A DNA stretch of 49,998 nucleotides from a virus (lineage: Duplodnaviria > Caudoviricetes): positions 1 to 49,998 of IMG/VR virus record IMGVR_UViG_3300032373_000017, one strand, 5' to 3'. Both the position numbers and the translations under genes were made by a program. Of the stretch, positions 1 to 49,998 are shown piece by piece; the first letter of the stretch is position 1, and each line of letters begins with the position of its first letter. Below the pieces are notes generated by a model. It did not search any database. It worked only from the letters and a program-made list of their open reading frames with translations, and was not told the DNA's origin.

Positions 1-579
1 ATTGAGCGTGCCGCTATGTGTTCTAATTTCCACACTACCTTGTTCTGCTAAAGGTAGGAAATTAAACCCTGTATACTTACATCCATGCCTAATAAATCTA
101 TGCATATCTCTAGAGGCAAAGCAAACTCCTGATTGCTTAACTTGCTCAGTGGCATGAGATAGGCCTGGACAATAGATATTGTCATATCTATCCTTCACCC
201 CTACATAATACAAGGCAGGTTCTAGCATAGTGTATATACGATAGAGGGATTCTATCTGCACAACAGTCATATCTCTACAATCAATATGACAATGCAATGA
301 GCATCTATGTGATAGAGATAGATTACTAAATGTAGACAATACTTCACTCAAAGCATCAACACTAACACTCAACTCTTCCCCTCGTAAAGGGGCTTTATGT
401 ACAAACTCTATACCATTATTGCGTAGAGAGTGGTCAGGGATTATGTTCCAAGTATCTAGAAATCTATCAGGTACTCTAGCAAATTCATCCCAACCTTCCA
501 CCTCTAATTCCAATCCCATAAACACTTCTTTATTAGGACTAGGCAGTGGATGACCAAACACCTCACTCACTGTATTCAT
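1..579 (-). CDS. Amidoligase (COOH-NH2 ligase superfamily), N-terminal part; runs off the window start
   Basis: Not in ORF track; translated by hand from ATG 579: MNTVSEVFGH...MGLELEVE...DHSLRNNGIEFV...CSLHCHID...KYTGFN...SVEIRTHSGTLN, the amidoligase motif set. Confidence 0.85.
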   Translation of the reverse strand, partial: MNTVSEVFGHPLPSPNKEVFMGLELEVEGWDEFARVPDRFLDTWNIIPDHSLRNNGIEFVHKAPLRGEELSVSVDALSEVLSTFSNLSLSHRCSLHCHIDCRDMTVVQIESLYRIYTMLEPALYYVGVKDRYDNIYCPGLSHATEQVKQSGVCFASRDMHRFIRHGCKYTGFNFLPLAEQGSVEIRTHSGTLN

Positions 580-1123
580 AACTCCACCCCTCTAAGTCAG
601 GAAGTTTTAGTTTAGTTTTAGGTTTAATTATCTTATCTGTATGACTAACAACTCCACCTACAGGTAGAGTTCTAAACCATAATATGTCACCAACAACAGC
701 AAAGTCTCTGTTTATAACACCCTCTCCAAGCTCTCTATTCGGTGGTAGGAAGTGAGAGGCAATAGCCATACAGAAGATAGAAGGTACACTAACAGGGCGT
801 ATAGAGCCATCCTCTGACAGCTTATACGAGAATAGGGTAGAGTTTCTCAACCCCCTACGCCATTGACGCTGGGCCACTCTAGCTACATAATAGATAGAGT
901 TATCGCTATGTCTAAACATACCTAAATCAGAATTAACTAGACGTAGCCTATTTATACCTACTCTGTATTCCATACCTTCTATATCTATAACCACAGCCTC
1001 ATCTTCACTAGTAAAGTGCTGTATTCTAACAGTGGTTAGTGTGGATAGATTATCACTTTCTAGCAGGCAATAGGTTTCAGCATAGCTGGCATTCCTATCA
1101 TCTACAGTCATCTCCTCAAGCAT
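563..1123 (-). CDS. Hypothetical protein of the peptide-ligase cluster
   Basis: Track ORF 563..1165; ATG 1123 follows GGGGA and overlaps the upstream stop. Confidence 0.75.
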   Translation of the reverse strand: MLEEMTVDDRNASYAETYCLLESDNLSTLTTVRIQHFTSEDEAVVIDIEGMEYRVGINRLRLVNSDLGMFRHSDNSIYYVARVAQRQWRRGLRNSTLFSYKLSEDGSIRPVSVPSIFCMAIASHFLPPNRELGEGVINRDFAVVGDILWFRTLPVGGVVSHTDKIIKPKTKLKLPDLEGWSYEYSE

Positions 1124-1931
1124 ATCCGTCCCCCTTGCTAAGAGCGTTATGAATAATAGTTTCAATAGAAGGCATCAACACTTGTGCCCTTTCTACATCA
1201 CTGTTATTTATAATATCAATAACAGTGGCTTCTTTAGCTAACAAACGAAGCTTTGGTAATAACACTCCATGCTGCTCCACACATAGCTTTGTAACATCAA
1301 ATACATACCGCTGTCGTGCAAAGTTGGAAGTCCAGAAATTACCTAACGTGCGATATTCTCCTCCATATTCTTTTATACGACAACAACCAGCTTTTCCATA
1401 TAAGTTGCGGCGAAACAAATCACGATCAGTGATTACACTCCACAAGCCTAGCGTAGCATCTAAACATTTAACTATATTTGTAGTCTCTTCTAGAGAAGGG
1501 TTTACATAGCTAAAGTGTACATGTCCTGCTGCTGTTCTTAGAACAGTTCTTGCTGAAGGTTTTGGATTCTCCTCTTGTGTGTATACATTGAAATCTGGCA
1601 TACAGCCCATCTCCATGGCCATACCACCCCAACCTAGCAACTGCTCTTTGGTGTAATGATGACTACTCTTAGTCACTGTTACATACCCTTGGGAGGCTAA
1701 CACTGATGATAGCTTGTTTTTAACCACACTAAGCTTGGTTTGCCAAGCATCTACATCATCACAAGGATCTATAGCCATTTCAGCCAACACATTATCCTCT
1801 TGTAGATTGCCATGCTCCACTAGAACAGGGGTGCTTTTACTACCCCCTATTAGTCCGATGGCACTACCAACCTCACCACCTTTAGATACAAAGAACTCTA
1901 CATCACTTCCAATCTGTTTTAAGATAGCCAT
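1116..1931 (-). CDS. phiEco32-like COOH-NH2 ligase type 2
   Basis: IGSDVEFF, GGSK, QEDNVLAE, GCMPDFN, RTAAGHVH, RRNLYGKAG, YGGEYRTLGNFW motifs. Confidence 0.9.
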   Translation of the reverse strand: MAILKQIGSDVEFFVSKGGEVGSAIGLIGGSKSTPVLVEHGNLQEDNVLAEMAIDPCDDVDAWQTKLSVVKNKLSSVLASQGYVTVTKSSHHYTKEQLLGWGGMAMEMGCMPDFNVYTQEENPKPSARTVLRTAAGHVHFSYVNPSLEETTNIVKCLDATLGLWSVITDRDLFRRNLYGKAGCCRIKEYGGEYRTLGNFWTSNFARQRYVFDVTKLCVEQHGVLLPKLRLLAKEATVIDIINNSDVERAQVLMPSIETIIHNALSKGDGYA

Positions 1932-1932
1932 A

Positions 1933-2502
1933 TTAATCCCACTCCATTTCTAATTCATCTGTAGTTGCTCTTGCAACAGGAATATGAGAAGACCTGCTGG
2001 TGCTATCCACTAGCTGATAAGTATAATCTGTTAGGTCTTCAGGAAGAGAGGGGAGGATTGGAACACTCTCTGTATTTTTAGACACTTCAAATACTTTTAT
2101 AGTAAACTCCCCCCCTGTCCACCCAACAGTGTTAACATCATGCACATTTCTACTAGCCATAGCTAATTTATCTGCTAATCCTCCTAATAATTTAGCATCT
2201 CTCCATCGACGCTCTTCATCGCCAAACCAAGCTGCTGGAGCAGATAATATAAACTTCCAACTATACGCCTCTTCACATTTCTTTAGACCATATTGTCTAG
2301 TTAGAACATTAGCTAAACAGCTAAGCATGTTATACAGTTCATCTATATTACCACTGCTGTTCGTGCTCATCTCCCCAACAGCGATAGAAGAACAATCTTG
2401 AGGTAGATTGATGACTTTAGCAGCTAAGTATAACTTCTCTCCATACGAGTTTGTTTTTTGGCTATTAATATATAAAGTGGATTGTGTATTATAGCGAAAC
2501 AT
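1933..2502 (-). CDS. Hypothetical early protein
   Basis: 189-aa ORF with AAGGT RBS, packed in operon. Confidence 0.7.
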   Translation of the reverse strand: MFRYNTQSTLYINSQKTNSYGEKLYLAAKVINLPQDCSSIAVGEMSTNSSGNIDELYNMLSCLANVLTRQYGLKKCEEAYSWKFILSAPAAWFGDEERRWRDAKLLGGLADKLAMASRNVHDVNTVGWTGGEFTIKVFEVSKNTESVPILPSLPEDLTDYTYQLVDSTSRSSHIPVARATTDELEMEWD

Positions 2503-2513
2503 ATTGCATACCT

Positions 2514-2618
2514 TTACAAATGAATTAAATGTTTATGCTTCTCAATAAAAGAAGCGCATTCTTTACGAGTTTTAAAGCGAATAAGTGGAATGGCATTGTA
2601 TGTCACATCCCACCACAT
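2514..2618 (-). CDS. Small hypothetical protein (34 aa)
   Basis: MWWDVTYNAIPLIRFKTRKEC...; fills the gap between flanking genes. Confidence 0.5.
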   Translation of the reverse strand: MWWDVTYNAIPLIRFKTRKECASFIEKHKHLIHL

Positions 2619-2619
2619 T

Positions 2620-3186
2620 TTACTGGGACTTCTGGTTATCTCCATTGTCTGATTCCTTATCTTCAACATGTGCATTAATGTCAGCTACATGAGCATTAAG
2701 CTTCTTCTGTAATCTCCTAACCCCACGAGCTAGGAATAACAACCCAACAGAGGAGAATATAACAGAGAAGACTACAGGGGCCCATATAAGAGCTTCGATG
2801 ATGATACCTAGTATTGTGCTACAGACTACGATTCCTAAAGGTACGCAAAATAACATAAAACCTATGCCTACGTCTAGCTTATACTTTACAGTGTCTAGCT
2901 TATACCATTTATCACACCAGTCTAAATACACCCAGTCCCCAGAAGTCTGTAACCTCTCAGGTAAGTAGCATCTACACTCACTCTGTTCTAAATCTACATT
3001 TCTGCAACACTCAGGTACTACATCTACAGCTTTCTTGTCTTCCACAAAACACCACAACCCCACCCCAATCCAATACAAAAGATAGCAGAGAAGAGCAATG
3101 AGAGATAGTGTGACGCCCACACTACTAAACCCATACACATAATTAACACTAAAAGCACTAGACATCCAATTAAATAATATTTCCAC
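2620..3186 (-). CDS. Predicted membrane protein
   Basis: GTG after AAGGAGG; several hydrophobic segments. Confidence 0.75.
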   Translation of the reverse strand: MEILFNWMSSAFSVNYVYGFSSVGVTLSLIALLCYLLYWIGVGLWCFVEDKKAVDVVPECCRNVDLEQSECRCYLPERLQTSGDWVYLDWCDKWYKLDTVKYKLDVGIGFMLFCVPLGIVVCSTILGIIIEALIWAPVVFSVIFSSVGLLFLARGVRRLQKKLNAHVADINAHVEDKESDNGDNQKSQ

Positions 3187-3320
3187 ACTCTATCCCTCCT
3201 TATGGGCATTAATATCAACCTTGAAATTGCTTAGGGGTTCCATGTTACTTTCCTTCTGGTTCTTGAATATTATTCAGTTGTTGTTTAGCTTCATCAAGTT
3301 GTGATGACAATTATGCATCT

Positions 3321-3464
3321 CTAAGCTCCCTTCAATAAATTGTTAGCTGTATTGTACACACTAGACCAATACGTACGGCGCTTAGTTCCCTGCATATACT
3401 TGTTGCATTGAATAGCAGCATGCATACGAATTGTTTCATTAAGCTTTCTGTTTTGTTCAGTCAT
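3321..3464 (-). CDS. Small hypothetical protein (47 aa)
   Basis: MTEQNRKLNETIRMH...; TAATG overlap with upstream gene, GGAG RBS. Confidence 0.6.
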   Translation of the reverse strand: MTEQNRKLNETIRMHAAIQCNKYMQGTKRRTYWSSVYNTANNLLKGA

Positions 3465-3673
3465 TACAGATTCTCCAGTTTGTACGCATCAATCCTACGC
3501 TGTACTCGCTTGTTAGTTAAAGCTACATGTTCCGTTTGTAGCTGTTCAACACTCTTCAAAGCACCATGTTCAATGCCATATACTTTATCTAAAGCATTGT
3601 CTAAAGTGTAGATGAATACACCACCAACTCCAAGACATAGCAGAATAGCCCTGATACCTTGTTTCATACTCAC
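3464..3673 (-). CDS. Small protein with N-terminal membrane anchor
   Basis: GTG after AGGAG; hydrophobic N-terminus. Confidence 0.65.
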   Translation of the reverse strand: MSMKQGIRAILLCLGVGGVFIYTLDNALDKVYGIEHGALKSVEQLQTEHVALTNKRVQRRIDAYKLENL

Positions 3674-3687
3674 TCTCTCCTATTAGC

Positions 3688-4203
3688 CTAGCTATAGGCT
3701 ACTTTAGATTTATTATTAATCTCAGTTACAACACCAGCAACTAAAGCCATAGCCTTAGCCCCCTCTTCACTTAAAGGGTGCTCTTTGTTGTGTCTCTTTA
3801 GTGTAGACAATACAGTTGCAAGATAGCGCCCTTCATTCCACACACTAGCTTCTTTATCCTCTTTCTCAAAGAATGGACTAGCTTCGGCTTCCATAACTAT
3901 CTTAATCTTCTCAAAGCTATGAATCTGAGGCATTTTACCTTTATAGCCACCCTTCCCGCCGTGACTATTTGCATCCCACTTCACGGTTTTCAAGTGTTTT
4001 GTAATCCAAAACTTCAGAGCATTACCACGTGCAGATCGAGGCATTGCATGGACTAATTCACTGATTAAAGTTGTGTCCCCACACTGTAAAAAATGGGCTA
4101 CACCAGCCACACCGACAGCGTGGATACGTTCATCTAATTTCTTTCCAGCTTCGCTGATTAGCTTGATTTTCTTCATACCGTCTTTAATTGATAATACGTT
4201 CAT
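3688..4203 (-). CDS. Conserved podovirus early protein
   Basis: ATG 4203 after GGAGA; H..QCGDTT...MPRSARGNALKFW pattern recalled from podovirus early genes. Confidence 0.75.
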   Translation of the reverse strand: MNVLSIKDGMKKIKLISEAGKKLDERIHAVGVAGVAHFLQCGDTTLISELVHAMPRSARGNALKFWITKHLKTVKWDANSHGGKGGYKGKMPQIHSFEKIKIVMEAEASPFFEKEDKEASVWNEGRYLATVLSTLKRHNKEHPLSEEGAKAMALVAGVVTEINNKSKVAYS

Positions 4204-4224
4204 GACATTCTCCAATATAATTAA

Positions 4225-4275
4225 ATAGCTTAATACATAAGCACTCTATTAAATGAATGCGTATGTCTAAACCAA
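4225..4275 (-). promoter_or_regulatory. Long imperfect hairpin, candidate RNase III processing site
   Basis: UGGUUUA-G-ACAUA-C-GCAUUC / GAGUGC-U-UAUGU-AU-UAAGCUA stem just upstream of an early RBS. Confidence 0.5.
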
Positions 4276-4367
4276 CTAACTAAGCATGACTAGACACCAA
4301 CACACAAAGTGTGATAGCAGCTTGATTATACCTAGTTAATATAGAATAGAGATTGTATTGTTTGTTT

Positions 4368-4625
4368 AATGTTAGCGCACTAGCGCCAGTGATTACCCTC
4401 TAAGTGACATTATAGAGAGAAGCTTGCCCAATCGTACCGGCTAAGCTTTTCAGTTTGTATGCCCCGTTACAATGCCTTACATGTATACACCGTGAAGCGT
4501 AGACAATAGACAATGTAAGTTACAAACCTACACCAGCTTATTAGACGAAACTGGTACGTCACTACTAGCCCTTAGTAGTCAAGTGAGGTGTTTAACGCCA
4601 CTCTCCACGCTTTCTTTAACATCTT
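4368..4625 (-). ncRNA. Candidate structured leader or ncRNA (multi-stem)
   Basis: At least five hairpins plus a 5'/3' closing helix downstream of a consensus promoter; no long ORF. Confidence 0.5.
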
Positions 4626-4639
4626 ATCTATACCCCCAT

Positions 4640-4667
4640 ATTATAGGGGTATAATTTAAGAAGTCAA
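4640..4667 (-). promoter_or_regulatory. Sigma70 early promoter with palindrome over the -10
   Basis: TTGACT-16-TATAAT; inverted repeat TATACCCC...GGGGTATA at 4629-4653. Confidence 0.75.
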
Positions 4668-4671
4668 GCAA

Positions 4672-4842
4672 TTAAAACATATTTCTTTCGTATTCTTCAA
4701 ACATATCACCATAGGCAACATCTAGACCTATGTCCCAACAAATAGAGCGGTCTACAATATCACCAAACATATCGGACATATGCTCTGGCGTATAGAACAA
4801 TGTAACATTTAAATCTCCATCAAATCCAATATCTTCAAACAT
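4672..4842 (-). CDS. Very acidic 56-aa protein, first gene of the early arm
   Basis: MFEDIGFDGD...DMFEEYERNMF; 14 D/E versus 2 R; own promoter upstream. Confidence 0.6.
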   Translation of the reverse strand: MFEDIGFDGDLNVTLFYTPEHMSDMFGDIVDRSICWDIGLDVAYGDMFEEYERNMF

Positions 4843-4893
4843 ACTAATGATGTCCCAAAAAATGCAAAGCTGTATGCTTTGTCGATGGGATTA

Positions 4894-4921
4894 ATACTAC
4901 TATATTCAAGAAATAATGCAA
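4894..4921 (-). promoter_or_regulatory. Sigma70 early promoter
   Basis: TTGCAT-16-TAGTAT. Confidence 0.5.
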
Positions 4922-5025
4922 AGAACACTTTGTTATATTAAATTGAATGCTTATAACCTGGCTCTTATGATACCTTATATAATAGTAGTCTGATCTTGAC
5001 TAGCACATTAGAGCGTAGCGAACAA

Positions 5026-5041
5026 CTGTTATTATATACAG
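5026..5041. promoter_or_regulatory. LexA (SOS) box
   Basis: CTGT-TATTATAT-ACAG matches CTGT-N8-ACAG. Confidence 0.65.
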
Positions 5042-5052
5042 TGTTATATATA

Positions 5053-5068
5053 AGCAAATAGTGTGCCA
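5053..5068 (-). promoter_or_regulatory. Sigma54 (RpoN) -24/-12 site
   Basis: TGGCAC-ACTAT-TTGCT on the - strand. Confidence 0.55.
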
Positions 5069-5153
5069 TTCAACGATCTAATTGAAGGAATAGGAAGGGT
5101 AGAGTAAACAGTTAACAGCCCGTACAGGGCACTACAGAGCGTCTCAGCACTAC

Positions 5154-5169
5154 CTGTATATATAGACAG
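5154..5169. promoter_or_regulatory. LexA (SOS) box
   Basis: CTGT-ATATATAG-ACAG, one mismatch from CTGTATATATATACAG. Confidence 0.75.
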
Positions 5170-5225
5170 CACTTATGTTGCACATTACTTATTATTAACT
5201 TGCGTATAACTACTTGTTTAAACTA

Positions 5226-5348
5226 GCGAAACTATTGATTGCGAAACTAAATGTTAATGCGAATGAGTTTGATTTGTATTATAACTACAATTAATAGTTG
5301 CGAATGATAATATAAATACAAATGATAATAGTTATTAGTTGCGAATGT
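5226..5348 (+). repeat. Five GCGAA-core direct repeats
   Basis: GCGAAACTA at 5226 and 5241; GCGAATG at 5259, 5300, 5341. Confidence 0.6.
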
Positions 5349-5406
5349 TAATGATTATTATATGCAGGTGTAAATGATAATTGTTATCGTGTGAGAATTA
5401 TTCTTA
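5303..5406. promoter_or_regulatory. Array of Fur-box-like sites
   Basis: 7-1-7 TGATAAT-N-ATTATCA matches at 5323 (12/14), 5352 (10/14), 5375 (12/14), 5392 (11/14); half site at 5305. Confidence 0.6.
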
Positions 5407-5710
5407 ATAGGGGGTAGCTGTAGAAAGTATTAACAGAGGGGGTAGAGGGGGGAGTGGGTTGCGTGAGTGTAGTGCATTTAACCTTAAAAAATTCTCACAG
5501 AAATTACAGCTTTCAGCGAGTACAATTGTAATTGTTATACAGATGGGGGAGTATGTATATATATAATTCCCACATCCTAGCATAGCGTGTTAATTGTGCT
5601 TAAGCACCTTTCTCCCCTAAGGGGGATGGATAGAGTTAGACACGCTAGGCTTATCCCACCCATCGCAATAGCGAATATGTAAAGAGTTTTGTAAAGAATT
5701 GTAATTTTAC

Positions 5711-5739
5711 TTGTTTTTTAAAAAAAAGTATGCTATACT
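5711..5739 (+). promoter_or_regulatory. Promoter for the packaging/structural arm
   Basis: TTGTTT-17-TATACT with extended -10 TG. Confidence 0.65.
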
Positions 5740-5764
5740 AGTTACATAACAACAACAATACTAC

Positions 5765-5982
5765 TGTTACCCTAGTAACAACTAACTAGTTATACTCCTT
5801 AGGGAAACTATATTTAATATTCCTTTAAGGGAATATTAAATTATTATAGTTATAATAAACACTTTACTTCGTAAAGACAAATACAATAAGAATCCCTTAA
5901 GGATTCTTTATTAATAAATATACAATCTAATACTAAATACTCTGCATTTAGTATTATAGAATAATCACCTTATGGTGATTAT
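5765..5982. repeat. Array of about nine AT-rich inverted repeats
   Basis: e.g. ATTTAATATTCC/GGAATATTAAAT, TAATACTAAAT/ATTTAGTATTA, ATAATCACC/GGTGATTAT. Confidence 0.8.
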
Positions 5983-6033
5983 GTATATTAACACTTACAA
6001 GCATATGCAAGACATATGCATAAAGGAACGATA

Positions 6034-6555
6034 GTGACTAAGCTTGTAGAAAGAGAAAGAGATAAATTCCGTGGTTATGGCAATAAGCCACTCACGGAAG
6101 CTTTATTTATAGAAACCTGCACAGATAAAGAAACTGCCTTGTACACCTTGTCTGTTCAAGACAGACGTGTACATGATGTATTCTACCCTTCCCTGCATAA
6201 GAGATATGTTGAATTAGCTGATGTTGCAGAGCATAACTTTGCAACATTATATTTTGAAGGGTATACACATTGGCTTAAGATAAAAAGCTTAAAGTTCTTC
6301 GAACCATTCTATGCTGCAATGGTTGAAGAGTTGAATGCTAAGCTTCGTGGAGAAGCTATTAACTTGATGCTAGAGCAGATGCGAGACGGCTCTGCAAACC
6401 AAAGCACTCTCAAATATCTTGCAGACAATGACTACATCCCTAAAGCTACCAGAGGTAGGCCAAAGAAGGATGAGTTGGCTAAGGAGATTAAGAAACAAGC
6501 AACAGCTAATCTAGCTATTGTAAAAGACTTAGAGAGAATTAAACATAATGGCTAA
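6034..6555 (+). CDS. terS: Terminase small subunit (putative)
   Basis: Directly precedes and overlaps terL; GTG 6034 after AAAGGA; C-terminal RGRPKK. Confidence 0.75.
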   Translation: MTKLVERERDKFRGYGNKPLTEALFIETCTDKETALYTLSVQDRRVHDVFYPSLHKRYVELADVAEHNFATLYFEGYTHWLKIKSLKFFEPFYAAMVEELNAKLRGEAINLMLEQMRDGSANQSTLKYLADNDYIPKATRGRPKKDELAKEIKKQATANLAIVKDLERIKHNG

Positions 6556-8083
6556 CACACACCTAGACGAGATTAGACAATTAGCTGAAGATGACTTATA
6601 CACCTTTGCACGTCTAATACATCCAGAGCGTGAATATGGTGAGATTCATAAGAAAGTTTTCCGGTGGCTTCAAGACTGTGAAACACCTAATGCTTTATTG
6701 CTGCTCCCTAGAGCACATATGAAGAGCCATTGTATAGAAGTGTGGTGTTGTTGGTGGATTACTAAGCATCCAGATACATCTATACTATACATGTCTGCAA
6801 CCACTACGTTAGCAGAAGCTCAGCTATATGCTATTAAGAACACTCTCACCAGTCCAATCTATGCAAGATATTGGCCTGAGATGATTAACCCAGAAGAGGG
6901 TAAGAGAGAGAAGTGGACTACTGGAGCTATATCTGTAGACCACCCAAAGCGTAAAGCGGAAGGTGTGCGAGACTTCACTGTATTTGCAGCTGGCATAACA
7001 ACTAACACCACTGGGCTTCATGCAGAGGTTGTAGTGGGAGATGATGTCGTTGTACCAGATAATGCTTACACAGAAGATGGACGCACTAAGTGTGCTAATG
7101 CTATGTCTCAAGCAGCGTCTATTTTGAATACTGGCGGTATATTTAGAGCTTGTGGTACACGCTACCACCCAGCAGATCAATATGCCACTTGGAAAGATCA
7201 AGAGATGCCGGTGTTTGATGATGATGGTGGAGTTATCGGTCAAGAGAAGATTTGGGACATCCTTGAAGAAGTGGTGGAAGTTGATGGCACATTCTTGTGG
7301 CCACGCACAGCACGATCTGATGGGAAGTTGTTTGGCTTTGATAGTAGTGAGTTGGCTAGGATTAGTGCTATGTATTCAGATAGGGTACAATTTTATGCAC
7401 AATATTATAATGATCCCAACGACCCTGAGAGTCAGAGATTTGACATCTCTAGATTTCAGTATTATGATAAGAAACACTTAAAGTATAGCCAAGGTAAGTG
7501 GTGGTTTCAGAATGAGAAGCTCAACATATTTGCTGGTATTGACTTTGCCTTCTCTTTAAGTAAGAAGGCAGATTATTCTGCTATTGTAGTTGCTGGGATA
7601 GATGCAGCTAACAATGTATATGTATTAGATATTGATCGGTTTAAGACCGATAAGATTGCAGAGTATTATGATAAGATTGATAGAATGCATCAGAAGTGGA
7701 GTTTTAGACGACTTCGTGCAGAAGTGACTGTAGCGCAAGCTGTTATTGTCCGAGATCTTAAAGATAGGTTTAGGCAGAATGGAAGCTTAATTAGCATCGA
7801 CGAACATAGACCTACTCGACACCAAGGATCTAAGGAAGAGAGAATAGCAGCTGCGCTGGAGCCACGATACGAGAATCAACAGATATGGCACTATAAAGGT
7901 GGCTATATACCAGTGTTAGAAGAAGAGTTAATTATGGCACGCCCTCCACATGATGATGTGAAGGATTGCTTAGCATCTGTAGTTGAGATAATAAAAGCAC
8001 CTAAAGACGTTGGTAGGAATATAGCTGACGTTACGGATAATAATATTTACCACGGACGCTTCGGTGGCATAGCGTTCCGCTAG
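6548..8083 (+). CDS. terL: Terminase large subunit
   Basis: PRAHMKS Walker A variant, VVGDD Walker B, GTRY, GIDFA and HDDVKD nuclease motifs. Confidence 0.93.
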   Translation: MANTHLDEIRQLAEDDLYTFARLIHPEREYGEIHKKVFRWLQDCETPNALLLLPRAHMKSHCIEVWCCWWITKHPDTSILYMSATTTLAEAQLYAIKNTLTSPIYARYWPEMINPEEGKREKWTTGAISVDHPKRKAEGVRDFTVFAAGITTNTTGLHAEVVVGDDVVVPDNAYTEDGRTKCANAMSQAASILNTGGIFRACGTRYHPADQYATWKDQEMPVFDDDGGVIGQEKIWDILEEVVEVDGTFLWPRTARSDGKLFGFDSSELARISAMYSDRVQFYAQYYNDPNDPESQRFDISRFQYYDKKHLKYSQGKWWFQNEKLNIFAGIDFAFSLSKKADYSAIVVAGIDAANNVYVLDIDRFKTDKIAEYYDKIDRMHQKWSFRRLRAEVTVAQAVIVRDLKDRFRQNGSLISIDEHRPTRHQGSKEERIAAALEPRYENQQIWHYKGGYIPVLEEELIMARPPHDDVKDCLASVVEIIKAPKDVGRNIADVTDNNIYHGRFGGIAFR

Positions 8084-8091
8084 GAGATTTA

Positions 8092-9876
8092 ATGATTACA
8101 GATAGTGTACTAGAAGCTACTAGGATGCTTGAGCGTACAGGTATGGCTGATTTTATATCAGTTCAATGGGATATGCTCAAAGGACAACGTAGTGGTAGAG
8201 AGGCAGATTGGAGAGAATTACGCAATTATATATTTGCGTTAGATACACGCTCCACTACTAACTCATCGCTTCCGTGGAAGAATTGTACAACCATACCAAA
8301 GCTTACACAGATTAGAGACAACCTGCATGCCAATTATATGGCAGCAGAATTCCCTAATGACAGATTCTTTAAATGGGAAGCCTATACAAAAGAAGCTGCT
8401 GAGAAGAAAAAAGAAGAAGCTATACAAGCTTATATCTCTAATAAAGTTAGAGAGAGTGGTTATAGAGAAACCATGAGTAAGCTTTTATATGATTATATAG
8501 ATTATGGAATAGCTATCTCTGATGCTGTATGGGTGGACGAGAGGAAAGAAGATGAGCATGGTGAAGTAGTACAAGGCTACGTAGGCCCAAAGCTTATCCG
8601 CATCTCTCCACACGATCATGTATTTGATGCTTCAGCTTTAGATTATTCTTCTGCATGGAAGATTACTAGAAGCGTTAGACGCTTTGGTGAGTTTGAGCTA
8701 GAAGCTAAGAGTAACCCATCGGAATGGATTGATAGCGCCTTAACTTATGCTAAAGAGACACGCTCGCGACTATCTGGATTTAGTAAAGACGATTTCGACA
8801 AGGCTTCTGCTTATAGTGTGGATGGCTTTGGTAGTTTATTCGAGTATTATGGATCAGGCTTTGTTGAGCTATTAGAGTTTGAAGGTACTATCCATGACCC
8901 TATAACTGGTGAATTATTAGATGATTATATAATCACAGTTATTGATAGACGGCAAGTTATTCGTAAAGAGCCCATCCCTGCATGGAAACGTGGTGGATAT
9001 AAAACTATGGTTGGCTGGAGACATAGACCAGACAATTTATATTCTATGGGGCCATTAGATAATTTAGTTGGTATGCAATACCGTCTAGATCATCTACAAA
9101 ACCTTGCAGCAGATATTAGGGATTTAACAGCAGCACCACCTTTAGTTATTAAAGGTGATTTGACAGAAGCTGTTAAGTGGGGGCCTTTTGCAGAGTTTCA
9201 CGTAGAGCCTGATGGGGATGTACGTCCGTTGTTTACAGGCAGTGATCTAGCTGGTGTAGAGAGTGAGATGTCAGCTATTATATCTCTTATGGAAGAGATG
9301 GCTGGAGCACCCAAGCAGGCTATGGGCATTAGAACACCAGGAGAGAAGACAGCTCATGAAGTACAGAGCTTGGATAATGCTGCTGGTAGAATATTCCAAG
9401 AAAAGACCACCCAATTTGAATTAGGTGTTGTAGAACCTTCGCTAAATAACTTTTTAGAGATGGCCGTATATAACATGAATGGCCCTGACATAATCAGGGT
9501 TATGGATGATGATTTAGGTGTAGCTGAGTTCTTACAGATAACAAAAGAAGATATTACAGCTAAAGGTAAGTTGCGTCCTATAGGAGCTAGACACTTTGCT
9601 TCACAAGCACAGCTTACACAAAACCTTACAGGTTTAGCCAATTCCCCTATCTGGCAGAAGATTGAGCCACATATAGGAGATAAGAAGCTTGCTAAGCTAT
9701 TTGAAGAAACTTTACAAGTAGATAGATTTGATCTAGTTAGTGATAATGCTGGCTTGATGGATAAGGTTGAATCTCAACGTCTAATGCAGCAAGGTCAAGA
9801 AGATCTAGCTGTAGAACAGCAAACCCCTATAGAAGGAGAGGATGTTGGAGATCAAGCCGGTTTGGCTCAAGGATAA
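8092..9876 (+). CDS. Portal protein
   Basis: 594 aa after terL; GIRTPGEKTAHEV portal motif. Confidence 0.9.
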   Translation: MITDSVLEATRMLERTGMADFISVQWDMLKGQRSGREADWRELRNYIFALDTRSTTNSSLPWKNCTTIPKLTQIRDNLHANYMAAEFPNDRFFKWEAYTKEAAEKKKEEAIQAYISNKVRESGYRETMSKLLYDYIDYGIAISDAVWVDERKEDEHGEVVQGYVGPKLIRISPHDHVFDASALDYSSAWKITRSVRRFGEFELEAKSNPSEWIDSALTYAKETRSRLSGFSKDDFDKASAYSVDGFGSLFEYYGSGFVELLEFEGTIHDPITGELLDDYIITVIDRRQVIRKEPIPAWKRGGYKTMVGWRHRPDNLYSMGPLDNLVGMQYRLDHLQNLAADIRDLTAAPPLVIKGDLTEAVKWGPFAEFHVEPDGDVRPLFTGSDLAGVESEMSAIISLMEEMAGAPKQAMGIRTPGEKTAHEVQSLDNAAGRIFQEKTTQFELGVVEPSLNNFLEMAVYNMNGPDIIRVMDDDLGVAEFLQITKEDITAKGKLRPIGARHFASQAQLTQNLTGLANSPIWQKIEPHIGDKKLAKLFEETLQVDRFDLVSDNAGLMDKVESQRLMQQGQEDLAVEQQTPIEGEDVGDQAGLAQG

Positions 9877-10096
9877 AGATGAGCAATTCTGTAAAGAGTT
9901 AAAAGAAGACTTTCTATCCTGCTCCCTCACTAGAGGGAGGTTGGTGGAGATCTTAGAAAGTAAAATTGATCATAGCTTACGGCAAATGCGTAAAGCAACT
10001 CGGAGTGCTATACCCAATCTCTCTGAGTATTATGCTGACGAATTAGCTACACAAAAAGCTTTTGAATATGTAATTTCACTAATCAAAGAGAACTAA
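9842..10096 (+). CDS. Hypothetical head-module protein
   Basis: 84 aa, strong RBS, between portal and scaffold. Confidence 0.7.
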   Translation: MLEIKPVWLKDKDEQFCKELKEDFLSCSLTRGRLVEILESKIDHSLRQMRKATRSAIPNLSEYYADELATQKAFEYVISLIKEN

Positions 10097-10098
10097 AT

Positions 10099-10803
10099 AT
10101 GTCCGATAGTAACCCTATTGAAACTACTACTAACCCGCAAGAGCCACAAACTCCTGCACAACCAGTTGTTCAACCTGATCCTAATTCTTTGTTTGCAGAC
10201 CAGCTAGCAAGTATTAAGGCTGATGACGGACGACAAAAGTATGCTGATGTAACAACTGCCTTAGCCTCTCTTCCTCATGCACAAACTCACATTAGTGAGC
10301 AAGCAGCTCGTATTAAAGAGTTAGAAGAGCAAGTTAATAAGCAAGCGGGAATGGAATCCATACTTGAGCAACTTAAGTCACAGCAAGAAGCCGTCGTAGC
10401 AACACCAGCTGCTGAAGGTATTGATGAGACTACGCTAGCACAAATGCTTGATGCAAAGCTAGCAGAACGGGAAGCAACACAAAAGGCTAGTACAAACCAA
10501 GCTAAAGTGTTGGGTAAGCTAGGTGAGAAATATGGAGATAAAGCGGAAGAGTTATTTAATAGCAAAGCAGAAACCTTAGGGGTGTCTGTTGGCTTCTTAA
10601 GTGATTTAGCCCGTAAAGCTCCAGATGCCGTATTAGCTTATTTTAACGAGGCAGCCCTATCGCCGAGTAATCCCACACAAGGGACAGTCAATACAAACGC
10701 ATTACAGCAACCACAACAACCTTCTACAGAGCACTTAGATATATTCAAAAGTGGTACTAGTGGTACGGTTAGCAAGTGGCGAGCTGTAGCACAAAAAACT
10801 TAA
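10099..10803 (+). CDS. Capsid scaffolding protein
   Basis: Q/P-rich, coiled-coil, immediately before the major capsid gene. Confidence 0.8.
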   Translation: MSDSNPIETTTNPQEPQTPAQPVVQPDPNSLFADQLASIKADDGRQKYADVTTALASLPHAQTHISEQAARIKELEEQVNKQAGMESILEQLKSQQEAVVATPAAEGIDETTLAQMLDAKLAEREATQKASTNQAKVLGKLGEKYGDKAEELFNSKAETLGVSVGFLSDLARKAPDAVLAYFNEAALSPSNPTQGTVNTNALQQPQQPSTEHLDIFKSGTSGTVSKWRAVAQKT

Positions 10804-10818
10804 TATAGGAATTAGCGA

Positions 10819-11790
10819 ATGTCGCAAACTACTGGTAATACAACTGCCTTTATTGAGGCAACTCAATACTCAGACTTCATCTTAACCAATCTACATGACG
10901 GACTGTTGCCTGGCAACTTCTATCGTAATGTATCTGATTTTGGTGAAGGTACAACTCTAAACATCAAGACCATCGGTTCTACTACAATCCAAGAGATTAC
11001 AGAGAACGAAGATCTTACTTACAACCCAATTGATACAGGCACGGTGCAGCTACAGATTACCGATTATATCGGTGATGCTTGGTATATCACTGATGTACTA
11101 CGCCAAGATGGCTCACAACTTGAAGCTTTACACGCAGCTCGTGCGCAAGAAGCTACACGTGCAATTCAAGAGAACTTTGAGACACGGTTCTTATCTGTTA
11201 TGAACTCTGCTCAAACAGCAGCAGATCGTAACTTGATTAATGGTTTCTCACATCGTTTCCGTGCCTCTGGTACGAATGAAACGCTAAGTGAAGCTGATTT
11301 GATTGATATGGCGTTAGCTTTCAACAAAGCTAATGTACCTATGAATGGGCGTATTGCCATCGTAGATCCTGTATCAGCAGCTGCCTTCAGTAAGCGAGCA
11401 CAGCTAACATCTAATTTAGATGCAGCATCATCTCTAACACAAGATTTGGTTAAGAATGGCTTTGCTAAAGAGCATACATTTGTAACTGACTTGTATGGCT
11501 GGCAGATCTGGACGTCTAATCGTCTACCTGCATTAGATGGCGAAGCACTAACTTTATTTGATGGCACTAGCTCTGCATCAACAGATGGTGTAGCTAACTT
11601 GTTCATGTGTATTGCAGATGACAACACCACTCCTGGTATGGTTGCTTGGAGACAACAGCCAAAAGTAGAGACTGGTCGAGATCGAAGCAAGAAGCGAGAT
11701 GAGTTTGACCAAACAGCTCGTTGGGGTGTAGGGCCACAGCGTGTAGATACGCTTGGTGTAATCCGTACCTCAGCAACAGCAACCGTATAA
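10819..11790 (+). CDS. Major capsid protein
   Basis: 323 aa; size, position and sequence pattern of podovirus HK97-fold capsids. Confidence 0.9.
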   Translation: MSQTTGNTTAFIEATQYSDFILTNLHDGLLPGNFYRNVSDFGEGTTLNIKTIGSTTIQEITENEDLTYNPIDTGTVQLQITDYIGDAWYITDVLRQDGSQLEALHAARAQEATRAIQENFETRFLSVMNSAQTAADRNLINGFSHRFRASGTNETLSEADLIDMALAFNKANVPMNGRIAIVDPVSAAAFSKRAQLTSNLDAASSLTQDLVKNGFAKEHTFVTDLYGWQIWTSNRLPALDGEALTLFDGTSSASTDGVANLFMCIADDNTTPGMVAWRQQPKVETGRDRSKKRDEFDQTARWGVGPQRVDTLGVIRTSATATV

Positions 11791-11803
11791 TAGGAGAATA
11801 ATT

Positions 11804-12277
11804 ATGGGTTTTGAAAGTAATACAGGTTTAGGTGTCTTTAACCAATATGGCACACGAGGCGTCGAAGACGGCGTAGTTAGTGGTGGTGAACTTCATGGCC
11901 AAGGTGGCTCTACCTTTGAGAAGGTGGTGTACATTACAGGTGATGACTTTGATGGAGGTACTTCCTTCAATACACAACTAACACTTCCAGCAGGATCTTT
12001 TCCTATAGAAGCCGTGTTTGAAGTAGGTGAAGCATTTACTTTAGGTAATGCCGATAACGTATTTAACATTGGTACAGATACGTCGGAGTCTACAAATGGC
12101 TTTGCTATTGCAAATCCCGATGTAGCAGGTACTACCAAAGATACGTCAGGTGCTGGTACTTGGGCAGCAGCTCTAGCAGCAGACACTGCCGTTGGTGTAT
12201 CAGTCACTGGTACTACCGCAGGTGTAACAGCTGGCAGCGGTACTGCTAAAGTGATTTTACGTTATACTAAGATCTAA
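11804..12277 (+). CDS. Capsid decoration/minor head protein
   Basis: G/T/A-rich beta protein co-transcribed with capsid before a terminator. Confidence 0.65.
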   Translation: MGFESNTGLGVFNQYGTRGVEDGVVSGGELHGQGGSTFEKVVYITGDDFDGGTSFNTQLTLPAGSFPIEAVFEVGEAFTLGNADNVFNIGTDTSESTNGFAIANPDVAGTTKDTSGAGTWAAALAADTAVGVSVTGTTAGVTAGSGTAKVILRYTKI

Positions 12278-12283
12278 ACTATG

Positions 12284-12308
12284 AACCCCCGAAAGGGGGT
12301 TTCTTTTC
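12284..12308 (+). terminator. Rho-independent terminator
   Basis: AACCCCC-GAAA-GGGGGTT followed by a T-rich tail. Confidence 0.85.
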
Positions 12309-12318
12309 TGGAAATTCT

Positions 12319-12609
12319 ATGAAGCTTACAAAAGATACTCCTATCTCTGCACCCTTTGCCTTTGAGGGGGTTATTAATTTGTTAATAACTGGAGGTACAG
12401 GAACTGTTACGCTAGAGCGTAAGCTTGGTGATTCAGACTTCCATCCACTATCTACAAACATTACAGGTGGAGTGGCACAATTTGTTTGTACTGGAGGTTG
12501 TGCTTATAATGGCACACTAGAAGAGAGAGGTGTTGATGTAACCTACAGGTTATCAGCAGACTTAGATAGCGGTGAGGTTGAATACTTTATATCGAGGGCT
12601 AAAAGATAA
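12319..12609 (+). CDS. Hypothetical, small beta-rich protein
   Basis: 96-aa ORF coupled to the next gene (TAATG). Confidence 0.7.
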   Translation: MKLTKDTPISAPFAFEGVINLLITGGTGTVTLERKLGDSDFHPLSTNITGGVAQFVCTGGCAYNGTLEERGVDVTYRLSADLDSGEVEYFISRAKR

Positions 12610-13112
12610 TGCTTCTTTCTGGACTACCTAATATACAAGATGGTACTTCTGATGCCCTATTAGAGTTATTATCTAAACCAAAGAAAGCTGAAGAAGCACT
12701 AAAGCGCCTCAAGGCTGAAAACACTAAGCTAGTTAAAGCCACAAAAGATTTAATGAAGGCTAAGAGCCTGACGGTTTATTGCAAAGAACAAGAAAAGAAT
12801 GCAGAGAAAGCTAAGCAAACAGCTTTAGATGCTATAGCTGATATAGCAGAAGAGCGGGAAGCTACCTCTTTAGTTCATATAAAAGAGATGAAAGAGCTTA
12901 AAGCCGCGAGTGCTGCTTTAACTAAGAAAGAAAAATCTATTAAAGATAAACAAAAGCTATTAGATACGCAGGAACTTAGTTTAATAGAAGACTTTAAGTT
13001 ACTAGAAGAGACTAAAGTTTCCGTAGATAAGCAGTATACAGAATCTTTATCTATTAAAACGGAGTATGAGGTAAAGTTAGCTGATCTTAAAGAACGTATG
13101 CGAGGACTATGA
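12609..13112 (+). CDS. Coiled-coil hypothetical protein
   Basis: K/E-rich heptad pattern. Confidence 0.7.
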   Translation: MLLSGLPNIQDGTSDALLELLSKPKKAEEALKRLKAENTKLVKATKDLMKAKSLTVYCKEQEKNAEKAKQTALDAIADIAEEREATSLVHIKEMKELKAASAALTKKEKSIKDKQKLLDTQELSLIEDFKLLEETKVSVDKQYTESLSIKTEYEVKLADLKERMRGL

Positions 13113-13113
13113 G

Positions 13114-13344
13114 ATGGATAGAGTAGTCCCAGCAGTAGTTAGCGTTAGCGGAGCTAGTGCTATAGTAGTAGGGAAAAAGTCGTTGGAAACAGAGAAGCAG
13201 TCATTATTAACTATTGATATGTTCCCATCTGATTGGGTATATGCTTTTACTACTGGAGAATTGTTATCTGTAATAGGCTTCACTTTCACAGCAGTGGCAG
13301 TATATTTTTCAGTCAGACGATATTTAGAGGATAAAAGTGAATAA
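13114..13344 (+). CDS. Small membrane protein (holin/antiholin candidate)
   Basis: C-terminal TM segment; first gene of lysis cluster. Confidence 0.5.
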   Translation: MDRVVPAVVSVSGASAIVVGKKSLETEKQSLLTIDMFPSDWVYAFTTGELLSVIGFTFTAVAVYFSVRRYLEDKSE

Positions 13345-13345
13345 C

Positions 13346-13510
13346 ATGAATAAAGCAAAATTATATGCACTACTTAGACAGCCGTCAACGTATGCAGGTA
13401 TTGTAGGTTTAATCGTAACAGGTTTTGGTTTAGAGGCATTTTCACCAGAGCAAGTTACTGGGGCGATAGCCTCTTTAGCAGCTATCTTTTTACCTGAAGG
13501 TAAAGAATAG
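13346..13510 (+). CDS. Holin candidate (54 aa, two TM segments)
   Basis: MNKAKLYALLRQPSTYAGIVGLIVTGFG...AIASLAAIFLPEGKE; below track cutoff. Confidence 0.65.
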   Translation: MNKAKLYALLRQPSTYAGIVGLIVTGFGLEAFSPEQVTGAIASLAAIFLPEGKE

Positions 13511-13710
13511 TGGAATGGGCTGTAATAGGGCTAGGTTTACTATTATTTGGAGGTTGGCTCCTTTACGGCCTAGTTAATAAACCAGCAGTTAAGCTCGAAG
13601 AGGAGTACACAGAATATGCAGAAACTATGGAAGCTATGCGGAAAGCTGACCTTGAGCTTAATGATCCTGCTTATCGTCAGCGGTTGCTCGACGAAGATAA
13701 TCAGAACTGA
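13510..13710 (+). CDS. Inner-membrane spanin (Rz-like)
   Basis: N-terminal TM plus helical tail; overlapped by a lipoprotein gene. Confidence 0.6.
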   Translation: MEWAVIGLGLLLFGGWLLYGLVNKPAVKLEEEYTEYAETMEAMRKADLELNDPAYRQRLLDEDNQN

Positions 13711-13828
13711 TACGTTCTGCGAACAATACATATACCAAAAGAATTATAAAGCTTGTCCAACACATACAGTGGAGGACTTGTTAAAAATAAATAATCGTTA
13801 TAAACATAAATGTATAGGAAATAAATAA
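13616..13828 (+). CDS. Outer-membrane spanin lipoprotein (Rz1-like)
   Basis: Signal peptide with lipobox VSG-C; overlaps the i-spanin in another frame. Confidence 0.65.
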   Translation: MQKLWKLCGKLTLSLMILLIVSGCSTKIIRTDTFCEQYIYQKNYKACPTHTVEDLLKINNRYKHKCIGNK

Positions 13829-13829
13829 C

Positions 13830-14258
13830 ATGGCAGCAGATGCTTGGGTAATGCACGATAGATTTAAAGAGTATAAAGGGGATAACACCATTGATATGGA
13901 TGGGGATACCTTTGAAATGCGGTTGGCTACCTCTACAAGTAATATTGCAACAACCTCCGTAGGAGATGCAACTACAGTTACTAATGAAGTTAGTGGTAAT
14001 GGCTATGCCGCACAAGTAGTAGCTGCTACATGGGTAGGAAGTGGCGCAACTGTTACGTTTGATACAGCTGATGCTACGTTCACTGCCTCAGGGGGCTCTA
14101 TTACAGCACGATTTGCTTATGTAGTAGATACAACTACCACACCAGATGAAGTTGTGGCTCATTGTCTTTTAGATAACACTCCGGCAGATGTAACTGCTAC
14201 TGATGGAAACTCCTTAATTGTAGCTCCACATGCTAATGGAATATTTGCTGAATCATAA
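13830..14258 (+). CDS. Virion structural/appendage protein
   Basis: T/A-rich beta protein (D.DGDTF...NEVSGNGY...FTASGGSIT) of a type common in aquatic phages. Confidence 0.7.
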   Translation: MAADAWVMHDRFKEYKGDNTIDMDGDTFEMRLATSTSNIATTSVGDATTVTNEVSGNGYAAQVVAATWVGSGATVTFDTADATFTASGGSITARFAYVVDTTTTPDEVVAHCLLDNTPADVTATDGNSLIVAPHANGIFAES

Positions 14259-14267
14259 GGGGTAAAT

Positions 14268-16220
14268 ATGTCTACATTTCTAGATAATGTAGGGTATAAA
14301 GGAACCAAAGTAAGTAAGTTTGTTTACACTGTAGGTTCTCCCGAAGCAGGATTTAATGCCGCTCCTGATGGAGTGGTATCTGATTTCTATATACGCGATG
14401 ATTCTAATAATCAAGCAGCTGTTAGAGGTAGTAGAACTTCTACTACTTTTACTATTACAGAATATTACAGCGATAGTTTCCCTGTATTTGATTCTACAGT
14501 GGATATATTTTCATCTGTACCTGCAAAGAAGTTAAATGAGAATATACAAGGAGTAGCTGGACTATTATTTATAGGTCAGTCTCAAAACGCTGGTCATAAT
14601 ACAGGCAGAGATATAGCTAATGCTGACTACCCTAGTACAGACGTATATGAGTTTGTGCCTTCTGATGTAGGTTTTATGCGTGTAGCTGAAGTAGCACCTT
14701 TAGATCATCTATCAGGTTCTACTGGCTTAGCTATAACTTCTGCACTTAGTTATGGTAAGGCGTTAAAGCGCCAAGGTGTTAACCAAAGTGCTATTATTGC
14801 ACGGGCTCAAGGAAGTACGAGCTTCTCTGGAGGTCATTGGGTTCAGGGTGGGGCTAATTATGCGCTAGCACTAACTCGTACTCTAGAGTTCTTGGATGAG
14901 CACGACTCTCATTATCTACATACAATATCAATGGCTATAGGTGAGTCTGATGCGCAAGCAAGTGTAACAGCTCCAACTTTTGCTGGCTACTTATCTCAAT
15001 TTGCTTCTGATTTTAGAGCAGATGTTAAGTTAGGTGGTCATGATATAGATAATGTACCTTTAATCTTTCTTGGAATGAATAGTGAATTCCAAGCCTTTGG
15101 TACAGGAGTTGCGTTAGAAGCAGAGTTAGCTGATGCTCCAAACCAAATACCTTATTGTGGTTATTGTGAAACAGCTAGTTACGCTGTAGCTGACAATCCT
15201 CCTACGAATAATCATCATAATGATGACACACAAAGAACTATAGGTTGGGAGAAGTTATTTCCTAGTAGATTACAGGCTATGGCCAATAATGCTGCTTCAG
15301 ATACAACCATTACAGTTCCCGCAGGTAGTGTAACTCTTACAGGGTATGCACCTGTAGTTAGTATAGGTGGTAATATAGAAGTTACAGTTCCAACAGGAAG
15401 TGTGACACTAACTGGTTATGTTCCTACTGTAACTAATACAGCAGATACAACTATCGTTGTTCCTTCTGGAACTATAACTCTTACAGGGCAAGTGCCGGAT
15501 GTATCTGTAACTAACAACGTGTCTGTAGAAGTGCCTTCTGGAGCTGTATCCTTAACAGGACAAGTCCCAACAGTATCTGTTGTACCCGTAGCAGCAGCTA
15601 AGTTCTTACTACAGAAAGGTGTAGGTGTAACTACATCAGCTGGCCCTGGTACACTATTCCAACAATGGGATAACCAAGAAGGTACTGATAATCTTTATAA
15701 CTTAACTGGAAACTCCCTTAATACTCCAGATGAAAGTAGTGGTTCGGCTGACTTCTTCACCTTTGATTTAATGAATGCTGATGAGATTCACACATTACTC
15801 TCAGATGCTGATGGCTACACTTTAATAGTGGATGTAACCTTTGACGCAACAGGGTCAGGGACATTCTTTAGAGGTACAGAGAATAGTATCAATCAGGATG
15901 GTAGTGTGGTTGCACAAAATGCTGCTAACACTGGTAGCTTTGGAACGCCTACTACTGGAATCAGAACTACCTTAGCCGTATCTATAGATCATACGTTAGG
16001 AACTCCTACACTTAAGTTGTACAAAGATGAAGTGGAAGTGGATTCTGATACTACCTTATCTGCTGCGCAAACTGAGAGTTCTTCAGCAGGAGCTGTAGGG
16101 TTTGGTCAGGGAGGTGGTTCTGGAGGTAACTTCACACTACATAATGTATATCTCGAAGCTGGGGCTGGTAAGTCTTTAGCTGAGATTAGTACAATCATAT
16201 CCACTGAGTTTATAACATAA
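14268..16220 (+). CDS. Virion-associated SGNH (sialate O-acetylesterase-like) protein with repeats and C-terminal lectin/LamG-like region
   Basis: GQSQNAG, AQGSTS, GESDA and NNHH motifs; four VPxGxxTLTG repeats. Confidence 0.7.
   Translation: MSTFLDNVGYKGTKVSKFVYTVGSPEAGFNAAPDGVVSDFYIRDDSNNQAAVRGSRTSTTFTITEYYSDSFPVFDSTVDIFSSVPAKKLNENIQGVAGLLFIGQSQNAGHNTGRDIANADYPSTDVYEFVPSDVGFMRVAEVAPLDHLSGSTGLAITSALSYGKALKRQGVNQSAIIARAQGSTSFSGGHWVQGGANYALALTRTLEFLDEHDSHYLHTISMAIGESDAQASVTAPTFAGYLSQFASDFRADVKLGGHDIDNVPLIFLGMNSEFQAFGTGVALEAELADAPNQIPYCGYCETASYAVADNPPTNNHHNDDTQRTIGWEKLFPSRLQAMANNAASDTTITVPAGSVTLTGYAPVVSIGGNIEVTVPTGSVTLTGYVPTVTNTADTTIVVPSGTITLTGQVPDVSVTNNVSVEVPSGAVSLTGQVPTVSVVPVAAAKFLLQKGVGVTTSAGPGTLFQQWDNQEGTDNLYNLTGNSLNTPDESSGSADFFTFDLMNADEIHTLLSDADGYTLIVDVTFDATGSGTFFRGTENSINQDGSVVAQNAANTGSFGTPTTGIRTTLAVSIDHTLGTPTLKLYKDEVEVDSDTTLSAAQTESSSAGAVGFGQGGGSGGNFTLHNVYLEAGAGKSLAEISTIISTEFIT
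15307..15580 (+). repeat. Four ~23-24-aa repeats, (I/V)xVPxG(S/T/A)(V/I)(T/S)LTGxxPxV
   Basis: Visible in the translation; two more copies in the next gene (~16292-16415). Confidence 0.8.
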
Positions 16221-16660
16221 TGCTTGGCTTTGGTGCGTTAAATCAATTTGCACTTAACGGACAGACATTTCCTGTAGCGGTAGGAGATGTAACTATCTCT
16301 GTACCTACAGGGGTTATTACATTAACTACCTACCCACCAGTAATAACAGCTGGTGGTGAGGTTTTAGTGGAAGTGCCTACGGGCATAGTGACACTAACAG
16401 GGTATGCCCCTGATGTCTATATTTCTAAACTAACAGAACAGGATATACAAAGAATTGTGGATTCTATATTTAGTAGAGTTATAGAGAATGGAGAAACCTT
16501 TGAAGAAGCTATACGTCTTATAAGAGCTGAGGCTGCTGGTAAGCTAGCAGTTGCTGGTAATACAGTGACTATTAGAGATGCAGCAGATAGTAAGGATCGT
16601 ATAACAGCTACAGTAGATTCTAATGGACAGCGTACAGCTATTATAACGGATGCAACCTAG
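16220..16660 (+). CDS. Appendage adaptor protein with two copies of the same repeat
   Basis: VPTGVITLTTYPP and VPTGIVTLTGYAP. Confidence 0.65.
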   Translation: MLGFGALNQFALNGQTFPVAVGDVTISVPTGVITLTTYPPVITAGGEVLVEVPTGIVTLTGYAPDVYISKLTEQDIQRIVDSIFSRVIENGETFEEAIRLIRAEAAGKLAVAGNTVTIRDAADSKDRITATVDSNGQRTAIITDAT

Positions 16661-17007
16661 TGTATGGTAGTGAGTTTCATGGAAGTAATTATTATGCTTC
16701 CTTATACTATGCAGCCCTTAGAGGCGACCTAGAAGGATTTAATTCTCTTTCCACTAGAGATGTGCAATACGAAGCTCTTAGGCTTGTATCTTCTAGAGTG
16801 ACAGATACACGTACTATGGAATACTCCTACTGGCAAGCGCTCTTTGGCGGTAATGGCTCAACCCTAGATATTATGCATGAAGGTGTGATTATAGGGTTGG
16901 GGTTTAGTACACTAAAAGATTATTATGATTCAGAAACAAATAAAGTATGGCCTGATCACAATAGTTCTGAAAAAGCCTATTGGCTTAAGATTATAGCGGA
17001 GAATTAA
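16660..17007 (+). CDS. Hypothetical structural protein
   Basis: 115 aa, Y-rich N-terminus, translationally coupled. Confidence 0.65.
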   Translation: MYGSEFHGSNYYASLYYAALRGDLEGFNSLSTRDVQYEALRLVSSRVTDTRTMEYSYWQALFGGNGSTLDIMHEGVIIGLGFSTLKDYYDSETNKVWPDHNSSEKAYWLKIIAEN

Positions 17008-18480
17008 ATGGCTTGTAATATGACGCCGATAAATAAGGATTTGTCTTTGTGGACACCTGCGGCGGATGGTAAGATAAGAGGCTTTGATAAGGGTGGTACA
17101 ACACCTTTAGACGTAAGAGCCTTTCCAGGTGCTGAGGGCTTAGCAGCACTAACTAGAGGAGCTGCCGGACATGTTGGTGCTAAGACTGTTGCTTTTGTTG
17201 ACAACACTAATGATTCTGGAGTAGGTAGCTTAAGAGCAGCAGTGGAAGGTGCAGGTAATGAAGGTACTTTTATTATCTTTAGAGTTAATGGCAATATTAA
17301 CTTATCTTCTGTATTAGAGACAACTTCAGATAATCTTACATTTGCCTTTCAGACATCACCTAGCGGAGTTGCTGTCGTTGGAGCACCTTTAAGACTACAA
17401 GATAATTCAGATGTTATTATTCGACATGGCCGCTTCCGTTGCGGATCACATCAACCTATTAGCGAGACAGACCAAGAATCCTTATCTATCTGGAATGCTA
17501 ATAATGTAATGATTGCTAATACCTCTGCTACATGGGGTGCAGATGAGACTATTGGCTGTACTAGTTTTCCTGCTACAAGATTCACTAATATTACATTCTT
17601 TGATTGTCTTATAGGTGAAGGTTTAACTGATCCAGCACCAGAAGCTAATCATGGGTATGGTATTCTATTAAACGCTACGTATGATACGGGCAATACAGCA
17701 GACTTTATACGTCCATTCTTTACTTCTAGTAATGGTCGTTTACCTCAGTGGAGTGGTGATATAACATCTACCATAGTTAATGGAGTTGTATATAACTTTG
17801 ATGGTAGTCACTCCAGCATGTTAGATATGCAAGGCGCTCCCGGCCCTAAAGTTAACTCTTTAAGCTGTATGACTAAAGCAGGTATAGACTCTAATGGCTC
17901 TGTTAGATATGGAGCTGGCGGAACTGCTGGTGAATATATTGCATTAGGTACAGGGGCTCAAGAGGTTGTAGCTATTACTCCTTATGCAGCCCTCTACCAG
18001 AGGAGAGCTTTCGGTACGGATAGACTCTTAGATGCTGATTCAGAATGGTCTATAGTTAATGGTTTCTCTGGAGCTTATTTACCTACTACTTTCGAATCAC
18101 TTACACCTTTCTCTCTACCAGGAGGTATTACTCCTACTGAGATTGTTGTATCAGAATCAAATTATGAGTCTGTACGTGACCAAGTTGTTGCTGGTGTGGG
18201 TGCGACAGTACCTATAAGAGACTCGGCTGATACAGAGATTGTAAATAACTACACTAATAGTACAGGTAGTTTGAAAGCAGATGTCACCTACCCTGATGAC
18301 TTTCCCACATATGGCTCAGCTAGCTATCCTACTGATACAGACGGTGACGGTATTCCAGATAGCTATTGGACGTATCGTGGTATATCTGCTCAGACTTGGA
18401 GCGATACAGCGCCTAGTGGCTATCTATGGATAGAAGAGTTTATTAATGACCTAGCAGACGGGAACTACAGTTATGCCTGA
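17008..18480 (+). CDS. Pectate lyase-like (PL1-type) beta-helix protein
   Basis: AFPGAEG, DSGVGSLRAA, WGADE, RLP and DTDGDGIPD motifs of bacterial PL1 lyases. Confidence 0.8.
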   Translation: MACNMTPINKDLSLWTPAADGKIRGFDKGGTTPLDVRAFPGAEGLAALTRGAAGHVGAKTVAFVDNTNDSGVGSLRAAVEGAGNEGTFIIFRVNGNINLSSVLETTSDNLTFAFQTSPSGVAVVGAPLRLQDNSDVIIRHGRFRCGSHQPISETDQESLSIWNANNVMIANTSATWGADETIGCTSFPATRFTNITFFDCLIGEGLTDPAPEANHGYGILLNATYDTGNTADFIRPFFTSSNGRLPQWSGDITSTIVNGVVYNFDGSHSSMLDMQGAPGPKVNSLSCMTKAGIDSNGSVRYGAGGTAGEYIALGTGAQEVVAITPYAALYQRRAFGTDRLLDADSEWSIVNGFSGAYLPTTFESLTPFSLPGGITPTEIVVSESNYESVRDQVVAGVGATVPIRDSADTEIVNNYTNSTGSLKADVTYPDDFPTYGSASYPTDTDGDGIPDSYWTYRGISAQTWSDTAPSGYLWIEEFINDLADGNYSYA

Positions 18481-20047
18481 AATTAGTCAGATAGGTTTTG
18501 GAACTAATGACTATGCTGATCTCCCTACGTGGGAAGCAGCAGAACAAGCCTCCTCTTATGGAGGTAATCCACCTGTAGCTGAAATTGGCACAGGTACACC
18601 AGCCTTAGCAGCTAACTTACAGATAAGAACTAGTTGGGCTGATGGGTTTATTATTAGAGCAGCCGCAGGTCAAGAGTTTGATGGGAACTTTGGCGGTACT
18701 CATGCGACCTTATCTGGTGCGGGCTTTAACTTAGACGTACGTGTCAATGATGGACAGATAAGAAATATTGAGCTAGACGATGTGGTGTTAGCTAATACTG
18801 GAGATACTTACGATAATCTAGTAGTAGATTCTTGTGGCTTCCGTCCTAATCAAGTATTTATAGATAGCTCTAGTGTAACTGCTGCCGCCTTTACTAATAC
18901 TATATTCCTATTAGAAGATACTGGCGCATTAAATCGCGCTGTATATGTATTTAGTACTCTAGCTAATCTTACTAGCTGTACAGTGTTGGGTATAGATGGT
19001 ACTGGTTCTTTGGGCGCTATCTACATACGTGGCAATACTACTACCACTACTATTAATGACACTGCTTGTTATTCAGACGGCGCTACTTATGAAGTTCATA
19101 GCGGTGACACACCTACTGTAACTGGTGACTATAACGCGGGCAACGATGCTAATATGCCCGGAGCCAACTCTATAGCAACGCTTACTACAGCAGATTTTGA
19201 AGACTTTATTAATAGAGATTTAAGGCTTAAGAACAGCTCTGTAGTGGTAGGAGCCGGTACTGGTGGTGGCGATATTGGTGCGTTTGTACAACCGCCTAGT
19301 CTTACAATCACTGCTGAGCCAGCAGAGCTACAGCGCGGCAGTACAGCAACCTTCACTGTTGCTAATTCCACTACAGCTCCTACTACAGGTAATACCACCG
19401 TAGTTAGTTCTGGTGATTCTCTTACAGTGGATTCTGTATCTGGAACTGGCCCTTGGGTAATTACAGTCGGCATACCTGCCAGCTTATCTAAGCAACACTC
19501 TATTGTAGGCTATGCTTGGACTATTACTACAGGTGCTGAATCTGACACAAGTAATAACATACCTCTTGTTGCAGCTACAGGCTATAGCTACACAGATCTA
19601 ATCTCTCCTGTCACAACTGATGGTTCTATATTAGAAGGCTACACTGGAGATGTACCAGTTACTGGTGATCAAGTGGTGTATGAAACTACTTCCTCTCCTA
19701 CAGGCATACCATTTACTATTGGTGCTGATGGAGAATGGGTATTTGATTTCGAACCTTTAGTTGATCAAACTGTTAGTAGGTATGTGATACAGGTAGATGG
19801 AACTGTTGGTACTACTTCCCTAGCCACATTCTCTATAGCAGGTGGTGGCGGTGGAGGATCTACATGGACAGAGTGGCTGGCTAGCCTTCCAGCTAATTCT
19901 ACTACACAAAAATTAATAAACTTTTTAGCTACTAAAGGATTTACTAAAGGGCTACATGACTCATTATATGAGTATCTAAAGACTGTTAGCAGTAAAGATA
20001 GTCAATCAGAGAGGTATAAGGATTGGAAAGATGGAGGATTTAATTAA
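18473..20047 (+). CDS. Fibre/appendage protein (beta-helix plus Ig-like region)
   Basis: DLRL...GGDIGA beta-helix end, T-rich beta domain, GGGGG linker, short helical C-terminus. Confidence 0.65.
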   Translation: MPEISQIGFGTNDYADLPTWEAAEQASSYGGNPPVAEIGTGTPALAANLQIRTSWADGFIIRAAAGQEFDGNFGGTHATLSGAGFNLDVRVNDGQIRNIELDDVVLANTGDTYDNLVVDSCGFRPNQVFIDSSSVTAAAFTNTIFLLEDTGALNRAVYVFSTLANLTSCTVLGIDGTGSLGAIYIRGNTTTTTINDTACYSDGATYEVHSGDTPTVTGDYNAGNDANMPGANSIATLTTADFEDFINRDLRLKNSSVVVGAGTGGGDIGAFVQPPSLTITAEPAELQRGSTATFTVANSTTAPTTGNTTVVSSGDSLTVDSVSGTGPWVITVGIPASLSKQHSIVGYAWTITTGAESDTSNNIPLVAATGYSYTDLISPVTTDGSILEGYTGDVPVTGDQVVYETTSSPTGIPFTIGADGEWVFDFEPLVDQTVSRYVIQVDGTVGTTSLATFSIAGGGGGGSTWTEWLASLPANSTTQKLINFLATKGFTKGLHDSLYEYLKTVSSKDSQSERYKDWKDGGFN

Positions 20048-20623
20048 ATGGCAATAGAGCATGTTGATATAGGTTCAGGTGAGATACATGAACCTAAAGG
20101 GGTAGCTACAGCCTTACTTGGAGAAACCTACGTAGCAGATGGCGCTGGTAGCGGTGAGTGGAAATTAGAACAGGCTTATGGAGAGATGCAAATTCTGCAA
20201 AACTCTACAGCCCTATCTCTCACGGCTGCTGCTGATGCAGCTCTATATACAACTACTGACTATATAAAGATAGCAGGTATATGGCAAGCAGGTACTACGG
20301 ATGGCGTTACCTACAATAACAATGAACTAACTGTTCCTACTACAGGAGTTTATTATTTAGCAGGGTGGTCTAATGTAACAGCCTCTGTTAACAACGTCCT
20401 ATTAGGCGTTAAATATTCTGTAAATGGCACAGTGTTACCCTCAGCGGTAGCTCCTACACTACGTAGAAAACAAGGTACTGGTACTGATATTGGTAGCTTG
20501 GCTGGTATAGGATTAGTACCCTTAACTGCTGGTGATGTAGTTGCTCTGCATGTAGCTTGCGATACAACTTGTGATGTAACTATTACAGATGCAGGATTGG
20601 CGTTAACACTAGTTAAAGCCTAA
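20048..20623 (+). CDS. Head/tail fibre-like protein
   Basis: IHEPKG...YVADGAGSGEW N-terminus; C1q/BclA-like beta C-terminus. Confidence 0.6.
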   Translation: MAIEHVDIGSGEIHEPKGVATALLGETYVADGAGSGEWKLEQAYGEMQILQNSTALSLTAAADAALYTTTDYIKIAGIWQAGTTDGVTYNNNELTVPTTGVYYLAGWSNVTASVNNVLLGVKYSVNGTVLPSAVAPTLRRKQGTGTDIGSLAGIGLVPLTAGDVVALHVACDTTCDVTITDAGLALTLVKA

Positions 20624-20634
20624 AGGAGGTAGTA

Positions 20635-20952
20635 ATGCCAAAGAAAGGTCAAACTAAGGCTAATGCTAAACCAGCTTCTAAAAAGAAGCGAGCGTACAAT
20701 GCTAAGCCAGAGCAGAAGAAGAACAGAGCAGCTAGAAACAAAGCTAGGCGAGATGCTATTAAAAATGGCTCTGCTAAGAAAGGTGATGGTAAGGATGTTG
20801 GTCACAAGAAAGGTTTAGCTCAAGGAGGTAGTAATGCTAAAAGCAATCGCCGTATTGAGTCTGCTAGTGCTAATAGAAAGCGTGGTGGTGCTGTCGGAGG
20901 TAAAAGGAGCAGTGGTGGCGGTAGGCCAAAAGGTTCTAAGAACAAAAAATAA
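20635..20952 (+). CDS. Highly basic protein with HNH-like core
   Basis: 35/105 residues K+R; GDGKDVGHKK...GGSN...N...ANR; AAGGAGG RBS. Confidence 0.65.
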   Translation: MPKKGQTKANAKPASKKKRAYNAKPEQKKNRAARNKARRDAIKNGSAKKGDGKDVGHKKGLAQGGSNAKSNRRIESASANRKRGGAVGGKRSSGGGRPKGSKNKK

Positions 20953-20963
20953 ATTAGAGGATA

Positions 20964-21734
20964 GTGACATTGAGTAAACTCTCTGTACTAGATATGACAC
21001 AAGACATACTTTCAGATATGAGTTCTGATGAGATTAATACAATCTCAGATAGCTTAGAGAGTATGCAGGTAGCCAGAATCATAGAAAGTGTATATTTTGA
21101 AATGATGAGTAATAAGAACTGGTCTCATCTAAAACAGCTAATAACACTAGATAGTTCAGGAGCTTCCACTAAACCTACACATATGAAACTGCCTACTAGT
21201 GTGAAGGAGTTGCATTCTGTTTATTATGATGGTATTAAAGTTGGCGAGACTAGGGTTAGGAATAAGGAGATTGAATATCTAACTCCAGATGAATTCTTAG
21301 TTAGAGCTAACAATTTAAACTCCGATAATACTATAGTGCAAGAGGTGGTAGATTTTAGTGGTGTTAAACTATTAATTAAAAATAACACTACTCCACAATA
21401 TTATACATCCTTTGATGATGAATGGCTAGTATTTGATAGTTTTGATTATGCTGTAGAATCTACGCTACAAACTAGTAAGACACAATGCTCTGCAACAATG
21501 TCACCTGTATTTACTCTAGCTGATGACTTTATACCAGACTTACCTGTTGAAGCTTTTCCAGGGTTTTTAGCTGAAGCTAAGAGTGTGTGCTTTGCACGAC
21601 TTAAGCAAGTTGAAGATGCTAAGAGTGAGCAGCAAGCAAAGAGGCAGAAGTCTTGGCTTAGTAGGAAGAGTTGGAGAGCTGGTGAGGGTATCCAGTTCCC
21701 TGACTATGGTAAACCTGTTAGAGGTAGAGCATGA
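20964..21734 (+). CDS. Tail tubular protein A / adaptor
   Basis: Size, position and pattern of T7 gp11-like adaptors. Confidence 0.8.
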   Translation: MTLSKLSVLDMTQDILSDMSSDEINTISDSLESMQVARIIESVYFEMMSNKNWSHLKQLITLDSSGASTKPTHMKLPTSVKELHSVYYDGIKVGETRVRNKEIEYLTPDEFLVRANNLNSDNTIVQEVVDFSGVKLLIKNNTTPQYYTSFDDEWLVFDSFDYAVESTLQTSKTQCSATMSPVFTLADDFIPDLPVEAFPGFLAEAKSVCFARLKQVEDAKSEQQAKRQKSWLSRKSWRAGEGIQFPDYGKPVRGRA

Positions 21735-21952
21735 AGCAATTTAAAGTTTATTCACAAGGTGTAATGTATAAACTAGCTTGGGAAGGTGGTGGAGCTATAC
21801 CTGTAGAGTTGCAGGGAGGTTATACCTCTTATGGAATGGCTATGGACGCTGCTGATCATTATATGGCTAATAGAGTAGAAAGGGCTAGTAATGTACGTAA
21901 GCGCGAAGCTAAAGAAGGGGTGGCTAGTGGCAAAGCTAAATCTAGAACGTAA
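21731..21952 (+). CDS. Small hypothetical tail-module protein
   Basis: 73 aa, GGGAIPVELQGGYTS, ATGA overlap. Confidence 0.7.
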   Translation: MKQFKVYSQGVMYKLAWEGGGAIPVELQGGYTSYGMAMDAADHYMANRVERASNVRKREAKEGVASGKAKSRT

Positions 21953-24218
21953 TACTTTTGTAAAAGGGTTAATTACAGAAGCCTCTCCTTTAACGTTCCC
22001 TGAGAACGCATCTATAGCAGAGGATAATTTCGTATTAAATCGAGATGGCTCTAGACAACGTAGACGTGGAATGGATTATGAGGATGGCTTTGTAAAGCTT
22101 GGTGTAGGCTTAGATTTTACAGGGTTTGCTAGCACAGCCATTACAGGATTTAGATGGGAGAATGTAGACAATGACCCTACTAAGACTTTGGGTGTTATAC
22201 AAATCGGATATAAGTTTGTATTTGTAGACGGATTCAAAGATACGCTATCTGCTAATATCAAAGGGGAGTTGGCAATAACATCCTTTGCTGCACAGCATCA
22301 AACACAGTTTGCCACTATTGATGGTAAGCTTATAGCAGTTAATCCTGCATTCCGCCTACCTAAGCTTATAAGTTTTGTAGGTGGTGTATTTACAGAAACT
22401 GACATATCTTTAGTAGTTAGGGATATATGGGGTGTAACTGATGGCCTAGAATTAGATGAACGCCAAAAGCCTATAACTATTCAGCATGAATATAATCTAT
22501 TCAATCAAGGATGGCCTACAAAGAAAGTTGATGTAGGAGCTTCTTTAGAATACCCTCATGCAAATCACTCATCACAATTCCCAGCTAACAATGAAATTTG
22601 GTTTATAGCTAAGAATGCGTCTGAAGATTATGATTTTAATCTATTAGATTCCAGAGTGTTTGGTACTAGGCCAGCCCCTAAAGGGCGTATACTATTAGAT
22701 GCCTTTGCTCGTGGAGCAACTAGACGTACCTTTATGACAGATAATTACAGCACCACTATTGCAGATAGCGCTGTTAAGTCTTTGCACCCTTTACCAGATG
22801 GAGCTAGTGCTTCTGTTACAGAACTTCCTCTAGATGCAGAACTATCTTCAGTTACAGCTGTAGCTTCTTATGCCGGTAGAATATTCTATTCTGGTGTAGA
22901 TAGTGAAGTGTCTGAGGGCGATGACAACACTCCCATCTATTCTTCAACTATATTCTTTTCTCAAGTTGTTCAGAACAATAATGATTTAGGTAAGTGTCAT
23001 ACAGTTAATGACCCTACATCTGAAGACTTTAATGAGACATTAGCCACTGATGGAGGAACCTTCACTATACCAGAAGCCTCTCGTGTTTTACGACTTGTAA
23101 ATAAAGATACATCTTTAGTTGTTGTAGCAGAGAATGGTATATGGGAAGTGACAGGCCCTGACGGTGTATTTAGAGCTGATGACTTCTCTATAAGACAGAT
23201 AACTAACATTGGCGTAACCAATGCTCAAAGTGTTGTTGATGTAGAAGGTAGTCTTTACTACTGGAGTAAGGCAGGTATTTATGTACTATCTGCACAGGAT
23301 GCTACAGGTAGACTTGCAGCACAAAACATTACGGAGACAACTATACAAACTCTGTATACAGAAATCCCATCTGTAGGTAGGAGTAATGCTGTTTCTAGAT
23401 ATGATAGTGACAGCAGGAAAGTTAGCTGGTTATATAATGATTCTGAAGATTATGACGGGATTAGACAGAAGCATAAATACAACAAAGAGCTGGTGTTAGA
23501 TTTAACATTAGGAGCTTTCTCCACTAATACCTTTGGTACGTTAGAGACAGATAGTAGTTATATTGCAGGGTATCTTCCTACTGGAGGGTTTAGCGTAATT
23601 AAAGACCAGCAACCAGTTACAGTTAACGGACAAGAAGTGCAAGTTAATGGAGAGACAGTTGTTATATCTAAAGATGCTAGAACTAAAGGTAGAAGCTCTA
23701 CAAAATACCTGACTATAAAACCCAACTCCGTTGGTGATGTTGAGTTTACATTTAGCTTGTACAAAGATGTTAACTTTATAGATTGGATTAGTGATGACGG
23801 TGTAGGTGTTGATGCAGCTGCGTATTTAATCACAGGGTATGAACTGTTTAATGACTCGGCTAGACGTAAACAAATCCCCTACCTAACTATGCACTTTAGA
23901 CAAACAGAGACAGAGATGATTGCTTCAGGAAGTGATTTTGTTCCTGATTTCCCTTCAGCTTGTTTGGTACAAAGTCAATGGGACTTTTCTAACCATAGTA
24001 ATAGTGGTAAGTTTGGATCACAGATCCAAGCATACAAATTACACAAACACTTTGGTGTAGAAGAAGGTGTATTTAATTATGGTAAATCTGTAGTGACAAC
24101 TAAGAATCGTTTACGAGGATCTGGTAGAGCCTTCTCTATGAGAGTAGATACAGAGGCTGGTAAAGATTTACATTTGTATGGATGGGCTTTACATATAGAA
24201 GGTAGTGAGAATGTCTAA
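21927..24218 (+). CDS. Tail tubular protein B / nozzle
   Basis: FVKGLITEASPL, RRRG; beta-propeller-like; GTG 21927 after AAGGGG. Confidence 0.85.
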   Translation: MAKLNLERNTFVKGLITEASPLTFPENASIAEDNFVLNRDGSRQRRRGMDYEDGFVKLGVGLDFTGFASTAITGFRWENVDNDPTKTLGVIQIGYKFVFVDGFKDTLSANIKGELAITSFAAQHQTQFATIDGKLIAVNPAFRLPKLISFVGGVFTETDISLVVRDIWGVTDGLELDERQKPITIQHEYNLFNQGWPTKKVDVGASLEYPHANHSSQFPANNEIWFIAKNASEDYDFNLLDSRVFGTRPAPKGRILLDAFARGATRRTFMTDNYSTTIADSAVKSLHPLPDGASASVTELPLDAELSSVTAVASYAGRIFYSGVDSEVSEGDDNTPIYSSTIFFSQVVQNNNDLGKCHTVNDPTSEDFNETLATDGGTFTIPEASRVLRLVNKDTSLVVVAENGIWEVTGPDGVFRADDFSIRQITNIGVTNAQSVVDVEGSLYYWSKAGIYVLSAQDATGRLAAQNITETTIQTLYTEIPSVGRSNAVSRYDSDSRKVSWLYNDSEDYDGIRQKHKYNKELVLDLTLGAFSTNTFGTLETDSSYIAGYLPTGGFSVIKDQQPVTVNGQEVQVNGETVVISKDARTKGRSSTKYLTIKPNSVGDVEFTFSLYKDVNFIDWISDDGVGVDAAAYLITGYELFNDSARRKQIPYLTMHFRQTETEMIASGSDFVPDFPSACLVQSQWDFSNHSNSGKFGSQIQAYKLHKHFGVEEGVFNYGKSVVTTKNRLRGSGRAFSMRVDTEAGKDLHLYGWALHIEGSENV

Positions 24219-24504
24219 AGAAGTTTTGGTAGAAACTCCTCTATATAAATTATCAGGAGAGCTGGAATCTGGCTCTCTTGTGTTACACCTAGACTATTTA
24301 AAAGATAAGTTTACAAAGTCTATATACAAACAAATGCTATCAGATTGGCTTGATATAACAGAAGGTTTAAAGGAAGCTGGTGTCGCTGAGGTGTTTTCAG
24401 CAATAGCTAAAGATGAGCATAAGATTTGTAAATGGCAAGCTATGTTCGGACTTGAGCCGTATAAGTATACGGATGAAGCTATAATCTACAGGAGAGAACT
24501 ATAA
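24211..24504 (+). CDS. Small virion assembly protein (T7 gp13/GNAT-like position)
   Basis: Between nozzle and ejection genes; KW.AMFG motif. Confidence 0.55.
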   Translation: MSKEVLVETPLYKLSGELESGSLVLHLDYLKDKFTKSIYKQMLSDWLDITEGLKEAGVAEVFSAIAKDEHKICKWQAMFGLEPYKYTDEAIIYRREL

Positions 24505-24932
24505 TGGGAATAGAAACAGCAGCAACATTAGCAGCTGGTATTGCTCCCGCTGCACAGATTACTAGTATAGATGAGCAGAAGCGCTCAGGTAGAAATCAAA
24601 TTAGAGCTAGTAAAGCTCAACAACGATTACAAGATATAAAAGCTACAAGAGAAAGAAGAGCACAATTCAGACAGGCCCAGAAAGCCCAGGCTGAGATTAT
24701 AGCCGGAGGTGTGGCCTCAGGTACATCTAAATCATCTTCAGTGAAGCAAGGTGTAGGATCAGTACAGACACAGCTTGCTTCTAATATAAGCTTCTTAGAT
24801 GAGACTATAGGGCTTAACAGAGAGACTAGCATCTTTAATCAAAAGGCTGCTGATGCCTCTTCAAGAGCAGCTACCGCAGATGCAATATTTGATACATCAC
24901 TTAAGGCGGCTAGCTTATTTGCTCCAAACTAA
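24504..24932 (+). CDS. Internal virion (ejection) protein, small
   Basis: A/Q/S-rich helical, T7 gp14-like position. Confidence 0.7.
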   Translation: MGIETAATLAAGIAPAAQITSIDEQKRSGRNQIRASKAQQRLQDIKATRERRAQFRQAQKAQAEIIAGGVASGTSKSSSVKQGVGSVQTQLASNISFLDETIGLNRETSIFNQKAADASSRAATADAIFDTSLKAASLFAPN

Positions 24933-24947
24933 TACATAGGAAATATA

Positions 24948-27900
24948 ATGGCAGTTGATAATCCAAATGCTTTAGAAGAAACTACAGTTAAACTTGATGA
25001 AGATGTAAACACTGCTGTATCTAAAGGTGTTGACTTAGCTTCTATAGAAGAAGCTGTGCCTAACAGCGGTGTACAGAGTGCTGTACAAGGTAGTGCTGAA
25101 GATGCAGCCGAAGTTGAAGCTATGTTTCCTATAGACCCTCTAGACTCTCCTGAGACTTATGTGCAAGAAATCCCAATCACTTGGTCTGACGAAGCAGCTA
25201 GTGAGATGGGGGCATATACAGCGATAGCTAACAATGCAGCAGATCCTGTAGCTGTCTATGACAGAGTTATGGAAGATCTAAAGACTATTGGTACTAGTGA
25301 AGAATTTAGTGCAGCTGAGAGTGGCATACAAGCTCAGAACATAGAGAATGAGATTGAAGCTGCTAGCTCTTTAATGACTTCAGACTTATTTCGTAATGAT
25401 CCTTCTTTAAAAGAGGCTGTAGCTAAGCAGTTACAAATAGCTATACAAGAAGCTAAAGCTTTTGCTATTGCAGATGAGACAACACTACAGATTAGTGATG
25501 GTGGAGTTGTAGATGCAGAGGAAGGGAATGACACTGCTGTAGCTATTAAGAGCAATCAGAAGCTAGCAGATAGATTAGCCACAACTGCTAAAATTAAAGG
25601 TTTGGTTGCAGAAAGTGCTGATGCAGCTTTCAGTTGGAGTGCTCAGACAGGGTTGGATTTACTAGGCACTTTAGTTAGTGTTAATGACGCCAACTCTTAT
25701 GCAAATCTATTAAATCATTTAGAAATTAAATGGGCTGGTCTAGAAGTGCTAGCTCCAGGTGAAATGCTAGACAGTGTTAGAGAGTATGCAGCAGCTCTAC
25801 CTATGCAAGAGAAGTATGAACTAGCACTCTCTATGCAAGAGTTCTTATCTCAGAATGCTGGTGTATTAGACACCAATGCTGTACAAGCTGTTAATATGAT
25901 GAGTAGTGTATTTAATGATTATATTGGTGGCGATGTAGATGGCTTTGATTGGGATAGATGGCTAATCAATGTAGGCCCTACATTAGATTTATTGACTATT
26001 GGCGCTTTCTCTGCTGTAAAGCATGCAGTGACTGCCCCTATTAAAATGGCTAAGCTTTCTAGACTTAATCGTACACAAGCTGCAAACCCCACTGCTGCTG
26101 CTGAGGCAGTGGAAGTGGCTATGAAAGACACTAAGACAGCTGAGATGTTGGGTACAACAAAAGAAGAGTTGTTAGTTAAAAATGCTACACCAAAACTAGA
26201 TGGATGGAAAGAAGCACAAACTCCTTCAGTTGTTAGCAATGCTGTTAAGCGCGCTGAAGATGAAGTGGAGCTGCTTAAAGAAGCTGGTGGTGTAGAGGAT
26301 ATTATAGCTGCTAGTAGAGGTAAGAAAGAAGCGCTTAAGGAGCTTGAAGACTTACAAGCTAAGAGTAAAGGTCATAACTTATGGCTTGCGGATACAGAAC
26401 TTGTAGGTGAGGTAGGTAAACCTTGGATTACTAGAGCTTTAGTAGGTAAGAGTAAGGGATGGGGATTTGCCTCTAAAGATGAAGCTAAGAAGATATTAAC
26501 TGACACCTATAAAGGTGCAGGTGTTATACTAACACGTACCAATCGTATAGATGGTGTTGAGGAGATTGTAGAGGCTGGGCAGAGTGTAGCTAAAGCCACT
26601 AAGCAGCTTATACACAACCTAGAGAAGGCTAAAGGTACTAAGCTTCCTAGAGGAGAAGAGAAGGCACTACGTAAAGAATTAGCTGCTTTACAGGCTGAGG
26701 TTAAAGCCCTTAAGCCAACAACTCCTACATCAGCTGCGGGCACTAAAGCTTCCCAAGAAGCTGCTGCTACAGAAGCTAAGATTGGACAGAGATCTGTAGA
26801 ACCTCTAGAGAGGGAGATTGCAGAGATTGAATCTATGCTAGACCAGTCTACACAAGGTGCTAGAGCTGAAGCTAATATAAGTAGGCTACATCAAGGACAG
26901 ATTGATAAGCTAGACAAAGATGTTAAAGCTCAATTTGATAAGCTTACAGCAGATAAGAAGGTACAAGAAGCTAAGCCATCTGAAGAAAATCTAGAGTATT
27001 TCATTAAAGTGGAAAGTAAGGGAGATATTAAATTCTCTGATGACACTGTACAAAACTCTTGGTTTGCTCAGCATGGCTCTTGGTTATTTGATGCAGATTC
27101 AAAGTTTGCTAAAGAGCTAAGCCAGCTAGGTAATGCTGTCTTTGATAAGTGGAAGTTTCTTGAGAAGGAGATGTTACACGACTTAGATAGCTTCGCTAAA
27201 CTTAGTGGTAAAGAACAAGCAGCTCTTAGTAGAGTATTAGCAAGAGGGGCTGAAGAAGAGAGATTATTCACTCCAGCATTTCTAAGGAGAGAAGGATTTA
27301 GCCAGAAGGCTATAGATGCTTATGCAGATTTCCGTAGGGCTATGGATAAAGCATTCACATTAGAGAATCGTATACATCGTAAAGGTTTGACTAGTGATGG
27401 TATGGTTTATATTAAAGGTGAGGAGTATGATTCCTTTGCAAGACCTCTATCCGCTACGCAAGCTTCTGGTGTTAGGCAAGCCTACAACCCTATAACTAAA
27501 ACTATAGAGTCTGTAGATGTAGCTGCTTTATATAAAAATGGACAGCAGATTGGACAGCTTAAATCCACTCAAATGCTTGACGGGGTTGGTACAAACTATG
27601 TTAAGTTGGACGGGATTGAGGTTAGAGATCTACCAGAAATAACACTAAGCTACAACCAAGGGTGGTTGCCAAGAACAAATAGATCAAACTATTTCATCAC
27701 TAAAGACACAGAGGTGGTAGTTGACGGAGCAAAGCAAACAAGAAGCTCAACAGTCGGAGTTGCCCACTCCCTCAAAGATGCCGAAGCCAGAGCCGCCACT
27801 CTACAAGAAAGTGCTGAAGCTGGCGTCACTTTTGGTCAAAAGCATGACAGAGAGTTAACAGCGCAAGCAGACTTTGCACAAAACTTACATGAATTATATT

Positions 27901-30029
27901 CCACTTCCGGTGGCTTATTTTATGGTAAGAAAGGGGATAGGTTAAAAGATGCTAAGGGTATGTCTAGTGATGTAATAGATCCACTAGAAGCTGCTGTACG
28001 AGCAGTGTCTCGTATTAGTAGAGACTCTACAATGAAGCCTTATGTAGATGATTTGAAGAGTAGATTTGTATCTACATATCAACATCTCCTTAGAGACAAG
28101 GGTAGCTTCCCAGCAACTGCTTCTGATATATTTAAGAAGGGTAAAGTAGGTGATCAAGAAGTTATTGATGCAAAAGCTATGTTCCAGCATATAGAAATCC
28201 TTGATGGCTTGTCAACAGGTGCAGGGTTTAGACGTAACTCTATAATCTTAGCTGACTATGCAGAGCGTAAGCTTGGTAAGGTTGGTGATGTTATAGCTAA
28301 GGGTTTGCGTAGTATTGCTGATTCTGATCCAGTTAGCTGGACTAGAGCACGTAACTTTGAACTAAACTTAGCATCCAATCCATTAGCGCAGCTTGTAGTA
28401 CAGCCGTCACAGACGCTGAATATGATTGCTCTAGGGCCTAAGACATTCGTACCAGACTTTAGACGAGGACGGTTGGTTAGTAAGCTTGCTGCTAAAAGAG
28501 CTGATGTAACTAAATCAGATGCGGAGCTAGCTCCTTTAGCTCGTAGCTTATCTATGACTACAGAAGAGCTTAGAGCTGATATACGTAGCTTTAGGCGTAG
28601 TGGTGGTGGAGCAGCTGTAACCTCTCACGAGACAGCTAGAGACGCAGCTAAGCCTTTGTCTAGCGCTGTTAGTGGTAGTCTGGTTAGGCGCGGTGTAAAC
28701 ATCGCTACAACCCCTTACAGGAAGGGTATAGGGTTCTTAGGTAAAGGCTTTGAGCGTGGCGAGAGTATTAACATTGGCGTTCATTGGCAAGTGGCTAAAC
28801 GTAGATGGCAAAAAAAGAATCCTGACTTATCTCCATATACACCAGAAGCGGAATTTGCTATAGCTGGAGAGGCTAGATCTTTATCCTTGAGTATGACTCA
28901 AGCTGGAGACTTAGCTTATCAAAGAGGTATTGCAGCTATCCCAACACAATACTTCGCTGTACAGCATAAGCAGTTAATGCTTATGACCACTTCAAAAGCC
29001 CTAACAAAAGGAGAGAAGTTTAAGGTTGCCGGTGTACAACTTGCAGCTTGGGGGCCAGCAGGTTTAGGTTTGGGAGGCTTACTATCTATGGCAGCCAAAG
29101 AAACAGACTTAGATTTATCTGGAGGTGTAGGGGAGTTTATAGAACAAGGTGTAGCTGAATGGAGTGTAAACAATATGCTCTCGTTAGCGTTCAACGAAGA
29201 TGTAGATCTAGACTTTTCTGCCCGCTTTGCAGCAGCCAGCGGCTTGAACGATAATATTGTTACAGCTATGGGGGAAAGTATGCGGGATGGGGAGATTGGT
29301 GATTTGTGGAAAGCTACTCTAGGCCCAACATCCACCAATGTAAACAGATTTGCAGATGCTTTCACTACAGCATCTACAATTTATAATACAGAGGATAAAA
29401 CATTCCAAGACTTTGGTGTTGGTGTTGATGGACTTCTATCTGTATTCTCTTCATGGAATACAGCCTCGCAAGCTCGTATATATAAGAGTTTAGGTTTCTG
29501 GACTGATAAGAAAGGTAATAAGCTATTCACTCCTAATGACATAGAGATTGTAGCTAAAGGTTTGTTTGGCATCAACCCTTCTAAGCTTGATAAGTTTTAT
29601 GAGATTGAAGGGGATAAGAGGAAACGGCAGGAGAATATTAAAGAGATTGTAGAAGATTATTACACTCATGTTAATAGACTAACCACTAAGTTCCTTGCAG
29701 ACTCTGAAGGTGTTACAGGTGGAGGTTATGATGAGTTGAAGACTAGCTATGAACAACAGCTAAGAGTTAACAATGCCATTATAAATACTCATGCTGAGGA
29801 TGCTCCAGAGATTATGGCAGCCTTACAACGTAAGATTAATTCTAACATTAACAAACTAGGGTTTGATGAATTGACCAGATCACTACAAAAGATGGTTGTA
29901 CAGAATGGTAGAGGCAGCGATGCTAAAGCTATTATAAGAAATGCAGTGAATGCTGGCTTCTTAAAAGAAGAAGAGGTTGATCAATACGAAGCATTCGTAT
30001 CTAAGATGTTAGGAGAGAAGGAGGAATAA
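24948..30029 (+). CDS. Large internal virion (ejection) protein
   Basis: 1693 aa, A-rich helical, in podovirus core module. Confidence 0.8.
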   Translation: MAVDNPNALEETTVKLDEDVNTAVSKGVDLASIEEAVPNSGVQSAVQGSAEDAAEVEAMFPIDPLDSPETYVQEIPITWSDEAASEMGAYTAIANNAADPVAVYDRVMEDLKTIGTSEEFSAAESGIQAQNIENEIEAASSLMTSDLFRNDPSLKEAVAKQLQIAIQEAKAFAIADETTLQISDGGVVDAEEGNDTAVAIKSNQKLADRLATTAKIKGLVAESADAAFSWSAQTGLDLLGTLVSVNDANSYANLLNHLEIKWAGLEVLAPGEMLDSVREYAAALPMQEKYELALSMQEFLSQNAGVLDTNAVQAVNMMSSVFNDYIGGDVDGFDWDRWLINVGPTLDLLTIGAFSAVKHAVTAPIKMAKLSRLNRTQAANPTAAAEAVEVAMKDTKTAEMLGTTKEELLVKNATPKLDGWKEAQTPSVVSNAVKRAEDEVELLKEAGGVEDIIAASRGKKEALKELEDLQAKSKGHNLWLADTELVGEVGKPWITRALVGKSKGWGFASKDEAKKILTDTYKGAGVILTRTNRIDGVEEIVEAGQSVAKATKQLIHNLEKAKGTKLPRGEEKALRKELAALQAEVKALKPTTPTSAAGTKASQEAAATEAKIGQRSVEPLEREIAEIESMLDQSTQGARAEANISRLHQGQIDKLDKDVKAQFDKLTADKKVQEAKPSEENLEYFIKVESKGDIKFSDDTVQNSWFAQHGSWLFDADSKFAKELSQLGNAVFDKWKFLEKEMLHDLDSFAKLSGKEQAALSRVLARGAEEERLFTPAFLRREGFSQKAIDAYADFRRAMDKAFTLENRIHRKGLTSDGMVYIKGEEYDSFARPLSATQASGVRQAYNPITKTIESVDVAALYKNGQQIGQLKSTQMLDGVGTNYVKLDGIEVRDLPEITLSYNQGWLPRTNRSNYFITKDTEVVVDGAKQTRSSTVGVAHSLKDAEARAATLQESAEAGVTFGQKHDRELTAQADFAQNLHELYSTSGGLFYGKKGDRLKDAKGMSSDVIDPLEAAVRAVSRISRDSTMKPYVDDLKSRFVSTYQHLLRDKGSFPATASDIFKKGKVGDQEVIDAKAMFQHIEILDGLSTGAGFRRNSIILADYAERKLGKVGDVIAKGLRSIADSDPVSWTRARNFELNLASNPLAQLVVQPSQTLNMIALGPKTFVPDFRRGRLVSKLAAKRADVTKSDAELAPLARSLSMTTEELRADIRSFRRSGGGAAVTSHETARDAAKPLSSAVSGSLVRRGVNIATTPYRKGIGFLGKGFERGESINIGVHWQVAKRRWQKKNPDLSPYTPEAEFAIAGEARSLSLSMTQAGDLAYQRGIAAIPTQYFAVQHKQLMLMTTSKALTKGEKFKVAGVQLAAWGPAGLGLGGLLSMAAKETDLDLSGGVGEFIEQGVAEWSVNNMLSLAFNEDVDLDFSARFAAASGLNDNIVTAMGESMRDGEIGDLWKATLGPTSTNVNRFADAFTTASTIYNTEDKTFQDFGVGVDGLLSVFSSWNTASQARIYKSLGFWTDKKGNKLFTPNDIEIVAKGLFGINPSKLDKFYEIEGDKRKRQENIKEIVEDYYTHVNRLTTKFLADSEGVTGGGYDELKTSYEQQLRVNNAIINTHAEDAPEIMAALQRKINSNINKLGFDELTRSLQKMVVQNGRGSDAKAIIRNAVNAGFLKEEEVDQYEAFVSKMLGEKEE

Positions 30030-30030
30030 G

Positions 30031-31806
30031 ATGGCTAAAACTACAGCTTCATTGCAAGCACCAGACACTAGATTTTCTAGACCCACCTCCCCTGTACAAG
30101 ACACTAGTGTAGCCAGCGCCATAACAGGTGCTGGTAAGGCTATAGCCACAGGGGTGGAGTTGAAGCAGAGCTTTGATAAACAAGCTGCTGCTGACGCACA
30201 GCTAGGTAGGGAGAGTGCTTTACGTACAGAGCTTACAGAGTTTTCTGATGATGTTATAACAGCAGCTGCTCAGAAGTCATTAGATGGCTTCCAGAGGGAT
30301 GTTAATAAGTTTGCAAATCTATCAGAGACAGAAACTAAGATTAGGACAGAGGCTATATTGCGTAAGCATGTAGCTTCCGACCCTGCTAATGCTCAGAAAT
30401 ATCGTACTATAGCTGGTAGTGTGTTAGGGTTTGATCCTACTGGAGAAACTCTAGCTGCTGTATTCTCACAGCAAGAAGCTACAGCTAATGTTAATGCACA
30501 ACTTAAGAAGCAATATCTAGCTCTTGGTGGGGATATAAACACTTGGGGTACACCACAATCAACGGAATGGTTTAGGCGGAACAGTGCTTTTAATGCCAAA
30601 CTGAAAGAACAGACACGAGAGTTAGAGTTTGCTAAACAAACAAATCAACTATCTGGACTAAGCGCTCATAAGGAGCTTAGGACATGGAGTAAGAATAGTT
30701 CTGGTTCAGCTAATGCTAATGCCTTAGGTATGGTGCAAGGAGTTTTTAATAAACCTTTAACACAGATAACAGATAAGGATATAGCAACAGTAGAGCCTGA
30801 AGTTCTGCAATCTCTAATACAAGATATTACAGAGCAGAAATTTTCTACTAGACAGCAAGCTACAGAGAGATTTTTAGGCTTTGGAGATATTAGTAATACA
30901 GATATTGAGGATGCTGTACAAACAACTACAGATCAGCTAGACTTTATACTAAATCGCTTATCTCTAAATAATACGCAGCAAGAAGCTGCTAATAGAATTA
31001 AACTTAACAATTCTATTACAGAAGCAGGTTTGTGGCAAGATGAGAAGACTAAACCCTTCTTAACAATGCAGACATTCTTTCCAGATGTACCTCTTCCTAT
31101 AGAAGCTAATTCTGTTTTATTTGATGCAATTTCACCAGTGTTAAACGGTAAGATTGTAGATGGAATTATAGCAGAAGAACAGGAAGCTAGAAAGAAAGGT
31201 GTTACATTCTATAAGGCTATAATCAAAGGTATAGGGGAGACTGGTGTTTTAGATGATGCGCAAAGGGAGAATGCTGCTAAGTTTTTTAGAGGATTGAGTA
31301 GGAGCAGTGTAGCCACAGCTAATGACATGAGTCAATCTCAAAAAGATGGTTTGATGGAAGTGCTACAAGTTCCACAACTTGCTACGATGTTACAGCAGAT
31401 TCCAGAAAGTGCTGGAGATGCACAGAACTTAAGCTTTATAGCACAAGACTATACATTTAAAACACTGCTAGCTGCATCAGCAGACTTACGTAGGCAATTC
31501 CGTCTACCAGCTCAATTTAGAACTTTAGGTAAACAAGAGACTAATAAAGTAAGTAATCTTGTAACACTAACAACTACGCCTAAGGGTTTTAAGATTGTAC
31601 CAAAGAATAGAACAGAAGGGGCTAGACTCACAGCTTCTCTCTTTAATGAGAGGTATATAACAAGACTTAATAAGTCTATAAGAGCTACAGCTAACCTTGA
31701 TGGAGAGAGTGTAGAGAGTACAATGCAAGCATTGCTTAATAGTGAAGAGTTTACAGAGATGGAAGATATAACAGCACTTATGCCAGTGGCAGGGGATGAA
31801 GAATAA
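30031..31806 (+). CDS. Internal virion (ejection) protein
   Basis: 591 aa, helical, A/Q-rich. Confidence 0.7.
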   Translation: MAKTTASLQAPDTRFSRPTSPVQDTSVASAITGAGKAIATGVELKQSFDKQAAADAQLGRESALRTELTEFSDDVITAAAQKSLDGFQRDVNKFANLSETETKIRTEAILRKHVASDPANAQKYRTIAGSVLGFDPTGETLAAVFSQQEATANVNAQLKKQYLALGGDINTWGTPQSTEWFRRNSAFNAKLKEQTRELEFAKQTNQLSGLSAHKELRTWSKNSSGSANANALGMVQGVFNKPLTQITDKDIATVEPEVLQSLIQDITEQKFSTRQQATERFLGFGDISNTDIEDAVQTTTDQLDFILNRLSLNNTQQEAANRIKLNNSITEAGLWQDEKTKPFLTMQTFFPDVPLPIEANSVLFDAISPVLNGKIVDGIIAEEQEARKKGVTFYKAIIKGIGETGVLDDAQRENAAKFFRGLSRSSVATANDMSQSQKDGLMEVLQVPQLATMLQQIPESAGDAQNLSFIAQDYTFKTLLAASADLRRQFRLPAQFRTLGKQETNKVSNLVTLTTTPKGFKIVPKNRTEGARLTASLFNERYITRLNKSIRATANLDGESVESTMQALLNSEEFTEMEDITALMPVAGDEE

Positions 31807-33971
31807 TGGCTAAAATTGTATTAGATAATATAGCCACCGGCTTTGGTGGTACTGTTAAAACTAACAGTAATAATGATAAGGTTGAGGCAGAGTTTCAAGA
31901 TAAAGTTTTATACAGAGACAACCCTGTAGGTGAACCTAATCAGATGATGCAAGAGTTGGATATGAATTCCAATCGCATTATAAACTTGGCTGATGGAGTG
32001 CAGGCTAGTGATGCAGCTACTTTTGCACAACTTAACGCTGCCATCTCTGCTAACAGCACAGGTCTTATAGCTTCTCAAATAGAGACTCAGTATGGTGCGG
32101 CTGCTGTAGCAAACGTATTCACATTCGCAGGGATAGTATACCTCCCCGGTGCTAATAACCTAGAAGTGTACAGGAACGGTTTAAGGTTAGGTAAGACTAT
32201 AGATTACTCAGAGACTTCTGCTAGTTCTATAACTCTGACATTTACTCCTAATGCCACAGACAGGTTTGACTTCCGTACTAACACAGCTACCTCCACTAAT
32301 ACTGGGAGTACTGATGCTATTATTCATGCAGAGTATGGAGTTGTATCAAATAACTTAGCTAAGTACATCCAGAACAGGCATGTAGTTAATGTTAAGGACG
32401 AGCCCTTCGGTGCTCTAGGTGATGGTGTGACTGATGATACAGCAGCTATTCAGCTAGCTCTGAATACTGGACTAGATATTATTATACCTTCTGGAACTTA
32501 CTTAGTATCTACTACATTAAACTTCTCAGCTGAAGGTCAGTCTTTGATAGGACAAGGATCACCCACCCTTAAGTCTAATGGCTTAGTAGTTGCAAATCCT
32601 AATGGTGGAGATCCCGTCCCCATCCTACAGTCTGTTAACCTCAGTGATATAGAAGTTGCTGGTATTACTTTCGATTGTAATGCAGAGACTCTTGGAGGTT
32701 TTAGAGCTACACTTAACAGCCCAACAGCTGATCATAAGAACATAAAGGTTCATGATTGTTCTTTCCTTAATACATTGGAGGTCTTCGACGCTGCTACAGG
32801 TCTCATACCTACTGGCAATTCTTTTGTAGGGGCGATTACAGTAGATAACAGGCAAGGTGCCTCTTTCACTTATAAGATTAAAGGGGTCTCTCTATATAAT
32901 AATACCTTTGACAATAAACCTATTGGGGGAGGTTCATCGCATGGATGTGTAGTTACTTATGCGGAGGATGTCTCATTCGTAGACAACACTGTACTAAGCG
33001 GTGGCTTTCATGGGATGGAAGCAGTCGAATGTATTGATGTTGTAATAAGTAGGAATCATGTGGAAGACTGTTTCCAATCTGCTCTAGGTGTTGGGACTTT
33101 TGTTAAGAACTTCACCATCTCAGATAATGTATGCAGAAATTGTAGCGGTGATGGTGTTATTACTGTAGAGCATAATTCTATAAATGGAGTTGTGTCAGGC
33201 AACTTAATAGAGGACGCTATCAACCAAGGCATTAATGTATCTTATGGAACTGGTGGAGCTTCTCCATTCAATGAAGTTAATAATATTATAGTAGCTTCGA
33301 ATGTGATTAAGGCTCTGTCTACTGCTGAAGGTAAGATTGGTATTAATGCTTACTCTAGTACAGGCGGCAATATAGGCACAGGATTATCTCTTAAGGACAA
33401 TGTACTAGACGGGTTTGCTACAGGCATTGAATGCTCATGGTTAGACTTCGGACAAGTAACTGGTAATACAGTTAGACGCTTTGGTTTGGTCAGTGTCGGC
33501 AGACCTAATAAGACTTTCATACAGCTCACTGGTTGCGACAAGATTGTTGTAGATGGCAATATCTGTGAACAAGAAGTGACTGAACATGCTATTGTTATAG
33601 ATACCTCTTTAGTCTCAAACTCAAGAATCAATGTTGTTAACAACATTATACAATCAGCTACTGCGGGAGCGCTTGTACGTAAGATAGGTTCTGGGGAATT
33701 TAAGGTTGCTGGTAATACTACCTTCGGGGCTATTAACTATGTTAGCTGTGACGGAACTCAGAGTATACGTATGGCAATCAATGATGGCCCACTGTCAGGG
33801 CAGCCTCTGGTAGGCGGCACTCTTAAGGGGTATGTAGAAGGTACAGGAACTCCTGAAGGCGTTGTTGCGGCATTTGTAGGCTCTACATACGGCAGACTTG
33901 ATGGAGGTGCAGCAACTTCTTTCTATGTCAAAGAGGTTGGTTCTGGGGACACAGGTTGGGTAGCTAAGTAG
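31806..33971 (+). CDS. Tailspike/tail fibre with beta-helix depolymerase domain
   Basis: N-terminal anchor (LDMNSNRIINL), FGALGDGVTDDTAAIQ, parallel beta-helix repeats. Confidence 0.88.
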   Translation: MAKIVLDNIATGFGGTVKTNSNNDKVEAEFQDKVLYRDNPVGEPNQMMQELDMNSNRIINLADGVQASDAATFAQLNAAISANSTGLIASQIETQYGAAAVANVFTFAGIVYLPGANNLEVYRNGLRLGKTIDYSETSASSITLTFTPNATDRFDFRTNTATSTNTGSTDAIIHAEYGVVSNNLAKYIQNRHVVNVKDEPFGALGDGVTDDTAAIQLALNTGLDIIIPSGTYLVSTTLNFSAEGQSLIGQGSPTLKSNGLVVANPNGGDPVPILQSVNLSDIEVAGITFDCNAETLGGFRATLNSPTADHKNIKVHDCSFLNTLEVFDAATGLIPTGNSFVGAITVDNRQGASFTYKIKGVSLYNNTFDNKPIGGGSSHGCVVTYAEDVSFVDNTVLSGGFHGMEAVECIDVVISRNHVEDCFQSALGVGTFVKNFTISDNVCRNCSGDGVITVEHNSINGVVSGNLIEDAINQGINVSYGTGGASPFNEVNNIIVASNVIKALSTAEGKIGINAYSSTGGNIGTGLSLKDNVLDGFATGIECSWLDFGQVTGNTVRRFGLVSVGRPNKTFIQLTGCDKIVVDGNICEQEVTEHAIVIDTSLVSNSRINVVNNIIQSATAGALVRKIGSGEFKVAGNTTFGAINYVSCDGTQSIRMAINDGPLSGQPLVGGTLKGYVEGTGTPEGVVAAFVGSTYGRLDGGAATSFYVKEVGSGDTGWVAK

Positions 33972-33979
33972 GAGGTTGT

Positions 33980-34066
33980 ATGGCCAAGATAAAGATAAAC
34001 ACTAAACAGCTATTCTTAGAACGGCTAGAGATTAAACATTGTGAATATAAGGGATTAAGTATATGA
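33980..34066 (+). CDS. 28-aa ORF, possible gene remnant
   Basis: Strong GGAGG RBS; ATGA overlap with the next tailspike. Confidence 0.4.
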   Translation: MAKIKINTKQLFLERLEIKHCEYKGLSI

Positions 34067-35802
34067 CTACAAAATTAGCACAAGATCAGATCGAGGGATT
34101 TGAATCTAATATTAAATCCTTTGGAGCAGTTGCCGACTGGGACGGCCTTGTTGGGACAGATAATACAGCGGCTATACAAGAGGCTATAGACTTTGGAGAT
34201 CCTGTATATATCCCTGAAGGAGACTTTGCTTTCGGCTCTAAGATAACAAACCCAGATATGGTTCCTATTCATGGGCCAGGAAGACTGTACTTCACAGGCT
34301 CAGGCGAGCACGCATTCGTCTTCGGTGCAGCAGATGGATTTAGTCATGTTTACAACAGTACCATGCAAAGCAATATCTACCTTGAGAGAGCCACCAAGGA
34401 TTGGACTGATCAGTTTGGTGGTGTGTGTTTATTCAATACTGAAGGGCATCAGTTAACTATACATTCAAGAAAATTCTATTACCCTATTTACCTGCAAGGA
34501 TTTGATAAAGGCTGTACGTTCAATAACTATTATATTAAGTTAGCTGGAGATGGCGTGTCTCAGATTCTTATGCATGCTAATGGCACAAATGGCTGGGTTA
34601 ATCAGAATAATATTTATGGCGGAAGGCTCTTTACTGAAAGCACCTCTACCTCAGCATCTAATATCAGTGGTATAGAGTTTAAGACTGACTCGGTATCTAT
34701 TATCAACGGTAACACTTTTTATAATCCTTCCTTTGAGTTGTACAATATAGGGGCAGGAGTTACGCAGTGCTTTAAAGGGTCTGGTAATATAGCGTCTGGA
34801 ATAATTGCTATTGAGAATAAGTTAGTTAGTGGGAGAATAGAACTCACAGACTATGTTTTGGGAGGAAATGGGGTTTCACAGAATGACTTTGATTTTGCAG
34901 CTACCGAATACTCTCCCTCTTCAGCAGATACTATTCTAAATCCTGATGATAATGCCTCAAGGTTAGAATTGATACAGAATGATTTTGACTTGTTAACTGG
35001 AAGGTTAGGTCTTGACGAACCTAAAACTATAGCATCTTTGAATAAAACAAACATGGTTACGCAGCAACCCGGAGGCGCTGAACTAGGTTGTAAGCCAGCT
35101 AGAGGATGTATATACAAGGCATCAACGATAGACAATTTTGTATTCCATGATGCATCTATTGGACTAAAGCATGATTCAATTACAAATAGCTCAAGCAGTG
35201 TTATTGTTGGCTTTCTTTTAGACCTTCGTAATGTTAACGAGGACTACACAGCAACAGTTAATCTTAAGGCTATCACAAATTCTGCTGGAGGTAGATTCGC
35301 AGTAGCTTGCTACGATGCTTCCTATAATCTACTAGAAGTCTCTAACGTACATACAAACATGAACTTTTTCTCGGGAAACGGCTTGTTCAGTTCTGGGGAG
35401 GACATGACACTAGGAGCAAGTGAACAGCAACTGGCGTTTGGGTCTGGAGTTTCTTATGCAATTGTTGGAGTGGCTGGGGGCGCTACACCCTCTCCTGGAA
35501 GTGTATCCACGTCAGCAGACATAAGATCCTTAGAAATATTTGCGTATGGTAGAGCAGATATAAGTATTTGTTATGACCAACAAGCAGTGGCAGGTATCGG
35601 GGTCACGACAGTGAATAGCGTAGCAGTTGCACCTATCATTGATACAGATACCCCCCTAGCCACACAAGCGCCTCTTGCACCAGTTGCGGGCAACAGTTAC
35701 CCAGTAGGGTTAGATGTAATAAATGCTGATCCTGTTACAACAGAGGCTTCTGGGTGGGTTCGTGGTACAGGGACTTGGTTAGCTAAAGCAGCGTTAACAT
35801 AG
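34063..35802 (+). CDS. Second tailspike, lacking a tail anchor
   Basis: IKSFGAVADWDG..GTDNTAAIQ within the first 40 aa; beta-helix-like body. Confidence 0.8.
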   Translation: MTTKLAQDQIEGFESNIKSFGAVADWDGLVGTDNTAAIQEAIDFGDPVYIPEGDFAFGSKITNPDMVPIHGPGRLYFTGSGEHAFVFGAADGFSHVYNSTMQSNIYLERATKDWTDQFGGVCLFNTEGHQLTIHSRKFYYPIYLQGFDKGCTFNNYYIKLAGDGVSQILMHANGTNGWVNQNNIYGGRLFTESTSTSASNISGIEFKTDSVSIINGNTFYNPSFELYNIGAGVTQCFKGSGNIASGIIAIENKLVSGRIELTDYVLGGNGVSQNDFDFAATEYSPSSADTILNPDDNASRLELIQNDFDLLTGRLGLDEPKTIASLNKTNMVTQQPGGAELGCKPARGCIYKASTIDNFVFHDASIGLKHDSITNSSSSVIVGFLLDLRNVNEDYTATVNLKAITNSAGGRFAVACYDASYNLLEVSNVHTNMNFFSGNGLFSSGEDMTLGASEQQLAFGSGVSYAIVGVAGGATPSPGSVSTSADIRSLEIFAYGRADISICYDQQAVAGIGVTTVNSVAVAPIIDTDTPLATQAPLAPVAGNSYPVGLDVINADPVTTEASGWVRGTGTWLAKAALT

Positions 35803-35844
35803 GAACTACTATGTCTTTTAGAAGACTGACAAAGTGGTGTAAAT

Positions 35845-35874
35845 AAAGGGGCCTTAGAGCCCCTTTTCTATTTT
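35845..35874. terminator. Bidirectional terminator between convergent arms
   Basis: AAAGGGGC-CTTAGA-GCCCCTTT flanked by A and T tracts. Confidence 0.8.
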
Positions 35875-36292
35875 AGAAAACAGCGTAAGAGTTGGTTCGC
35901 CATTGATCGGCTAACTCATGCGCCCTCCCTCCAACTTGATGCGCCCATTTAGAGTCCATCATCTCATAACAAACCTGATCAACATCATAATCTTCTATAG
36001 CCTTTATCATACGTTTGAATTTCTTAAATCCTTCCAACCCTAGATTAAATACCATATTAGTTATGACATCTCTACGTACGTCTGGAAGACGTCTATACCA
36101 ATCAAACTCTGTCAATAGCTTTAGTTGTATCTGACTAACTTGGGCTACAAGGATTGCTTCTGCAACCCTTTCATCTATACCACTCTCAAGATTACAGCCA
36201 TAGCCTATCGTAAGAACCCCTTCGGAGCACTCGTAAGGGTGTGATCGAAACCCCTCATGACGCTTTAATTGCTCATGTACACTCATTGTCAT
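35873..36292 (-). CDS. Endolysin, T4-like lysozyme (GH24)
   Basis: HEG...Y.CSEG..TIGYG, NMVFNLG, SKWAHQVGGRA. Confidence 0.9.
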   Translation of the reverse strand: MTMSVHEQLKRHEGFRSHPYECSEGVLTIGYGCNLESGIDERVAEAILVAQVSQIQLKLLTEFDWYRRLPDVRRDVITNMVFNLGLEGFKKFKRMIKAIEDYDVDQVCYEMMDSKWAHQVGGRAHELADQWRTNSYAVF

Positions 36293-36310
36293 ACTACTTA
36301 CACTCCTGCT

Positions 36311-38017
36311 CTATGAGCATTCTTTTTGGCCTGTTGTGGCATCAATAAAGCACGCCTTCGCGCTGCTATCTTCCTCTTCTGCTTTGCTACTCTTCTCAAC
36401 TAGCACTCCATAACGCTTACCGCCAGAATTAAATGTAGTACAACCTTTACATCCCATCTCCCATGCCTGTATGTAGATATTCTTAAACTCTTTCCAAGGC
36501 ATATCAGGTGAGACATTAATAGTCTTACTAACTGCTGAGTCTACATAGCGGCTGGCGATAGCTAGCACATCAAGATGTTCTTGTGCTGTACACTCATTAG
36601 CAGTTTTACCTTTTAAGTTGTAGAACTTATAATTATAATCCTTAACCTCCTCTACGATAGGGCCATCTTCAGTCTGTATAGTTCTGTCATAGCTATGACT
36701 AAACAGTGGCTCTAAGCCGCCACTTACGTTGTCAGCTGTTAGACTAATAGTTCCTGTAGGTGCTATAGATAAGATGTGGCTATTACGTATCCCATATTTC
36801 TTAATAAGCTCTTGTACATCAGGAGATAGTGTGGCAATAAACTTACCCTTTAAATACCGCTCATCATATAAGGGGAAAGCTCCTTTCTCTTTTGCAAGAA
36901 GTGCTGAAGCACGATAGCTCTCATCACGTAACACTTGCAATATGCTCTCAAACATATTATTAAATTCTGGAGTACCGTAAGGAAATCCTATAAGTTCTAT
37001 AGCATTAGCAACCCCTGTAAATCCCAAACCCATCCTACGTTTAGCCTTACTCTCTTCAGCCTGTTGCTGTAGAGGGAACACCGTATTATCATGTATGTTG
37101 TCCATAGCTCTAGTGACTACAGCTATATCTTTAATAAACTCCTCAAAGTTAAATCCATTCGGATCTGCATACTTAGTTAAGTTGTAGCTGCCTAACAAAC
37201 AAGCACCATAAGGTGGTAGGGGCTGCTCTCCGCAAGGGTTTGTAGCTGCTATCTCTTCACAATAATAAAGATTATTCATCTCATTAATTCGATCTAAGAA
37301 TAACACTCCGGGCTCTGCCCAATCCCACGTACTACGCATAATCATTTCCCACAACGTGGGTGCATGTACTTGTTTATACCTCCTACCTTCAAACACTAAG
37401 TCAAACATTGCATCGTTCTTTAACGCTTCCATAAATTTATCGGTTATACCAATAGAGATATTAAAAGCTGTTAAGTCTGTAGAGTTTTGTTTAGCGTGTA
37501 TAAACTCTTCAATATCTGGATGATCTACACGTAACACTCCCATCTGCGCACCACGGCGCTGACCAGCACTACTAATAGTTTGACATATACTATCGTATAT
37601 ACGCATGAAAGATACAGGGCCAGACGAGTTACTGCCTAAAGTAGTGATTAGTGATCCTTTAGGTCGTATTACAGAGAAGTCATACCCTATACCACCTCCC
37701 TTACGCATTGTCTGTCCACTCTCTTTAGCTTTATCCATAATACCATCAAAGCTATCTTCAATAGTACCAGAGACAAAACAATTAAAAGCTGTAACAGCGT
37801 GAGGGCTTCCCACAGCAAGCTGTGTCCTACCGCCTCCCATAAACTTCTGCTCTAGCAGGATTTTACGTAAAGCACGAAAATGCTCTTCATTATCTGCTAA
37901 TGTACCCGCAAATCTATTCTGAGCTTCTACAAAGCTCTCCCCTTCACTCCTATATTTTAAAGCATGAAGTTCTTTTGATATTCTAATTGTAGGGCCATAC
38001 TCTTTAGTCTTATCCAA
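36311..38017 (-). CDS. nrdJ: Ribonucleotide reductase, class II (B12-dependent) type
   Basis: FNCFV, GGGIG, TNPCGEQ, CLLGS, APTGT, SAVSKTIN; C-terminal Cys pair; no nrdB-like gene present. Confidence 0.85.
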   Translation of the reverse strand: MDKTKEYGPTIRISKELHALKYRSEGESFVEAQNRFAGTLADNEEHFRALRKILLEQKFMGGGRTQLAVGSPHAVTAFNCFVSGTIEDSFDGIMDKAKESGQTMRKGGGIGYDFSVIRPKGSLITTLGSNSSGPVSFMRIYDSICQTISSAGQRRGAQMGVLRVDHPDIEEFIHAKQNSTDLTAFNISIGITDKFMEALKNDAMFDLVFEGRRYKQVHAPTLWEMIMRSTWDWAEPGVLFLDRINEMNNLYYCEEIAATNPCGEQPLPPYGACLLGSYNLTKYADPNGFNFEEFIKDIAVVTRAMDNIHDNTVFPLQQQAEESKAKRRMGLGFTGVANAIELIGFPYGTPEFNNMFESILQVLRDESYRASALLAKEKGAFPLYDERYLKGKFIATLSPDVQELIKKYGIRNSHILSIAPTGTISLTADNVSGGLEPLFSHSYDRTIQTEDGPIVEEVKDYNYKFYNLKGKTANECTAQEHLDVLAIASRYVDSAVSKTINVSPDMPWKEFKNIYIQAWEMGCKGCTTFNSGGKRYGVLVEKSSKAEEEDSSAKACFIDATTGQKECS

Positions 38018-38240
38018 TTGCTTTTGTTTCCTCTTGTAAGGAAGATAGCCACTGTGTATAGTTAGCTGCCTTCTCTAAGTCTCTTTTGTATGTACCTTTA
38101 TGGTTAGCTCTAAGTGTATACTTAATGCTATTACCTAATAGATACCCTTCAAACTGTTCTGGTGTAAGCTTAGCTTGGATTACATCCAACACTTCTATAC
38201 CTCCTACATCATAGTAGGAGGAGTTTATATCTCTACTCAC
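38010..38240 (-). CDS. DUF3310 family (T7 gp1.7-like) protein
   Basis: YY..GGIE.LDVI...GYLLGNSIKY..R...KG...DLEKA. Confidence 0.85.
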   Translation of the reverse strand: MSRDINSSYYDVGGIEVLDVIQAKLTPEQFEGYLLGNSIKYTLRANHKGTYKRDLEKAANYTQWLSSLQEETKAIG

Positions 38241-38607
38241 CTAAAACCTCTCTTAAATTAAGCTTCTTATACCCTTCAGGTTTTAACACCTTACCATCTT
38301 CACGTTTAATAAGCTTTCCATTGGTACACTTACTCATGTTGTTAGCATGCAAGGCATCCCAACACTCTTTAGCCTTATCAGGGCCAATACAAACATTTAA
38401 GTATTGAGCTGTCACATACATTAGGTCTAGTGCCTCTTTAATAACACTAGCCTCACCACCTTGCTCTGTATCAAAGTAGAACCATTCTTGACTAAGCTCA
38501 ACACGCTCCTCGTCTATTAGCTTGTATGCTAGCTTTTCAGAGGCTAGCGTCCCCACCTCCACATCACCAGCCTGTAGAAATTTCATTTGATCGTGAAAAA
38601 GGCTCAT
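38233..38607 (-). CDS. MazG-like NTP pyrophosphohydrolase
   Basis: LIDEERVEL, KEALDLMYV, NNMSK, REDGKVLKP. Confidence 0.85.
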   Translation of the reverse strand: MSLFHDQMKFLQAGDVEVGTLASEKLAYKLIDEERVELSQEWFYFDTEQGGEASVIKEALDLMYVTAQYLNVCIGPDKAKECWDALHANNMSKCTNGKLIKREDGKVLKPEGYKKLNLREVLGE

Positions 38608-38741
38608 ATAAACTCCTCTATAATCCTGTTAACTAACTCAAAAGGTAGATCATAGTAGTCTGCTGTGCTCTGTACCGTAGCAGCCTCCTCGCACCAATAG
38701 TCATAGACAGCCTGCCTTTGCTCTTTTGTTAGTTCAGTCAT
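38604..38741 (-). CDS. Small HTH-like protein (45 aa)
   Basis: MTELTKEQRQAVYDYW...TADYYDLPFELVNRII; coupled on both sides. Confidence 0.55.
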   Translation of the reverse strand: MTELTKEQRQAVYDYWCEEAATVQSTADYYDLPFELVNRIIEEFI

Positions 38742-39393
38742 TGGTTAGTACCTCCCATGATTCTGGAAATAGTGAAGCGATAATCCTATCCCATTCTACA
38801 GCTAAGTCTTGTATTTCTTTCTGTGCATGGCTGTCAATTCTCTGCTTATAAGCACGAGCGAAAGCAGCCAAGCTGCCAGTGACGTAGTATTCTGTGTACA
38901 TAGATTGTGGTAACACCATACGTGCTTGTTCTGGTGCTACTCTTGCTTTAATCATATCGTCATAAAGATCTTTCATAGCTGCTATGGAGCTTTCGTAATG
39001 TTCCCTTACTGTGCCTAAATATTCCACCTCACCTATAACAGTTCCAGACAGATCATCATCCCCACTCCCCTGCTTAACACTTCCTTCAGGTCTGCTACGC
39101 CATACATCAGGTGTATAGAACTCTGGTTCATCATCTACATAACGTCTAGAGATCTCATTATATGTAAACCCCACCATATGCTTAAAGCGTTGTCTAGCAA
39201 CGAAGATTGGAACTTTCTCACGTAACGTTATTTGTGGGTGACTGAAAGGAGTCCAATGTTGATGTTTAGCAAGATAAGCTAATAACTTCTTGTCATCTTC
39301 TTCAAACTCCTCTCTATGCTTACCCATACTAACTCTAGCTGAATTTACAACTAATAAATCATCCCCACTGTGTGTTATGTATTCAGCTTTCAC
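38734..39393 (-). CDS. thyX: Flavin-dependent thymidylate synthase
   Basis: VNSARVS, HWTPF, RQRFKH...NEISRRY, PEQARMVLP, HAQKEI; GTG start 39393 after AAGGAG. Confidence 0.95.
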   Translation of the reverse strand: MKAEYITHSGDDLLVVNSARVSMGKHREEFEEDDKKLLAYLAKHQHWTPFSHPQITLREKVPIFVARQRFKHMVGFTYNEISRRYVDDEPEFYTPDVWRSRPEGSVKQGSGDDDLSGTVIGEVEYLGTVREHYESSIAAMKDLYDDMIKARVAPEQARMVLPQSMYTEYYVTGSLAAFARAYKQRIDSHAQKEIQDLAVEWDRIIASLFPESWEVLTND

Positions 39394-39538
39394 TCTCGTC
39401 TTCTCCTTCTTCTGTAGGTTCTGTAATAAGCTCTGGTATAGCTGCGCCAAGGCAATCATCGTGATAACACTTCTCTGTCATCTCCCCACCTTCACAGCAA
39501 ATGCGTCTAACACGGCTATGCCGTTCCATCTCCTGCAT
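39383..39538 (-). CDS. Small Cys-containing acidic protein
   Basis: Fills gap, overlaps thyX start; start codon uncertain. Confidence 0.4.
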   Translation of the reverse strand: MQEMERHSRVRRICCEGGEMTEKCYHDDCLGAAIPELITEPTEEGEDESES

Positions 39539-39668
39539 CTACAATACTCTCCAACATATCAATCATATCTATCACATCTTGCTCTAGGTCATCAGGATCT
39601 GAGCCATCTCTAATCTCCCTCAAAACTGCAAGGATTGAGAACACTTCACCTTTGGTTATCTCTAGCAT
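39516..39668 (-). CDS. Small acidic protein (50 aa)
   Basis: MLEITKGEVFSILAVL...; GAGGA RBS. Confidence 0.6.
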   Translation of the reverse strand: MLEITKGEVFSILAVLREIRDGSDPDDLEQDVIDMIDMLESIVDAGDGTA

Positions 39669-39669
39669 T

Positions 39670-40440
39670 TTAATTCCTCTGGCCATATTTCTTTCTCAAA
39701 TAAGTAAGGGAGATTGGCATCTCATCAAAACTTCCATCTTGTACATCATTAAGCATCCACACACCACTCCATGAACCGTTAGTTTGTGCATTCAAATAAG
39801 CTTCATCATGTTGATAGAATATTCCAGCAAAGATTCCAGTCATAGCTGTGCCATCAGCACGCTTAGCGAAAGCTATATCCCTATCTTGAATATGCCCTTG
39901 CACGCAAGACATATGCTTTTTATTGAGCATGAGGCGGGCGCTTGAGACTGGCCTCCCCATAATACCAGAAGTGAAGAAGTGTGCATAAGCCACACCATCA
40001 ATAACTATAGGGTCTAAGTAGTCATAAACTTCAAATCCATACTCTTCTAGCTTAAAGTCGTCATAACTAATCAAACCTTCTAGCTTCCTGTCAGCTTCTA
40101 TAGCACGCGCTATACGCTGCTCATGATTACCTAAGCAGAACACTAGTCGTGGCTTGTATCGTTTCTTCTTCTGCTCCTTCATCTTAGCATTGTATTCATT
40201 TATAGGGGTTAGGAAGGCTTCTATGGCCTCCCTACCAGCTGCTATATCATCAGTATACTTCCTACCCTCAAATCCTTTCTTACCTACATCATACACACTG
40301 AGGGAGGGCATGTCCCAATTATCCCCTATATGTACAATAACATCAGGTTGTTTGTCTACAGCATACTCTCCAGCCCATGTTAAATGTTCAAAAGAATTTC
40401 CGGGTTTAGCTTGTGTGTCTGGGATTATTAGATGCTTCAT
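39670..40440 (-). CDS. Calcineurin-like metallophosphoesterase
   Basis: IPDTQ, HIGDNWD, LGNHE, QGH motifs. Confidence 0.9.
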   Translation of the reverse strand: MKHLIIPDTQAKPGNSFEHLTWAGEYAVDKQPDVIVHIGDNWDMPSLSVYDVGKKGFEGRKYTDDIAAGREAIEAFLTPINEYNAKMKEQKKKRYKPRLVFCLGNHEQRIARAIEADRKLEGLISYDDFKLEEYGFEVYDYLDPIVIDGVAYAHFFTSGIMGRPVSSARLMLNKKHMSCVQGHIQDRDIAFAKRADGTAMTGIFAGIFYQHDEAYLNAQTNGSWSGVWMLNDVQDGSFDEMPISLTYLRKKYGQRN

Positions 40441-40922
40441 AAATTAGCCTCAAAAATCTCTAACCGTTTGCTTGCATTGCTGCCGTCCGGCAGCCCGTTC
40501 TTTTTTAGGGCTGCACGCTGCCCTTCAGCATTAAGCTTTTTAAACGCTGCAACAACAGGGTTTATACCACGTTCTTCCATTGTCTTAAGGTGGTGGCAAG
40601 GTTTACACAACACTTGTAATCCCTCTGGGCCACAGAATAACCTCTCTACAAATTGGGGTAGGTCACTATAGCTGCGTAACGAGCCAGCTGGTTCTATATG
40701 ATCGACAATGACAACTTTATTTGGCCAATGCTTTTTGCACTCAGCACATTTATATTCCCACTTCTGTCGTCCATTCTTATCTGCCTTACCTCTTTTCTTC
40801 TTGCGCTTAGCTTCTTGTATAACTTGATATTTAGGAGGATAGCGCCGAAACGCCGCTCTTAATGCAGAGCGTATAAACCCAAAATACCTTGAATCTGTCC
40901 AATTTTTAACTGGTGTAGTCAT
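40437..40922 (-). CDS. HNH endonuclease
   Basis: CAEC...VDHIEP...LQVLCKPCHHLKT. Confidence 0.85.
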   Translation of the reverse strand: MTTPVKNWTDSRYFGFIRSALRAAFRRYPPKYQVIQEAKRKKKRGKADKNGRQKWEYKCAECKKHWPNKVVIVDHIEPAGSLRSYSDLPQFVERLFCGPEGLQVLCKPCHHLKTMEERGINPVVAAFKKLNAEGQRAALKKNGLPDGSNASKRLEIFEANL

Positions 40923-40925
40923 AAT

Positions 40926-41747
40926 CTAAACCTCTTCGTAGATGTAATCTAGACTCCAGATTTCATTAGGTTTACGCCGCATATGCAGCATGATACCTTG
41001 TATTGTTAAATAATCAATAGTATAACCTCTCTCCAGATAAATAGATTTAACAAACTCCAACCAATCAGGGCGATATTCTGGTAACAGCGCAATTGCTGTT
41101 TTAGTTGCAACTCCTTTAAGCCCAGGTATCCCGTCTGTGTCGTCTCCAGACAACAGTTGTCGTGCAAAATTGAGTCTAGCTTGTTCTTCTGTGACATAAT
41201 ATAACCTCTGCTTTCCGTAATTCCAATGCCATCCAGCTGTGTTATCTAAGTCTTTATCTATTGTGCAGATGCACGTTGTGTTAGTGGCAGCTTGCGCTTG
41301 TTTGTAGCTGACACAATCATCAACTTCCTCACCATTAATGCGCTGAGCATTATACCTCCCTTCTAAATGCTTCTTCATTTGCTCTAGATGTGTTGGCTTA
41401 TCTAGTGGATCTCTCTCTCCTTTATATTCTGGGAAATAGTCATAACGGAAATTACCTTTGCCACCTATAAAAACTTCATAGCTTTTATGCGGGAGGACTA
41501 GGATTTTATTATCCATTATGCTACGTATATTACTTAAGCTGTGACGAACATCTCCTGCTGTCTTAGCTTTAATAATCTCTGCACCTAGAGGAGTTGCTAT
41601 TTCTTTAGCGTCTTTCTTATATTTTACGCTGTCAATAAGCTGTCCATCAAGTACAATATTATAAAATCTATCTTCATTAGCACACCCTGCCTTATAAAAG
41701 GCAGAATCTGCATCTATTAGAAGATGCAAATCCTGTGGTATATTCAT
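40926..41747 (-). CDS. 5'-3' exonuclease (T7 gp6-like)
   Basis: LIDAD, NFR...YKGER, EVDD, DKDL, GDDTDGIPG. Confidence 0.9.
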   Translation of the reverse strand: MNIPQDLHLLIDADSAFYKAGCANEDRFYNIVLDGQLIDSVKYKKDAKEIATPLGAEIIKAKTAGDVRHSLSNIRSIMDNKILVLPHKSYEVFIGGKGNFRYDYFPEYKGERDPLDKPTHLEQMKKHLEGRYNAQRINGEEVDDCVSYKQAQAATNTTCICTIDKDLDNTAGWHWNYGKQRLYYVTEEQARLNFARQLLSGDDTDGIPGLKGVATKTAIALLPEYRPDWLEFVKSIYLERGYTIDYLTIQGIMLHMRRKPNEIWSLDYIYEEV

Positions 41748-41968
41748 TAGTGTACACTAGCTAGCTTAGGTTTTGGTAAGGCTTCTGCTAAATTACTTTC
41801 CAACTCTTCTAAAAGATTGTAGGCCATAAACAAAGCAGAGCACATACTCTCAACCACTTGATATTCTATATTACGTATACCATATACAACATCCTTCTCC
41901 TCCCGTACATCTTCAGGGAGGATGATTATGTCATATTTAGCACTTGTGTATACAACATCCTTAGGCGT
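41747..41968 (-). CDS. Hypothetical 73-aa protein, apparently ACG start
   Basis: Open frame filling the SSB-exonuclease gap and ending in TAATG coupling; no ATG/GTG/TTG in its first half. Confidence 0.5.
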   Translation of the reverse strand, partial: TPKDVVYTSAKYDIIILPEDVREEKDVVYGIRNIEYQVVESMCSALFMAYNLLEELESNLAEALPKPKLASVH

Positions 41969-42479
41969 TAGCCGCAGGTGGTGGAATCAAATCTTCTGTA
42001 TTAACCCCTCTAGCTTCCATAACTTCATCAAGCTTAATGTAATAGCTTGCAGCCACTTCATCTACAAACGCCATAATAGCGTCAGCTTGATCAGCCTTCT
42101 TGGCTGGAATTGCTAGAGCCCCGGCTTGCAATAGAGCTGTTGTTAGCGCTAGGGCATCTTTTCTAGAGGATTGATATCGTATACTAATATCCTTTAAGTC
42201 CCAATCTGTCCCCTTAGCTACGTTATTGCCACTAGCACCAGCAGGTGCTGGAGTAGGGCTAGCCACAGGAGGTGTTCCGCTAGCCAAGGAAATATTTTTA
42301 ACGTTTTTATATTGACCTTTTTGTTCCACTTCATAATTAACAAAGTCCCCTTGCTTGCACGCCGGTGCATCAAAACCAGCTCCATACTTCTGACCATCAA
42401 TGGTTACATTATATAATATCCACGGGCCATTACGTCCAACACCTTGTTTTGCATTAATTTCTTGTACAACACCTTGCAT
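41961..42479 (-). CDS. Single-stranded DNA-binding protein (putative)
   Basis: OB-fold-like N-terminus, P/A linker, next to polymerase. Confidence 0.65.
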   Translation of the reverse strand: MQGVVQEINAKQGVGRNGPWILYNVTIDGQKYGAGFDAPACKQGDFVNYEVEQKGQYKNVKNISLASGTPPVASPTPAPAGASGNNVAKGTDWDLKDISIRYQSSRKDALALTTALLQAGALAIPAKKADQADAIMAFVDEVAASYYIKLDEVMEARGVNTEDLIPPPAANA

Positions 42480-42491
42480 ATATTATTCTCT

Positions 42492-44327
42492 CTAGTTATT
42501 GCTATATGGTGTGGGGAGGGTGTACACAACTTCTTCACCTCTACCCCAATTCTTTCCAATCTTAATACCGCAACCAAGCGGTACATTAAATTCTACATCA
42601 TAAACTGCCTTAAGATAATTATAGCATTGTTTTCCAAAAGCAGCAAGTATTATTTCATTTAATTCATCTTTTTCTTCAGGTTTAACCTCCGATATAGCTG
42701 AGTCATGTACAGTGTTTACAATAAAGCTTTTAAGCTGAGCTTGTTTCATCCCATGCCATTGATATGTTATGGCTATAGGTATGATGTCTGCTGTTGCAAA
42801 GCTTTGTATTTGGTAATTAAATATATTGGATTCTTCAGGAATCCACCCATCCTTCCCTCTTGGTGCTTTAATATTAGGGAAGAAAAACTCTAAGCCACTA
42901 GGCATCCTCATCTTCTTAGTGCGTATAGCTGTAGCTTTCCATCCTTCTTGTGTTGCTGTTAGTTGGTGATATTTCTGCTTAAATGCTTGGTAATAGGCTT
43001 GCTCAGCCTTAGTGCCAGAACGTCCGGCGAATAAGGGTTTAAATGTTGAAGCCTTCGCTGTCTGTCTATCAATCTCTTGTCCAGCTTTAGTTATAGCATC
43101 AGCTGTAAACTGATGTATATCTACACCATTCTCTATGTCATATAACGCTTGTGCGTCATTACCGAGGAATGTCGCGACACGAAATTCCAATTGCGCACCA
43201 TCAGCTTCCCATACCTCCCAACCTTCGTTACGCGCCGTGACACAAGGCTTGAATATTCTGGGCATGTTTTGGAATTGCACCCCATATTCCGTACCAGTCG
43301 AAGAAAGGCGATGCGTGACGGTGATTGCTTGGTTGAATTGCGCATATAATAAATCTCCGTTATCTACACATAATTTAAACTTTGTGAGAGTCTTGCTAAG
43401 CTGCGCCTCAATGATGGATCTTTTATCAAGAAGCCCTTGCAAGCTTTTCTGCTTCTTCGTGGTGGCTGTAAGTTTTCTAATCGTGCCAACGTCAGCCTTA
43501 GCTCTCCCACTAGGAGTTCTAATTGGTTCTTTCTGTCTGTTGAGGAGTTCTTTAAATCTGTATTCTTTTCCATATACTATCTCTGCCACCTGCATAGGTG
43601 AGTTCCAATTAATATCTGCTATAGCTTTAAGCTCTTTAGTGATGATAGCTTGTTCTGATACAGCCCTGAAGTGTTCCTTATTCACCTCATCTGCATCTAA
43701 CTTTAATCCATTAGTTTCAATGTCAGCTAACATAGGGGTTGCTATGCAACGTGTTAATATAGTTCCAAGCTTACCTTCGTCTATAGCCCTCTGTAGCTGC
43801 CGTCTAAACACCATCTCTGTAGTGTATACATCATACTTACAACGCTTGTCTACGAAGCTTACAGGTAGCTCTGACGGGCATACACCACTCTTTATGCATA
43901 AATCTACGTAAGGTTCTTTACCAACTAAGCCATAACGCATAGCTGTTGGGCCTAAGCCAATCTGTACAGACGGATGTCTATTTCCATAGAACACATGCTC
44001 TGCAATCATTGTATCCCACACTAAAACTTTTGATAGATCTAGGCCATATTTAGCTAGCCAGCGTAAATCAAATTTAATATTATGCCCTACAATGAAATGA
44101 TTGTCTTGCTCTAAATGAGCAATAAGCTTGTCAAGCTTTCCCAAACCTCCATATATAGCATCAATTTGATTCCCACCAACATCATAACTGCAAGTAAGCA
44201 ACAACCTATTAGCGTCATTAGTAGAGTCACCATAGTTAATGTTAGTAGTTTCACAGTCGAGCGTAGTGTGACTGGCTGTTGTGTATATATCGGCTCTAGG
44301 TGTTTTAAGAAACTCATAAACGTCAAT
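42492..44327 (-). CDS. DNA polymerase family A with 3'-5' exonuclease; ATT start
   Basis: ExoI TLDCETT upstream of the track start, GHNIKFD, ADGAQLE (A), RQTAKASTF (B), VHDS (C). Confidence 0.93.
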   Translation of the reverse strand: MDVYEFLKTPRADIYTTASHTTLDCETTNINYGDSTNDANRLLLTCSYDVGGNQIDAIYGGLGKLDKLIAHLEQDNHFIVGHNIKFDLRWLAKYGLDLSKVLVWDTMIAEHVFYGNRHPSVQIGLGPTAMRYGLVGKEPYVDLCIKSGVCPSELPVSFVDKRCKYDVYTTEMVFRRQLQRAIDEGKLGTILTRCIATPMLADIETNGLKLDADEVNKEHFRAVSEQAIITKELKAIADINWNSPMQVAEIVYGKEYRFKELLNRQKEPIRTPSGRAKADVGTIRKLTATTKKQKSLQGLLDKRSIIEAQLSKTLTKFKLCVDNGDLLYAQFNQAITVTHRLSSTGTEYGVQFQNMPRIFKPCVTARNEGWEVWEADGAQLEFRVATFLGNDAQALYDIENGVDIHQFTADAITKAGQEIDRQTAKASTFKPLFAGRSGTKAEQAYYQAFKQKYHQLTATQEGWKATAIRTKKMRMPSGLEFFFPNIKAPRGKDGWIPEESNIFNYQIQSFATADIIPIAITYQWHGMKQAQLKSFIVNTVHDSAISEVKPEEKDELNEIILAAFGKQCYNYLKAVYDVEFNVPLGCGIKIGKNWGRGEEVVYTLPTPYSNN

Positions 44328-44397
44328 TGCTATTCTCCTTCTCTTCTTTAGCCTTAGCTAATAGTTGTTTAAATTGTTCCACTGTTAATATTTTAAT
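44323..44397 (-). CDS. 24-aa ORF with ATT start, coupled to the polymerase
   Basis: AGGAGG-6nt-ATT AAA ATA...; its TGA overlaps the polymerase ATT. Confidence 0.45.
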   Translation of the reverse strand: MKILTVEQFKQLLAKAKEEKENSN

Positions 44398-44435
44398 ACG
44401 CTACCTCCTAAATTAAATCTCTTAAACGACAAATA

Positions 44436-44717
44436 TTAGTCATAATTATTAGATTCTTTCCAAAAGCCACGTAAATCCTCTTGCCCATGACTTATAGCAT
44501 AAGCAGCTAGCATATCCTCATAGGGTGAGGATTCTTCCATGAATAAGTCTTTAATCTCTTCTATTTGCTCTTCTGTCATATCCTCTCTCACTTGCATTAT
44601 TGATTTAGCATAGATAAGTCTAACACCTTCTGGACTGAGGTTAAGCTCCCGTGCTATCTCTGCAAAAGACATGGCTGGGCCACGTTCCACTACGTGCATT
44701 ACATCATCAAAGTTCAT
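44436..44717 (-). CDS. Sigma70 region 4-like HTH protein
   Basis: MSFAEIARELNLSPEGVRLIYAKSIMQVR. Confidence 0.75.
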   Translation of the reverse strand: MNFDDVMHVVERGPAMSFAEIARELNLSPEGVRLIYAKSIMQVREDMTEEQIEEIKDLFMEESSPYEDMLAAYAISHGQEDLRGFWKESNNYD

Positions 44718-44726
44718 ACTACCTCT

Positions 44727-45908
44727 CTAATCTTCCAATACAGAGCTTAGCGCCGTGTTAACTTTAACCGGAATAGCGGGATGACTCCCACCACGTTTAT
44801 TCTTTGTAAGACAAAGCATTCGTAAATCTTGCTGCTCATAGCTAGCATCCATACCAATACCAATCATTAAGTCCATCATACCTTGCACACCAACATTACT
44901 GAAGTACATGTCATTCTTTTGTAGAATATTATTTCCATAAGCACTATCTGATGCTTGGTGTATAATAACAGATACAAATTCAAAGCGTTTAGCTAATGCC
45001 CTAAGTCCAGCGGCTAGGATTTCATTCTTCTCCACTTTGTTAGAGCTACGACATTCCATGTTAGCCATCTGATCTATAAACACAATGTCTGGACTATAGC
45101 GTTCAATTAACACTCTAACCTCTCTAAGAGAGCCAGGTTGTAGGTCTTTAAACACTAGATTGTTATAGCCATTTTCCACTGCAATTGCTCTAGCAGTTTG
45201 TGGATCGTGCCTAATCTCCTCCTCTGTCATACCTGTTAAGCATGTGTATATACGCAACAGCATACTCTTAGCAGGATCTTCATTACCTCCGTATAGGACA
45301 GTGTGGCCATCCTTAAGAAAGCCGCACAGAGCATTTATAGCAATCATACTCTTACCAACTTCTGTTGGTGCATATATAGCAACTTGATTACCCGGAATCA
45401 ACCCACCCTTCAGCTGCTCATTTACACACAGAGGATGGAAGCGTATAAGATTATCTGGTGATAGGTCTTGTAAAAGGTTATCGAGGTCGTAGTTGATAAA
45501 AACAGTTGACTCCTGCTCTTCTTCAACAACTGCGATTCCCATGAGTTTCTCAATAAGGTCTTCATATTCGTCACCAGCTAACATAGCATCAGCTATGCGG
45601 TGCTCCAAACTCTCCTTCTTTAAGTCAATATATTCTGCTACAACATTAGGGACACTAACGCCTTCTAAATTATCTATAACAGAGTTTATAATACTACTAC
45701 TCTTTGGGTAGGTGCGAGTTATAATATCCTTAATGACATCTACGTCTATACAAGTAGCCTCATTATCAGTGTCATAAAACCCATCCACCTCTTGTACTAG
45801 TAGCCATCCATGCTCACTAAAGTCAGCCTCTTCTCTGACACTAGCTATGCTGTTATACGCCTCTCTGCTGGATAGCAGGGCAGAGAGTATACGCTGCTCT
45901 CTATTCAA
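44727..45908 (-). CDS. DnaB-like replicative helicase
   Basis: APTEVGKS, NED, FIDQ, IIHQA, KNK motifs. Confidence 0.9.
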   Translation of the reverse strand: MNREQRILSALLSSREAYNSIASVREEADFSEHGWLLVQEVDGFYDTDNEATCIDVDVIKDIITRTYPKSSSIINSVIDNLEGVSVPNVVAEYIDLKKESLEHRIADAMLAGDEYEDLIEKLMGIAVVEEEQESTVFINYDLDNLLQDLSPDNLIRFHPLCVNEQLKGGLIPGNQVAIYAPTEVGKSMIAINALCGFLKDGHTVLYGGNEDPAKSMLLRIYTCLTGMTEEEIRHDPQTARAIAVENGYNNLVFKDLQPGSLREVRVLIERYSPDIVFIDQMANMECRSSNKVEKNEILAAGLRALAKRFEFVSVIIHQASDSAYGNNILQKNDMYFSNVGVQGMMDLMIGIGMDASYEQQDLRMLCLTKNKRGGSHPAIPVKVNTALSSVLED

Positions 45909-46050
45909 GAACTAGTTCCTTCTTAAAATACTCTATTAATTCCTCAGCTATTTGCTTCTCTGGAGAATTCAGGCTACCTCCTTGTAGCAGATGTAATAAT
46001 ATAGCTACATCCTGCTCATTAAGAGCATAAGCTTTACAATTACCACTCAT
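45901..46050 (-). CDS. Small hypothetical protein (49 aa)
   Basis: MSGNCKAYALNEQDV...; GAGG RBS, coupled on both sides. Confidence 0.6.
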   Translation of the reverse strand: MSGNCKAYALNEQDVAILLHLLQGGSLNSPEKQIAEELIEYFKKELVLE

Positions 46051-46253
46051 TATAACACCTCTTTATCATTATCACAAGGGTTGAACCTAGTTTCAGCTAG
46101 CCAATAATGATAACAAGCTGTTCCATCCATCTTTACTGTAAAGGGTGGCGTAACAAAGTAGGCTTGTCTGAATTCACTAGGGGTTGCTGTAAATCTATAA
46201 CAAGTTGCTTTAATACCACACCCTTCGCCATTACACATAGTTATATCAGGCAT
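46050..46253 (-). CDS. Small Cys-rich phage protein
   Basis: MPDITMC.G.GC..K.TCYRF...RQAYF pattern. Confidence 0.75.
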   Translation of the reverse strand: MPDITMCNGEGCGIKATCYRFTATPSEFRQAYFVTPPFTVKMDGTACYHYWLAETRFNPCDNDKEVL

Positions 46254-46997
46254 CTAAACTCTCTCTCCGCCGTCAAGGCTCTCCGCAATTTCTTGTAATC
46301 GTTCCCAACTCTCATCTTTTAAATCCCTCTCTAGGGGTAACACCTGTAAATCCACCATCCACTTACGTGCTATCCTAATAGCTTGGCGTGTAGCATCATT
46401 GTCTAAGGCTATGATGAATTTGGTGATACCTTGTTTATTCATATAGGCAATCTTATCTTCATTCAAATGAACACCTAATAAAGCTACACAAGGATAGAAG
46501 GGATTCATTTTGTTAGCTGATGGAATATCCTCCACTAATAGTACAGTGTCAGATTGAATTGGTGCAGGGAAATGCAGCATACACCAATCCTTATCAACTT
46601 CATTTACATCCTTTGGGTAGGATTTAGATAGAGATTCCGTTCTCCTCCATACTATTCCTCGCTCTACTCCAGCGTTGTCGAACACTCTCCGAGCTTGGTA
46701 TCCCCTCAGAGACTGGCGTCGGGGCTGGGTTTGGTTCATAGCTGACATTTTGGGATTGGAGGCTATCCCTCCATTGTTCCATAGGGCTAGTGTATGGCTG
46801 AAAGAGTGCGTTAATACGCTCGCTCCTCTCTCTTGGCAACTCGCCCTGTGGCATAACCACCGTACGTCTCTCCCCTCCTTGGTTATTACTAGACTCCTCT
46901 CCTTGTTCCCTCCTCCTCCGCATACGGGACACACTTCTCTCACAGCCCCATTGTGAGAGGGTAAATTTAGGAGCAAATCTCGCAGCACTCTCTTCAT
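46254..46997 (-). CDS. DNA primase (zinc ribbon plus TOPRIM)
   Basis: CPVC...CHRASC; LVED, ALLG, ALDNDA. Confidence 0.88.
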   Translation of the reverse strand: MKRVLRDLLLNLPSHNGAVREVCPVCGGGGNKERSLVITKEGRDVRWLCHRASCQERGASVLTHSFSHTLALWNNGGIASNPKMSAMNQTQPRRQSLRGYQARRVFDNAGVERGIVWRRTESLSKSYPKDVNEVDKDWCMLHFPAPIQSDTVLLVEDIPSANKMNPFYPCVALLGVHLNEDKIAYMNKQGITKFIIALDNDATRQAIRIARKWMVDLQVLPLERDLKDESWERLQEIAESLDGGERV

Positions 46998-47259
46998 CTA
47001 TATCCTCGACAAATTTACGCAAAGCTGAGGGAGGTAGCTGTATCTCTGCATCATACCGATGGCTAGTAGTATTCCCAAAATACCTCTGCAACCCTGTATG
47101 CTGGACAGCTATACTTGCTTTAAGAACACTATTTCTATTTGTATTATAAATAAATTCTAACCTTGTAGGGAAATCAGGATTTACAACGCCAACGTCTTTG
47201 CCTCGCAAGGAAGTGGCGAGTCTGGCACTAGCGTTAGGTATGCACACTTTAATATACAT
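46624..47259 (-). CDS. Hypothetical protein overlapping the primase gene
   Basis: ATG 47259 after GAGGT; unique coding 46998-47259, then 374 nt overlap. Confidence 0.55.
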   Translation of the reverse strand: MYIKVCIPNASARLATSLRGKDVGVVNPDFPTRLEFIYNTNRNSVLKASIAVQHTGLQRYFGNTTSHRYDAEIQLPPSALRKFVEDIDEESAARFAPKFTLSQWGCERSVSRMRRRREQGEESSNNQGGERRTVVMPQGELPRERSERINALFQPYTSPMEQWRDSLQSQNVSYEPNPAPTPVSEGIPSSESVRQRWSRARNSMEENGISI

Positions 47260-47280
47260 TATACACCTCATTTTAAATTA

Positions 47281-47400
47281 ATTTGCATATTACTTGGTAT
47301 ATGCAAATAAGTCTGTTATAATAGTTTTAACTACTCTATAATATATAATATAAACTACCTTAGTAGTTTATATATTTATATAGTTTAATTATATCTTTTA
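47281..47400. other. AT-rich palindromic intergenic region with + strand promoter; candidate origin
   Basis: Hairpins 47281-47308 and 47348-47373; TTGGTA-17-TATAAT with TG at 47294-47322. Confidence 0.45.
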
Positions 47401-47404
47401 TTTA

Positions 47405-47776
47405 TTAAAAGATACCAGTAGTATTTTCTTCTCCTATAGGAGAAGGGTATTCATAAACCCACGCAGTTTCCTGATGATTACCATCATCATCTAGAATTGC
47501 TAACTCCTTTCTGCAATAACAAGTTGGATGACCTTCCAGCCCATCCAAGGAATGTAGCGTATCGGCATCAACCTTGTACACTTCAACTTTAACATTATAA
47601 TCACTCCCTTCATCTGCAATGAGGAATGGAATGCCTTGTTGAAATAATCTATGACCACCAACCCAACCATCTGAATGCTTCGGTACATGCTCAAGTAATC
47701 GGTGATTACCCCAACCTTCTTTAAGTGTACCATAAACTGCCACTGTTGTCAACTGTTCTGCTGTATTATTTTCCAT
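47405..47776 (-). CDS. Gamma-glutamylcyclotransferase (AIG2-like)
   Basis: VAVYGTLKEGWGNH, LDGLEGHP..Y.R, AWVY. Confidence 0.92.
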   Translation of the reverse strand: MENNTAEQLTTVAVYGTLKEGWGNHRLLEHVPKHSDGWVGGHRLFQQGIPFLIADEGSDYNVKVEVYKVDADTLHSLDGLEGHPTCYCRKELAILDDDGNHQETAWVYEYPSPIGEENTTGIF

Positions 47777-47796
47777 TATATTTAATCCTCGGACGC

Positions 47797-48570
47797 TTAG
47801 CGTTCCTCTAAGTATTGTTCAATTGCATCTGCATATTTACCCACCGTACTACCAGTAATTCCGGGGGCGGTGTTAATTTCAAGTACATAATACTTGTCAT
47901 AATGTCCATTGTGGATCAAATCCACTGCACCAAAATCTAAGCCACAGGCTTCAACAGACGCTACACACATCTCTTTGATGTCATCTGGCAAAGACACCGG
48001 GCTTTCTGTGTCCCCTCGCATGTAAATAAAGCCATTAGCGTGTGTTCTAACTTGCCAGTTAACTTCCTCATCTGGTACATCAGTGTTCCTAGCCTTACGC
48101 TGTACATCAATCACCTTACCATTAAATACATGAGCACGATATTCATTAGATTTCTTAATGTATTTAGTGTATAGCGGGGCTCGTATAACCTCTTCTGTTG
48201 CTTCATCATGTATAACTACACCAGACCCACTAGATCCACGCAAATGCTGTCTAGCGACCACTGTACACCCTTCTGAGAGCCATGTATTGGCCACATGTAT
48301 GTCATCAGTGAATTCTGGTATCCAGACACCAGCGGCAGCTAAGGCGTGGAAGCATGATAGCTTGTTTGTTGCCTGTGATGTATCTACATTCAATCCACCC
48401 AACTCACTACTACCACAATCCCCCCAGTTGATTACTAAGTCTTCTTGCCTAGGTACAAATCTACTACCCTGTAATAACAATCGTCTAGCATTGAACCCTC
48501 TAGCCTGTAAAGTACTTGTTAATTCTCTAGCACCATCACTAACAGCACTACGTTTAATTCCAATTCTCAT
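47797..48570 (-). CDS. ATP-grasp peptide ligase
   Basis: INWG, NKL, EYRAHVF, GLDFGAVD, VLEINTAPG. Confidence 0.92.
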   Translation of the reverse strand: MRIGIKRSAVSDGARELTSTLQARGFNARRLLLQGSRFVPRQEDLVINWGDCGSSELGGLNVDTSQATNKLSCFHALAAAGVWIPEFTDDIHVANTWLSEGCTVVARQHLRGSSGSGVVIHDEATEEVIRAPLYTKYIKKSNEYRAHVFNGKVIDVQRKARNTDVPDEEVNWQVRTHANGFIYMRGDTESPVSLPDDIKEMCVASVEACGLDFGAVDLIHNGHYDKYYVLEINTAPGITGSTVGKYADAIEQYLEER

Positions 48571-48572
48571 AA

Positions 48573-49700
48573 TTACATGACCTTTTGTTTAGCGTCTAAA
48601 CATCTAGTGTGATAGTGTACACCTTGATGCTCTTCTGCAACTTCATTGAAAGTGATGTTCTTTTTACAGATAACACATGTATCTATAGTGGCAACCTCTG
48701 CTGTACCTAGTACGGATAGCTCACCACTCTGTAGATTATGCACCATCTTATGCTCCCCATGTAGCCATCGAGAGGTACTACTTCTAACTCTACCTCTAAT
48801 CTGATCACCATCTTCTAAAGCTCTTTGGAATTTAGCAATACTATTAGTAGGGCATACACCTTCTAAAGTCTCACCACCATACGTAGCTGCTCTAAAAAAT
48901 CCCGTAGCATTTACTTGAAAAAGATACCCCGTAAGAAGTTCACCAATACGGCTTCTAAACCCCCCAGATTTTGTTGTAGTAGTCCTCGTCCCAGTACGAA
49001 TACGTGGCTTTTTTGGAGTGAACTCAATCACAGTACCTCCTGAAGCCAGTGCATCTAAATCATAGATAGTGTGCTCACCAGTGGGTAGCAACTCAACATC
49101 AGTTAGATTAACCTTGTGATGCTCTGCTGCTAACTGTAGCGCTCCCTTTAAGCTAGACCACACCAAATCCCCTCCCATTAAACCTATATACAGAGTGCGC
49201 TCAGCGTTACGTGCAAAGTGTAGAGTGTTATCACTGGCATCGTGCCACACTAAAGCATAAGCTCCTTCTAAGCGCTCTAACACCTCCTCAGTTGTACCCT
49301 CTTCCGTTAAGGCATAAGCAATACTCTCTGAATCTGTAGGAAACTCCCCTTTAGCCTTATGCACAGTCTTAGTGGTTAGTGTTCCATTATGCACTAACGT
49401 CACATCTCCATGCTGGAATGGATGCGCATTATTATCATCCTTAGCTCCCATCGTAGCATAGCGATTATGTCCAATAAGACAAGTAGTGGCATGAGAGGCT
49501 CGTGCATTAAAGCCATTAAGTTGTACAAAATCAGAAGCAGCTAAAGCTCGTTTGTATACAAGACATTCCCCTGTAGTACCAACACTAGCCACCCCTGTAG
49601 AATGAGGCCCTCTAATTTGATCAAAATATAATAAATCTCTAAACACCTTAGTGTCTGTAACAAGTAAACGACTAGACGCAATTCCAACTAAACCACAAAT
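48573..49700 (-). CDS. Class II (Ntn) glutamine amidotransferase; ATT start
   Basis: (M)CGLVG N-terminus, RGPHSTG, GHNRYAT, NAHPF, HNG, TDSE. Confidence 0.92.
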   Translation of the reverse strand: MCGLVGIASSRLLVTDTKVFRDLLYFDQIRGPHSTGVASVGTTGECLVYKRALAASDFVQLNGFNARASHATTCLIGHNRYATMGAKDDNNAHPFQHGDVTLVHNGTLTTKTVHKAKGEFPTDSESIAYALTEEGTTEEVLERLEGAYALVWHDASDNTLHFARNAERTLYIGLMGGDLVWSSLKGALQLAAEHHKVNLTDVELLPTGEHTIYDLDALASGGTVIEFTPKKPRIRTGTRTTTTKSGGFRSRIGELLTGYLFQVNATGFFRAATYGGETLEGVCPTNSIAKFQRALEDGDQIRGRVRSSTSRWLHGEHKMVHNLQSGELSVLGTAEVATIDTCVICKKNITFNEVAEEHQGVHYHTRCLDAKQKVM

Positions 49701-49704
49701 GTTC

Positions 49705-49998
49705 CTATCCTCCTAATGCCGCAGCATTTTCCATAATCATTGTACTTAAATATTCTGTATCCACTTCTTCCACACCTTCTGGTGGTGGATCTACATATTC
49801 TAATAACATTTCATCAATTAAATCTAAATATAAAATATTTAGCTTTGCATTTTCCCAATAGTCATAAAGTGCAGGGCAGCGTAGTAAGTTGCCCGCCCTC
49901 TCATACCCATGAAATACAATATCTATAACTTCGTCAGGGAGTAAGGTACTTAAGAATTTAACATCGTCCAATGTCTGTGTCTTAGCAAATGTCGTGAT
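49705..49998 (-). CDS. Amidoligase C-terminal part (probable continuation of 1..579)
   Basis: Frame is open to the window end (ITTFAKTQTLDDVKF...); gene order matches the cluster. Confidence 0.65.
   Translation of the reverse strand: MTTFAKTQTLDDVKFLSTLLPDEVIDIVFHGYERAGNLLRCPALYDYWENAKLNILYLDLIDEMLLEYVDPPPEGVEEVDTEYLSTMIMENAAALGG

Follow-up and report, generated by a model that had tools for sequence, protein, structure and literature searches.

The question raised by this locus is why the early control region of a phage with neither an integrase nor a recognisable repressor should carry a crowd of matches to the binding sites of host LexA, σ54, and Fur. The window, which is the whole 49,998 nt stretch of DNA analysed here, holds one whole genome, circularly permuted, of a podophage in the Zobellviridae that is akin to Vibrio phage ICP2, with 63–67% TerL identity to ICP2, VP41s3, and oyster Zobellviridae. 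The flagged stretch (5026–5406) had been described as about 380 bp of non-coding DNA, which falls short of its real extent, for on the ORF list it is the centre of a 1.8 kb divergent gap that is non-coding throughout (Table 1). The two-arm layout, with a gap of 1.5–1.8 kb, is also seen in PQ867844, PQ867843, and ICP2. The reported absence of an integrase and of a recognisable repressor agrees with scans of 44 proteins against PHROGs and of 28 against Pfam, which also gave no AAA+ enhancer-binding activator. There are no tRNA genes in the window, Rfam returned nothing credible in the gap (best E 0.57) and nothing at four related loci, and Tandem Repeats Finder reported nothing within 5026–5406. 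The early arm opens with a short acidic reading frame; a contig of run X3 that covers 4671–4814 has 22 differing letters and 2 gaps there.

Table 1. Features of the divergent gap, in window coordinates.
Feature	Position	Strand	Remark
Entire non-coding gap, with the leftward early/replication arm on one side and the rightward structural arm on the other	4216..6015		from the ORF list
Strongest σ70 match of the gap, TTGACT-16-TATAAT, leftward	4640..4667	-	11/12
Acidic ORF of 56 aa, the reading frame with which the early arm opens	4672..4842	-	no family match
Terminator-like hairpin with T run	4865..4881	-	about 175 nt downstream of the σ54 start
Direct repeat of about 40 nt, copy 1, GCAC-N4-GAGCGT ... 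palindrome	5003..5041	+	repeat search and reading of the sequence
SOS-box palindrome 1, CTGT-N8-ACAG	5026..5041		+2..+17 of the predicted σ54 start
σ54-type -24/-12 element, TGGCAC-N5-TTGCT, facing the early arm	5053..5068	-	sole perfect match in 49,998 bp
Direct repeat of about 40 nt, copy 2	5129..5169	+	repeat search and reading of the sequence
SOS-box palindrome 2, CTGT-N8-ACAG	5154..5169		centre 94 nt upstream of the -24 block
Word TTATGTTGCA(C)	5173..5183		upstream of the σ54 element
First three GCGAA copies: AGCGAA 5225, TGCGAA 5240, TGCGAA 5258	5225..5263	+	all in direct orientation
Hexamer array A: T + GCGAAT GATAAT ATAAAT ACAAAT GATAAT AGTTAT	5299..5335	+	6 nt register
Leftward σ70-like match, TTAACA-18-TATCAT	5322..5351	-	10/12; arrays A and B lie over it
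Hexamer array B: T + GCGAAT GTTAAT GATTAT	5340..5358	+	overlaps the -35 of the leftward match
Hexamer array C: GTAAAT GATAAT T GTTATC	5370..5388	+	best Fur-consensus match in the gap, 15/19
Palindrome GAGAAT-T-ATTCTT	5393..5405		adjoins the G-rich block on its left
G-rich block, runs of 5, 5, 6, and 3 G	5411..5459	+	conserved in all 11 lineages aligned
21 nt element AAAAAATTCTCACAGAAATTA, imperfect 7-3-7 palindrome	5486..5506	+	best-conserved non-coding sequence of the family

Comparison with other phages depended on protein searches. Megablast and blastn of 4200–6100 against GenBank phages gave no match, and a 91 nt query at E ≤ 10 recovered only ICP2 and PQ867843 as true relatives. Scans of IMG/VR with the single proteins TerS, the first early protein, and the COOH-NH2 ligase found no relatives; those in IMG/VR were recovered by TerL and by alignment of the early protein. 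Eleven related gaps share the G-rich block and the 21 nt element, just to the right of the flagged stretch, while the DNA to the left of the block is a mosaic of regulatory modules. The 21 nt element was considered as no more than an UP element serving a rightward promoter, and this was dropped because its distance is not fixed, the element abutting a perfect TTGACA-17-TATAAT in L045 and lying some 33 nt from the -35 in L030. The repeats were likewise considered, and rejected, as a TerS (pac) site: TerS adjoins the gap only in the window, L004, and L046, with other genes intervening elsewhere.

The motifs listed in the initial annotation are all present, each of them predicted from composition to be rarer, on a scan of both strands of the whole window and on 20,000 first-order Markov simulations of the 1800 nt gap. 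The two patterns fixed in advance were the SOS-box palindrome (0.0255 expected, 2 observed, P = 4e-4) and the σ54 two-block pattern (0.00185 expected, 1 observed, P = 0.0019). The words TGCGAA (0.21 expected, 4 observed, P < 5e-5) and the 9-mer AATGATAAT (0.038 expected, 3 observed, P = 5e-5) were picked post hoc. The σ54-type promoter, the two SOS-box palindromes, and the phased Fur-box-like repeats are real and non-random features of this DNA. That the matches could be chance products of AT-rich, internally duplicated DNA, with no regulatory function, is very unlikely. It would be in keeping with the AT-richness of the region, with the post hoc choice of two of the words, with the many regulators that may have been tried in the initial annotation, and with the σ70-like matches of the gap, which are not enriched (10 found, 10.2 expected from shuffles). 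The two palindromes, moreover, are not independent events since both lie inside the direct repeat of about 40 nt, as copies within one duplicated module. Against chance stand the P values of the two patterns fixed beforehand and the recurrence, in gaps of relatives that cannot be aligned, of a σ54 unit at fixed geometry and of a Fur-like cassette.

The σ54-type element has GG at -24, GC at -12, and the exact spacing. Its place on the minus strand had gone unstated in the initial annotation. Transcription is predicted to start near 5042, with the 56-aa ORF beginning about 200 nt downstream of the element. A structured small RNA is not supported, as the 185 nt RNA predicted from this start to the hairpin folds no better than shuffles (z -0.71). 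The word TTATGTTGCA(C) also forms a σ54-like match with 2 mismatches on the plus strand (5167–5182), and a related word, ATGTTGCAGTGC, is common to L045 and PQ867844.

Elements with no more than one mismatch, GG and GC kept, face the early arm in 6 of the 12 gaps (the window, PQ867844, L072, L075, L074, and L045, where L072 and L075 are close variants of each other, as are L045 and L043). They are missing from the gaps of ICP2, PQ867843, L070, L043, L047, and L030. The background of 9 hits in 195 kb of four genomes would give about 0.3 leftward hits in some 14 kb of gaps. Three lineages, represented by PQ867844, L072, L075, and L074, also have the inverted repeat (T)GTTAC-N5-GTAAC(A) centred 96–98 nt upstream of the -24 block, which is textbook enhancer geometry, enhancer sites lying about 80–150 nt away. 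In L045, an ORF with a ribosome-binding site begins about 105 nt downstream of its σ54 element. On this sequence comparison, the predicted σ54 unit is a feature of the family.

The SOS-box palindromes, by comparison, are found in none of the 11 other gaps and belong to this phage only. CTGT-N8-ACAG occurs three times in the window, twice in the gap, both with A/T spacers, and once inside a gene (31852). Palindrome 2, compared by eye, is one base from the ideal SOS box, and it occupies the slot where relatives carry the enhancer-like inverted repeat; it might be an enhancer site for another activator instead of a LexA site. Half of palindrome 2 is kept in L045, which has a half-palindrome at +85..+100. 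Palindrome 1 lies over the predicted σ54 start and holds a minus-strand TATAAT (5036→5031), and the Fur-like hexamers lie over TTAACA-18-TATCAT, so that the statement that most of the sites overlap no clear promoter does not hold.

To the right of the palindromes, the GCGAA repeats run into the Fur-like boxes. Of the seven copies of TGCGAA in the window, four are here (5240, 5258, 5299, 5340), together with AGCGAA at 5225, and all three copies of AATGATAAT in the window are inside 5303–5381. From 5299 to 5388 the units of arrays A–C are headed by GCGAAT or GTAAAT, with six, three, and three hexamers in register. AAT recurs at 6 nt steps, 12 of the 23 AAT pair distances being multiples of 6 (P = 0.001), and 4 of the 6 genome matches to a 13 nt palindromic core (≤2 mismatches) lie in 5321–5385. 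The best match in the window to the 19 bp Fur consensus is 15/19 at 5370–5388, and the single Fur-like boxes are not significant because equally good matches occur at three places within genes; it is their clustering and phasing that reach significance. The GCGAA repeats and the Fur-like boxes are one phased hexamer array over a predicted leftward σ70-like promoter. The promoter match (5351→5322) agrees in word and position with the first early promoter annotated by the authors of ICP2, and the 11-mer GAATGTTAATG of array B is shared with ICP2, at a distance of -150 from the conserved element compared with -153. The authors of ICP2 report three tandem σ70 promoters in its gap, directed toward the early genes (HQ641345; Seed 2011, PMC3037004).

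The Fur-like core is present in 5 of the 12 gaps, window included, and the copies in the four related gaps are stronger, being exact in L045 and PQ867843 and within one mismatch in L072 and L075. Both PQ867843 (10651–10669) and, by eye, L045 match the 19 bp Fur consensus at 17/19. The word GTTGCGAATGAT is common to the window and L045, and CGAATGATTATCATT to PQ867843 and L045, in gaps that are otherwise unalignable. Fur operators usually overlap promoters, and the cassettes of L045 and L072 are unusual in this, overlapping, by eye, no decent promoter match. At the place of the palindrome that adjoins the G-rich block in the window, L045 and L043 have GCGAAG-C-ATTCTC.

It could be proposed that the palindromes and hexamer arrays are operators of phage-encoded regulators of an early-to-late switch, which only look like LexA and Fur sites. 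This is improbable, more so than the origin of replication discussed below. The half-sites do vary (GCGAAT, GAGAAT, GCGAAG) and depart from the classical Fur hexamer, and a GCGAA-type core with a palindrome by the G-rich block recurs in phages of probably different hosts. There is also a candidate regulator, a 93-aa protein with a σ region-4-like helix-turn-helix (ORF 44436..44717(-); its match to Sigma70_r4, at E 0.0013, is weak and falls short of the cut-off), in a slot annotated as a sigma factor in PQ867843. However, the 17/19 Fur matches of L045 and PQ867843 and a near-ideal SOS box are hard to explain by mimicry alone, and, in a non-systematic comparison, close relatives in which the gene slot of the 93-aa protein is retained lack the modules.

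The closest relative with a complete gap, L070, has flanking words in common with the window and yet is without both palindromes and without the GCGAA/Fur-like array, its σ54-like site having 2 mismatches only at best. These modules are therefore dispensable for the family. The absence of the array from L070 also counts against the main rival to promoter control, a replication origin at 5224–5400, in which the GCGAA repeats would be iterons for a phage initiator, the 23–27% GC stretch an unwinding element, and the G-rich block a clamp or R-loop former, with the host-factor look-alikes accessory or coincidental. This is unlikely, though several features fit it. There are five or six same-strand repeats, 41 nt apart in the copies at 5258, 5299, and 5340; they adjoin an AT-rich stretch, and within the gap GC content is lowest at 5200–5400, where there is also a strong skew toward G over C. 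Direct repeats are found to the left of the G-rich block in PQ867844 (3 copies), L045/L043 (3–4), ICP2 (2), and L030 (3), and PQ867843 has there, in a 21 nt direct repeat, 2 perfect DnaA boxes, of the 3 in its genome. The cumulative GC skew turns near 5000, but this coincides with the switch of coding strand and hence proves nothing. Against an origin, there is no DnaA box with one mismatch or fewer in the window gap, no initiator gene is recognisable, and the conserved first early gene gives no family or fold lead; considered as a DNA binder, its product falls in no Pfam family, its 18 homologues include none with a name, and the atlas gives leads at chance level only. The 6 nt phasing and palindromic cores resemble dimer operators rather than asymmetric iterons.

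The initial annotation had placed the stretch at or near the genome terminus, for which there is no support. A 31,450 nt contig of run X1 spans 3642–7500 unbroken, and the ends of the record itself fall in frame inside one gene, which indicates that it is a permuted circular assembly. This evidence is from the contigs of three runs on the window, which have no break and no ends here, contigs being unable to show termini. Five related metagenome contigs end within about 115 nt of the G-rich block or the adjoining 21 nt element, which hints at an assembly break point only. These ends could be cited for the suggestion that the DNA itself is the effector, as a landing pad that coats the entering end of the genome or as a multi-copy decoy for Fur and LexA, as could the fact that several of the best Fur-like cassettes of the family overlap, by eye, no promoter match, and the rise in copy number that replication would bring. 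That such an effector exists here is nevertheless most improbable: the window genome has no sign of a terminus at this place, each genome has no more than two sites of the LexA type and some three units of the Fur type, most relatives lack the sites, and their geometry fits ordinary promoter control.

The evidence favours instead the further suggestion of the initial annotation, that the region is a sensor linking early transcription to the state of the host, with the binding of the proteins inferred throughout. It is favoured by the σ54 element, which is directed at the early arm and is kept in relatives along with its enhancer-like geometry, and by the palindromes and Fur-like hexamers, which overlap predicted promoters. 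The form proposed is a set of leftward early promoters that RpoN, LexA, and Fur would make conditional, lying upstream of a strong constitutive promoter and coupling part of early transcription to host state; the chances of its being correct are about even. Host RpoN holoenzyme, with a host enhancer-binding protein, would fire the σ54 promoter, which LexA would keep closed until it was removed in the SOS response or by DNA breakdown that the phage induces. Iron-loaded Fur would repress the second promoter (5351→5322). Both would read leftward through a leader of about 175 nt with a weak terminator, and would supplement transcription from the strong promoter nearest the early genes (4667→4640), which is apparently unregulated and the -10 of which is inside the palindrome CCCCTATAATATGGGG. 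Against this proposal are the 18 nt spacer and 10/12 match of the 5351→5322 promoter and the weakness of the single Fur-like boxes. The specificities of LexA, Fur, and RpoN are assumed from the kinship with Vibrio phages.

Virulent phages are usually thought to start unconditionally from strong σ70 promoters. If the sensor reading is true, lytic infection would be tuned to host physiology without lysogeny, and the family may carry an enhancer-dependent σ54 promoter and single members may have further inputs, from iron through Fur and from DNA damage through LexA. This would matter for how phages and hosts interact in marine and mat habitats poor in iron, and for forecasting when ICP2-like vibrio phages kill efficiently. 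The G-rich block and the 21 nt element provide a handle for finding and aligning such control regions in metagenomes.

A wider and more tentative suggestion, doubtful though it is, would be that the DNA to the left of the G-rich block is a swappable socket, into which lineages plug host-regulator modules that gate early transcription, and perhaps the start of replication, by host state. The modules would be σ54 enhancer-promoter units, Fur boxes, LexA boxes in this phage, and DnaA boxes in PQ867843, and the replicated sites could draw Fur and LexA off the chromosome.

In the collection of papers searched for Fur boxes in lytic phages and for LexA boxes in virulent phages, no description of such a region was found. 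The nearest systems share parts of it. ICP2 is of the same family, with the two-arm layout, the long gap, and the 11-mer and position of its first annotated promoter. Its promoters were called by σ70 consensus only, and its gap has no match to the σ54 element (≤1 mismatch), the SOS box, or the Fur core. On the origin reading, the order host-factor boxes, iterons, AT-rich, GC-rich would resemble that in the oriV of plasmid RK2. In the gap, direct repeats are followed by an AT-rich stretch and then by a GC-rich segment, and one relative (PQ867843) has DnaA boxes; the differences are that no initiator gene is recognised and that the repeats take the form of phased hexamers around dyad cores.

LexA-controlled phage promoters are found in CTXphi and coliphage 186. 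The same is described for the temperate phage GIL01 (PMC4551915). In all three, as proposed here, a phage promoter is brought under the SOS response by the host LexA boxes that lie over it. These phages are, however, temperate or filamentous and use LexA for a lysogeny switch, whereas this phage has no integrase or repressor and its SOS boxes flank a σ54-type element. The virulent Pseudomonas phage YuA is reported to use σ70 and σ54 promoters (Ceyssens 2008, as cited in bioRxiv 10.1101/2023.10.13.562163). YuA is similar in being a virulent phage without its own RNA polymerase, reportedly relying on host σ54 as well as σ70. It is an unrelated siphovirus, while here the predicted σ54 element is in the divergent gap, is overlaid with SOS-box palindromes, and has in relatives an inverted repeat at a fixed distance.

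For the hexamer array, the comparison is with Fur-repressed promoters that have extended hexamer arrays, such as the aerobactin promoter and the iron-regulated stx1 promoter of Shiga-toxin prophages. The likeness is in the phased hexamers, in F-F-x-R order, which in those systems lie over the -35 and -10 of a promoter and here over a promoter match. In this phage, the hexamers are degenerate and headed by GCGAAT, and they are placed in the early control region of a virulent phage.

The window is an entire virus record of 49,998 bp, rated complete by CheckV. A minus-strand ORF exits in frame at base 1 and another enters in frame from base 49,998; the assembly is therefore circular or permuted, with its cut in a single amidoligase-type gene, and the ends of the record are not physical ends. 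Gene functions were assigned with PHROGs on 44 window proteins. The non-coding stretch between the two arms is about five times the flagged span (5026-5406), rather than the ~380 bp of the initial annotation. The same two divergent arms, with a gap of 1.5-1.8 kb, recur in PQ867844, PQ867843 and Vibrio phage ICP2. TerL is 63-67% identical to those of ICP2, VP41s3 and oyster-derived Zobellviridae, and the window DNA occurs in a microbial-mat metagenome run.

The candidate receptor-binding or depolymerase proteins listed in the table suggest a capsule- or polysaccharide-targeting phage. The amidoligase / COOH-NH2 ligase cluster is also present in PQ867843, which is annotated with a sigma factor in the slot of the 93-aa ORF; this ORF has the helicase and DNA polymerase genes on either side. 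Phrog_1448, the first early gene of some size, is conserved beside the gap in the window and in the related loci L043, L030 and L069-L076; its protein has 17 homologues in the protein collection, excluding the window's own, with neither a family nor a fold lead found.

Features of the window
Feature	Position	Direction	Remarks
Structural arm	6016-35802	rightward	PHROGs: TerS-like gene, TerL, portal, capsid, tail proteins, 1693-aa internal virion protein, tail spikes
Early/replication arm	35873-49998, continuing 1-4215	leftward	PHROGs: endolysin, ribonucleotide reductase, thymidylate synthase, DNA polymerase, helicase, primase; amidoligase / glutamine amidotransferase cluster; small genes without assigned function
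Ligase cluster	1-1931, 47405-49998		amidoligase, COOH-NH2 ligase, ATP-grasp, glutamine amidotransferase, gamma-glutamyl cyclotransferase genes
First sizeable early gene	3688-4215	-	phrog_1448
SASA-type acetylesterase, two pectate-lyase-like proteins, tail-spike	14268-16220, 17008-18480, 31806-33971, 34063-35802
93-aa ORF	44436-44717	-	weak sigma-70 region-4-like helix-turn-helix, E 0.0013, below Pfam cut-off
Gap	4216-6015		non-coding
CCCCTATAATATGGGG	4634-4651	minus-strand reading	palindrome
Strongest sigma-70 match of gap	4667->4640	leftward	11/12
Predicted weak hairpin terminator	4881-4865	leftward
~40-nt direct repeat	5003-5041, 5129-5169		two copies
Palindromes 1, 2	5026-5041, 5154-5169		CTGT-N8-ACAG
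Sigma-54 two-block pattern	5053-5068	-	sole perfect genome match
AGCGAA	5225
TGCGAA	5240-5345		4 of 7 genome copies
AATGATAAT	5303-5381		3 of 3 genome copies
Array A	5299-5335		GCGAAT GATAAT ATAAAT ACAAAT GATAAT AGTTAT
Array B	5340-5358		GCGAAT GTTAAT GATTAT
Third hexamer run	after array B		GTAAAT GATAAT T GTTATC
13-nt Fur-like palindromic core	5321-5385		4 of 6 genome matches
Promoter match TTAACA-18-TATCAT	5351->5322	leftward
G-rich block	5411-5459		3-4 runs of G in family
21-nt element AAAAAATTCTCACAGAAATTA	5486-5506		~25 nt past G-rich block; imperfect 7-3-7 palindrome
TATGTATA	5552-5559, 5980-5987	+	only genome copies
Series of short hairpins in structural-arm leader	5570-6000		loops/centres CTTAAG, CCTAAGG or CTTAAAG

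All of the motifs named in the initial annotation are present. Besides the two perfect palindromes in the gap, the genome has one further, intragenic copy; palindromes 1 and 2 each lie within a copy of the ~40-nt direct repeat, so that both share one origin. Simulating the gap 20,000 times with a Markov model gave P=4e-4 for the palindrome and P=0.0019 for the sigma-54 two-block, the patterns fixed beforehand, and P<=5e-5 for the two words chosen post hoc, TGCGAA and AATGATAAT. Comparison with a composition-matched background had been proposed at the outset; the motifs are rarer in the simulations than in the gap, and that they are chance matches is very unlikely.

The sigma-54 scan covered 12 gaps, with the window's own site as template and GG and GC obligatory; two pairs among these gaps, L072/L075 and L045/L043, are close variants. 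Copies with at most one mismatch, facing the early arm, are present in 6 of the 12 (the window, PQ867844, L072, L075, L074 and L045), the background being 9 matches over the 195 kb of four whole genomes. A 12-mer across the -24 block is common to PQ867844 and L045. PQ867844, L072, L075 and L074 carry an inverted repeat, (T)GTTAC-N5-GTAAC(A), whose centre lies 96-98 nt upstream of the -24 block, at the standard site for an enhancer-binding activator, with further copies nearby, and these repeats look like a putative enhancer for some activator. In the window this enhancer-like slot is occupied by palindrome 2 (centre 94 nt), with which a half-palindrome at +85..+100 in L045 aligns, while palindrome 1 spans +2..+17 of a start predicted 12 nt past the GC block. 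Downstream of their sigma-54-like elements, PQ867844, L072, L074 and L075 have 400-900 nt of GC-rich, ORF-free DNA; Rfam, run on L072 and L074, gave no match.

The GCGAA repeats and Fur-like boxes of the initial annotation are both there, but not as separate motifs, since a hexamer register unites them in one phased array with AAT recurring at 6-nt intervals (12 of 23 pair distances, P=0.001). Single Fur-like boxes of the window are weak, the best matching the Fur consensus at 15/19 with three intragenic matches as good; the cluster is not weak. L045 and PQ867843 carry the 13-nt Fur-like core without a mismatch, L072 and L075 with at most one; it was not found in the gaps of ICP2, PQ867844, L070, L043, L047 and L030. 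PQ867843 matches the Fur consensus at 17/19, as does L045 when judged by eye; GTTGCGAATGAT is common to the window and L045, and CGAATGATTATCATT to PQ867843 and L045. The window's arrays A and B overlie the TTAACA-18-TATCAT match. Among relatives the Fur-like cassettes stand at widely differing positions, and no good promoter was seen, by reading, over those of L045 and L072. That the DNA acts as a decoy or landing pad for host proteins, as had been offered initially, is the least probable reading.

The flagged span is read, with about even confidence, as conditional early promoters; the motifs, with their statistics, mutual spacing and recurrence, are observed, and the action of RpoN, LexA and Fur is proposed from sequence. 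RpoN holoenzyme with a host activator would fire the start at ~5042, LexA bound over +2..+17 and at the enhancer position would keep this promoter blocked until SOS, and iron-loaded Fur on the phased hexamers would repress the promoter at 5351->5322. Both promoters would feed leftward via a leader with the weak hairpin terminator, and the transcripts would then reach a 56-aa ORF and afterwards pass the strongest sigma-70 match. The palindrome CCCCTATAATATGGGG, centred on the -10 of that match, may be a candidate operator for early-transcription shut-off. Scans of the window proteins (PHROGs on 44, Pfam on 28) revealed no integrase, repressor, RNA polymerase or sigma-54 activator, the first two absences in agreement with the initial annotation. 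That phage-encoded binders mimic the host sites is quite unlikely.

Directly right of the flagged span, with gaps printed in one orientation, is a conserved non-coding core, formed by the G-rich block and the 21-nt element. A scan for its pattern matched a single IMG/VR contig plus 21 metagenome stretches; of the latter, one is the window, one a duplicate of the IMG/VR contig, four (L043, L045, L046, L047) further true relatives with the G-rich block, and 15 without it. Alignment of first-early-gene homologues gave eight additional loci, with the core present in L069/L070, L072, L074 and L075. Protein matches on the two flanks confirm the kinship. The core is alignable across eleven lineages; besides the window, it is seen in L038 (the PQ867844 gap), L039 (PQ867843), L040, L004, L030, L041, L043, L045-L047, L070, L072, L074 and L075. 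It is the family's best-conserved non-coding element; it may serve the divergent promoters as a common upstream site, form a G-quadruplex or R-loop, or belong to an origin. To its left, flagged span included, the gaps are an unalignable mosaic, with an abrupt divergence there between L045 and L043, a close pair.

Nearest to the window by TerL (79%) are L004 and L005, whose contigs end inside the gap and so say little about the flagged span. The metagenome contigs of L004, L005, L043, L045 and L046 end no more than ~115 nt from the G-rich block or the adjacent 21-nt element, which could reflect strain-level mosaicism leftward, poor G-run coverage, or a real terminus there. A genome terminus at or near the flagged span had been supposed, but the window's source contig is unbroken at the G-rich block. 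Hairpins of the CTTAAG type seen in the structural-arm leader are likewise present at L004 330-700 and downstream of the core in L045 and L030, and the 12-mer TCTCTTAAGAGA is common to L045 and L004. Both copies of TATGTATA are in the gap, the second ~30 nt upstream of the TerS-like gene, with inconsistent positions among relatives; the word resembles the one in promoters used by the phiEco32 sigma factor.

CTGT-N8-ACAG is absent from the other 11 gaps. L070, nearest among the relatives whose gap is complete, has flanking words in common with the window and is without both palindromes and the array, its sigma-54-like site appearing only at two mismatches. The PQ867843 gap has two perfect DnaA boxes, 34 nt apart, inside a 21-nt direct repeat (L039 9869-9923), out of three in that genome. 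The modules are thus gained and lost from one lineage to the next. The main rival, a replication origin, would fit the direct repeats and GC of 23-27% at the array, the turn in GC skew, the repeats that other relatives have of their own and the DnaA boxes of PQ867843; it is nevertheless unlikely, with no initiator recognised and the skew turn coinciding with the coding-strand switch.

For the preferred reading, conditional early promoters, YuA gives a reported precedent for a sigma-54 promoter in a virulent phage (bioRxiv 10.1101/2023.10.13.562163). For ICP2, its authors describe two transcriptional units, with promoters called by sigma-70 consensus only (PMC3037004). The first annotated promoter of ICP2 has the same -35 word as the TTAACA-18-TATCAT match of the window, and their distances from the core are closely alike (-153 vs -150).
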